Origin: Heterodontus francisci
Taxonomy: Eukaryota
Length of the DNA: 64,000 bases
Direction: 5' to 3'
NCBI RefSeq assembly: GCF_036365525.1
Contig: NC_090382.1
Coordinates: 34,207,298 to 34,271,297, forward strand
Shown here: one piece after another, positions 1 to 64,000 of the stretch
How the letters are laid out: every line of letters starts with the position of its first letter
How positions within the stretch are numbered: the stretch's first letter is position 1
Notes under the pieces: generated by a model
What the model was told of the DNA's origin: nothing
What the model saw: only the letters and a program-made list of their open reading frames with translations
The model's database searches: none
Position numbers and translations under genes: made by a program

Positions 1-539
1 GGTAGAGAATTCCAAAGATTCACCACCCTCTGAAAGAAGAAATTCCTCCTCATCTCAGTCCTAAATGGCCTGCCTCTTATTCTGAAACTGTGTCCCCTGG
101 TTCTAGACTCCTCAGCCAGGGGAAACATCCTTGCTGCATCAACCCTGTCAAGCTCTGTAAGAGTTCTGTATGTTTGAATGAGATCACTTCTCATTCTTCT
201 AAACTCCAGAGAATAAAAGCCCAGTCTATTTAATCTTTCCTCATAGGACAATCCTTCCATCCCAGGAATTAGTTTGGTGAACCTTCATTGCTCTCCCTCT
301 ATGGCAAGCATATCCTTCCTTAGGTAAAGAGACCAAAACTTCACACAATACTCCTGGTGCAGTCTCACCAAGGTTCTATATATTTGCAGTAAGATATCTT
401 TACTCTCATGCTCAAATCCTTTTGCAATAAAGGCCAACAAACCATTTGCCTTCTTAATTGCTTGCTGTACCTGCATGTTAGCTTTCAGTGACTCATGAAC
501 AAGGACACCTAAGTACCTTTGAAGTTCAATACTTCCCAG

Positions 540-1260
540 TGTTATGAAAACCCCACATGCCAAATGGGAAAATATTAATTTCATCGATCAGAACTTTGCC
601 TGAGACTTTTGCTGGAAATTGTGACAAATAACTTTTCAAAAAGAACAGCTAACAGCCAGGATGGCCACGAACACCTGCATTTGAAATACCAAAGGATTAG
701 ACTGGAGACAAACATGATTGACTCAGCCTAGCCAGAACAATGGGGTGCTCTCTGATTCAATTACTTGCTATAACCTTGTCAATGTGGTTGTCAAGAGCCA
801 GCGACACTCGCTGACTTTGAAAGAACCAACCCCCCACCAAGTATGTCTGGAGAGCCTAAGGGGAGAGCCTTGAATTTCAGAGAAAATTCCAGAAGAGCTT
901 CATTAAAACACAAAGAGGTGGTCATGTCATGTGACCACTTGTGCAACTCTGGGAGATTGTGAGTTGTGACTCAGAGAACAGACTGTAACTGGAAGTGAGC
1001 AAGAGAGCAGCTCTCTCTCTCTCCTTCTCCCTTTCTCCAGTAGAGATCCAGAGAAGCCTCAAGCTGCAGATGATAAAGCCAAGACCACAGACTCCTACAA
1101 CCAACAACCAGAATACAAGCAAGTCTGCAACCATGCACATGGCCCGGTGAGGATTTCAGGACTACAATTTCAACTAAAGACTCTGAAATTACTGAACTCT
1201 ATTTAAGTTCCATTTATTACAGACTCTACTCCAACCACCCAACTCTATTTCCCTCTGTAA

Positions 1261-1315
<55 letters not shown>

Positions 1316-1588
1316 CTCTTGTGTGAATGTGAGTGTGGGTGCGTAGTGTATTTTAGTAATTTTAACCAATTTAGAGTGATAAGGATAATAAACTTACATT
1401 TTTCTTGTTTAAACTCAAGAAAACCTGTCTGATTGGTTCATTTGCAATTATATTAGAGGAACAGGAGCAAGCACTTACTGAGGTTGTAAGTTCAATCACT
1501 GTTTTAGAAAAGAATAAACCCTTTTGTGGTGAAACCAGAAAAGGGGCGAAAGGGGAGCCTGAGACCTCTTTCTCACTTGGTCGCAACA
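540..1588 (+). mobile_element. Solo LTR of a Gypsy/Gmr1-like family inserted in the CR1
   Basis: TGTTATG...GCAACA termini; 3' end (aataaaccc...tctcacttggtcgcaaca) resembles the LTRs at 32359-33265 and 37581-38701. Confidence 0.75.
1268..1314. repeat. (TG)n microsatellite inside the LTR
   Basis: Uninterrupted TG run. Confidence 0.95.
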
Positions 1589-4500
1589 CAAACTTTTCAG
1601 CATTTATCCTATTCCTACCAAAGTGGATAACCTCACATTTCTCCACGTTGTATTCCATCTGCCAGATTTCTGCCCACTCACTTAGCCTCTCCAAATCCTC
1701 TTGAAGCGACTTTACATCCTCCTCACAATTCACGCTGCCACCTAGTTTTGTGTCATCTGCAAACTTGGAAATATTACTTTTATTCCCCACATCCAAATCA
1801 CTTATATAGATTGTGAATAGCTAGGACCCAAGCACTGATCCTTGAGGTACCTCACTAGTCACAGCCTACCAATCCAAAAATGACCCATTTATTCTTACTC
1901 TCTGTTTTCTGTCCGCTAACCAGTTCTCAATCCATGCCAGCATATTCCCCCAATCCCATGTGCTCTACTTTTCTTACCAACCTCTTGGGACCTTATCAAA
2001 AGCATTCTGAAAGTCTAAATATGTCAGATATGCTGGTTCCTCCTTATCTATTCTGCTACTTACATCCTCAAAAAACTCCAACAGGCTTGTTAAACATGAT
2101 TTCCCTTTCATAAATCTATGTTGACTCTGCCCAATCCGGCCATTATTTTCTAAGTGTCCTGTTATCACATCGTTTATGAGAGATTCTAGCATTATCCCTA
2201 TGACTGACGTTAGACTAACAGGTCTGTATTTCCCTGTTTTCTCTCTCCCTCCATTCTTAAATAGTCAGGTTACATTTGCCACCTTCAAATCTGCGGGAAC
2301 TATTCCAGAGTCTATAGAATTTTGAAAGATGATCACCAATGCATCTACTATCTCTACAGCCACCTCTTTCAATACTCTGGGATGTAGATCATCAGGTCCA
2401 GGGGATTTATTTACTTTAAGTTCCAGTAATGTCTCTAATACTATTTTTTTTACTAATATTAATATCTTGCAGTTCTTCCTTTACACTAGTCCCTTGATTC
2501 TCCATTATTTCTGGGAAGATTTTAGTATTCTCCTCCATGAAGACAGACACAAAGTATTTGTTTAGTTTCTCTGCCATTTTCTTATTCCCGATTATAAATT
2601 CTCCTGACTCCGCTTGTAATGGACCCACATTTGTCTTTGTTAATTTTTTCTTTTTTACATACCTATAGAAGCTTTTACAGTCCGTTTTTATGTTTCTCAC
2701 TAGTTTACTCTCATATTCTATTTTCCCTTTCTTAATCTTTTTCTTGGTCTTCCTTTGCAGAATTCTAAAAGCTTCCAATCCTCAGGCTTACCATTTTTTT
2801 TTGGCAACTTTATACGCCTCTTTGTTTGCTCTAATAATCCTTGATTTCTTTCGTTACCCACGGTTGGAACATTTCCTTGCTGGGTTTTTGTGCATTAAAG
2901 GAATGTATTATTGATGTAAACTATGTATTAGTTCTTTAAATGTTAACTATTGCCTGCCTATCATTGTACCTTTTAATGTAGTTTCCCAATCCACCATAGC
3001 CAATTTGCTCTTCATATCTTCATAGTTTCCTTTGCTTAGATTTAAGACCCCAGTTTCTGATTGAACTAGATCACTTTCAAACTTAATGTAAAATTCTATC
3101 ATATTATGGTCAATCTTTCTTCAAGGGTCCTTTACAACAAGATTGTTAATTAGCCCTTTTTTGTTGCACAACACTAGATCTAAAATAACCCATTCCCTAC
3201 TTGTTTCCTTAAGGTACTGCTCCAGAAAACCATCTCGCATACATTCCAAGAATTCACCCTACACAACTTTAATACTGATAAAGTTTACCCAGTCTCCATG
3301 TAGATTGAAATCCCCCATGATTACTGTTTTTACTGTTGTTACACGCACCTCTAATTTCCTGATTTATACTGTGATTTACATTATCAATGCTGTTTGATGG
3401 CCTATAAATAACACCCGCCAATATTTTCTGCCCTTTGCTGTTTCTTAGTTCCACCCAAACTGATTCCACATCTTGATCTTTAGAACTAAGGTCATCTCTC
3501 ACTACAGTACTAATGCTCTCTTCAATTAACAGAGCTATCCCACCACCTTTTCCCAGATTCCTGCTCTTCCTGAATGTCACATATCCTTGGATATTCAGGT
3601 CCCAGCTTTGATTTCCTTGTAGCCATGTCTCTGTAATGGATATCAAGTCATACATATGAATTTCTATTTGAGCTGACAATTCATCTGTTTTATTGCAAAT
3701 GCTGCGGGCATTCAGATACAGAGCCTTAATACAGTTTTTCTTTACTGTTTTTGTAAACTCTGACCCTATATGCTTAAGTTTGTAATCACTGTCCCTTCCT
3801 GCCATACTCTGATTATCGTTACCTTTATTGCTACCTTGATCCATTGCCTTGTCATTTCCCTTTAATTTACTCAATTTTCCCTAACATGATCCTTTCCCGC
3901 TCTATTTACTTTAAAGCCCTCTCTACTTCCTAGTTATACAACTCGCTAGAACACTGGTCCCAGCACACTTGAGATGAAGTCCTTCCCAATGGCACCACCA
4001 TCACTTTCCCCAGTTCTGGTGCCAGTGCCCCACAAACCAGAACCCACTTCTCCCAAACCAGTCTTTGAGTCATACATTCATCTCTGTAATCTTATTTACC
4101 CTGTGCTAATTTGCATGTGGCTCTTGAAGTTGAAGTTCTTTTTAATTAATTTAATTTTTAATTAATTAATTGAAGTTCTGCTTTTTAATTAAGTGCCTAG
4201 TTCCTCATACTCCCTATGCAAAACTTCTTTCCTAGTCCTATCTATGTTGTTGGTACCTGCATGGACCACGTCAACTGAATCTTCCCCCTCCCACTGCAAG
4301 TTCCTCTTTAGCCCTGAGCAGATGTTTTGAACCCTGGCACCAGGCAAGCAACACAGCCTTCTGGATTCTCACTTATGGCTGCAGAGAACAGTGTCTATTC
4401 CCTCATCATACCATCCCTGCTACTATTACATTCATTTTAACTCCCCCCCCCCACTTGAACGGCTTCTTGTACCATGGTGCCACGGTCAGTCTGCTCATCC

Positions 4501-5649
4501 ATACTACAGACCTGGGTCTTGTCAATACCAGCTGCATGAACCTTGAATTTAGGAGCATAGGAGCAGTAGTAGGCCATTCAGCCCATCGAGCCTGCCCTGC
4601 CATTCAATATGATCATGGCTCATCATCCACTTCAAACTTGTTGCTCAATTCCAAGGGCTAAGGGTCCTCCACCCCCACCTTCTCAATCCCCTTACCTGCC
4701 TGGCATGCAGTCACCCTGCCCTGTCCCTGACCACTGACCAAAACAGATGATCCTATCCTCAGGGGTGTGGCTGCCTTCTGGAACGAAGTGTCCATGTAAC
4801 TCTCCCCTTCCCTGATGCATCGCAATGTCTATAGCTCGGCCTCTAGCTCATTAACTCTGAGCTGAAGCTCCTCAATCCGCAGACACTACAGATGTGGTTG
4901 CCATGGATTGCAGTGGCATCCAGAAGCTTCCAGATGCTGCAGCTGCAACACATCACCTGTGCTACTATCTTTATTGTGTTAAATAAATTAATTTTTCTTA
5001 ATTAATTTATAGCTCTCCTCTTCACTGAACTCCCTCATTCACCAAACTCCTGACTTCACACTCTGTGCACTCAGGCAGCACTCAGAGATCCCTGTATTTA
5101 TACTCTCTGACAAACAATGATGAGTCAGCACTGCTAGAGCTCAGTAACCTGTTTAAGATAGCTACCTAATTAACTAGCTACAGCTGTTCTCAGAGAGCTT
5201 GTACATCCCGGTTTATAACTGGAAGAAACTTAATTTGCCTCTTAACTTAAACAGTAATGTTTAGTTAATTGCTAAATGTAAACAAAAACTAGACTTTAGA
5301 GAAAGATTAACTCTTAATATCCAAACTCCCAACTTCACACTTTGTGCACTCAAGCAGCACTCAGTGCAGACAAGTTTATTAAGCATCCTTTCTTATTCCT
5401 AAAAACTCGAGTCTTATACCTGACTGTAACTGTATTATCTAAGTGAGAACCATGCCGTACTTTGGAAGTTTTATATACTGTAATAATAAACATTCTAGCC
5501 TCTGCAATCACAACCCAGCATCAGTAGTGCTGATAAAGACACATAGGCGAAAAGTGCCTGTTCTAGTAAAGCGGTGAGACTGAATTAGAAGCCTGTAATC
5601 AATAAAGATTCTATAAAGGATCTGGAATAAGCCTGTTTAATGGACGTAC

Positions 5650-5967
5650 CATCTTTATTGATCTTTCTGATGATTGGAGAAGGCGAGGCTTCATGTGAAA
5701 CAATGCAAGTGTAATGACAGCCACTGAACCATTGAGATGTTGAAATCGTTAACTTACTGATCATGGTGTAACAGTCATTTGAATCCACCAGTTGCCCTGA
5801 ATCTGTAATCCCTGAAGATACCTGTTTGCCTCCCACATACCAAGTCACAGATATAACTTTTGGGTAGTAACCTCTTGACATACAAAGAAGCGTGCTGCCA
5901 TTCTGCTGGGAGATTTTCTCAGGAGGTGCATAATGGAGATCTACTGAAGGTGGTCTTGGTGAAATGG
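5650..5967 (-). CDS. Gene B: Ig C1-set domain exon (open frame, but upstream V exon is disabled)
   Basis: ttcag acceptor and gtacgt donor; 318 nt, phase 1/1; PPSVDL...LLCMSRGYYPKVISVTWY...YTCIVSHEASPSP. About 55% identical by manual count to exon 18998-19315, with the same length. Confidence 0.9.
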
Positions 5968-6755
5968 CTGAAATTAGAAGGGGAAAAGGCAATTAATTGT
6001 AATTATCTTTTGTCACATTAAAATGGCTTGGACTGTTACAGCTTTGATTAAATGTTTTCCTCAACCAATATTAGTTCACCTTTAAATCATATGCAATATG
6101 GTAGTTCTATACCCAGGCTCTTAAAAATATTTTTGTTTGTGTTTTTCACATATTTGTACTTTTATTTATGTTACTAGGCTAGTGCCTAGTATCAGAAGAC
6201 TGACTGATGAGGAAACATTAGAAAATCTTGGGTTCTTCAGTTTTCAAAGGAGGTGAACAAGACGGGTCCTTATAGAGATATATAATGTACTACTAGAATA
6301 TAAAATCTTCATCCTCAGCACTATTTCAAGTTTAACCAGTAGAATAGACCAAGGGGTCAGAGGTATAAACTGGTTAATAAAAGCAATGTCAGAACATCAG
6401 TACTTCATGTAAAATTTAATGTCTCAATTGATCTTTTGAGTTTTGACTGTGGAGCAAAATGGTCTGACTTCATCTGGCAGACAGTTGAATGCTGCGCTGA
6501 GGGGATAGTATGTTTCTATGGTTGACGTTGATTGGCTGAACAATCTCCTTCATTAGTTCTTATCTTTGTGAATTTTAAGACAGGCTTAATAAACCTGTTC
6601 AACTTATATACATAATGCACCCACGTAAAGTAAGAGAACATTTTATAATTTATTTGGGAAAGCCAAAACACACTATGATTGACAGATGTCCAATTAAATG
6701 ACATAGTACAGTAAGTTGCTCTGAATGGGCATCCTTGAAGTTCTCAAAGACTGAT

Positions 6756-7135
6756 CCATTTGTACCAGCTTCATCCCAGTGGCTCTGCCCTGCTCCATTT
6801 GTACCAGCTTCATCCCAGTGGCTCTGCCCTGCTCCATTTGTACCAGCTTCATCCCAGTGGCTCTGCCCTGCTCCATTTGTACCAGCTTCATCCCAGTGGC
6901 TCTGCCCTGCTCCATTTGTACCAGCTTCATCCCAGTGGCTCTGCCCTGCTCCATTTGTACCAGCTTCATCCCAGTGGCTCTGCCCTGCTCCATTTGTACC
7001 AGCTTCATCTGATTAAATTTGCCCTGCTGCATCTATACCAGCTTCACCCCATTAGCTCTGACCTCTCCATCTGTATCAGCTTTATCGCACTGGCTCTGCC
7101 CTGCTCCGACTGTACCAGGTTCATCCCACTGATAC
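6756..7135. repeat. 39-bp minisatellite in the V-C1 intron of gene B
   Basis: Unit ccatttgtaccagcttcatcccagtggctctgccctgct; 6 perfect copies from 6756, then partial and degenerate copies. Confidence 0.95.
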
Positions 7136-7599
7136 TGTTCCATATAAAGCGTATCCAAAACGTCATGAGAAAACACCAAAATAACCCCAACTACCACAGT
7201 AAGAGAGAAATACCCTAGATTAATACAGAAACCAATATTAGACTTTGCAGAATCGATTGCCTGTAATCGAAATGCTTGTAGAACATTGAATTTTTTCATT
7301 AACCTCCTGAGATAATCTAAACCTGAGCCCACTAAACTAATTAATGTTCTGTGGATGTGTTAAAAGGTCTTTAACTGTTGAATATTGTTGGAGTTAAATG
7401 TAATTCACTTGTCGGGGAGTGATTAGTTTGTAAGGTGTCGATGCTGAAGATGGAATAGATCCGCCTCTGGTGACCTGTATGTCATTCCTCCTCAGCAATT
7501 AGATTCCCTCTTGGTAATTTGTAGGAAATCAATGCACTTTTTTTCGTTTCATAGCTGGAGAAAATCCTCCCACCTGGTTAAATATTTCCCATCACTTAC

Positions 7600-7942
7600 C
7601 TGGTTTCACCTTCAGTGTAGTTCCACACTCGCACCAATCATCGCCTTCATCCCCACTCTGACAGTAATATCTGGCTGAATCCTCTTGTGTCAAGTTGTCG
7701 ATTTTTAAAGTAAATTCGCTCTCATTGGATCAGGAAAAATGGGGTTCGACCCCTAGCATGCGACTAAACTTTGTAGACCCCGGGCTCCAGGACTCAAGCC
7801 ATTTTATTTTTGAGGAGCCCGGTGGTTCATAGCCCCACTTCCTAATGAGTTTGTTCTTATTACTTATTCACTCAAGGGTCACTGACCCTCCCTCCTGACC
7901 GAGCACAGTAGCCGGAGCTATGTGTATGAGATCGAACTGGAT
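7600..7942 (-). pseudogene. Gene B: single-exon VJ-type V domain, disabled
   Basis: ttcag acceptor, gtaagt donor, 343 nt (3n+1). Corrected reading: IAPATVLGQEGGSVTLE*ISNKNKLIRKWGYEPPGSSKIKWLESWSPGSTKFSRMLGVEPHFS*SNESEFTLKIDNLTQEDSARYYCQSGDEGDDWCECGTTLKVKP. Early frameshift, TGA at 7868-7870 (B-strand Cys position) and TGA at 7730-7732. Confidence 0.9.
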
Positions 7943-8031
7943 CTGAAATGAAAGGGAGACAGAAAATATTCAGGTGAACTCCAATAGGGACAGCATGAAG
8001 ATAAACAAATACAGGGAGATCGGCTCCTTAC

Positions 8032-8077
8032 CCATTTGGAGGGCAGTCAGAAGAAAGGTGCAGAACATCCCCTGCAT
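8032..8077 (-). CDS. Gene B: signal-peptide (leader) exon
   Basis: 46 nt, MQGMFCTFLLTALQM+G, gtaagg donor, 89-nt intron to the V exon; paralogous to 13969-14014. Confidence 0.88.
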
Positions 8078-8225
8078 TTTCAGCTCGATTTCCCACTTCA
8101 GCGTTTTTTGATGGTCTAACACTGCCGGACTGAGAAGTCCCAGTGAAGTTTTGATCATCAGAAGAGGGTGCGTCATGTATTTTCTTTTTGGCTTATCAGC
8201 ATTTTGAGTAAAGAAGGAACAGGGC
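8078..8225 (-). promoter_or_regulatory. Putative proximal promoter/5' UTR of gene B
   Basis: Non-coding block homologous to 13665-13819 upstream of gene A (ctttactcaaaatgctga...aaatacatgac...caaaacttcact...gaccatcaaaaaac...gagctgaaaatgcag). Confidence 0.55.
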
Positions 8226-9009
8226 GGTGAAGAAGGAGTTGCTGTTTTGCAGTCCTGGGCTACAAAACTCCAATCCATACCAGGCAAAGTACTTTTGCTC
8301 CCTCGTGTTAGAAATGTGGACTTCTCCGCATCGAAAGGAGGCACCCGAGATGTGATCTTATTGAAGTAAAAACAGTAGATGGTAAATCTGGAAAATTACT
8401 TCAACTAAATTGCAAGAGTAGGATAAGGGGACACAGCTCCATGCTCACATAAAGCGGCTACGACTGAGTTTGGGAACTTCTTCAGAAACGAATTCCCAAG
8501 AGAGATATGAAACCATCAAATTGGATACTGCAGTAGAAGATTGGTGTAGTCCGGTTCACTGACACTAGGTACATCTGGATTTGAACAGCTGCCTTATAGA
8601 TCAAGAGGCCTCAGAGCTCTCTTCTTTACAAAGACAAACTACAATACACAAAAGTACATTCTTTACAGTGGCAAATTTAGAGATTTCTTTAGGAGACATG
8701 AATACACTAGATATGTTTTCCAAAGAGCTCTGGGATACGCAATTCCTCTCAGAAAGTTCTGACTGTCTTTTTCTTTGGTGCATTCACCACCATTTGAGTC
8801 TCCTTTGTTATTCCGCTTTTGAAGCCAAAATCACTTGTTCTCGAAGGATTACAGATATTTAAAATATTAAATAAAAGTAGTTGCTGCAAATTACATTTGA
8901 TCAATTGGTGTACCATCAAGTGGTAATACATGGTAAGAGCACTGTTGTATTACTTCTGATGAAACAAAAACCGGGTCAGAGGTACAGATATGCATGCAGC
9001 TTAGTTGAT

Positions 9010-10378
9010 TAGAGTCGTAGAATCATAGAGTTATACAGCACAGAAACAGGCACTTCGGCCCAACGTGTCTGTGCCGGCCTTCAAGCTCCTAACTATTCTA
9101 ATCCCATTTTCCAGCACTTGGCCCATAGCCTTGTATGCTATGGCGTTTCAAGTGCTCATCTAAATACTTCTTAAATGTTGTGAGGGTTCCTGCCTTTACC
9201 ACCCCTTCAGATAGTGTGTTCCAGATTCCAACCACCCTCTGAGTGAATTTTTTTTCCTCAAATCCCCTCTAAACCTTCTGTCTCTTACCTTAAATCGATG
9301 CCCCTGGTTATTGACATCTCCACTAAGGGAAACATTTTATTCCTATCTAACCTATCAATACCCCTCATAATTTTGTATACCTCAATCATGTCCCCCGTCA
9401 GCCTTCTCTGCTCTAAGGAAAACAACCCTAGCCTATCCAGTCTCTCTTCATAGCTGAAATGCTCCAGCCCAGGCAAATTTGTAGTGAATCTCCTCTGCAC
9501 CCTCTCCAGTGCAATCACGTCCTTCCTATAGTGTGGTGCCTAGAACTGTACACAGTACTCCAGCTGTGGTCTAACTAGTGTTTTATACAGCTCCATCATA
9601 ACTTCCCTGCTCTTATATTCTATGCCTCAGCTAATAAAGGCAAATATCCCATATGCCTTCCTAACCACCTTATCTGCCTGTGCTGCTGCCTTCAGTGATC
9701 TATGGAAAGTACACCAAGGTCCCGCTGACCCTCTGTACTTCCTAGGGTCCTACCATCCATTGTATATTCCCTTGCCTTGTTAGTCCTCCCAAAATGCATC
9801 ACCTCACATTTCTCAGGATTAAATTCCATTTGCCACTGCTCCACCCATCTTACCAGCCCATCTATATCATCCTGTAATTTAAAGATTTCCTCCTCACTAT
9901 TTTCGACACCACCAATTTTTGTGTCATCTGCGAACTTCTAGATTATACCTCCTATATTCACATCTAAATCATTAATGTAGACTACAAACAGCAAGAGTTC
10001 CAGCACCGATCCCTATGGTACACCACTGGTCACAGGCTTCCACTCGCAAAAACAACCCTCCACCATCACCTTCTGCCTCCTGCCACTAAACTAGTTTTGG
10101 TTCCAATTTGCCAAATTGACCTGGATCCCATGGGCTCTTACTTTCTTAACTAATCTCCCATGTGGGACCTTATCAAAGCCTTACTGAAGTCCATGTAGAC
10201 TGTATCAACTGCTTTACCCTCATCTACACATCTAGTCACAGCCTCGAAAAATTCAATCAAGTTTGTTAGACACGATCTCCCCCTGACAAAGCCATGCTGA
10301 TTATCCCTGATTAATCCCTGTCTTTCCAACTGGAAATTAGTCTGTCCCTCAGAATTTTTTCCAATTGTTTCCCTACCA
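9010..10378 (-). mobile_element. CR1/HER1-like LINE, 5'-truncated
   Basis: [10 protein letters not shown]...[20 protein letters not shown]; RT motifs; short-repeat 3' tail at the left end. Confidence 0.85.
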
Positions 10379-11129
10379 TTTAATTATGTAAAAATAAGTG
10401 GCTTTGGATGTTGCACATGTCCTTCAGTTGCATGAAGGAAAAGTGTTGCTTATTTACCACAAACTTAACCTGCATTAGGACCTTCATTGAAGAAAGCCCA
10501 AAGTGTTCTTTTCCCCTTCTTAACATTGTCCTGAAGGACTGTGTCCAGATTGGCAGCCAAAATGACCCCTAGATCCTGACATGAATCAACAATTGGGAAA
10601 GATAACCATTGTTACTTCCACTTATTAGCTTTGAGATCTCCTCATGGGCCATAATACTGCATTTAGTTAACCCATTGTTCAAGGTGGCGGGTAAAGCGTA
10701 TTAGCTCTGTGTCTGAGTCTGCTAACAACACAATACCATCTGTAACAAAATGCCAACTTCAGCCTGAACACAATCCTTTGAAACTGCACAGAGAAGGCAC
10801 AAAGTTCAGCACCAGCAGTCATGATTGGCATAAACATTTTTAATGTCTGCTCATATTTCAGAACAAAATATACCAATAATTATCTATGTAAATGAAAAAG
10901 AACACCAGATGCTGTTCAATTACTTTCATCAATTCTTCTTGAGGTCATTCAGAAAGAAAATCACAAATACAGCAATAAACATTCACTTCTATAATTAATG
11001 GAAACTGACTGGAATTCTTTTTTTTAAATTCAGTAAAGTAATACCAATTGAGCAAAACTTCTCACAATCTGAAAGTAAAATAGTATTATTAATTGTTCCT
11101 CACAGTACTAAACTACCAATAGAATAAAT

Positions 11130-11893
11130 TAAAGCAAAATACTGCGGATGCTAGAAATCTGAAATAAAAACAGAAAGTGCTGGAAAAACTCATCAGGTCT
11201 GGCAGCATCTGTGGAGAGAGAAGCAGAGTTAACGTTTCAGGTCACAGAATCACAGAATCACAGAATAATACAGTGCAGAAGAGGCCCTTCGGCCCATCGA
11301 GTCTGCACCGATGCATTAAAGACACCTGACCTGTCTACCTAATCCCATTTGCCAGCACTTGGCCCATAGCCTTGAATGTTATGACGTGCCAAGTGCTCAT
11401 CCAGGTACTTTTTAAAGGATGTGAGGCAACCCGCCTCTACCACCCTCCCAGGCAGGGCATTCCAGACCGTCACCATCCTCTGGGTAAAAAAGTTCTTCCT
11501 CAAATTCCCCTTAAACCTCCCACCCCTCACCTTAAACTTGTGACCCCTCGTAACTGACCCTTCAACTAAGGGGAACAGCTGCTCCCTATCCACCCTGTCC
11601 ATGCCCCTCATAATCTTGTACACCTCGATCAGGTCACCCCTCAGTCTTCTCTGCTCCAGTGAAAACAACCCAAGCCTATCCAACATCTCTTCATAGCTTA
11701 AATGTTCCATCCCAGGCAACATCCTGGTGAATCGCCTCTGCACCCCCTCCAGTGCAATCACATCCTTCCTATAATGTAGCGACCAGAATTGCACACAGTA
11801 CTCCAGCTGTGGCTTACCAAAGTTCTGTACAACTCCAACATGACCTCCCTGCTTTTGTAATCTAAAGGTCAGTGACCCTCCTTCTGAACTGGA
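11130..11893 (-). mobile_element. Penelope-like terminal repeat split by a CR1 insertion
   Basis: aaagcaaaatactgcggatgctag...aacgtttcaggtca continues at 11866 as aggtcagtgaccctccttctgaact. Confidence 0.7.
11245..11865 (-). mobile_element. CR1/HER1-like LINE 3' fragment
   Basis: ORF 11339-11794 is the CR1 ORF2 C-terminus; (cagaatca)n tail; 6-bp TSD aggtca at 11239-11244 and 11866-11871. Confidence 0.88.
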
Positions 11894-12034
11894 ATAGAAT
11901 AAATGAGTCAGATTGTGGAAATGTTTTGCAAGAGTTTTACATTTTTCTGTGTTATATTTCCATATTAGTCCAATGCTTTAGGGAACTTATGAATTCACAT
12001 ACTAGGTATCTGTCATAAATAAATTCAGTAACTA

Positions 12035-12230
12035 CTGGGTTATACAGAGGTAGGGAGGGGAGAGGACATGCTGGGACTTGAAAACAAGGATGATAATTTT
12101 AAAATCAAGACATTGCTTGGCTGGGAACCAATGTATGTCAGCGAGCACAGGAATGATGGGTGAAAGGGATTTAGCGTGAGTTAGGACATGGACAGTAGAG
12201 TTTTGGATGACCTCAAATTTACAGAGGTCA
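12035..12230 (-). mobile_element. Old L2-type LINE fragment
   Basis: IQNSTVHVLT...IIPVLADIHWFP...DFKIIILVFK resembles the L2 ORF2 C-terminus. Confidence 0.65.
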
Positions 12231-12874
12231 GTCATGACTGGAAACTACAGCACAATTGGAAAGTCAATATAAGCTTTATTTTAAGAATTCTTGCCAGTAC
12301 ATGTTTAGATCACAACCCAGCTACACAAGCTTTTTAAATAATAGAATCCAGCTATTCCCAGACAAATTTGGCATGGTCGCAGGCATAGGGGACAAAGGAA
12401 ATGTTGTTTTAATGATGATGTCTTTTAGTCTGTGATAAAGGGAGTGATGAAACATAGGTAAAAGAGTTTATGGATGGAAGGGAGACCTCCACCCTATTTA
12501 TAGTTGCCAGGCATGGCAGGCAATAGGGAACAGAGAGCTGGAGGATAAAATTCATGAGTAGTACTATATTTTTCATATTGTGTAAAATTGCCTACTGAAT
12601 AATATTTACATGTTAACTCCTGATCATACAACTACCTGTTCTAGGCACATTGCCCACTTACATTGTCAATAGCTCTTTGTTTTTACTCAGTTCCCTCACC
12701 CTTCAAAATGATCTCATTCCCTCTCTCCCCCACCTTCTTCACGAAGCCCACTACAGATCCCTTTCTAATTAATGCTCTACTTCTGATCTCCTTCCCCTCT
12801 CCAAGATCCTTGACTGTAGTATCGCCACCAAATGCTGTATTCACCTTTCCAATCACTCCTTATTTGTATCACTT

Positions 12875-13216
12875 CAGTGGCACAGTGGTTAGCACCGCAG
12901 CCTCACAGCTCCAGTGACCCGGGTTCAATTCTGGGTACTGCCTGTGTGGAGTTTGCAAGTTCTCCCTGTGTCTGTGTGGGTTTCCTCCGGGTGCTCCGGT
13001 TTCCTCCCACATGCCAAAGACTTGCAGGTTGATAGGTAAATTGGCCATTATAAAATTGCCCCTAGTATAGGTAGGTGGTAGGGAAATATAGGGACTAGTG
13101 GGGATGTGGTAGGAATATGGAATTAGTGTAGGATTAGTATAAATGGGTGGTTGATGGTCGGCACAGACTCGGTGGGCCGAAGGGCCTGTTTCAGTGCTGT
13201 ATCTAAACTAAACTAA
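12875..13216 (+). mobile_element. HE1-like tRNA-derived elasmobranch SINE
   Basis: Box A/B-like head (tggcacagtggtt...gggttcaattc), conserved core tgtgtggagtttgcaagttctccc, CR1-like tail ggccgaagggcctgtttcagtgctgtatct. Confidence 0.8.
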
Positions 13217-13664
13217 TTTCTGTCCGCAATACCAAGACAGTCCTTGCCAAAATTACCAACTACATCCTTTGTAACTGTGCATATCATCCCTCCTTGTCCA
13301 TATTAAGGTTCCATACGTGACCCTCTCCTAGTCCTGATCTACATGCTTTCTTTCAATAATATCTGTAAGTACAGGATTAACTTCCACAGGCATCCAAACA
13401 AAAGTCACATTCTCTCAACTTCGCACCACCACTATACCACCCTGGTGCTTGTCTGAAAAAAGGTCATGAATGTGTCAGAGCTTTCTCTAAATTAACCAGA
13501 GGGCAGTCAGCTTTCCTGCCACTCCTTCACTGAAATGTCAGTGTAAACATTTTCATGGAAAGGGGCTTGAAGCCATAACCTTCTGACTCAGAGGTGAGAG
13601 TGCTACAGGTTAACAGTTGTGCTTGATGTGAGTAGACTTTTTTAGGGCAGGACTGCAGAACAGG

Positions 13665-13819
13665 AACTGTTCCCTCTTTACTCAAAATGCTGACACGTCA
13701 AGAAGGAAATACATGACCCATCCTCCTCTGAGAAACAAAACTTCACTTCAACCTCTCAGTGCGGCGGTGTCAGACCATCAAAAAACAACACTGAACCAGA
13801 AACTGAGCTGAAAATGCAG
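13665..13819 (+). promoter_or_regulatory. Putative proximal promoter/5' UTR of gene A
   Basis: Homologous to 8078-8225 (-); ends in the ancestral start context ctgaaaATGcag. Confidence 0.55.
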
Positions 13820-13962
13820 TTTTGATGACGGGTCACTGACCTGAAATGTTAACTCTGTTTCTCTCTCCACAGATGCTGCCAGACCTGCACTTCAGCACTT
13901 TTCCAGCACTTTCTGTTTTTATTTCAGATTTCCAGAATCTGCAGTATTTTGCTTTTATGTTA
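13820..13962 (+). mobile_element. Penelope-like terminal-repeat insertion at the gene A start codon
   Basis: Same repeat family as 18576-18692 and 59053-59185; flanked by imperfect 12-bp duplication ctgaaaatgcag (13808-13819) / ctgataatgcaa (13963-13974); absent from gene B. Confidence 0.8.
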
Positions 13963-13968
13963 CTGATA

Positions 13969-14014
13969 ATGCAAGGGATGTTAAGCGCCTTTCTTCTGAT
14001 TGTCCTCCAAACGG
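13969..14014 (+). CDS. Gene A: signal-peptide (leader) exon
   Basis: 46 nt, MQGMLSAFLLIVLQT+G, gtaagg donor, 90-nt intron; split-leader layout typical of Ig/TCR V genes. Confidence 0.9.
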
Positions 14015-14104
14015 GTAAGGAGCAGATCTCCCTGTATTCTATTCTATTTCCATTTGTTCCCTATCTGTGCTCACCTGAATGTTTCCGTCTCCTTTCCTTT
14101 TCAG

Positions 14105-14470
14105 ATCCAGCGTTATCTAACACTAATCTGAGAATTCCTCAGTCAACAGTGAATCGTCCAGAGGGAGAATCGGTGAGACTGCAGTGTCTAACCAGCAGAA
14201 AAGATGATGATCACCTAATTACTTGGAGTTATGTACCGTCTGGAACCCCAACAATCAAATGGCTTATATCCTTCAGCCCGGGAACAAGAAGTTTTAATCG
14301 GAGGTCAGGGATCGAACCCCGTTTTTCCGGAACTAATGACAGCAAATTCACTTTAAAAATCAACAACTTAAAAAAGGAAGATTCCACCAGATATTACTGT
14401 CAAAGTAGGGATGCTGTTGAACAAGCGACGGACCGGTGCGGCTGTGGAGTTATCCTGAAAGTCAAACCAA
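14105..14470 (+). CDS. Gene A: single-exon VJ-type Ig V domain, intact
   Basis: tttcag acceptor, gtgagt donor, 366 nt, phase 1/1; GESVRLQC...ITW...KWLI...GIEPRFSG...FTLKINNLKKEDSTRYYC-QSRDAVEQATDR-CGCGVILKVKP; no RSS. Confidence 0.92.
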
Positions 14471-14574
14471 GTGAGTGGGGATTCGTTAGTAGGAAATAAT
14501 GACTGATCTCAAATATTTAACACATGCCTTGTGCGCTATTTGTGGCGAAGTTGTGTTCGCGATTTCCTCCAAAT

Positions 14575-17500
14575 TTTTTTTTATTTCCAAAATATACTTT
14601 ATTCATAAAAATCTGTAAAAATTACATTACCAGTTTCAAACAGCACCAAGTCAAAAAATACAATTCAAAGTGCAAAGGAGGTCCGTTTGCTTCATTACAA
14701 TCATGAGTTGCCTCACAACCCTTCCATTTCACATTTGTCATGCCATATACATTTTAACATTTTACAGCAAATAAAGATTTTCCCGATACAGTTCGAGGGA
14801 TTTCCCATGGATCCAGCCCCTCAGTTCAGCTTTGTGGGGGGACCTTACACTGTGGTCTTTCCCCATTGAGCAATTGCAGCAGCTGCCCCAAGCTTTAGTG
14901 CGTCCCTCAGCACGTAGTCCTGGACCTTGGAATGTGCCAGTCTGCAACACTCGGTCGTGGACAACTCTTTGCATTGGAAGACCAGCAAGTTTCGAGCAGG
15001 CCAAAGAGCGTCTTACACCTAATTGATGGTCCTCCAGCAGCAGTTGATGTTTATCTCGGTGTGTGTCCTTGGGAACAGCCCGTAGACCTGTGTTACAGAG
15101 CTGTTTGGGATGAACCTCGACAAAAACCACTGCATCTCTTTCCACACCTTTTTTAAATTCATTCATGGGATGTGGGCATCACTGGTTATGCTAGCATTTA
15201 TTGCCCATCCCTAATTGCTATTGAGAAGGTGGTGGTGAGCTGCCTTCTTGAACCGTTGCAGTCCATGCGAGGTAGGTACACCCACAGTGCTGTTAGGAAG
15301 GGAGTTCCAGGATTTTGACCCAGCCACCGTGAAGGAATGACGATAAAGTTCCAAGTCAGGATGGTGTGGGACTTGGACAGGAACTTGCAGGTGGTGATAC
15401 TCCCATGCATCTGCTGCTCTTGTCCTTCAAGGTGGTCGAGGTTGCGGGTTTGGAAGGTGCTGTCTAAGGAGTCTTGGTGCGTTGCTGCAGTGCATCTTGT
15501 AGATGGTACACACTGCTGCCACTGTGGGTCGGTGATGGAGGGAGTAAATGTTTGTACATGGTGTGCCAATCAAGCGGGCTGCTTTGTTCTGGATGGTGTC
15601 GAGCTTCTTGAGTGTTGTTGGATTCGCACCCATCCAGGCAAGTGGAGAATATTCCATCACACTCCTGACTTGTACCTTGTAGATGGTGGACAGGCTTTGG
15701 AGAGTCAGGAGGTGAGTTACTCACCGCAGGATTCCTAGCCTCTGACCTGCTCTTGTAGCCACGGTATTTATATGGCTACTCCAGTTCAGTTTCTGGTCAA
15801 TGGTAGCCTCTAGGATGTTGATAGTGGGGGATTCAGCGATGGTTAATACCGTTGAATGTCAAGGGGAGATGGTTAGATTCCCTCTTGTTGGAGATGGTCA
15901 TTGCCTGGCACTTGTGTGGCACAAATGTTACTTGCCACTTATCAGCCCAAGCCTGAATATTGTCCAGGTCTTGCTGCATTTCTACACGAACTGCTTCAGT
16001 ATTTGAGGAGTCATGAATGGTGCTGAACATTGTGCAATCATCAGCGAACATTCCCACTTCTGACCTTATGATTGAAGAAAGGTCATTGATGAAGCAGCTG
16101 AAGATGATTGGGCCTAGGACACTATCCTGAGGAACTCCTGCAGTGATGTCCTGGAGCTCAGATGATTGCCCTTCAACAACCACATTCGGTGGTGGACAAC
16201 TCTTTGCGCTGGAAGACCAGCAAGTTTCGGGCAGACCAAAGGGCGTCTTTCACCGAATTGATAGTCCTCCAGCAGCAGTTGATGTTTGTCTCGGTGTGCG
16301 TCCCTGGGAACAGCCCGTAGAGCACAGATTCCTGTGTTACAGAGCTGCTTGGGATGAACCTCGACAAAAACCACTGCATCTCTTTGCTTTGCAAAGACAC
16401 ATTCCAGGAGGAGGTGGGCAACCGTCTCTTCCCCACCACAGCCACCGCGGGGGCATTGCGCGGAGGGGGTGAGACTTCGGGCATGCAGGAAGGATCTGAC
16501 GGGGAGGGCTCTTCTCACCACCAGCCAAGCTACAGCTTGGTGCTTGTTTGAAAGTTCTGGTGATGAGGCATTCCGCCAAATGACTTTGGCTGTCTGCTCG
16601 GGGAACCATCCGACAGGATCCACCATCTCCTTTTCCCGTAGGGCCTTGAGGACATTCTGTGCAGACCACTGCCTGATGGATTGGTGGTCAAAGGTGTTTT
16701 CCCACAGAAACTGCTCCAAGCCGCTAACTCTGGACGAGCTGACAAAGGCCGTCGAGTCCTTCGAGACAAGTAAAACTCCCGGGAGCGACGGCTTACCGGT
16801 CGAGTTGTACTCGGCCCTATGGGGCTGGGTTGGCCTGGACCTGCTGGAAGTATACGAGAGTATGCTGCTGGCTGGCAGCATGTCAGAATCCATGAGGAAA
16901 GGCATCATCACCCTCATTTTCAAGCGGAAGGGGGAGAGGGCAGAAATCAGAAATTGGCGGCCCATCTCATTGCTTAATGTTGACTACAAGATTCTGTCCA
17001 AAGTCATAGCCAGTTGAGTCAAGTCTGCTCTGGAGTTGGTGATTCACCCCGATCAGACCTGTACTGTACCCGGCAGGAAGATCTCTGATAGTCTCACGCT
17101 ACTCAGGGATACGATCGCCTATGTACGGGACAGGAGGGTGGACACCTGCCTCATCAGCCTGGACCAGGAGAAGACTTTTGACAGGATATCGCACACCTTC
17201 ATGATGGACGTGCTCTCCAAAATGGGGTTCGGGGAGGGAATCTGCAATTGGATCAAACTGCTCTACGTAAACATCAGTAGCGCAGTCTCAATCAATGGGT
17301 GGGAATCGGAAAGTTTCCCGTTCAAATCTGGAGTCAGACAGGGCTGTCCTCTCTCCTTGGTCTTGTTTGTTTGCTGTATTGAACCCTTTGCTGAGTCTAT
17401 TAGGAAGGATGTGAGCATAAGAGGGGTGACAATCCCAGGCAGTGGAGGCACTCAGGTTAAAACTTCCCTGTACATGGATGACGTCGCCATCTTCTGTTCG

Positions 17501-18136
17501 GATCCGCTGTCTGTGCGCAGACTGATGAGCATCTGCGACCAGTTCGAACTGGCCTCGGGAGCCAAAGTTAACCACGGCAAGAGCGAGGCCATGTTCTTTG
17601 GGAACTGGGCTGACCGATCCTTTGTCCCCTTCACCGTCAGGTCAGATTACCTGCAGGTGCTGGGGATATGGTTCGGAAGGGCCGGGGCGTGCACCAAAAC
17701 CTGGGAGGAGCGAGTAGCCAACGTACAACAAAAGTTGAGCATGTGGGGGCAGCGATCTCTCTCCATTGTGGGTAAGAAACTGGTCATCAGGTGCGAGGCG
17801 CTCACGTTGTTGCTGTACATGGTGCAGGTCTGGCCCATACCCCACTCCTGCGCTGTGGCAGTCACCCGAGCCATTTTCCGCTTCATCTGGGGATCTAAAA
17901 TGGACCGGGTCCAGAGGGACACGATGTTCAAACCTCTGGATAAGGGCGGGGAAAATGTACTCAACGTGGCCCTCATCCTGATGACTACCTTCGTGTGCGG
18001 CTGCATCAAGCTGTGTGTAGACCTCCAGTACACAAACTCCAAATGTCACTATGTGCTGAGGTTCTATCTGTCCCCGGTGTTGCGAAGGATGGGCCTGATC
18101 ACTTTGCCGCAGAACGCTCCATGCAGTTGGACCACA
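14575..18136. mobile_element. L1/Tx1-clade LINE with 5' inversion
   Basis: 13-bp TSD atttcctccaaat (14562-14574, 18137-18149); poly-T at left; 3' part on - strand (CPRGGCGGEETVAHLLLEC); RT part on + strand from ~16713 (KTPGSDG, NWRPISLLNVDYK, GVRQGCPLS, LYMDD). Confidence 0.9.
15150..16182 (-). mobile_element. Nested non-LTR retrotransposon 3' fragment (same family as 39388-41000)
   Basis: GVPQDSVLGP, MFADDCT, MEYSPLAW...KKLDTIQNKAARLIG; poly-A tail at left end. Confidence 0.8.
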
Positions 18137-18575
18137 ATTTCCTCCAAATAGCCAAGAGAAAATCTAATTGTGAGGAGGAATGATATGCAGATCACCAGAG
18201 GCAGATTTATTCCCTCTTTACCATCAGCACCTTACAGTCACTCCTCACCAAATGGATTAAATTGAACTCCAACAACATCCAACAGTTAACAGCCTTTTAA
18301 CCCAGTCACGGATTATTAATTGGTTAGTGTTGAGGTTCAGATGTTCTTAGGAGGTTAATGAAACAATTCACTGTTTACAAGCAATCAATTCTACAGAGTC
18401 TGATACTGTTTATTGGATACCCTGTTGGTCCAGGGTGTTTTCTGATATTGTGGTGGTTTGGAGTGTTGCCATTCAACCCGTCACTTGGACGTGGTTTATA
18501 TGGGACAGAATCAAGCATGAACCAGGTGCAGAAAGTGTAAAGCTCTGCCAGAGAGCAGATACAGGCACCATGGAT

Positions 18576-18692
18576 ATTTCTAATATTTGCTAGTTCCGAA
18601 GAAGGGTCACTGACCCGAAACGTTAACTCTGCTTTTCTTTCCACAGATGCTGCCAGACCTGCTGAGTGGTTCCAGCATTTCTTGTTTTTATT
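18576..18692 (+). mobile_element. Penelope-like terminal-repeat fragment
   Basis: 9-bp TSD accatggat (18567-18575, 18693-18701); hammerhead-like ccgaaga-agggtcactgaccc-gaaacgtta. Confidence 0.75.
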
Positions 18693-18997
18693 ACCATGGA
18701 TTTAGTGTTCTCTTTCTGTACTATGATTCATTGGCTAATATGGACATTAATATCCAGTCAGGCAATATCATTAAAAGCACCATCTGAAGTATACAAACAA
18801 AAGTTTTTTAAAAACTCGTATCAGCGGAACAAGCACAAAATTAGACTTAATTTTAAGGAGGTGCGAAAGTGGGGGTTAGAAAATCTAGTGGAAAAATATA
18901 GTGAAGCTATACATTAAGAAACTGTAAAAAGCCTGCATGTTTTTAGTGTCACAATAGAAGAAAATTTGGCTAACTTTCCTTTGCCTTCTAAACTCAG

Positions 18998-19315
18998 CCA
19001 TCTCATCTAAACCACCTTCAGTTGATCTCCTTTCTCCATCGCCTGAGAAAATGTCCCAGCGGACTGACAGTAAACTTGTTTGTGTGGTGATTGGTTTCTA
19101 TCCAGAGAATATTTCTGTGTCTTGGTACATTGGCGATGCTCAGGTATTTTCAGGGATTTCAAACTCAGGGATGCTGATGGAAACTGATAACAGTTATGCC
19201 ATTATCAGTGAGCTGGCTGTATCGACTCTTCAGTGGGTCAGTGGACTTCATTATGCCTGTGTTGTTTCACATGAAGCCCTATCTTCTCCCATCAGAAGAG
19301 AAATCAATAAACAAA
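18998..19315 (+). CDS. Gene A: Ig C1-set exon 1, intact
   Basis: ctcag acceptor, gtgagt donor, 318 nt, phase 1/1; PPSVDLLSP...LVCVVIGFYPENISVSWY...YACVVSHEALSSP. Confidence 0.92.
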
Positions 19316-19958
19316 GTGAGTACATATTCATTATTCATAACTACCTTTTAATTAAGTCTAACTGCTTTACCAGACTGTGAACCCAGCACTACTGATGCTT
19401 TTAATTTGTTAACATATGCACTATTGGTTCAGAGTTGTCGCATGTTTATCAATTAATTGTTCAGTGACTTACTGAGATAGTACTTTAGCAGTTTGGCAAA
19501 AGGCCAACTTTTTTTTCAGAACAGGAAAAGATCCATAGCCTGACAAGCATTTTGAAAAGTTAACCGCACCTATAAAATACATTCCTTTCTGTTCTGGAAA
19601 TGCATTCAAATTTTCTAGTAAATCAACGTATTTTGTTCAATGTAATGACCTTTCCTACTTACCGACTGAATTTATCGTCCATTAACCTTAAGGATCAACA
19701 GGTTTGCCTGACTTTTTTTACTCCCAATGTCATGAATTTTAACTTATGTCTACTGGCATCTGAACCTTCACCCCAGTGAACAGTTGGCTTGGATCAGCTT
19801 TGTCAAGTCTCTTTGAAATCTCAAGGATGATACAGGGTTGGAATTTGACTGCTTGGAGCCATTTTGAGTTCTTCAAGCATATTAAAGAGTATGCTAGCAT
19901 TGTTTTGAAATCAGTATTTCTGAAAATATCAAACCTGGTCTTATTCCTGTGTGACCTC

Positions 19959-22900
19959 TGTTAAGACCGAGCTGAGAGGAGTGCACTGTTTATTCGAGTT
20001 CCCCTTCTCCACAAGTCATAACATATTTTTAAATTTTTTCCCATTTACTGTTACGGTTAATCATAAACTCTATTTTTAACCCAGAATAAAACACAACAAC
20101 CAGGTTTCTTTAATAAACAACAAAATTATCAGTTTATTATAAAACAAGTCTTAACCAGTAATGAAGCAAAGCATTAACACACAGATCAAAATATAAAAGT
20201 TCCCTTTTTACCTTACACACACACACACTAACCGAAAAAAATAAAGAGATTTACTCTTTAGAGCTCTAGTACATTAAACACCCCCCCCCCCCCCCCCCCC
20301 CCACAACCTGCTCCCCCCAAAAAATGCATTGGCCAAAATACTTGCAAATTCTTGAAGAAAATAAGAGAATATATGAAAAGATGTCAGAAGTCCTTTTTGG
20401 TTTGGTGTCCCAAATATGTATAAATGGCTGTCACTGGGGTCTTCCTATTAAAGGTCTTGACAGGCGATGTTGAAGATCAGTTTGGGCAGGCTTTCCAGGG
20501 AAAATGCAATAACAGGGGTTTCAGGCAGTTTCTTATACTTGCTTCTCAGCTTCTCAAGAGATGGAAAACTGGCAGGCTTTTCCAAAGGGCTGGAACAGAC
20601 TGGGCTGGGTGTTGCTATCTTGGGAAATTTTCCTCAACTGTCTTTTCAAACCATTGTCCATATTCCAACTCACTGTCCAAAGTGAAACTATAAACAATGT
20701 CAGGAGTCAAGCCTCCTGACCCCTATAAATCTTGACCTGTCCCCTCTCTGCAAACATCTTTCCCCAAGTCAAAAACAACCCCTGCTGGGAAATTATTTGA
20801 AGACGGGTGCCTTCCAGTAACTGTTTACAGTCCAGACCTCTCAGTGACCCTTGTAAAAAAAAAAATCCATGGACTCCTTTTCAGTTTTAAACCACAAATC
20901 TTCAAAATTTGACAAAAAAATAGAAACACTCATAACACCTCCATCCTTGGAGAAATAAACCCCCATTTTTAAATGTGTTTCATTGCAAAGTGTCAAAAAA
21001 TAGATTAAAAAATTAAAAACACCTTTTCACACTCTTACTCATTCATTCTTTACCAGTAGCTAATACAGTTCTGCTTTGTACCATCTTTGCACTCAGATAA
21101 CTCAAAGCAAAGTTAGATTCCAGATAAAGCATCTGAAATTACATTATTTCTGCCTGCAATGTGGATAACCTTTAAGTGATAAGGTTGCAATAGTAAACTC
21201 CATCGGAATAGTCTGGCATTTTGGTTTTTAAATTTCTCCACAAAGGCTAGGGGGTTATGATCAGTATAATCAGATAACACAGGTTAGGCCACAGTTGGAG
21301 CATTGTGTACAGTTCTGATCACCACATTACAGAAAGGACATAATTGCTCTGGAGAGAGTACAGAGGAGATTTACAAGAATGTTGCCACGGCTCGAAAGTT
21401 GCAGCGATGAGGAAAGATTGGATAGGCTAGGGTTGTTTTCCTTAGAACAGAGGAGGCTGAGGGGTGACTTAATAGAGGTGTAAAAAATTATGAGGGATCT
21501 AGATAGAATAGACAGGAAGGACTGGTTTCCCCTAGCGGAGAGGTCAATTACCAGAGGGCACAGATTTAAGGTGATTGGTAGAAGGATTAGGGGGAATATG
21601 TGGAAAAACTTATTCATCCAGAGGGTGGTGGGTGTCTGGAATTCACTGCCAGGAATGGTGGTGGAAGCAGAAATCCTCAATTCTTTTAAAAGATACCTGG
21701 ACATGCACCTGAAGTGCTGTAGCTGGCAAGGCTATGGACCAGGTGCTGGAAAGTGTATTAGATTGGGCCGGTGCAGACATGATGGGCTGAATGGCCTCCT
21801 TCTGTGCTGTAATTTTTCTTTGGTTCTATAACAGTGTCAGACATAGACTTCAAAACGCTTAAGAGCCAATAATAAACCTAGGGTTTTTTTTTCCACTGTT
21901 GAATATCTTTTTTTGGTGTCAATATAGCTTTTTGGAAAAGTATCCCACTGGCCTTTCTATGATGGATTCATCATTGTGTAACAGGACTGCACCTACCCCC
22001 AGGTCCCTAGCATCAATTGCTACCTTGAAGGGCTTAGTGAAATTTGGAGCAGCAACACTGGTTCATTAATCAAATGGCTTTCAGCCTCGCAAAAGATGCT
22101 AGCACTCCTCTGCCCACACTGTTTTTCTTTTTCTGTAGCAAATCTGTCAGTGATACAGATATAGTACTAAAATTTGGTATAAACTTTCAGTAGAAACCAC
22201 ACATCCCCAAAAACCTCATGATTTCTCACTTAGTCCTAGGGTTAGGGAACTCCACCAATGCCTGCACTTTTGCTGTTCTTGGCAACATTTGTCCTTGCCC
22301 TACTATTTGCCCTAGGTAGGTCACTCTCACTTTCGCAAATTCACTTTTGGCTAGGTTTATTATTAAATCAGTCGATTGCAATTTTCTAAACAGAGCTTCT
22401 AGTTGTTTCAAGTGATTCACACAATATTTACTGTATAACAGCACATCATCAAGATAAACTACATAGTTCGGAACACTGGCTACCACTTGATTCATTTGTC
22501 TCTGAAAGGTTACTGAGGCATTTTTTTCGTCCAAATTGTATCACTCGGCATTGGAAAAGACCGTTTGGTATGACAAAGGCCGATATTTCTTTTGCTCAGG
22601 GTGTTGAAGTGTTGCCAGTATCCCTTTAACAAATCTATTTTTGTAAGAAACGTGGCACTGCCCACACTGTTAATACAGTCTTCCAAACGAGGAATTGGGT
22701 AGGAGTCTGCCTTTGTTACTGCATTAACTTTTCTATAGTCTATACAGAGTCTAGTTGAACCATCAGGTTTAGGCATTAATACTACTGGGGAACTCCAGCT
22801 GCTTTGCCTAGATTCAATTAGGTGGTTTTCCAGCATGTATTGGATTTCTGCTTTTGCCTGGGCCTGTTTCTCTGGACTTAAGTGGTAAGGATATTGTTTT

Positions 22901-25900
22901 ATAGGAAAAGATTCCCCTACAACCACATCATGTGTGGCTCAAGTTGTACATTCTGGCTTATCCCTACAGACTCTTTTAAATGCTTTGAAAAGCCTTGTTA
23001 GGTCTCCTCGTTGTTCTGCATCTAAATATGAAAGCATAGCGTCCAATCTCCCTAACAATTCAGTATTAACTAACCGGATAGTAGGAGGTTCAATTTGAGA
23101 ATGGTCTAGGCCTCCTTCTGCCTCATCCTCTCTATCCCATTCATCCTTTCCTATCCTTACTACCTGAAATACCTGTGCTTGCTTATCCTCCTCCCAGCGA
23201 TAATATTGTTTCAACATATAGATATGACACAGCTGATTCTTTTTCCGGCAATCTGGAGTGTCATCAAATAATTTACGTACCAATTCTCTTGACCACTTTA
23301 TATAGACCTCTGAACCGTGCTTTCAGCAGTTCACCCTGTAAAGGCAGTAATACTAACACCTCATTCCCTGGTTGAAATGTTTGGGTCTTGGCATGCTTGT
23401 CGGCCCATTTCTTCATCGTTGTTTGGGAAGCTTTCAGGTGTTGCTGAGCCACTTTGCAAGCTCTTGTGAGCCATTCCAGAAACGTGGATACATAATCAAG
23501 CACAGAAGATTTGTCCCTCTGTTCTAAAAACATTTCTTTAATTAGTTTTAGAGGACCTTTTATCTCATGTCCATAAAGTAATTCAAAAGAACTAAAACTG
23601 GTCGACTCATTAGGCAAATCCCTTGTGGCAAACAAAAGAAATTCTAGCCCTTTATCCCAATCATGGGGATATTCATGACAGTTTGCCCTGATCATCATTT
23701 TGAGGGTCTGATGAGGGTCTAAAGCTCCTTGCGTCAGTGGTGGTATGCTGAAGACTTTAACTGTGTTATACCCAGATTACCCATAACTTCCTGAAACATT
23801 TTAGACATAAAATTGGAACCTTGATCTGACTGAATTTCAATTGATAATCCATATCGAGTAAAGAACTGGGTTAACTTCTCTACCACAACCTTAGCAGAAA
23901 TTGATCTCAAGGGAATGGCTTCTGGGAATCGAGTAGCCACATCCATAATAGTGAGTATATATTGGTGTCCCCCTTTTGTTTTCAGCAAAGATCCACTCAG
24001 TCTCCCAACACTGTACTAAATTGTTTCCCAAAAACTAGTATGGGAATTAGAGGTGCCGGTTTAATGGCATGTTGTGGTTTCCTACAATCTGGCACGTATG
24101 TCACGTTTTACAAAACTGCACCATGTCCTTGGACTTGGCCAGTAAAAATGTCAACTTAAATGTGAATAGGTCTTCCAGATCCCCACATGTCCCACAAGAA
24201 GAATTTCATGCACTATCCGTAATAGTTCCCGGTGATACTTTGGCAGTGTCCCTATCTGGTGAACAACTGTCCATTCTTCATCTGCAGGTCTGTGAGGAGG
24301 TCTCCACTTCCTCATCAGAATCCCATTTTTTATATAGTAGCCTTCCGGAACTCCCTTTCCTTCAGCTTCTGTTAGATCTAATTGTGCCACTTTATTTAAC
24401 TCTGGATTGGCTTGCTGAACCTTGATTAGAGAAGACTTATTAAACATTTCCTTTGGATTATCCAAATCCCCAAACAAAGTTTCTGATATTCAGTTATCTG
24501 TCTGTGGTGCCAATTGTACCTCTGACAATGGAACTTGTTTAGCCATTGCTCGGGTTACTACACATGAAGAAAAAATTCCTGGAAACTTTTCCTGCGACTG
24601 TTCTGTCTTTTTAACTTCACTTGGTTTTTCCGTGACCACTAGAGAAGCGACTACCTCCGCTCTGGCCAAATCATTCCCCAGGAGTAGGTCAACTCTTATT
24701 GGCAAACAATGGACAAATCCTACTGTTACCGTTCCAGACATTAGGTCACACTCTAGGTGCACCCGGCACAAAGGTACTCCCCACCAATACCATTCACTAA
24801 ATCCTTGGCATTCAGTGCACTCTCTGGTGGAAATGTTATGCCTTTCCACAGCAAAAGAGTTTGGGTGGCTCCTGTATCCCTAAGTATAACTTTTGGTTTA
24901 CCTGCCTCATTTGAGGGATTAGGAGTTACTTTTCCTTTTGACAAGAATTCCCTACAACTCTCAGGTACCTTATTCATAATCCCTGCACTCAGACTGGTTT
25001 TTGTATTTAGCCTTACAGCTGCAGTCAGAGCTACAGCCTGATTTGCTGTACTCTCAGTCAGGATCCCTTTCTCTGCATTGGGTTTGTGTACCCCAGTAAG
25101 TCCCATGGGTTTGCCCCACAACTTCCAGCATTCTGCATGAAGTTATCCCACCTTGTGACAATGGTAACACTTTGGCTTGTGGACTTCACTTCCACCCTCA
25201 ACATCTTCCTTTTTGGCCTAAAGAGGAAATCCTGGGGCATTCTCAGCTGCCCCTTCTTGCTTTTTGCCTTCCTTTCACCCTCACACCTTCTATCCTTCTC
25301 GGGTTTGTGGGAGTGATGGGAAAAGGGTTTGGGCTTATGAACAAGCTCATAATCATCAGTGATTTCCGCTGCCTGTCTGGCTGTTGAAACTTTCTGGTTC
25401 TCTACATGGGTTCTTACTAACGGAGGGAGTGAATTTTTAAATTCTTCCAGGAGAATTAGTTCCCTAAGATTCTCATATGTGGCCTCTACCTTTACTGCCT
25501 GTATCCAACGATCAAAATTAATTTGCTTTACCCTCTTAATTCTATATAAGTCCGTCCAGACAATCTCCGGAGGTTCTGAAATTTCTGTCGGTAAGCTTCA
25601 GGGACTAACTCATATGCAGCGAGAATAGCCTTTTTTGCCATCTCATAATCTGCAGAAGCCTCCTCAAAAGCATGGCATAAACTTCATGAACTCTGCCCAT
25701 CAACCTGCTTTGCATAAGCAGTGTCCGGCTTTCCTTCGGCCCCTTCATCTGTTTGGCTATCTTTTCAAAAGAAATGAAATTGCTTCTACATCCCCTGTCC
25801 TCAAGCCTAGGGAGGGCTTGTACAAATTTAAACAGCCCTCCGCTGGGTCCTGGGCTAGAGTCAGATCATTCTTCACCAGAATTTTCCTTGAAGTCAAGGC

Positions 25901-26082
25901 CGCCCTGTTGTCTTAGTTCCAGTTTTTTAAATTAAAATTCCTTTCATTTTGCCCTTCCTCTCTTTCAAGTTCTAGTTTTTTCATTGTCAATTTTCTTTCC
26001 TGTTCAAGCTCAAGTTTTTTTCAGCTCTTTTTCCTGTTCAAGCTCAAGCTGCTTCATCTGTAACTGAATTTTAGCTAATTCA
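19959..26082 (-). mobile_element. Gmr1-like Ty3/Gypsy LTR retrotransposon (3' LTR plus internal region, 5' end missing)
   Basis: LTR 19959-20937 with TG..CA ends and purine tract ggatggagg; minus-strand order gag/zinc knuckle, protease (LRDTGA), integrase (IQSDQGSNF), RT (YLDD), RNase H. Integrase before RT is the Gmr1 order. Confidence 0.85.
21275..21828 (+). mobile_element. CR1 3' fragment nested in the RNase H region
   Basis: ORF 21490-21831 (RVVGVWNSLP) and CR1 3' tail. Confidence 0.8.
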
Positions 26083-26651
26083 AATGGCCAGCTGAGACCT
26101 GGCCTCTTATACTGCAAAGCAAACTAACTGGAAAAGTCCATGAGGTCTATTCCTTGCTGCCAGATGACAGTTCATCAAACTATGAACTGACTAAAAATGC
26201 TATCCTCGGGGCATATGAATTAGTACCCGAAGCCTACCACCAGAAGATTAGAACCCTCAAAAAACAAGCCAATCGAACCTAGCTGGAGTTTGAAAGAAGC
26301 AAGCAGCTGGCTTTTAACCAGTGATGAGGGCTTTAAAAATACAGCTCAGCTATGAGACTCTCAGAGAAGTAATCCTGTTAGAGGAATTTAAAAACTCTCT
26401 CCCATTCTCAATCAAAACTCATGTCGAGAGCAGCGGGTTCAGGGAGCTGGGCAAATTGGCGTTCTGGCCGATGAATTTTCTTTAATTCATAAGTCGGTTT
26501 CCCAGGGAAGAACCTTTCCTGATCACCCCACAAATTCAAAAAAGACAACGAGTGGGAAGGTGATAGAAGCCCAGGCAGTCCTGGAAGAGAAAGAAAAGCA
26601 GGAGACACAGGGGGCCCTTCTCCAGCCAAAAAGGAAGGTGCTGAGAGCAAT

Positions 26652-28001
26652 GCTAGAATGTTAGGAGCTATTGTTAGAGATGTTATAGCAGGGCATTTAG
26701 AAAAGCTCAAGGTAATCAGGCAGAGTCAATATGGTTTTGTGAAAGGAAAATCATGTTTAACCAATTTATTGGAGTTCTTTGAGGGAGTTACATGTGCTGT
26801 GGATAAAGGGGAACTTGTGGTTGTATTGTACATAGATTTCCAGAAGGCATTAGATAAGGTGCCACATCAAAGGTTATTGCAGAAAATAAAAGCTCATGGA
26901 GTAGGGGTAACATATTGGCATGAATAGAAGATTGGCTAGCTAGCAGGAAACAGAGAGTAGGCATAAATGGGTCATTTTCTGGTTGGCAAGATGTAATGAG
27001 TGGTGTGCCACAGGGATCTGTGCTGGGACCTCAACTTTTTACAATTTATATAAATGACTTAGATGAAGGGATCGAAGGTATGGTTGCTAAATTTGCTGAT
27101 GACACAAAGATAGGTAGGAAAGTAACTTGTGACGAGGACATTAAGAGGCTACAAATGGATATAGATAGGTTAAGTGAGTGGGCAAAGACCTGGCAAATGG
27201 AGTACAATGTAGCAAAGTGTGAAATTGTCCACTTTGGCAGGAAGAATAAAAAAGATGCATATTATCTAACTGGGGAGCTCTGAGATGCAGAGGGATCTGG
27301 GTGTCCTAGTGCATGAATTGCAAAAGGTTAGCATGCAGGTACTGCACATAATTAGGAAAGCTAATAGAATGTTATCGTTTATCGTGAGGGGAATTGAATA
27401 CAAAAGTAGGGAGGTTATGCTTCAGCTATACAAGACATTGGTGTGACCACATCTGGAGTACTGTGTACAGGATTGGTCTTCTCAATTAAGGAAGGATGTA
27501 AATGCATTGAAGGCAGTAGAGAAGGTTTACTAGACTAATACTTGAAATGGGTGGGCTGTTACGAGGAAAGATTGGACAGGCTAGGCTTGTATCCGTTGGA
27601 ATTTAGTAGAGTAAGAAGCGACTTGATTTAAACATATAAGATCCTGATGGGTCTTGACAGGGTGGATGTGGAACAGATGTTTCCCCTTGTGGGAGAACCT
27701 AGAACTAGGGGTCACTGTTTAAAAATAAGGGGTTGCCCATTTAAGACAGAGATGAGGAGAAATTTTTTCTCTGAGGGCCCTGAGTCTTTGGCATTCTCTT
27801 CATCAAAAGGCAGTGGAATCAGAGTCTTTGAATATTTGTAAGGCAGAGGTAGATAGTTTCTTGATAAGCAAGGGGGTGGAAGGTTATCGGGGGTAGGTGG
27901 AAATGTGGAGTTATCAGTTCAGCCATGAACTTATTGAATGGCGGAGCAGGCTCGAGGGGTCAAGTGGGCTACTCCTGCTCCTAATTGGTATGTCCGTATG
28001 T
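26652..28001 (+). mobile_element. CR1 LINE fragment nested in gag
   Basis: GKSCLTNL, GVPQGSVLGP and FADDTK ORFs plus CR1 3' tail. Confidence 0.85.
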
Positions 28002-30125
28002 AAGAGTGAGACCCGGAGACCTGTGTGCTTCCATTGTAACAAGGCAGGGCATTTAAAAGCTGACTGCTGGAAATTAAAGGTTAATCAGGGCACACCAGCT
28101 CAGCGAAGACGGGACCCTGATGGAAAGCACAGAACAAGCTGGTAGTAAGGGTGCAACCCAGGAAGCTTACTACAGCTAATGCAGGAAAAGTTAATAGGAT
28201 TCTTGAAGGTTGTCAGGATTTTGTATCAGAAGGGAAAGTAACCTCATATCCCTTGAGTGGGGAAAGCAAGCCCATAGGGATTCTCAGGGACACAGGGGCC
28301 ACCAGATCCCTTTTACTGGGATAAGGCCTGACCTTTCCCCCAGAGAGTGCAGTGAACACCAAAATGATGGTGAATGGTATTGGAGGGGAGTGTAAGCTTG
28401 TACCTGTACACCGGGTGCAACTGGAGTGCGACCTAGTTTCAGGATCGGTGACCGTAGGGATTGTCCCTAGTTTGCCTGTGGATGGGATTGACCTGCTCCT
28501 AGGTAATGATCTGGCGGGGGTGAAGGTGGTAGCCACCCAGTAGTGAAAGAAAGACCGCAGGAGGTCAGCGAGACAGGGCGGTGGCAGGAGACGGTCTCAG
28601 GAGACGGTCTCCTGCAAAGTCCCTGAATGTGTAATGAATCAGACCGTGATCAAACCAGCTCCCCCAGAGGAGACTGCATTGGCACTACAGGCAAATGGCC
28701 ATGAGGTCTGCCTGGCCGAGACTTTCTTTGGAAAGATATGAGACCCAGGGAATCAATTAAATGGACTTTCCCTTGGTGAGGCTCAACAAGCTGACCCAGT
28801 ATTGCAAGAGTTAGCACAGGCTGCCCAGTCTGAAAGTGAAGCAGAGGGAGTCCCTGATTCCTACTTTTTAAAGAATGAGGTATTGATGAGGAAATGGAGT
28901 TCTCCTCACAGACCTGAGGGCAAGGAGTGGACATAATTCACCAGTTAGCGGTGCCACAGAGGTACTGGGGAGAAACATTAAGAAGGGCCCACAAGACTAC
29001 AGTATCTTTACATTCTGGTATACCAAAGACCAAAACCCGCGTAAGGCAGCAGTTTGACTGGCCAGAGCTCCACAAAGATGTGGTGGAGTACTGTAGGAGT
29101 TGCCACGTGTGCTTCGTGGAACTTGCACCCCTAAGTCCTGTACTGGTGTTAGGAGGACCCTCCAGCAGACGGCTGGTGAACTGTAAGGGACCCCCGCCAA
29201 GAACAAAAGGGGACAGGCAAGCATAAGGTTGGCAAATGTTTCGAAAGAAACGGGGAAAAAGTGACTCAGAGGGCAGGTTAAAGGAAGTCCGGGAAGAATC
29301 CCCAATGTAAACCCCTATCGCCTGGTCAACCAACCCAGAAGAATGTGAAAAGTTAAATCCCACATCCTCCTTTGTAAATGCAGACTCTGGAAGCACCCCA
29401 CCAGAGTTGCTAACAGCATTTACAAGAACTGGCAGAGACAAAGAGAGACCTCTAGGGGGCAGAGAAACCGTGAGGATGATGCCTCAAGCAGTCTAAGGGT
29501 CACCGGAAAATGCAGCCAAGTCTGCACAAATACCTGCAGGTAGGAGTGTCCCAGAGAACAAAGGAAAGAGTAACAGAGACTCCTCCCCCACAGTCAGAGG
29601 AAAAGGGAACCACCCATCCCCTGAAGCCAAAAGTCTTTGCATGAATCAGGCAGCTCAGGTTAGACCCGCCACCCACCCACCCCCCCCCACCCAACTCTCC
29701 TGGAGAAAAAAAGGTGGAATTAAAGCAGCCCCTGCCCCCCAGAACAGACCGTTTTTTATGAGCTTCAAGAGTGGTGAATGAATGAGAGAAATGCATGGTT
29801 TTCTTTCTGTATCTTACATTTCTCTCAACCTCTGTAATAAAATGTGCCATTTTCTTCAAATCGCATTTCATTCCCCTGGGTGTGGAGGTGTCAGGCAAAC
29901 CCCCCATCTGCCAAGACTGAGGCACACGTTATTTCGCCACATGAACATTAAAACTTTAAAAGCTGCGATCTCTGATTGGAAAGAGATTTCCATGGTAACA
30001 GACAATGTTGAAACAATGGAGACTCTGCAGTTGCTCTCCAATACACAAAAGTGGTCAGACTAGTTTTAGTCACATGGCTAGCTGGCTGGGGCAGAGAAAT
30101 TTGAGCCTCCAACAAGGGATGTGAA

Positions 30126-30617
30126 GTAAAAACAAGAAATGCTGGAAATACTCAGCAGGTCTGGCAGCATCTGTAGAGAGAGAAACAGAGTTAATGTTTC
30201 AGGTCAGTGACCCTTCTTCAGAACTGGCAAATATTAGAAATGTCAAAGGTTATAAGCAAGTAAAGCAGGGTTGGGGCAAGAGATAACAAAGGAGGAGGTG
30301 TAGATTGGACAAGGCCACAGATTAGCTGATCAGAAGGTCATGAAGCAAAGGCAAACAATATGTTAAAGGTGTGTTGAAAGACAAAGCATTAGTACAGATA
30401 GGGTGTTAACGGACTGAAGATTGAACAGCAGCAAGTACAAACATGAAAAAAAAACAGTGGGTAAGCAAACTGAACAAACTAAGATGAAATAAAATAAACA
30501 TACAAAAAAAATGTAAAAAAGAAAAAGTAACTAAAAATAAAAGTAAAATGGGGGGCCTGTTATGCTCTGAAATGATTGAACTCAATGTTCAGTCCGGCAG
30601 GTTGTAGTGTGCCTAAA
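30126..30617 (-). mobile_element. Penelope-like element 3' end inserted in an LTR
   Basis: Minus strand 30616-30560 encodes LGTLQPAGLNIEFNHFRA*, resembling the end of a Penelope GIY-YIG endonuclease; followed by a terminal repeat with intact CTGAAGA...GAAAC core. Confidence 0.8.
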
Positions 30618-33265
30618 AGGGATTGGAAGAGACTGTTCCATATAAGGAACTAGTCACATGACTAACCAACTGAGTACCCTGGGAGCTTTTTGAATTTGGA
30701 CTCCCAGACAAAGGGTTTTGAGGCAGAACGCCGTGTGCACTCCTGGAACTAAGAACACCTCCTGCTTGCCTGCCTATCTCTCAGGGAACTGAAATCATTG
30801 AAGACATGTGAAATGCAAAGAGAGAAAGGTTTGCCACGTGAAAAAAGTTTTAAGGAGATTACTGGGCCCAAAGAAACGCAAGAATATACCTTCAGTCAAG
30901 GATTACAGTGAGCTCGAGAAACAGTAACCAAGATATTATCTCAAACTGTTCTACTTATCTTTTCTTCTACTCCTTTCTGTCCCTACTTTGCATGTTTATA
31001 TCGTGTGTGCATGCTCGCGTGAGCACATCATATATCCACAGGCATGAACCATATTAGAGTAAAGTTTAAGGTTCAATAAATTTCATATTTCTACTTTAAA
31101 CCAAAGAAAGCCTGTTTGTACTCAGTTATTTGCCTGATAATTGGAAACTGTGAACATGGATTCACAAAAAGGGGAGCTCAAAACACAGTGCGTTTAAAAT
31201 TAAACCCTGTTACAATAAGACCAGGTGAAGTCAGCAAAAGACCCCCTAGACACATTGCTCACCGGGTCATAAACCAGGTGAAGTCAGCAAAAGACCCCCT
31301 AGACACATTGCTCACCGGGTCATAACAACAGTAGTTCACCGGTTAGTGGTGACGCATAGGTACCGGAGAGAAATATTAAGAAGGGCCCACGAAACGACGG
31401 TGGCTGTACATGCCAGTATACGAAAGACCAAAGCCCGCATGAGACAGCAGTTTGACTGGCCAAAACTCCACAAAGATGTGATGGAGTACTGCAGGAGTTG
31501 CCACATGTGCCAGGTTGAGGGGAAACCCCAACCTACAGTGAAACTTGCACCCTTATGTCCTGTACCGGTGTTAGGAGGACCCTCCAGCAGAGGGCTAGTG
31601 AACTGTAAGAGACCCCCACCGAGAACAAAAGGGGACAGGTGGGCACAAGGCTGGCAAAAGGTTAGTCAGAAAAGGGGAAAAAGTGACCGAGAGGAATCCC
31701 AGATAAAAACCCCTACTGTCCAGTCAGCCAAACCTGAAAAATGTGAAATGTTGGACCCCACATCCTCCTATGTAAATGCAGACATGAGAAGCACCCACCA
31801 GAGTTGCTAACAGTATTTGCAGGAACCTGCAAAGACAAAGAAAAATCTCTAGCGGGCAGAGAAACCATGAGGGTGATGCCTTACCTAGTCGAAGTGCCAC
31901 AGGGAAGTGCAATAGAGTTTGCACAAATACCTGCAGGCAGGAGTGCCCCAGAGGACAAAGGGGAGATTAGCAAAGAATCCTCCCTCACAGTCAGAAAAAT
32001 AGCAAACCAACCATCCCCTGAAGTCAAAAGCCTTTGCATGACGCAGCAAAGCACTGAAAGAGAGTTTAGACCTTCCCACTACTGACTCCCCTGGAAAAAA
32101 AATTTCCAACTCCGGGCTAATTAAACCCAACCATCTCAAAGACTCTAGGCTGCCATGGAAATGGGCAAACTGAAGAAAAACTTCCCCAAAGAACTACGTG
32201 TATTGGGATGCCAAGAAAGGGGCAATTTTAATAAGTTTTAGGATTTGTGAATGAATGAGAGAAATGCATTTTTTTTTCTGTATCTTATATTTTCTCTGGA
32301 CTTTTTTTAATGAAATGCACTTTTCTCAAATCGCATTTCATTCTGCTGGGTGTGGAGGTGTCATGCAGGCGCTCACCTGCCAAGAATGAGACACATTGGT
32401 TTTGTCACATGAACATTGATTTTTAACTGTTGCTGGAGCGAGTAAGTGAATTGTTGAACAGATCAGCTGTGACTGTAAAAAACATTTGCTTATTGACAGA
32501 CGGTGCTTGTTTAGACAAAGGACCATTCCCTGACACATTCAACCCACAATGGATGTTAATCACTGGACAGTGAGGGAGTGGGGAAGCACATTCCAGGAAC
32601 TGCTGGGGTGATGCAATCCACAGGGGCCAGGACTGGTTGGACCAGCTGGTCATATGACTAACTGGCTGTTGCAGGGCTTTTTTTGAACTAGGCCACAGAG
32701 CGTTTGAGCAGAATGACTGTTTGCTCCTGGACTGAGAAGATTTCTCCTGTCTGCTCCCATCTCTTTCTCACAAGCCTCTGAATCCACTGAAGACACATGA
32801 ACCCCAAGAGAGAAAAGTCTCCTACAGCGAACAAAGTTTAAGAAGAATACTGGGCCCCAACAAAAATCAAGAATTACCTACAATCAAGGACTCTACAGTA
32901 AGCTTGACGAACCATAACAAACTCTTCAAATATTGCCTCAAACTTTTCCACTTTATTTTTCTTCTACTCTTTTCTGTCTCTATTTGCATGTGTGTATTGT
33001 GAATGCAAGCTAGCGTGGACGAGTCGTGTATCCATAGGCGTTAACCAGATTAGCATTTAAGTTTAATAAATTTCAACTGTTCTTCTTTAAACCTAAGAAA
33101 GCATGTTTGTGCTGGTTTCTTTGCCTTATAATTGGAAAGTGGTGAACAAGGATTCACCAAGGGGGAGCTAAAAACATGGTGTGTTTAAAAATAAAACCCT
33201 GTTACAGTAAGACCAGATGAAGGCTGAGAGGGACCCCTGGACACCTTTCTCACCTGGTTGTAACA

Positions 33266-33715
33266 CCTCCAATAACCACAACCATCTTCCTTTGTGTTAG
33301 GTATGACTCCAACCAGTGAAGAGTTTTCACTCTGATTCCCATTGACTTCAATTTTGCTAGGACTTCTTGAAGCTGTTCAAATGCTGCCTTGATGTCAGGG
33401 GCAGTCACTCTCACCTGAACTCTTGAATTCAGCTCTTTTGTTCATGTTTGCACCAAGGCTTTAATGAGATCTAGAGAAGGTGGCCCTGGCAAAACCCAAA
33501 CTGAACACGGTGAGCAGGTTATTGCTGAGTAAGCGCCGCTTGATAGCACTGTTGACAACACCTTCCATCACTTTGCTGATGATCGAGAGTAGACTGATCG
33601 GGAGGTAATTGGACAAATTAGGTTTGTCCTGCCTTTTTGTGGACAGGATATACCTGGGCAATTGTCCACATTGCTGTGTAGATGCCAGTGTTGTATCTGT
33701 GCTGGAACAGCTTGA
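33266..33715 (-). mobile_element. LINE RT fragment (family of 39388-41000)
   Basis: NYLPISLLSIISKVMEGVV; reverse-complement similarity to 39388-39717. Confidence 0.7.
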
Positions 33716-35250
33716 AAATACAGAGGGGAAGTGAAAAAGAAAATGAGGGGCAAAGAGGGAGTATGAGAAGAAACTGGCAGCTAACATAACAGGGAATCCA
33801 AAAGTCTTTTACAGGCATATAAAAAGTAAAAAGGTAATAAAAGGAGGGGTGGGGCCAATAATGGACCAAAAAGGAGATCTACACTTGGAGGCAGAGGGCA
33901 TGGCTGAGGTTCTAAATGAGTATTTTGCAACTGTCTTTACCAAAGAAGATGCTGCCAATGTCATAGTGAAAGAGGAGGTGATTGAGATACTGGGTGGGCT
34001 AGAAGTATTAGATTGGCCGACTGTACTTAAAATTGATAAATCACCAAGCATCTGAGGATGCTGAGGAAAGTAAGGGTGGAAATTGCGGAGTCACTGACCA
34101 TAATCTTCCAATCCTTCTTTGATACCGGGGTGGTGCCAGAAGACTGGAGAATTGTAAATGTTATACCTTTGTTCAAAGGTTGTCAAGATTAACCCAGGAA
34201 CTATAGGCCAGTCAGTTTAATCTCCGTGGCGGAAAGCTTTTAGAAACAATAATCCAGGACAAAATTAACAATCACTTGGACAAATGCAGATTAATTAAGG
34301 AAAGCCAGCAAGGATTTGTTAAAGACATGTTTAACTAACTTGTTTGAGCTTTTTGGTGAGGTAACAGAGGGGGTTGATGAAGGTAATGCTCAAGATTTGT
34401 TTATTATATAAGGACTTTCAAAGGCCATTTGATAAAGTGCCACATAATAGGCTTGCCAACAAAGTTGAAGCCCATTGAATAAAACAGACAGTGGCAGCAT
34501 TGATACGAAATTGGGTAAGGGACTAGAAAGAGTGTAGCGGTGAACGGTTGTTCTTCGGACTGGAGAAGGTGCACAGTCACGTTCCTCAGGGGTCAATACC
34601 AACACCACTGTTTTACCTGATATATATTAATGACTTGGGTGTACAGAGCACAATTTCATCATTTGCAGATGACACAAAATTTGGAAATATATGAACTGTG
34701 AGGAGGATAGTGATAGACTTCAATAGGACATAGATAGGTTGGTGGAATGGGTGGACACGTGGCAGGTGAAATTTAATGCAGAGAAGTGCAAAGTAATACA
34801 TTTTAGTAGGAAGAATGAGGAGAGGCAATATAAAATAAAGGTCACAATTGCAAAGGGGATGTAGGAACAGAGACCTGGGGCACAAATCATTGAAGGTAGC
34901 AGGGCAGGTTGAGAAAACAATTAAAAAGACATATGGGATCCTGGACTTTATAAATAATGGATAGAGTACAAAAGCAAGGAAGTTATGTTCAACCTTTATT
35001 AAAGACTGTCGGCTTCAGCTGGAGTACTGTGTCCAATTCTGGACACCAAACCTTTGGAAGGATGTGAAGGGTTTAGAGAGAGTACAGAAGATTTACGAGA
35101 ATGGTTCCAGGGATGAAGGTGGATAGATTGGAGAAACTCTGGTTGTTCTCCTTAGAGAAGAAGAGGTTGAGAGGAGATTTGATTGAAGTATTCAAAATCA
35201 TAAGAGGTCTAGACAGTGTAGAGAGAAACTGTTCCCATTGGCGGAAGGGT
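33716..35250 (+). mobile_element. Degenerate CR1 LINE fragment
   Basis: MAEVLNEYFATVFTKE, FADDTK and the CR1 C-terminal region. Confidence 0.8.
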
Positions 35251-35926
35251 TGAAACATTCTGTGCTGTAACCATATATATATATATATAATTATAAATAA
35301 CAACTGGGTTTAGTACTTTTAGTAGTAATGATTTCAAAATAATACTAGCATACTCTTTTACTGTGCTTGAAGAACTCTCCCACTATGGAAGTAGCTCAGA
35401 ATGAGCCCCAAATAGTCAAATTCCAACCCCGTATCAACCTTGTGTGATGCTTTACAAATGGAGCAACGTAGGGGCAAATCAAAGTATCAGAAATTTGCAC
35501 CTCAAATACATTACCTATCATATAATATGATGATGTAAAGAGCTTTCTTCATGTTGGTATGTTAATATCCAGAGAATCAGGCACTTGACCTTGTAGATGA
35601 TGTTGGAGTCGAGTTTCTGCTTTGGGTGCAATCAGGAAACTGTGCTCAATATGTGCTTGGAATTGTACTAGATAGGCTACGTTTCAAGTTTCCATTAAAA
35701 TTAATTTGCACAATCACAAACCTAAAATATTCCATGAACCAGTGCAACCAGGCATAGTAATATAACAATTATTTATTTTTATTTTCTTTCCATTAAAAAG
35801 TATACCCTGATGAATTTAAGAGTCCCAACCTAGTGTAGTTTTATTAATACAGCTGAAAGTGGGTTTATCAACAAAATTAAACATATTTAGTAAGATTTTA
35901 CCCAACCAGCCTTCATCTATGAGTAA

Positions 35927-36132
35927 AATCAAAATACTGCAGATGCTGGAAATCTGAAATAAAAACAAAGTGCTGGAAATACTCAGCAGGTATGGCAGAG
36001 ACAGAAACAGAGTTAAAGTTTCAGGTCTGTGGCCATCTGATGAAAGGTCACAGGCCTGAAACGTTAACTCTGTTTCTCTCTCCACAGATGCTGCCAGACT
36101 TGCTGAGTATTTCCAGCACTTTCTGCTTTTAT
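35927..36132. mobile_element. Inverted pair of Penelope-like terminal repeats
   Basis: Two opposed copies; canonical CTGATGA (36037-36043), stem aggtc/ggcct, GAAAC (36058-36062); TSD-like ttcatct(at)gagtaa on both sides. Confidence 0.75.
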
Positions 36133-36145
36133 TTCATCTGAGTAA

Positions 36146-37100
36146 TGTCATGGTCCTTTAGTTTTTTTTCCCAGGAATATGCAGTTTGCCTTTAAGGCTT
36201 GCAAAGGATCAGTATTGCTTTAAGAACCTGCAAGCCTCAGGAGTAATAGGAAGATGCATTTTCATTGCCTTAGAAACAATCATTTGGAGACTGCGATTCA
36301 AAGGGTGCTTTCTCATTACCATAGATACAGCCACTGGGAGTGAGTATCAAGTGATACATTTGTTCCAATTCAATTTTGAACTGGCCTTTTAGTTGAAGAC
36401 AGTTTGTTCTAACAGAATAGACACAGAGGACACAGACAGCTGTGGTGTTAGCAGCTGAAAAAGAGCTCCCAACCATTTAAACTGAAGGAAGAGAAATTTA
36501 GTCTGTTTAATTATTATCTCTCAAAATTCTAACAAAAACTCAATCCAAAACAGAGATCTCTGGTAATTTAAACTGAAGGAAGGGAAGTTAGACTGTGACA
36601 AACTTTTATCCCTCAAAGAACTCTAAAGTCAGATTGATTCTATTGAAAGTGTTTGCAAGTTGTTAATTATTGAAATTCGCTGGAGAAGGAAAGCATCACC
36701 TAGTGCTGAAGTTAGACGACGGAATGTTCTACTGTGCAAGAACCATTTTTCCCCACATCGGACGACTGTGAGGACTTCAAGCAACATTGGATTGTAAACT
36801 TGCAAGGACTCTAATTTTTTCTATTTTAAATGTTGTTTATATCTTCATAGTGTTTAAGAATTTAGTTCTTCTAATTAAAGAGTTAATATGTTGATTTAAA
36901 GACACCTGGTTTGGTTAGCCTCATTCAGGAGTTAATAAATGGTAAAATTTGGCTGGGTCTTTCTTTAATTTGGAAAGTTTTAAATTATATGTTAGGTGAT
37001 CTGTGGAGCAACAAGATTGAATTAACAGTGCGTTTCTCCCACCATAATCAGAATCGTATATTTTGATTGGGGGCTTTGACTGGAGCGGTCGGTTGTAACA
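36146..37100 (+). mobile_element. Solo LTR
   Basis: TGTCAT...GTAACA termini with 4-bp TSD gtaa (36142-36145, 37101-37104). Strand inferred. Confidence 0.75.
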
Positions 37101-37580
37101 GTAAGCTGATTTAAAATAACTGAAAATGGCTTAAAAGAACTATACTGAAATATTTAATAGTTTCATTGGTGTAAACTCGAGTTTCTGAGTAAACTTCTTT
37201 TGATATGAAAAAAACTTGAAGACTGGCCTAAGAGTGCCTATGTACTTAAGAAAATTTGAAGAGCCTTCTTAAATCAGTGCACTCGGTAGAATTTCACAAT
37301 TTCAACCTGGGGTTGTATCCTGGTTTCTGGGCGAGGCCTGATTCGAGCGAATTGAATCTTGAACCAGTGGAAAACATGAACGGAAGTGCTTTTGGATATA
37401 ACTCACTTGTGTTTAACTCGTCCAATCTTTTTCAATGGTTCAATCAATTCTGCCGATATTGTGCTAATGTTACCTGGTAGTAAACAAGCAGAAACTCTAC
37501 CCCGATCTTTCGACCAATACACTGTGATCAGAAATTGCATGTCAATACAGCAAAGAAACAGGCCATTTGACTCAACCAGT

Positions 37581-38701
37581 TGTCATGCAGGTCCCCCACC
37601 TGCCAAGAATGAGGCACATTAACTTTGCCACATGGACATTAAATTTCAAATTGTTGCTGGGAAGAAGAGGCCTGTTACAAGAATTGCCAGACCTTGGCTG
37701 AAAAAGAACATTTACCTATTAACAGACAGTGCTTGTAGACAAAGGAGCTATTCCCTGCTCCAATTCAATCCACAAACAGACATGGTCAGACCAGTTAGTC
37801 ACATGACTAACTGGTTGTTGCAGAGTTTTAACTGAGAACCTGCAGAAAGCAGAATGCTCCTGGACTGAAGCAGACTGCCTCTCCTGTCTGCCTGCTCCCA
37901 TCTCTTTCTCATGGAACTTCAAAACCCACTGAAGACACGTGAACCCCAAAAGAGAGAACAAGAGAGACAGTGAACAAGGTTTAAGAAGAATACTGGGCCC
38001 CAACAAAAAGCAATATCTACCTACAATCAAGGACTCTACAGCAAGCTCGAAGCACAGCAACATAAAACCCTCTTCAGAGTTTGCCTCAAACTTTTCCACT
38101 TTATTTTTCTTCTGCTCTTTCTGTCCTTATCTGCATGCGTGTATCGTGTATGCATGCTAGCGTGGGCGCATCGTGTATCTGTAGGCATTAACCGAATTCG
38201 AGTTTAAGTTTAATAAATTTCATCTTTTCTTCTTTAAACCTGAGAAAGCCTGTTTGTGCTGGTTTCTTTGCCTTATAATTGGAAAGTGGTGAACTCCTGT
38301 GTGGAGTTTGCAAGTTCTCCCTGTGACCACGTGGGTTTCCGCCGGGTGCTCCGGTTTCCTCCCACAGCCAAAGACTTGCAGGTTGATAGGTAAATTGGCC
38401 ATTGTAAATTGCCCGTAGTGTAGGTAGGTGGTCGGAGAATTGAGGGAAGTTGGGGATGTGGTAGGAAATATGGGATTAATGAAATATGGGATTAATGTTG
38501 GATTAGTATAAATGGGTGGCTGATGGTCGGCACAGACTCAGTGGGCTGAAGGGCCTGTTTCAGTGCTGTATCTCTCTATGACTCTAAGGATTTGCCAAGG
38601 GGGAGCTAAAACACGATGTGTTTAAAATAAAACCCTGTTACAGTAAGACCAGGTGAAGGTTGAAAGGGACCCCTAGACCTCTTTCTCACCTGGTCGTAAC
38701 A
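37581..38701 (+). mobile_element. Solo LTR of the 32359-33265 family, containing a 5'-truncated HE1-like SINE (~38296-38586)
   Basis: tgtcatgcagg...ggtcgtaaca, colinear with 32359-33265. Confidence 0.85.
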
Positions 38702-39387
38702 GTCCATGCTGCTGTTAATGCTCCACTCCAGCCTCCTCAACTATCAGTATAACCCTCTATTCTCTTCGCCCTTATCTAGCTTCTCCTTACATGTGTCTGT
38801 ACTATGCACCTCAGCTACTCCTTGTGGTAGAGAGTTCCACAATCTCACCACTGTGTGGGTGAAGAAGTCTCATCTGAACTCCCTTTTGGATTTATTAGTG
38901 ACTATCTCATATTTATGGCCTCTAATTTTGCTCTTTCACATAAGTGGAAACATACTCTCTGCATCTGCTCTATCAAACCTTCATAATTTTAAAGATCTCT
39001 AGTAGGTCTCTGTTTCAAACTTGGTAACCTCCACCCCAAACTATGCAGTACTGCTATTTCCAAGTGTTGTTTAACCGTTTCTGACATCTGAACATTTTTT
39101 TCCCATAAAGACAGTTTTGGTTCTTTGTGTGGACCATTTTAAAAAGTGGAAAATACAAAGAGATTTTCCCTAACAGTGGCAGCTCAAAAAATCACAACTC
39201 ACATAATCCAATTGCGCCATAAGCATATTTTGATTCTACTTATATTATTCACAGAATAAATTTATAACAATGTGTAAAATTATTAAAGATTTGAAATAAT
39301 TGGATTCAAGTAAGATTTTCAGTCATGCACAAGGTCATATTTACAAATTAAGGACACAAAAAAAAAGGACATGCTGGAGGAACTTGA

Positions 39388-41000
39388 GTGATGGAAGGGG
39401 TTATCGACAGTGCTATCAAGCAGCACTTGTTCAACAATAACCTGCTCACTGACGCTCAGTTTGGGTTCCTCCAGCACCACTCTGTTCCAGACCTCATTAT
39501 AGCCTTGGTCCAAACATGGACAAAAGAGCTAAACTCCAGAGGTGAGGTGAGAGACTGCCAGAGGTGAGGTAAGAGAGACTGCCATTGACATCAAGGCAGC
39601 ATTTTACAGAGTATGGCATCAAGGAGCCCTAGCAAAACTGGAATCAGGGGGGAAACTCTCTGCTGGTTGGAGTCATACCTAGCACAAAGGAAGATGGTTG
39701 TGGTTGTTGGAGGTCAATCATCTCAGTCCCAGGACACAACTGCAGGAGTTCCTCAGGGTAGTGTCCTAGGCCCAACCATCTTCAGCTGTTTCATCAATGA
39801 CCTTCCCTCCATCATAAAGTCAGAAGTGGGAATGTTCACTGATGGTTGCACAATGTTCAGCACCATTTGTGACTCCTCAGATACTGAAGCAGCCCATGTC
39901 CATATGCACTAAGACCTGGGCAACATCCAGGCTTGGGTTGATAAGTGGCAGGTAACATTTGCGCCACGCAAGTGCCAGGCAATGGCCATAGAATCATAGA
40001 GTTATACAACACAGAAACAGGCCCTTCAGCCCATTGTGCCCGTGCCAGCCATCAAGCACCTATGTATTCGAATCCCATTTTCCAGCACTTGGCCCATAGC
40101 CTTGTATGTTATGGTGTTTCAAGTGCTCATCTCAATACTTCTTAAATGTTGTGAGGGTTCCTGCCTCTACCACTTCTTCAGGCAGTGTGTTCCAGATTCT
40201 AACCACCCTCTGGGTGAAAATATTTTCCTCAAACCCCCTCTAAAAAAACCATCTCCAACGAGAGAGAATCTAACCATCTCCCCTTGATGTTCAATGGCAT
40301 TATCATTGCTGAATCCCCCATTATCAACATCCTGGGGGGGTTAACCATTGACCAGAAACTGAACTGGACTAGGCACATAAATACTGTGGCTACAACAGCA
40401 GGTCAGAGGCTGAGAATTCTATGGCGAGTAACTCACCTCCTGACTCCCCAGTGTCTGTCCCCCATCTACAAGGCACAGGTCAGGAGTGTGATGGAATACT
40501 CTCCACTTGCCTGGATGGGTGCAGCTCCAACAACTCTCAAGAAGCTCGACACCATCCAGGATAAAGCAGACCGCTTGATTGGCACCCCATCTACTACCTT
40601 CAACATTCACTCCCTCCAACAATGCACAGTGGCAGCAGTGTGTATCTTATACAAGATGCACTGCAGCAATGCACCAGGGCTCCTTTGGCAGCACCTTCCA
40701 AACCCGCGACCTCTACCACCTAGAAGGACAAGGGCAGCAGATGCATGGGAACACCACCATCTGCAAGTTCCCCTCCAAGCCTCACAACATCCTGACTTGG
40801 AACTATATCACCATTCCTTTGCTGTCACTAGGTCAAAATCGTGGAACTCCCTAACAGAATTGTGGGTGTACCTATACCCCAAAGACTGCAGCGGTTTAAG
40901 AAGGCAGCTCACCACCACCTTCTCTAGGGCAATTAGGAATGGGCAATAAATGCTGGCCTAGCCAGCCACACCCAAATCCCACAAACGAATAAAAAAAAAA
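39388..41000 (+). mobile_element. Non-LTR retrotransposon 3' half with a nested CR1 tail (~39988-40243, -)
   Basis: GVPQGSVLGP, RSVMEYSPLAW, KKLDTIQDKA; aataaa and poly-A at ~40989-41000. Confidence 0.8.
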
Positions 41001-41487
41001 ACATCTCTTACTTAATGAATGGTAGCATGTAGAATAGATTACTGGCATACATAGAGGAACAAGAAACCTTCATGGGTTTCAAGAAGGAACTGGACAGGTT
41101 CTCATCAACACATGGGATTCAGTTTTATTTGAAATGCACCATAGGAACACTGTGAAGTGGTGGGCGAGATGGACCCAGGGCCTTCCTCTCCCTGGAACTG
41201 CTATTACGTTATAATGACATAGAAGCTGTCTAGAAAATATTGTTTTCATATATGAATAATCATTAAAACAAATAAGATTTATTTTAAGATTTCACTAGAC
41301 ATTTTTCTCGTTGTTTGTGGGACTGCAATGTATGCAAATTAGGTGCCACATTTGCCAACAAAGTAACAGTAACTACACTTCACAGTTTGGGATGTCCTGA
41401 AGATGTGATATCTAAATGCAAGTTCTTTCTTTACCATTATCATCTATACAATGCTATTCTGACCAATAACCGTCTCTATTCATTTAG

Positions 41488-41800
41488 ACCTGATTCCACC
41501 ATCCATCTACGTTTTGCCACCAAACTTTGAAGAGGTTGATGTGAAGAAGACAGCAACAATTGTGTGTCTGGCTGTTGGATTTTATCCTGAAAGCATTTCC
41601 TTTAGGTGGCTGGTTAATAACAGTCAGCCAGCTTCTAGTTCACAAACCCTTCTACTGGTTCTAAATACAAATGGGAGCTACACTTCCAGAAGTGAGTTAG
41701 CAGTTGCTGTAGGAGTGGGAATCTGGCTCGATGCACACTTGTGAGATTCAACATGTTTCACTGTCATCGTCTGTGAGGCACAGTTTGAGGAAAAGAAATG
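41488..41800 (+). pseudogene. Gene A (inferred): Ig C1-set exon 2, frameshifted
   Basis: tttag acceptor, gtgaga donor, 313 nt (3n+1); LIPPSIYVLPPNFEEVDVKKTATIVCLAVGFYPESISFRW...SELAVAV, shift near 41710, then EWESGSMHTCEIQHVSLSSSVRHSLRKRN. Confidence 0.85.
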
Positions 41801-43149
41801 GTGAGAACACTGCAGTCTGCTTGTCTTTAACTATTTACTCCATATAGAATCAGAAGTCATAGAATCATAACGGCACAGAAGGAGGCCATTCAGCCTATCA
41901 AGTCCATGCCGCACACATCCTAATAAACATTAAATGTCCCAAAGAAACACCCAAAGTTTTACTTTAATAAAGCTTCTTCCAGATTTCAGTTCCTCTTTGC
42001 TGCCAAACTTTAATATTCCCCTCAAAATGTCTTCATTCGCTAAAAGGCCCAAGTCTACTCAAGGATGGAATATCATATCTGAGGAGACTGAGAACACCTC
42101 TTTGAAATTCTGGACAAGATAGGAGGAAAATCTAATGAGCAATCCTCTTACCTCTCTGTCCAGTTACAAACCTTCTTGTCCCTTGGCTCATATTCCTCTC
42201 TTTGCTAACATTAGTGAAGAAGTAAAGGTAAATAAACAGTGGAGCACTATGGATACAAGTTGCTAATGGACTATTTTTTGAGGAGTCATCTTTAACAACA
42301 AAGTAAAGAAATGTAGGCCTTTCATTTAGTTATTCACTTGCTGTGAAATAGTGGACTTGGTCATTTATTCAGGGCAGTTATAAAAGGTTGATATCTTCTA
42401 TTGTTTTGCAAACTGGACTAATGTTCCTATGAAATAGATTTCCAGATGTAATTGTTAACAAAGTTAGGATGTTTTGGGAGGATTATTTGTTGTGCTAGAG
42501 ATTGGTCAATCAAGTGCTGATAAGAGGTAGTTAGTCTGTACCAAACACTGGATAATGGATTGTCAGTTTCATAGCAATGTCATTCATGAATAGACTGACT
42601 TCAAGTAAGGTAGATTTTAATATATCAATGTCTTAAGAGCTTTTACTCAATTATCTTCTGGGAGGCAGGATACAATCAGGAGGAATGTTTTACAGATTCT
42701 CTGTAATGAGCTGTTTTGAGCTCAAAGGCCATTACCTCCCTCCATTCTACCCGGTCTTCTTAGCTTATTATTTACAATGAGTTAAATAACTGCAAAGTCT
42801 ACTTATCAGACAGAACATAAACTGTGATATTAGCTTGTGTTACCTTGTACTGCATCTGTTTCTGAACCATTAAGTGTTTTACCTGCTGTTAGAGTAATCA
42901 GGTTGTACTAATCAGGAACCCTAATGTTAATCGTTTACCATATTCTGTTTCTAGAGGTCTGAATGTGTAATTGATCATTCTGCTTTATTACAGAATTAGT
43001 GATGCTGTTTTACCTAGATATTCACTGTTCTCTGCCTTTACTTGCCATGTCTTATATACATTTGATCCAATGCATGTGATAAAGCTGTAAATATTTGTTT
43101 AATCTATCTAATATGTTCCTGTCTATGCTGTAGATGGTTACATTCGGGA

Positions 43150-43608
43150 NNNNNNNNNNNNNNNNNNNNNNNNNNNNNNNNNNNNNNNNNNNNNNNNNNN
43201 NNNNNNNNNNNNNNNNNNNNNNNNNNNNNNNNNNNNNNNNNNNNNNNNNNNNNNNNNNNNNNNNNNNNNNNNNNNNNNNNNNNNNNNNNNNNNNNNNNNN
43301 NNNNNNNNNNNNNNNNNNNNNNNNNNNNNNNNNNNNNNNNNNNNNNNNNNNNNNNNNNNNNNNNNNNNNNNNNNNNNNNNNNNNNNNNNNNNNNNNNNNN
43401 NNNNNNNNNNNNNNNNNNNNNNNNNNNNNNNNNNNNNNNNNNNNNNNNNNNNNNNNNNNNNNNNNNNNNNNNNNNNNNNNNNNNNNNNNNNNNNNNNNNN
43501 NNNNNNNNNNNNNNNNNNNNNNNNNNNNNNNNNNNNNNNNNNNNNNNNNNNNNNNNNNNNNNNNNNNNNNNNNNNNNNNNNNNNNNNNNNNNNNNNNNNN
43601 NNNNNNNN
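43150..43608. other. Assembly gap (N run)
   Basis: 459 Ns; hides the acceptor and start of C1 exon 3. Confidence 1.
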
Positions 43609-43927
43609 CCCCCCCTCCTCCCCCTCCCTCCCCCCCCCCCCCTCCCCCTTCACTTGATGCTGCCTCTGCAGGGCAAACTGTTGCAATGACTTGTTTGGTG
43701 TGACTTTTATCCTGCTGATATTTCCGTGACTTGGAGAGATGAGAACGGTCCACTGGATATGGGAGTGACGCAGTTTGAGATAGCTTTGGGCAGTAATAGC
43801 AGCTACCAGACTGTCAGCCAGCTCACTGTGCCGAGAGCAGAGTGGGACAGTAATCGCACTTACTGGTGTGAGGTGAAACATGCGTCCCTGGGACAGCCGA
43901 TATGGAGAGCTGTCAGTAAGGATCTGG
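43609..43927 (+). pseudogene. Gene A (inferred): Ig C1-set exon 3, 5' end in gap, frameshifted
   Basis: PPSLDAASAGQTVAMTCLV, shift near 43701, then DFYPADISVTWRDE...YQTVSQLTVPRAEWDSNRTYWCEVKHASLGQPIWRAVSKDL+G; gtaagg donor. Confidence 0.82.
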
Positions 43928-44360
43928 GTAAGGTACCTGTGTGTGAGTGGGGAGGTTTCAGATGGGGGGTGGGGTGTGTGTGGAGGGATGTGGCTGTATT
44001 TGTGTGGGCACGGTGTGTGTTAAAGGGCAGGAGTATCAAATAGTTAATCAGTAGCATAAGCCCCACGGAAATATCCCATGAAACGATCTTAATTTCTGCT
44101 GAGGTCTGTGGTTTAAGGGCAGACACTTTGAAAACTGTGGAGATTAAGCAACACAGTAACTGCTGATCAAGTATGAACATGACTGTTAGTTTCATTCACA
44201 CATTGATTGAGATTAAGTAGTGAAAATCAAAATCAAAGCCAGGTGCTACTCCACTTAAAATTTTTGCTACTTATTTCTAAATCAGGCAATTATTTCATTC
44301 CCATTATAACTCTGCCCTGTTTCGATAGGAATCTATTGCCTCCTTTATTTGTATTAGCAG

Positions 44361-44492
44361 TGAAGTCCGGTGGAACCCCAGGGCTGATGGCTCCGCTGTG
44401 GATGGTTGCTATTGTGGGAGGCTTACTTTTAATTATTGCTGCTGTTATTCTCGTCTACAAGAAAACCACTTCTTCCTCCCGCACTGAAGCTG
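44361..44492 (+). CDS. Gene A: transmembrane exon
   Basis: tagcag acceptor, gtaaga donor, 132 nt, phase 1/1; VKSGGTPGLMAPLWMVAIVGGLLLIIAAVILVYKKTTSSSRTEA; hydrophobic span with no charged residue, followed by KK. Confidence 0.85.
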
Positions 44493-44869
44493 GTAAGATT
44501 TACTTCAGTGTCGTGCATGTGTAGTTGAAATCTTGCCACTGTTTAACACAGGTGTTGCACCATCTTGTTCTCCTTACAGCATTTAAAACCATGAAGGGTT
44601 GAGAAGTAAATAAAGATAAACCACTAAAAGGTCGATAACGAGATGACAGGTTTAAAGTGATTGGCAAAACAACCAGAGACGACATAAGGAAGACATTTTT
44701 ATGCCATGTGTAGTGAGGATTTGGAATGTTCTGCTTGATGGGGTGGTGGAAATAGATTCAATATTACTTTTTAAAAGTAAATTGGATAAATACTTGAAGG
44801 AGAAAAATTTGGAGAAATAGCTGGGGAGTGGAACTCATGAACTCTTCGATAGAGCTGGCAGAGACTCAT

Positions 44870-45670
44870 CGTCAACAGCTTGTATTTATATAGTTCCTTT
44901 TAATGTAACAAAATGTCCCAAGGTGTTTCAGAGGGGTATTATAAAACAAATATATGACCTTGAGCCACATAAGGAGATATTAAGTAGTGAAGAGCAAATC
45001 AAAGCCGGTTTGACTGATAGGTGCTACTCCACCAAAAAAGTTTGGCCAAACAGGTAGGTTTTAAGGAAGAAAGTGAGTTGGAGAGGCAGAGAGGTTTAAG
45101 GAGGGAATTCCAGAACATAGGAACCAGGCAGTTGAAGGCATAGCCAATGATAGAGCAATTAAAATCAGAGATGCTCAAGATACCAGAATTAGAGGAGCTC
45201 AGATATCTCGGAGGGCTGTGGGACTGGAAGAGATTACAAAGTTAGGGAGGGGCAGGGCCATGGAGTGACTTGAAAACAAGAATAGGAATTTCAAAATTGA
45301 GGTGTTACTTAAACAGGAGCCAGTGTAGGTAAGCAAGCACAGAAGTGATGGTTGAATGGTCTCTGATGTGAGTTAGGACATGGGCAGCAGAGTTTTGAAT
45401 AGCCTCAAGTTTAGAGTGTAGAGCGTGGGAGGGCGGCCAGGAGTGCATTAGAATGGTCATGTCTAGAGATAATAAAGACATGGATGAGGGTTTCAGCAAC
45501 AGATAGCCAATGCAAGGGCAAAGGTAGGCAATGTAACGGAGGTGGAAATAGGTGGTTTTAGTGATGGTGTGAGTATGTGATCAGAAGCTCATCTCGAGAT
45601 CACATGACACCAAGATTAAACAGTCTGGTTCAGTCTCAGTTGCCAGGGAGAGGGATGGAATTGGTGGCCT
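44870..45670 (-). mobile_element. Old L2-type LINE 3' end
   Basis: IQNSAAHVLT...TITSVLAYLHWL ORF fragment; boundaries approximate. Confidence 0.65.
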
Positions 45671-45827
45671 CCTTCTGTTCTGTACTATTTTATGATTCTA
45701 TAAAACCATTGTTTTGAAACAACTGCCATGAGAAAGTTACATCAATGCACATTTGTAACTTATTGTAACATCTGCTGAGACAAGAGAAACATTGACATAA
45801 AACCCATGTTTCAATTTCTTGATGCAG

Positions 45828-45970
45828 TAAATTTCACAGATATGATGAGCCTGAAAACCAGACAGGAATCCACCTACGAAAACGTCCAATACAAGGTACT
45901 GGACAAGGGAAGTGTGACTATACCCCACATTTCAGGGAAATCACTTAAAAGTTTAGGGCATGATCATTGA
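45828..45970 (+). CDS. Gene A: cytoplasmic exon with tyrosine motif
   Basis: Two in-frame phase-1 acceptors (45828, 45840); VNFTDMMSLKTRQESTYENVQYKVLDKGSVTIPHISGKSLKSLGHDH*. A possible donor after 45895 makes the 3' end uncertain. Confidence 0.65.
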
Positions 45971-46094
45971 AGTCAGTGATTTACCTTGCACTCAATCTTG
46001 CATAGATCTAGTGAACTCATCAGTGGGGTTCGCTCTGTACAGTAGCATCAAATATTGAGGCATAATTCAAATCCTCAACTTAAAATAATTTATC

Positions 46095-46100
46095 AATAAA
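46095..46100 (+). terminator. Candidate polyadenylation signal for gene A
   Basis: AATAAA about 125 nt after the TGA at 45968-45970; AT-rich context weakens the evidence. Confidence 0.3.
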
Positions 46101-47959
46101 TTCCCATTTTGCTATATTAACTCAAATTACTAAATAATTCATACTTTTGTGCAAAATAACTATGAATTACTAACGATAGAAGCTATTTGAATGTTTTCTA
46201 TTCTATGAAATACAGTCTGTTAATCTTAACAGTTAACCTTTTGAATGCTATTCTATTTATTCCAGTAAGATCTGGTTCTGAACAGTTTCTGCTCTCTGAC
46301 CTTCCTATTGCCTGAGGATAGGAGGGTAATTTAGCTAGAGTGTAAAATATTTTGTGGATCACAGCCTTAGCCTGCACTGCTCCCAACCCCCTCCTGCCAA
46401 GTCCCATCAACACTTAACTTGTTCCTGTAATATTGATCTGTCCTTTATTTCAAACACAAATGCAACACCATTTATTTCAAATGAGTTAACATTTCTATTA
46501 AAATAGGAGACCAAGGAATGTCATAAAAAAATTTGCTGGTGTGCTAATTTCAGCACACTTCTTTTGAGGCTGTAGTGTTTTAATTTTGGTATTCTGTTAC
46601 AGTAATGGCTACAATAGATATAATTTTGCATCATTATGCTTATTCAACCATTGTGAAATGAATAAGTGATCTGGTTTAAAAACAAAGCTGGTCAGAGAAT
46701 GTAAAAGAAGGCAGGTTCATATTTTGGATGTGTAAACTTTCCAGGATCTTAGAACCTGTGTCATTCCTCTTTACAGATGCTGATATGTGTGTGTTTCCAG
46801 AATTTTCCACTTTTATTTCAGATTTCTAGTGTTTGAAAATATTCTAAAGTCTCTGTATTAATTATTGCTTCCTGGGTTTACTTCTAAAGATCTTTTATTT
46901 CAGTGACACATATTTGAGTGAACAGCAGAGGATGGTGACTATGCCTGCAATCATAGTTTGCAAAAATACTGTGCATAGACCACTTAGCCTTTCGAGCCTG
47001 TTTGCTCGAGATCATGGCTGAACTGTATATGACTAACTCCATATACCCACCTTTGCCCCTCACGCTCTGAAGCAATTGATGGGTTAATACCCTGTGCTTG
47101 GATTTCTTTGAATCTTCCATTAAGTTAAAAGATAATCAGCAAATGGTCTGTTTCTAAGCTGTAAACTCTATGTAATTCTATGTGGATTCCTTGTCCCTTT
47201 CCTCTATCCAGGGCTCTAATCAGCAAGATCATTATAAATATGAACCAGAGGTTGCTGCTTTTGTTCCCTGAATCCCTTGTTTGTTTCAGTTTTTCATTGT
47301 TGTACAATAATTTTGCAGAAGTAGAGATATTTAGTGAATTGCTGAAAACTACAGGGAATGGCAAATTGAAACAGAGCTGCTATTACCACAGTTTGACTTT
47401 AGCAAATAAGACAAGTGAAAATCTAGAGTTAGCCCGGGAACCAATCGGGAGTAGCTGGTGATGTACAGCCACTTTGTTGGAAACAATCAGATCCTGGTGC
47501 CAGTTAGTGCACAATGCAGTCTGTGTTTGAGGGATAAAAAATATTACCCACTGTTCACAATAGCATGTTTTTTTTTAATTGAGTAACGAGTATTGACCTA
47601 GGATTAATCTTCTCATTTCAATGTGTGCTTGGACAGCAGCTAAGTGCAAGGGACTGAGGCTAGTAGTTGGGCTCTATCTGGTTGTCAGTTTACTTTGAGT
47701 GAGTGGAGATGGATGATACACTGAGCATTGGATACTTACCGATTCCAAATCCCTGGTTTGAAGAAAAGTGCTTTCCTATATTTGGGGTTCAGCACTTAAC
47801 CCTATGATGAACAATGCCTCTCCTGTTTGAGTGGGAAATACATCACTTCCTCCTGGCCTCCCTTCTATTTCACACCATGAATGGTTATCAGTAAATGGTT
47901 TAATGAAATTCCCAAGTGCAGCTAATAGTTAGATCTGGGGTAGAATAGATTTCTATCAG

Positions 47960-48350
47960 GAAACAGAAGAGACTGGGGCTTTCTTCCCTAGAAAAGGATT
48001 GGGTGACCTGGTAGAGGCCTTTGGAAGATTATGAAAGATGTAGTAATATTTCCACTTGTGGAGGAGACCAACAGCAAGGGCCATAAATATAAGATAGTCA
48101 TTACTAAGTCCAATAAGGAATTCAGGAGAAACTTTTTTACCCAGAGTGGTTAGAATGGAGAACTCACTACCCACAGAGTAGTTGAGACATATACCATAGA
48201 TGCATTTAAGGGGAAACTAGATAAATATGAGGGAAAAAAGAATAGGAGGTTGAGGAGTTAAATGAAGTAAGGTAGGAGGACACTTGTGTGGATCATAAAT
48301 ATAGTCATGGGCTAGTTACACCAAATGGCCTCGTTCTGTTCTGTACATTC
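47960..48350 (+). mobile_element. Degenerate CR1 3' fragment
   Basis: ttcaggagaaacttttttacccagagtggttagaatg-type CR1 end and tail. Confidence 0.6.
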
Positions 48351-49869
48351 TATGTAATCTCAAGTAATTTACCCACAGCTGTTCTGTGTTTAAGAAGAGT
48401 TTCAAAAGAATGTAATGGGAAAGGTAAACAAGGTGAGATCATCAAACTCAAATTAGAGAAGAGATCTACGATTCAAGAAATCAGTAATTGAAGCCATATT
48501 ACAGATTAATAATTAAAGCCAAATTTATCAATAATTAAGCCAGAGGATTAATTACATCAAATTTAAAGGATAAATAGGTAGCTCAGCTTTTTCATAATTA
48601 TTGTACTCAACTTGAAAATATGAATCCCTATTGTGGGCTTCATTTTTGCTTTTAGCAGTCAACCAAATTTGATACTCATTTTTGATTAATGTACTTTTCA
48701 TAGCTTCATCTGTATAGTTGCAGTCCTCTAACACTTCATATTTTCATATCTGAATTGTTTAAATAAAACAGAATTTCTCAAATGTGTGGACTTGATTTTG
48801 AAAACATCACAATTGAATGAAAAAATATAAACCGATTCACAAGACTGTCAGCAACTCAGATTGCAATCGCATAAGTAGAGCATAGCAATCCTCCGAACAC
48901 CTGGCTCTAACTCGTGTTTTACACAAGATAGTCTGGATTAGCATGACCAAATGTTGGGACTAGAATAAACACACTTCACTGGTGGCACTAAAGTACAGTT
49001 GGCGTATAGATTTGATAAAGCAGGGTGAAAATGAAAGGCTTATGGATATCCAACACACTATTACCTCAGTGATTGGAGATTTCAGTCAGAAATGGCAAAC
49101 TAATTTTTGAACATGCAACATTGTCTAGATTCTTCCCTAATCCAATGTGGCTGAGTGATTTTGCTAATCCTAGCCATAGAGAGGAACTGCAATCTTGGTG
49201 AAATATGAGTATGTGAGATTTGTAAAGCGTAAACAAAGCGTGGGGGATTGTAATGAAACAGTGCAGCCTGATGTATATGCTAACAGAGAATTCACAAGGC
49301 TCAGTTTTAAGGATTCATTATCTGATGAATGACTAGCAATTCGGAGGAGATGTTAAATATTGGCTTTGTAATAGGCAGCCAAAAGGTGATATTCACCTTT
49401 TGGCAAGTTGGATGTAGGGCAAGCATATATTTTTGAAAGATTTAGGATGATGCACTTATGAGACTCAATGGCTCTTATGCGATTATAGGATGACTAAAAT
49501 AGACTTTGAAAAGTGTGAGGGTGTTGAAAGGATATACAGATATATGATGGATGTTGTTAGCTTACGAGATTTCATATTCTTGAGATGCAATAATTAGAGA
49601 AGGGAATGAATGAAAAAAGGACATTCACTAGCCTGAAATGATTGTCAGTTGAAAGACATGGTGAAAGACATCCCAAAATGCTTCACTACCAATGAAGTAC
49701 TTTTAAAGTTTGGTTACAGTTGGTGTTGGAAAATGTTTCTGCCAATTTGATCATAGCAAGAGCTTCCAACAGCTTTTAATACTGATTGAGAGACAAATGT
49801 TGGCAAGGACACAGGGAGCACTAACACCATCTGTAAAAGACAGACAAGCCCTGGGTTTAACATCTCATA

Positions 49870-50229
49870 GGGGCGGCACAGTGGCGCAGTGGTTAGCACC
49901 GCAGCCTCACAGCTCCAGGGACCCGGGTTCGATTCCGGGTACTGCCTGTGTGGAGTTTGCAAGTTCTCCCTGTGTCTGCGTGGGTTTTCTCCGGGTGCTC
50001 CGGTTTCCTCCCACACGCCAAAAGACTTGCAGGTTAATAGGTAAATTGGCCATTATAAATTGTCACTAGTATAGGTAGGTGGTAGGGAAATATAGGGACA
50101 GGTGGGGATGTTTGGTAGGAATATGGGATTAGTGTAGGATTAGTATAAAATGGGTGGTTGATGTTCGGCACAGACTCGATGGGCCGAAGGGCCTGTTTCA
50201 GTGCTGTATCTCTAATCTAAAAAAAAAAT
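49870..50229 (+). mobile_element. HE1-like SINE, full length
   Basis: gggcggcacagtggcgcagtggttagcacc head, conserved core, CR1-like tail. Confidence 0.85.
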
Positions 50230-51074
50230 ATCACCTCCATAAAGTGCAGTATTCTCAGCACTGCATTGAACTATCAGTTTAGATGTGCTGAAAGACTGGA
50301 ATTGAACTTGAATCCACACACTTCTCATTGAGGGGCAAGATTGCTCCCACTGAGCCAAGACTGACAAATTAGTAAAAAGAAACGGCTGAAAATAGACAGT
50401 GGGCTAAACAGATTTGTTGACGGGAATAAAATAATAAAAGGTTAAATATGACTAATATAAAAAGGAAGAGCTAAGGATTTTCAATTGCCTAGAATATATT
50501 ACAAACTAAATAAGCAAAGCAAAATTTCAAATGAAAGGTTTCACTTCGCTCAGATGTTAAGTCTGTCAGGGCTGAATTTCTTTCATCTCTTTTCATACAG
50601 ATATACATAAAAGCTTACCTTAGTAGATGGAGTATAATATAGGGAAGTGTGAAATTATCCACCTTAACAGGATGGATGGAAAAGCAGAATTTTTCCATTA
50701 ACAAGATGAGACCAATAAATGTTGGTATTCATAGGGATTTAAGTGCCCTTGTATATAAAACACAAAGGTAACATGCAGGTACAGCAAGCAATTAGAAAAG
50801 TAAGTGAGCCTTTATTGCACGGAGTTGGAGTACAAGAGTAAGGCAGTCTTGTTGCAATTATATAGGGCTTTAGTGAGACCACATCCGAGTGCTGCATACA
50901 GCTTTGGTCTCCTTACCTCAGAAGGATGTATTTGCCTTAGCAGGGAGCAACAAAGGTTCATTAGATTGATTCCTGGGATTAGAGGGTTGTCCTATGAAAA
51001 GAGACTGAATAAAACTAACCTATATTCTCTAGAGTTTCATAGAAACATGCAAAATGCTTACACAAGACTTGACA

Positions 51075-51420
51075 TTTTTTTAGATTAGAGATACAGCACT
51101 GAAACAGGCCCTTCGGCCCACCGAGTCTGTGCCGAACATCAACCACCCATTTATACTAATCCTACACTAATCCCATATTCCCAACAAACATCCCCACCTG
51201 TCCCTATATTTCCCTACCACCTACCTATACTGGTGACAATTTATAATGGCCAATTTACCTATCAACCTGCAAGTCTTTTGGCTTGTGGGAGGAAACCGGA
51301 GCACCCGGAGAAAACCCACGCAGACACAGGGAGAACTTGCAAACTCCACACAGGCAGTACCCGGAATCGAACCTGGGTCCCTGGAGCTGTGAGGCTGCGG
51401 TGCTAACCACTGCGCCGCCC
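51075..51420 (-). mobile_element. HE1-like SINE inserted in a CR1 fragment
   Basis: Near reverse complement of 49870-50229. Confidence 0.85.
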
Positions 51421-54328
51421 TAATGGTAGATGCTGAGAGGCTGTTTCCTCTGGCTGGAGAGTCTAGAATAGGGTTGTCCAACATATGGCCCATAGGCCAG
51501 GATCCTGCCCGTGGGTCTGTACTGTACCCGGGGCCGTTCCTCATCCTCACCGTGACTGGAGATTAGAAATGTCCCTTTGTCGAGTGGCCTTTACAGCCAT
51601 TTCCCAACAAAATCAGCGATTTCTGGCAGGTTCTGACTTTATTTTCAAAATGCCCACTGGAAAACCCCCAAGTCTGTTGGAAAACGACTGTTCCCAATGT
51701 CGGCAGCTGCCACCTGTGAAACTGACAGCAATGTTTTTAAAACAACTGACCAACCATCTGCTAAGCGTTCCATTCTGCAACTGTGTGAAGCAGAGAGGGT
51801 GGGGGCAGAGAGACAGAGAAAAGGGGGCACAGAGAGAGAGCGAGTGACAGAGACGGGGTCAGGGAACACTGGATACAAGGGGGTGGGAGCGGAGAGAGCG
51901 ATACAGAGTCGGGGGTTGAAGGAGACAGACAGAGAGAGGGGGAAGAGAGCCAAGAGTCATTTACTTACGGCACAGAGGAGGCAATTCTGACCATTGAGCC
52001 CATGCCAGCTCTCCACAGAGCTGTGCAGTCAGTCCCACTCCCTGGCTCGATCCCCGTAGCCCTGCAAGTCTATTTCTCACGTAACCATCCAACTTCCTCT
52101 TGAAGTCACTAATCGTCTCGACTTCCACCACCCTTGTGGACAGCGAGTTCCAGGTCATTAACACCTGCTGTGTGGAAAAAGTGCTTCCTCATATTCCACC
52201 TGCATCTTTTGCACAAAACTTTCAATCCATGTCTCCTAGTCCTAGAGGAGAGGTGAGATTTTGGGGTGGGTGGAAAGAGACAATGAGACACACACACACA
52301 GAGCACCGGGGGGGGGGGGGGGGGGGTTGGGAAGACAGATCAAGATCTCTCCTGAAAGATGGACATCTATCCAGAATACTCTGCATCGCTACATCAAGTA
52401 TGCCAGTAGAGTTCGACTAGTTATGCAAGCAAAAACAATGCCAATTATGTCACTAAATCAGTTTTCAGTATAGTGACAAGAAAGTACATCAATAAATTCA
52501 TCTTCTCATTTAAAGCTTTTTCACAAAAATGCACATTTGTTCTTGGTTTTATTAGTAAGATAAATTTTTAGCGCCTTTTTATCTTTCAAAATTTGCTCAC
52601 CAGCGCCGCCCCCCCTGCCCCGAGCAAAAATCGTAATGCGTACCTCCGCCCGAAAAGGTTGGACAATTATGGTTGAGAACAAGGTCTCAGGTAATGGATT
52701 GGCCATTTAGGATTGAGATGAAGAGAAATTTCTTCACTCAAAGGGTTATGAATCTTTGGAATTCTCTCCCCAGAGGGCTGTGGATACTCAGTCAATCAGT
52801 ATATTGAAGGCTGCGATCTAAAATATTTTTGGGCACTTAAGAGATCAAAAGATATGGGGATAGGATGGGAAAACAGACCTGATGGAGAAGTTCAGTTATG
52901 ATCTTATGGCAGAGCAGGTTTGAGAGGCCATATGGCCAACTCCTGTTCCTATTCTTATATAGATTTCATCATTTCTATCAATTCTTCTGGACTTTCTAGG
53001 CCTGATTGTGACAATGTCCATACCCTGAGTTATTTCTGGTTGGAATATTAACCAGTTCTGGGAAGGGTATTTTCCTCATCCTACAAATTAGGTTTCAATA
53101 TCCCCCCTCTCTCCCTCCATCAACGTCACAAATGCCTCATCATTAAAACATTTCCAAACTCTTATGCACCATTAATGTACTCAAATTATTCCCAATCCAA
53201 CCGGATTCTACTCACGCATAAGCCTAGTGTTTCCACTAGTTTGCTCATCTGAAATCAGTGTAAAATACTGCAGAATTTTAAGCGCAAGTTACACTGAGCA
53301 TAAATTAAGTTTCTGTGATCTATATCACTAATAAAAAAAGCGTTGAAGCTGGCCCTGCCCACAAAACTGCCCTCAGGTTGGAATAATGAGCATGACAAGT
53401 TTTCACTGATTGTGCCTGTTCAAAGAGGCTCTTCATTGTCAGTAATTTAAAATCAGATTACTTACAGGTAGTGGACTAGACGCTTGTTAAAAATGGGTAT
53501 TTTTGTGATAAACACATTTTCAGTTGTATTAATAAAATTGCAGCAGGTTACCGCTCTTAAACACATCAATAGTTTTTTAATTGCAAGACAAAATTGCGTC
53601 ATGCTGCCCAATTGTGCTGGTTCATGGAAGATTTCACTTTTGTGATAATGCAAATTAATTTGGGCGGGAACTTGAACCTTTCAACTTCACTTCAAAAAAA
53701 CGAGTACAATTTATACCAGATTCCCGAATGCACCCAAAGCAGAAACACTAACCCACACAATTTAAAAAGCTCAAGTGTTCAGTTGATGCCTAGATCTTTA
53801 TATGGATGACTAGGTTTATAGTTATGTTTCCCATCCTATCCTTAATTTTCTGTAATTAGCATGTACAATTTCTAATTTGCATCCACTCAAGTGCGCAGAC
53901 TGGGGCTGTGGCTGACATTTGACAATGGTACAATAATTTGATTTTGGTAATGCTGGGTAAGGAAAGAATGTTGGCCAAGACTCCAGGAGAAAACTATGCT
54001 CTTTTGCATAATGCCATTAATCCACCTAAATAGGTGGATGAGCCACAGTGCAACATGTCCTCAGTGCTAGAATGAAATGAAAGCCTAGAATACATGCTCA
54101 AATTCTGAAGTGAGACTTGAATTCACACACTGTTATTCAGTGGAGACAGGAATGAGAACCTGAGGGATGGACTATGGGTCTGTTTCTATATAAACCAATC
54201 AAAACAAATTCTTGCTTCTGTTTTTCTCAGCACTTCAAGCTTGATCACTATTACATCCACTAGGTAAAAAAAAAAATTAAGGAGTTGACTCTCCTAACAC
54301 CATCTTTCACCAATAACAATATAAAAGT

Positions 54329-57300
54329 TTTATTGTGTAGTGTTCAGGCATAACAGGCTCTCCATTCCAGCCAACCTTCTCAACAGCACAATTTTAAACA
54401 AACAAAATAAACCAACAATTTCACATTTTATCATTTAAAGCTTGTTTCACAACTGATCCTGGACACATCAAGGTTGAAGAAATAGTTTAAAAGCAAACAG
54501 TTTTAAACAACACTGCAATCAAACATGAAATAAAAGGAAGCCAGCCCATTTTGTTAACTACCCCATTTTTTCAAATCACTAACTTACTCTCCAATTTACT
54601 GCTTATTACAGTATCCCGCGTTCAGATGTTCTCAGAAATGTCACACATCACTTGGGCGTCATACATCACTCCCAAGAGGGAACAACTTGCTTTCATATGC
54701 TGCCCAAGAACTGGGAACACTCCCCTAACTAGGCCAGACAGATTCTACTGATGGACAAGGTAATCTAGCAAGTCAATTCTGGCCCTCTGTTTGGAAGGCA
54801 AGTGATCTACCAAGGCTTCTTTGTACAGCATTTGGTTCATTACAGATCAAAATTAAGGAAAAATGTTTAAACAGTTTGAATACAAAACAATGTCTGTACT
54901 AAAGACCACAGATTTGAACAAGAAGCAAGAATACATCACAGTTCTAATCGGCAATGATTTAGTATGTCTGAATACTTTAATTACCAACACCATCTCTCAG
55001 AAGTTTACTAAATACACTCTTAGTTCTAATAGACAAGCATGCTTGCTCTTAGAAATGCAAAAGCAAGTATTTGAGTTCAACTGCAGATGAAGACAAGGAT
55101 CTGGTTTTGACTCTGAGGCAAACTGAAAATAACAAGTCACTTTATATAAATTTAGGACAGTGAGAGAGAAACCTCTTAATATTCTCAAATCTGATCTTTG
55201 ACACCTTATCAACAGCAAAACACAATAATCATAGCTTTAGTAACATTTCTGTGAGGTGTTAGACTTTCAGTACGCCACTGTTGTATGCTTTGCATAGACA
55301 GTTAAGATGTTTTTGAAAGATGTGATTTCATTTTCTACACTTTCTAAATACTTCACAATACAGTATTTAGAAAATGTGCAACTGAAAAAAATCATATGTT
55401 TGAGCCTTTATTCGTCCAATGGTGTCAAATTGTTATTTTGAGTTGTTTTGGTTCCTGGGGAATTTTCAATTTTTTTGTTATTAATGCCAAAAATATTCTG
55501 AATATCCTTACTACACAATTTGCAAGAATTTACACTGAGTTGCAATTACACAAGACTGTAGATAACGTGACATCTGAAACAACCATTGTAGTTCATGCCT
55601 CCTAATTATCCATTTGGCAAGTTCATACATGGAATGCAGCATACACTCCAGTGGCATAAACTTGGCAAAATAACACTCACTTTTCCATCCCACTTCTGTC
55701 CCTGTGGATTTTCATGCAGGTATAATCCTAATATCTAAGGCAGTCATGTTGTACGGAGACCCTGATTTTACCATGCATGTCAGATATTTTGCTGCAATCT
55801 GTATGATTGAACTAAAGTACAAAGATTTCAGGAAGCCAACTGGGGTGCCCATACCAAAGAGTCTGGATAGTATCCTGAAAGAGTCTACTTCAGTTTACAA
55901 AACACAGTAATGGGGACTTGCAAAATACATGTTCTTTTTATTGCATTCCAGATTTAGAATGTTAACTCATCCAGATTCACTGAGGCTGCCACATGTTACT
56001 TTAGGATTAGACAAGTTAACGGAAACTTCAGAGCCTCATGTACAGTTTAAAATTCAAACAACATTAGCAATCTTTAAAAAAAAACTGTTCCACTATTCAA
56101 TCACTAACTGAGCCTTCTACAATTATGGTTATGTGATGCAAAAACCGGCCTTTACAATAACTGATCCCTTGGTCCTAACGAAAACTGCATATGATAGTAG
56201 CCAGTAAAATGAGCTAAATAAGTTCTGGTATAAACAAAATTCATACAACCAAGTATGATATTTGTAAAACACTCTTCATTGCAGATTGCAAGCTTGTTAT
56301 AAATTATAACTATGTTTACTGAACATCACACCATGTGTTGAATATGGTACTTCAGCATGCTTACAAAAGTAAAAATGGTAGAGTACATGACCTATTCTCT
56401 GAAAAAAATTCAACTTTCACAGAAAAATAGGAATTACTGCTAATCTATGGGGAGGGGTGGAGGCAAAACAACCTCAAGTGTGTTGCACTTTGTGCATGCA
56501 GATCACCCAGACAATGACATTTCTTAAAGGGACAGTATCCCAGATGATTTATGCTGTAGGGTGACAAAAATTCCTACCTGTAGATGGAAATTCATTGAAT
56601 GAATGAAGAAACAACTTTTTTTAAGACAAGAAAATAGAATGCGTTGTATTTTTCCAATGTATATAGTTAAGTGTTTATGGAAACCCTCAAAAATTTTGCT
56701 TAGTTTGTTTGAGATGGATGGATATTAGCATTGGTCCAATATATCACAAAGCCCAGATTACAAAATCCCTACTTTTGGTTTTACACTTGAAAATATAACT
56801 GACACCTCAATATTCCAATTTAAGCCAGTAAAGGAACAATGATGGATGAGATTCATTCTCATTTAACCTTTGATTCTCATTTCACTCCTCAAAATGGACT
56901 TCTTTAAAGAGTATTTTATCTTTCCCATCACCATCAATTACATTGTTAACATTTATATTAGCTCAACAAACATAGCCAGCAATGAATGACTAAAAGCTTC
57001 ATTGCTCCACATACCAATTCCAGATGTTTAACCAGAGATGCTTTGATGCATTGGGCTTTTTTTTTTAATGTACAGGTGTAACAAATTGAATTTTTAAAAA
57101 AAGTTTCAAAGCTTCATACCATTAGCACTAAAGGCATCATCATTGTTTTAGGGAAAAAAAATCAATATAGCTCATAGTAAGAGATGATAGTACGTTCAAA
57201 ATCATCACTAAAGGAAGTTCAGATTGAGATATCGGGACCTGGATTTCACAGCTGGCAGGATTTGTAGTTTGCTGCAAGTGGAGTTACACTTAATGAAGCT

Positions 57301-57535
57301 TCAAAATCAAAAAGAAAAATGAACATTAAAATTGTCACATATCAATGTTTCAAAACTCAAACTTGCTTATAGAAAACTTTCTACGTTTTTCAACATTAGA
57401 GCACGATACTCATGTAAATGTTTCCAGTTTATAAATTGCAAAAAAGACCATGTCCATCTGGGTTGTCAGTTTGCATTCAATATCTTGGGTAATACTGGAA
57501 TTATGCTTCTCATTGGTTGCGAGGTTCTTGTTCAG
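54329..57535 (-). other. Probable long 3' UTR of the matrin-3-like gene, with candidate AATAAA at 54329-54334
   Basis: About 3.2 kb of AT-rich sequence with no recognisable repeats after the stop codon, ending at AATAAA on the - strand. Confidence 0.45.
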
Positions 57536-57601
57536 TCACTCCAGAATGATTTGCTGCTGCTTTTCTCTCCAGTACTCCACAGCTTGCTTGGCCAGTGTTT
57601 T
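57536..57601 (-). CDS. Matrin-3/RBM20-like gene: last coding exon
   Basis: cttttaaag acceptor, phase 0; KTLAKQAVEYWREKQQQIILE*, continuing the zinc-finger exon like the short matrin-3 C-terminal helix. Confidence 0.7.
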   Translation of the reverse strand, partial: KTLAKQAVEYWREKQQQIILE

Positions 57602-57759
57602 CTTTAAAAGTACATCAGAAAAACTGTGTTAAACAGTAACACGGTCATTGCTACAGAAAACCTTCACCATACCTGGTTGCACTACACTGACAAGCAAGGT
57701 CAGTGACAGAGTGACTGAATAAATCAAATTCTGTTTTTATTTCAATTATTGGGCTTCAT

Positions 57760-58340
57760 AAATATAGGCATAGAGTACAAAAGCAGGGAAGTTATGCTGA
57801 ACCTTAGTAAAGTTCTGGTTAAACTTCAACTAGAGTACTACGTCCAGTTCTGGTCACCACACTAGGAATGATGTGAGGGTGCAGAGGAGATTTACCAGAA
57901 TAGTTCCAGGGATGGGTGATTTTAGTTACCAAGGTTAGAATGGAAAAACTGGTGTTCTCCTTGGAGCAAAGGAGATTGAAGCAAGATTTAATAGAGGTGT
58001 ATAAGATTATGACAGGATTAGATAAGGTAGACAAAGGAAAAACTGTTCCCATTAAGAGGGTCGAAAGGACGCAGATTGAAGGTTTTGGCAAGAGATGCAG
58101 GGGGAATGTGAGGAAGAATTTCTTTACACAGCGAATGGTAATGACCTGGAACTCGCTGCATGGGGGTGGTGGAAGCAGAGGCAATTAATGATTTCAAAAG
58201 GAAATTGGATGGGCACTTGAAGGAAATAAACTTGCAGGACTACGGGGATTGAACGGAGGAGTGGGATTGACTGTATTACTCTGGAGAGCTGGCATGGACT
58301 CTATAGGCTGAATGGCCTCCTTCTGTGTCGTAAATGACTA
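57760..58340 (+). mobile_element. CR1 3' fragment in intron
   Basis: [19 protein letters not shown]...RKNFFTQRMVMTWNSL. Confidence 0.8.
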
Positions 58341-58958
58341 TTCATGATAGGTTTCAGAGTAAAAATAAATAGGAAAATGTCCTTTATTAGCATTTATACA
58401 ACCATATAGGAATCCTGGTCCACAGCATAAAGCATTGAGGATTTGCCTACATAACAATCACTGCACTCCTAAAGAATTCAATAGATCTGATTTTGCTGAA
58501 AAAGGCATATAAACACAGCATGCTGTTATTAATGAGCAAATCAGCCAGCAACTTGTAGCAAAGGCAAGATACCCCGTGAAAGGTGAATTGCCACAGGTTT
58601 CTGGCTGATTTGCACCCCTCCACTCTAGGCTTTGTGAAAATGTCATCTTGTGCTTAACTTCCCCATGCTTTTTATGAAGTTGCTGCATTTTCACATTAAC
58701 TGTTCAGTAAACTTATCAAAAGTTAAGACTAGTAATTAACAACGCAACTACCCTTTTAATGAAGTGATAATTATTAATGGCTGCCAATCAACCTCATTTG
58801 CATAGAAAATAATCGTGTAGACTCTCATTTCTTCAAGTTGCAAACTGTTTTACAAGATTTAAAATGTCTAATTTTAGATTTTAAACATTGAGTTCCATTT
58901 TGTCTCTCTTAATCCAATCTTTCCCTCACTTCATGTACCTGACTAGACATTGAATTCA

Positions 58959-59185
58959 AAAACAAGAAATGCTGGATTCACTCAGCGGGTCTGGCAGCAT
59001 CTGTGGAAAGAGAAGCAGAGTTAACGTTTCGGGTCAGTGACCCTTCTTCGGATTCCGAAGAAGGGTCACTGACCCGAAACGTTAACTCTGCTTCTCTTTC
59101 CACAGATGCTGCCAGACCCGCTGAGTGAATCCAGCATTTCTTGTTTTTGTTTCAGATTTCCAGCATCCGCAGTATTTTGCTTTTA
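58959..59185. mobile_element. Palindromic Penelope-like terminal-repeat insertion
   Basis: Inverted repeat 58957-59149 centred on 59053 (arms ~96 bp); 15-bp TSD tagacattgaattca (58944-58958, 59186-59200). Confidence 0.88.
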
Positions 59186-60140
59186 TAGACATTGAATTCA
59201 CCTACTACAATTCAGCTTTTCAGCCCTTCCTCCATATATTTCTCAATCCTTTATTTTCATTGGTTAAAGAGGAAGTACACTTTATCCTATTGTTCATCAA
59301 GATCCTAGATGCCCTGCTGCCCTTGCTGAACTGTTATCAGCTCACATTTCAAGCATACCTTTATACAAAATTTTTAACGTGCAATTCTAAGTATAACTAA
59401 TGGGCCATGCCCTGCTCAAACAAAATCAGGCATACTGTATACAGAATCTGGGATGTTTCAATGACATGATGAAATATATAAAAACACTTTTTCCCCACAA
59501 GAATATAGGATAAAAACTGCTCAATTAAGCTGCTCGGTTTAACTTTGATTGAGTGCAATTGTAATAATACAGGTGGCAACACAATTTCTCAAAACCTCTA
59601 TCAAATAATGTAGTGCTGCCAAAAACAATGAATCAATTATATAATGGTGAGTGTAACTGTAATAATCCAGGTGGCATCACAGCTTCTAAAAATCGATCAA
59701 ATAATGTAGTACTACCAACAATGAATCAATAATGTAATGACGGTCTCATTCATCAAACTATGTCATCCTTCTCCTAATAGGATCAGAGAGATGGTCTGAG
59801 ATATTTTATTTTTAATGTGAATTGCATGCACTATTTGACTCTTTCCCCTTCTAAAAATCCATAACTCCACACCTGGGCTACCTCATAGGCCTTATCTGAC
59901 AGAACTAGCTCTCAAGAACTCCAGGACTACCAGAGATGGCAGTGCACCACATTCTGAAACCGCCTATTCCTACTCCCAACTGACGTTGCATGACAGAGTA
60001 GAGACTGGTAAATATTCAAGTTTTCAGTTTGTGTTCCTTGTTCTGAAAGTTACAACATCTTCAAAACAGAATTTTTGTTTTTATAAAGGATACACGTGTG
60101 GAAAGAAAGAAAAACCTGTTTGCCTTAAAATCAGGCTTAC

Positions 60141-60262
60141 CTTAAGTCTCTGATAATGATCAATGGTGCCGCAATGATTCTGCTTTGCAGTCTCCTCGCT
60201 TGTATAGAAGAGACAGCAGAGTTTGCAGTAGTAGCCAGTTTTTGGAACCACATAATCTAACC
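60141..60262 (-). CDS. Matrin-3/RBM20-like gene: C-terminal matrin/U1-type zinc-finger exon
   Basis: tttcag acceptor, gtaagc donor, 122 nt; [41 protein letters not shown] closely resembles the second zinc finger of MATR3/RBM20. Paralog identity unresolved. Confidence 0.88.
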
Positions 60263-60846
60263 CTGAAAGAGACCATAGTGAATCAGTCTTTCAGACACTT
60301 GTGGTGAAAGTACTTGAGTAGAACCACAGCAAACAGTGCAGGCACCATTGCTGGACATGTAGCACAGCAGATATTATGCACACTCATACAGGACACATAC
60401 CGGAAGGAGGACAGTTTGTAGATAATGCAGCTCAGATATCATACAAGATGTATACCAGTTTACAGATATTTCCAAATTATTTCAAATATGTAGGGAGTGT
60501 TTATTAATATCTGCAGGACATTGGGGCCAATGTGCTTTATCAACAAGAACCATACATTTGCTATAAAAAAAAATGCAAGTTGCTATTGTTACAAAGATGA
60601 TGTGGTGCACCAGTTTACAAAATGTTGAAAGCAGTACCTACTTTGGTACCTGGCACTATGATGTACTACCATTAGTATGGGACTTTTACCAAGCACTCTG
60701 CTAGTTGTTCAATGGTTGATGGCATTGCACTATAAAGAAACTGCGTAAAACCTTGGAACAGCCATGAAATGAGCCTGGCTTCATTTCCTGTACTGGGCAA
60801 GTAGACCCTTTTGGATCCACTGCATAAAAGCAGGAGACATTAGACT

Positions 60847-63482
60847 CTTCTTCTTTAGCCTCCTTGTCTCGAGAAACAATGGGTAAGCACCTAGAGGTGG
60901 TCAGTGGTTTATGAAGCAGAACCTAGAGTGGCTATAAAGGCCAGTTCTAGAGCGACAGACTCTTCCACAGGAGCTGCAGATAAAATTGGTTGTCGGGGCT
61001 ATTACACAGTTGGCTCGCCCCTTGCGCTTCTGTCTTTTTTCCTGCCAACTGCTAAGTCTCTTCGACTCGCCACACTTTAGCCCCGCCTTTATGGCTGCCC
61101 GCCAGCTCTGGCGATCACCGGCAACTGACTCCCACGACTTGTGATCAATGTCACAGGACTTCATGTCTCGTTTGCAGAAGTCTTTAAAGCAGAGACATGG
61201 ACAGCCAGTGGATCTGATACCAGTGACGAGCTCGCTGTGCAATGTGTCCTTGGGGATCCTGCCATCTTCCATGCGGCTCACATGGCCAAGCCATCTCGAG
61301 CGCCACTGGCTCAGTTGGGTGTATATGCTGGGGATGTTGGCCGCCTCGAGGACTTCTGTGTTGGAGATACGGTCCTGCCACCTGCTACCAAGGATTCTCC
61401 GGAGGCAGCTAAGATGGAATGAATTGAGACGGTGCTCTTGGCTGACATACGTTGTCCAGGCCTCGCTGCCGTAGAGCAAGGTACTGAGGACACAGGCTTG
61501 ATACACTCGGACTTTTGTGTTCCGTGTCAGTGCGCCATTTTCCCACACTCTGGACATAGCAGTGGACGCCTTTCCCATGCGCTTGTTGATTTCTTCATCG
61601 AGAGACAGGTTACTGGTGATAGTTGAGCCTAGGTAGGTGAACTCTTGAACGACTTCCAGAGCGTGGTCGCCGATATTGATGGATGGAGCATTTCCGACGT
61701 CCTGTCCCATGATGTTCGTTTTCTTGAGGCTGATGGTTAGGCAAAATTTGTTGCACGCAGCCGCAATCCAAACGATGAGTCTCTGCAGACACTCTTCAGT
61801 GTGAGATGTAAATGCAGCATCGTCAGCAAAGAGGAGTTCTCTGATGAGGACTTTCCATACTTTGGTCTTGGCTCTTAGACGGGCAAGGTTGAACAACCTG
61901 CCACCTGATCTTGTGTGGAGAAAAATTCCTTCTTCTAAAGACTTGAACGCACGTGAGAGCAGCAGGGAGAAGATCCCAAACAGTGTAGGTGTGAGAACAC
62001 AGCCCTGTTTCACTCCACTCAGGACAGGAAAGGGGTCTGATGAGGCACCGCTATGCTGAATTGTGCCTTTCATATCGTCATGGAATGAGATGATACTTAG
62101 TAGCTTTGGTGGACATCCGATCTTTTCTAGTAGTCTGAAGAGACCACGTCTGCTGACGAGGTCAAATGCTTTGGTGAGATCAATGAAAGCAACGTAGAGG
62201 GGCATCTGTTGTTCGCGACATTTCTCCTGTAGCTGACGAAGGGAGGACAGCATGTCAATGGTGGATCTCTCTGCTCGAAAGCCATACTGTGCCTCAGGGT
62301 AGACATGCTCAGCCAGCTTCTGGAGCCTGTTTAAAGCGACTCGAGCGAAGACTTTCCCCACTATGTTGAGCAGGGAGATTCCACGGTAGTTGTTGCAGTC
62401 ACCTTTGTTCTTATAGAGGGTGATGATATTGGCATCGCACGCATATCCTGTGGTACTGCTCCCTCGTCCCAACCCAGGCAAAACAGTTCGTTGAACGCTG
62501 AAAGTATAGCAGGCTTGGCACTCTTGATTATTTCAGGGGTAATGCCATCCTTCCCAGGGGCTTTTCCGCTGGCTGGAGAATCAATGGCATCACTGAGTTC
62601 CGATTTTGTTGGCTGTACGTCCAGCTCATCCATGACTGGCAGAGACTGGGCTGCAGTGAGGGTGGTCTCAGTGACAACATTTTCCCTGGTGTACAGTTCT
62701 AGGTAGTGCTCCACCCAGCGGTCCATTTGCTTGCGTTGGTCAGTGATTGTGTCCCCTGATTTAGATTTGAGGGAGGGGGGGGGGGCGAGCTTCTTTATGG
62801 TTGGCCCAAAAGCTTTCTTAATGCCATGTTTCTGGTGTCGGAGGCCAGCTGAATATGACTGCATAGGTGTTGCCAGTAGTCATCTGCACAGCGTCTGGCT
62901 GTTCTTTGTGCAGCGCTTCTGGCTGCTTTAAGTGCTACGGATGTTAACTCGCTGGGTTTTTTCTTGTAGTTCAGCAGTGCAATGCGCTTAGCGGCTATGA
63001 CAGGTTCCAGCTCTTCAAAGTGAGATTGAAACCAGTCTGCATTCTGCTTCACATGTTTGCCATAAATGGTCATTGCTAAGTCATAGATGGCACCTCTCAT
63101 GTGGGCCCACTTGGTCTCTGCATCCCCTGTAGGAGTGTTTTAAAGGGCTTTTTCACGTGAATTTAGAAACTTATGTAACAGCTGTGGATAAGAAATTCTG
63201 CTCGTGATGTGCGGGCAGCCCTTCTGCTTGGAGTGATGCAGCTTCTTTGGTTTGAGTCTAACCTTGCTGCACACCAAGGAGTGGTCGGTGTCGCAGTCCA
63301 CACTGTGGAAGCTGCGTGTGATTTGAATGCTGTTTAAAGAGGCTCGCCTTGTGACCGATGAGATCCAGCTGGTGCCAACGACGTGATCTTGGGTGCCTCC
63401 AAGAAACCTGGTGACAGGGTTTAGTATGAAAGAACAAGTTGGTGATGCAGAGGTTATGATAGGTACACAACTCAAGCAGTCT
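60847..63482 (-). mobile_element. RTE-clade LINE, 5'-truncated within the endonuclease
   Basis: 526-aa RT ORF (NYRGISLL, GVKQGCVL, LLFADD, C-terminal CSSCGRVC...HSRFC); (GAA)n tail; 27-bp TSD at 60820-60846 and 63483-63509. Confidence 0.92.
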
Positions 63483-63632
63483 CTGCATAAAAGCAGGAGA
63501 CATTAGACTAATGCTTCTTAATTCAACTGTTACTTAACCTGTCCAATGAAGAATCTATTGCTGTTAGACCCAGACATGTAGGTCTACAGGTAACTTCACT
63601 GCATAAATCAACCATCACAATGTAACAATAAT

Positions 63633-64000
63633 ATAAAAGCAAAATACTGCAGATGCTGGAAATCTGAAATAAAAACAAGAAATGCTGGAAATACTCAGCA
63701 GGTCTGGCAGCATCTGTGGAAAGAGAAGCAGAGTTAACGTTTCAAGTCAGTGACCTTTCTTCAGAACTGGCAAATATTAGAAATGTAAAAGGTTATAAGC
63801 AAGTAAAGCGGGGGTGGGGCAAGAGATAACAAAGGAGAAGGTGTAGATAGGACAAGGTCACAGAATAGCTGACCAGAAGCTCATGGAGCAAAGGCAAACA
63901 ATATGTTAATGGTGTGTTGAAAGACAAAACATTTGTACAGATAGGGTGTTAACGGACTGAAAATTGAACAGCCGCAAGTACAAACATGAAAAAAAAAAGT
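63633..64000 (-). mobile_element. Penelope-like element 3' end (continues past the window edge)
   Basis: Colinear with 30126-30455; intact CTGAAGA...GAAAC core on the - strand. Confidence 0.8.

Follow-up and report, generated by a model that had tools for sequence, protein, structure and literature searches.

A damaged head-to-head gene pair in Heterodontus francisci that appears to be a third UrIg-family lineage

In a window of 64,000 nucleotides from Heterodontus francisci (the whole stretch of DNA analyzed here), we identified two genes, A on the forward and B on the reverse strand, which are quite probably the products of an old inverted duplication of a whole non-rearranging VJ-C1 gene, an apparent third UrIg lineage of sharks whose members are likely membrane receptors and are both damaged here. 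Judging from sequence comparison, the pair appears to form an old, two-gene lineage of the UrIg family, located off the chromosomes that carry UrIg and the IgM cluster. An inverted duplication as such is ordinary. No description of the A/B locus was found in the literature searched; the 2023 UrIg paper lay outside that search and may mention it.

Organization of the inverted gene pair

The start codons of gene A (13969, + strand) and gene B (8077, − strand) are separated by 5,892 bp. Each gene begins with a split leader exon of 46 coding nucleotides (13969..14014, +, and 8032..8077, −), joined to V in contigs of presumed-RNA runs, and the first introns measure 90 nt in A and 89 nt in B. The first C1 exons (18998..19315, +, and 5650..5967, −) are open frames of 318 nt each, with 56% amino-acid identity between them. 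These values bear out the original prediction, which gave a spacing of about 5.9 kb, 46-nt leaders, 89-90-nt introns and 318-nt C1 exons of about 55% identity. The homologous upstream and V-C1 intron sequence that it described was also confirmed, with scores far above those of shuffles. The upstream block of gene A (13667..13819, +), ending in an ATG that aligns with the gene B start codon, is 81% identical over 154 columns to the upstream or 5'UTR block of gene B (8072..8222, −), with a score of 161 against a best shuffle of 31 (n=200). A short interspersed repeat (13817..13968) is inserted at the start of gene A and is flanked on either side by AATGCA, which supplies the downstream ATG. The V-C1 intron block of gene A (18137..18383, +) and its counterpart in gene B (7273..7529, −), a candidate regulatory element, share 79-80% identity (score 247, best shuffle 28). 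For both blocks, a search of the 6.0-Gb genome in which common words were skipped returned two candidates, namely the sites in genes A and B.

Inverted collinear similarity extends to about position 48900 of the window on the A side, on the B side it reaches about 25 kb past the left edge of the window, and the duplication spans the entire gene. A decayed Gypsy-type relic in the C1-C2 intron of gene A (21129..25133) is collinear with a relic in the gene B intron (62-69% identity).

Exon structure and damage

In gene A, the single-exon VJ domain (14105..14470, +) is open and carries the G-strand motif RCGCGVILKVKP. The C2 exon (41488..41801, +; 314 nt) contains a frameshift near 41712 and a stop at 41742-41744, and the DNA contig matches the assembly there. 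The C3 exon (43134..43927, +) is 91% identical to that of gene B and has a frameshift near 43702; an N run breaks its 5' part, which is uninformative. The transmembrane (TM) exon (44358..44492, +) and the last coding exon, encoding the tail (45828..45970, +), are joined to C3 in a spliced contig. The C1 and C2 exons have no cover in the presumed-RNA runs, which is likewise uninformative.

In gene B, the single-exon VJ domain (7600..7942, −; 343 nt) is broken by a frameshift near 7920 and by TGA codons at 7868-7870 and 7730-7732. The V exons end in LKVKP at the splice donor. Leftward extension, as originally proposed, recovered the last C1-type, TM and tail exons of gene B 20-22 kb beyond the left edge of the window. 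No match to a C2 exon of gene B was found in 264 kb, within which gene B has two C exons and gene A three.

A DNA contig over 7200-9039, the gene B V region, equals the assembly with zero differences, and both V stops also occur in a contig from a presumed-RNA run. Spliced contigs exist for both genes, from runs that are only guessed to be RNA. The contigs represent one sample, possibly the assembly source, and rare alleles are lost in them. Because the DNA contigs match the assembly at the lesion sites, albeit in the same sample, assembly error was ruled out as their origin. Both genes are thus damaged in this genome, and open copies are present in other sharks. Gene B of this species would be a transcribed pseudogene, and gene A may yield no more than a secreted, truncated V-C1 product or a V-C1-TM form made by exon skipping.

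Placement in the UrIg family

The best single-domain PDB match of the gene A V domain was 9DMX (UrIg2; E 4e-18). In a tree of 49 rows, UrIg, UrIg2, A and B (16 rows) formed one V clade (100/99) that excluded the 33 other V domains. The best matches of the C domains corresponded by position to the UrIg of chromosome C29 (C1 41%, C2 51%, C3 42%), and the C3 group had support of 98/93 in the C3 tree. The mean V identity of A/B was 37% to UrIg2 and 36-37% to UrIg, compared with 52-61% among A/B themselves, and the three lineages were roughly equidistant at 34-37%.

The V trees joined A/B to UrIg2 (97/93 and 99/98), and A+B were monophyletic in one tree (94/92) and unresolved in another. The C3 tree conflicted with this grouping, since it joined UrIg and UrIg2 without A/B (95/86), and the AU test of a UrIg+UrIg2 clade was borderline (p 0.0496). 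The G-strand motif CxCG was found in 8 of 8 A/B-type V rows and 6 of 6 UrIg2 rows, and both UrIg rows have SGCG.

The UrIg orthologue of this genome lies on C29 and shows about 87% identity, counted manually, to the nurse shark UrIg of the published supplement. Orthology of A/B with UrIg was rejected, as the pair has TM exons, its V identity to UrIg is 33-40% and the true orthologue is on C29. Gene A shares with UrIg the non-rearranging V-C1-C2-C3 plan, with C2 about 50% identical. As far as the traits from Flajnik et al. (2023) are given in PMC12227049 and PMC10751288, UrIg is a secreted, conserved protein with V identity of about 80% and a single Cys in the G strand, and its gene is linked to the MHC, whereas A/B are of the membrane type and more divergent.

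UrIg2 (Flajnik et al. 2025, PMC12227049; PDB 9DMX) has in common with A/B the split leader, the single-exon VJ, position-matched C1-type domains, the G-strand CxC, a TM exon and, apparently, gene conversion among C exons, and is sister to them in the V trees. UrIg2 orthologues, however, share 50-60% V identity, against a mean of about 37% for A/B. UrIg2 is linked to IgH, TCR-alpha-delta and PSMB5, whereas the neighbours of A/B are CYP26B1-like and matrin-like genes, and shark UrIg2 has C2-C3 repeats, whereas A/B have three or two C domains in two inverted copies. Such repeated C2-C3 units are absent from A/B across 264 kb.

It is very improbable that A/B are simply this species' UrIg2, relocated and diverged. 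Two UrIg2 queries (17 and 128 candidates) found no other UrIg2 V in this assembly, so that UrIg, UrIg2 and A/B are never seen side by side in this genome, and UrIg2 has been called fast-evolving and plastic (PMC12227049). However, several UrIg2 records are on small scaffolds, which means that the gene can be absent from an assembly; UrIg2 coexists with A/B-type genes in catshark and whale shark; and the shark and batoid UrIg2 clade (100/99) leaves out A/B. Orthology with UrIg2 was rejected on this coexistence in two species, on that clade and on the mean V identity. A tandem C1 array on C46 and an array on C8 were also considered as UrIg2 repeats and rejected, both being IgL-type clusters.

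No recombination signal sequence (RSS) was found at either V end of A or B, whereas all three rearranging controls were positive. This bears on whether A/B are germline-joined products of a formerly rearranging Ig/TCR cluster, a scenario that we consider extremely improbable. Shark germline-joined Ig genes do exist (IgL lambda, PMC12227049), and the V-C1 intron of gene B contains one RSS-like element with a 23 spacer. Nevertheless, identity to rearranging IgH/IgL V is 21-35%, the G strand reads CxCG instead of F/WGxG, no J-like segment was found, and the single-exon plan is kept across orders.

Orthologues, age and genomic neighbourhood

A C1 tree covering three shark orders contained an A clade (100/98), uniting gene A with the A-type C1 of bamboo shark and catshark, and a B clade (99/92), uniting gene B with the B-type C1 of catshark and Mustelus. 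A- and B-type orthologues are present in two other shark orders, in catshark next to the same CYP26B1-like gene, and these clades, together with dS values of 0.64-0.83 in C1 and V, uphold the proposal that an immune-type receptor gene underwent an old inverted duplication. Scyliorhinus torazame (cloudy catshark) carries UrIg2, A and B, with CYP26B1-like, B and A as scyTo_0006166/67/68 on a single contig; whale shark carries UrIg2 and B; and the bamboo shark models chiPu_0010574/75 have adjacent tags. Bamboo shark has an open V-C1-C2-C3-TM form, and two catsharks and Mustelus have open V-C1-C3-TM forms. These orthologues are represented by gene models, of which three are incomplete or irregular. 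No A/B orthologues were found in batoids, squalomorphs or chimaeras. When the gene A V domain was compared with longer proteins, none of 105 candidates reached E<=1e-8; this search was weak, since a later one did find orthologues.

The pair lies on chromosome C12 between a CYP26B1-like gene and a matrin-family gene, for which our comparison singled out none of MATR3, RBM20 and ZNF638. No further Ig/TCR V or C1 was present on C12 among the 17 and 150 matches listed, and IgH V matches were on C34. A UrIg2-like gene may have been copied into the CYP26B1-like/matrin-like interval before the shark-batoid split; the head-to-head duplication would have preceded the split of the three galeomorph orders, and C2 would subsequently have been lost from B.

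Alternatively, the pair could be a relic of ancient whole-genome duplication, in which a VJ gene in a CYP26-matrin-REEP-RMND5 block left A/B on C12 and CD8 on a paralogous segment of chromosome C1. CYP26 genes are present on C12, C1 and C20, and the seven REEP-family matches include C12 (34.76 Mb), C1 (36.91 Mb), C20 and C47. CTLH-family (RMND5-like) exons are located on C12 at 35.15 Mb and on C1 at 36.50 Mb, CD8-alpha V exons lie at 36.34 and 36.43 Mb of C1 (E 1.6e-28), and the near-equidistance of the three UrIg lineages also fits. Yet the V trees join A/B to UrIg2, whose TM is like theirs, and those trees were built without CD8. A distance of 0.9 Mb separates the pair from the RMND5-like gene, compared with less than 0.1 Mb between CD8 and the paralogue, orthologues were found only in galeomorph sharks, and later transposition accounts equally well for the position. 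We therefore regard this history as unlikely, and a "UrIg3" with an inhibitory tail, resident on a CD8-paralogous segment since the vertebrate genome duplications, as doubtful to the same degree. If true, CD8 and UrIg3 would be remnants of a single ancestral VJ locus, and non-rearranging antigen-receptor precursors would have existed on a second ancestral chromosome beside the proto-MHC; the UrIg-like pair on C12 would then mean that UrIg-type genes were not restricted to the proto-MHC.

Probable gene conversion, and selection

The C3 exons of the two genes group together in this species (98/98), and dS between A and B is 0.18 (0.07-0.31) in C3, compared with 0.64 (0.39-1.03) in C1 and 0.83 (0.52-1.34) in V. 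We infer that C3 was homogenized by gene conversion, which would have occurred later, in the lineage of this species. The dN/dS values between A and B, all with wide intervals, were 0.37 for V, 0.43 for C1, 0.41 for C3 and 0.71 for TM, and these whole-domain values gave no sign of positive selection between the two genes.

Receptor features and predicted function

The tail of gene A carries STYENV and VQYKVL, which we take to be ITIM-like. A catshark A-type model has SVYQNV-YYKV, so that two of three A-type sequences have an ITIM-like tail, and the bamboo shark model has a different end. The tail of gene B is short and has lost these motifs. The TM is uncharged in genes A and B and in five aligned orthologous TMs. 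The products are likely membrane receptors, with A organized as V-C1-C2-C3-TM with a predicted inhibitory tail and B as V-C1-C3-TM with a short tail. Intact A or B chains may form disulfide-linked homodimers through the G-strand CxC, like UrIg2, and such a homodimer may bind a fixed ligand; intact A would give an inhibitory signal through its tail tyrosine motifs, and intact B would be a non-signalling or decoy form. A complex prediction for an A-type homodimer scored 0.29 against a mark of 0.42, which says nothing either way. Traits of the UrIg family (UrIg and UrIg2) include a disulfide-linked homodimer and expression in liver and gill rather than in lymphocytes.

The original prediction raised the idea of shared regulation or of paired inhibitory and activating members within a birth-and-death receptor cluster; taken together, these would make A and B an inhibitory/activating couple controlled bidirectionally. 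The head-to-head layout, the ITIM-like tail in A alone and the decaying copies are consistent with it. However, a charged TM residue, for which gene B was to be checked, is missing from A, B and the aligned orthologues, and the upstream block is present separately in A and in B, within an intergenic 5.9 kb of which much is made up of repeats. Both the 264 kb examined and the genome-wide search contained two copies only, and the paralog count gave no expansion; of the birth-and-death cluster, the decay holds for both copies and the cluster does not. This reading is already largely refuted, and we consider it quite improbable.

SIRP-alpha-type receptors, with a V-C1-C1-ITIM plan, can be likened to gene A, along with PRARP (named in PMC10751288) and VJC1 genes. 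They share with A a V and C1 ectodomain and a tyrosine-motif tail, and by this analogy A is likely inhibitory-receptor-like. Compared with SIRP and PRARP by description only, A/B differ in that their V groups with UrIg and UrIg2 and in lacking both an activating partner and an expanded cluster.

Implications for the UrIg family

Of the published candidates for relatives of the gene whose splitting by the RAG transposon gave rise to antibodies and T-cell receptors, UrIg and UrIg2 are the best. The published model contains two paralogues, of which one resides in the MHC and the other in the antigen-receptor complex (PMC12227049). A third lineage on another chromosome, which by the tree predates the shark-batoid split, would alter this family history. 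The word ITIM is absent from the main text of PMC12227049, and gene A is the first UrIg-family member with an ITIM-like tail in the literature searched. This tail would give the UrIg family a testable signalling function, and the third lineage is directly testable because open copies exist in catsharks and bamboo shark.

Inverted duplication of a whole receptor gene

We compared the window with itself and added flanks of 120 kb on the left and 80 kb on the right (264 kb in all). Genes A (+) and B (-) gave inverted matches at 5654-6023 against 19311-18941, 7273-7529 against 18383-18137, 7593-8083 against 14477-13963, and 8072-8222 against 13819-13667. The start codons lie at 13969 (+) in gene A and at 8077 (-) in gene B, the leaders are 46 nt each, the first introns 90 nt (A) and 89 nt (B), and the C1 exons 318 nt each with 56% identity. 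These exact exon borders bore out the start-codon spacing and the leader, intron, and C1 exon lengths of the original prediction. The non-coding homology it had claimed was confirmed by two non-coding blocks among these matches, which scored 161 and 247, far above 200 shuffles (31 and 28); neither block matched anywhere else in the genome.

The proposed leftward extension located the rest of gene B on the - strand, with flank searches placing its exons at these distances to the left of the window: C3 ~20.3-20.6 kb, TM ~21.5-21.6 kb, and the last exon ~22.0-22.1 kb. Collinear inverted similarity between A and B spans the upstream block through the 3' UTR, indicating that the duplicated unit was the whole gene, ~35 kb; a decayed Gypsy-type relic occupies the matching intron position in both. 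The plan of gene A is leader-V-C1-C2-C3-TM-tail and that of gene B leader-V-C1-C3-TM-tail, and neither a C2 exon of gene B nor a third V exon was found in the 264 kb. The expected cluster of paralogues did not emerge from a genome-wide count, in which no loci other than A, B, and a single one on chromosome C29 fell below E 1e-15 (17 matches, 150 of 386 candidates scored). The inverted pair is real as a feature, and the duplication itself is ordinary.

Several repeats were also observed. A tandem repeat with a 39-bp unit (6751-7131) lies inside the gene B V-C1 intron, and 52 nt from the 3' end and flank of the gene B C3 exon are repeated ~800 bp upstream of that exon (flank loci L012/L013, ~19.5 kb left of the window). 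Farther out, a 25-kb short-tandem-repeat array with very long spurious ORFs occupies flank loci L019-L022 (~91-116 kb left of the window).

Orthologues and age of the duplication

A HMMER search of cluster representatives returned 202 proteins at E<=0.001, for which 13 sequences and 15 names were examined. Among the proteins examined, the nearest full-length single-V matches were unnamed or auto-annotated shark models. A-type proteins were represented by bamboo shark chiPu_0010575 (open V-C1-C2-C3-TM) and cloudy catshark scyTo_0006168, and B-type proteins by bamboo shark chiPu_0010574, cloudy catshark scyTo_0006167, S. canicula XP_038651300, Mustelus XP_078087760, and a whale shark model. C2 is missing from the full-length ones among these B-type proteins, as it is from gene B here. 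The models P0010 (catshark A), P0050 (bamboo shark B), and P0012 (whale shark B) are truncated or exon-skipping, which may reflect reciprocal decay of A or B across shark lineages or just poor models.

In the C1 tree, the A clade (100/98) and the B clade (99/92) each mix shark orders, and the inversion is therefore older than the divergence of the horn, carpet, and ground shark orders, in line with the old age originally claimed. In the C3 tree, the A and B exons from this genome pair together (98/98); they are 91% identical with a dS of 0.18, compared with 0.64 for C1 and 0.83 for V. This pairing and low dS suggest that C3 was homogenised by later gene conversion. The A/B dN/dS of 0.37-0.43 for V, C1, and C3 is consistent with past purifying selection.

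State of the two genes in this genome

Translated from its ATG, gene B meets a stop after 23 codons of V, the result of a frameshift, and the V frame contains two further stops beyond that point. Gene A keeps an open frame in its leader, V, C1, TM, and tail, but its C2 exon (314 nt) and C3 are frameshifted, and an N run inside C3 hides its 5' part. DNA contigs of one sample agreed with the assembly over the lesions of both genes. In that sample, contigs from putative RNA runs joined leader to V in both genes and, in gene A, C3 to TM and TM to the last exon, indicating spliced products from both genes; in three such runs, contigs exited gene B V at its donor. The exon lengths predict that gene A could yield an in-frame V-C1-TM product by exon skipping; this form was not observed.

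At the gene A start codon lies a short interspersed repeat (13811-13975), where a duplicated AATGCA provides a new start codon, with an upstream ORF of 3 codons left behind. A DNA contig carried two differing letters in the gene A V exon (14238 and 14362; one synonymous, the other N to D), which probably represent a second allele.

For the suggestion of paired inhibitory and activating members, a charged TM residue had been proposed as a check; such a residue is absent from the TMs of A and B and from five orthologous TMs. The gene A tail carries STYENV and VQYKVL, which we take to fit the ITIM consensus. The catshark A model tail reads SVYQNV-YYKV, and the end of the bamboo shark A model differs. 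The gene B tail reads STYANT here, and the catshark and Mustelus B models end shortly after the TM without an ITIM-like motif.

Genomic neighbourhood

On one side of the pair is a cartilaginous-fish CYP26B1-like gene and on the other a matrin-family gene, and a catshark contig shows the same order of tags. The neighbouring CYP26 exon matches a horn shark protein at 100% identity, as expected of a shark genome. The former is an extra CYP26 paralogue at flank loci L014-L017 (~36-66 kb left of the window), distinct from CYP26B1 on chromosome C1 and conserved in sharks, batoids, and chimaera; its closest matches among 120 listed were all cartilaginous fish, bar a few multi-domain or merged models. 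The latter, a divergent - strand gene at ~57500-64000 and flank loci L023-L030, has two RRM exons and a zinc finger and could be assigned to none of MATR3, RBM20, and ZNF638.

The A/B chromosome, C12, differs from the UrIg chromosome (C29) and the IgM-cluster chromosome (C34). CYP26, REEP-family, and CTLH-family (RMND5-like) genes are shared by chromosomes C12 and C1, making these segments paralogous; presumably they are the counterparts of human 5q31-35 and 2p11-13. On chromosome C1, CD8-alpha V exons adjoin the RMND5-like gene. We consider it improbable that this parallel with the A/B location is ancient, and it may be a coincidence after transposition. The two CD8-alpha V exons (L074 and L084, G000:C1:36.34 and 36.43 Mb) are near-identical, with ~92 kb between them, and belong to a duplicated segment that arose either by recent duplication or as an assembly duplicate.

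Relationship to UrIg and UrIg2

The top single-domain PDB match for gene A V was UrIg2 (9DMX, E 4e-18). Passages of PMC12227049 describe two non-rearranging VJ-C1 paralogues: UrIg, MHC-located and secreted, and UrIg2, assigned to the antigen-receptor complex, with a TM, repeated C2-C3, and a G-strand CxC that provides V-V disulfides. The C29 locus is ~87% identical by manual count to nurse shark UrIg as printed in the supplement of PMC12227049 and, judged by this likeness, is the UrIg orthologue of this genome. Searches of this assembly gave no UrIg2. In both cloudy catshark and whale shark, UrIg2 proteins occur separately from the A/B-type.

V identity averaged 52-61% within A/B, 37% to UrIg2, 36-37% to UrIg, and 26-29% to IgH/IgL. 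In V trees, UrIg-family V domains form one clade (100/99), within which shark and batoid UrIg2 V domains group together (100/99) with A/B outside. A/B join UrIg2, not UrIg, in two trees (97/93 and 99/98), and in one V tree, from which a partial row was omitted, A+B monophyly received 94/92. By contrast, the C3 tree pairs UrIg with UrIg2 (95/86), and because of this disagreement we assign no fixed order to the three lineage splits.

No RSS was found beside either V exon by a scan that scored 3/3 rearranging controls. An RSS-like element at 7195-7233 (+) in the gene B V-C1 intron (CACAGTA, 23-nt spacer, ACAGAAACC; J-type orientation for B) was the sole hit at <=2 mismatches across the 264 kb; a 200-kb control contained one more. 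Its A counterpart is degenerate, no J-like segment follows it, and it is probably a chance match.

A literature search for 'UrIg3' gave nothing relevant, and the 2023 UrIg paper could mention the A/B locus. The terms 'ITIM', 'UrIg3', and 'pseudogene' are absent from the main text of PMC12227049, the remainder of whose supplements could mention the locus; passages of PMC10751288 name UrIg alone. A and B apparently represent an unnamed third UrIg-family lineage. The CxCG G strand of the UrIg2 type is present in 8/8 A/B-type V rows, suggesting by analogy that these chains likely form UrIg2-like covalent homodimers.
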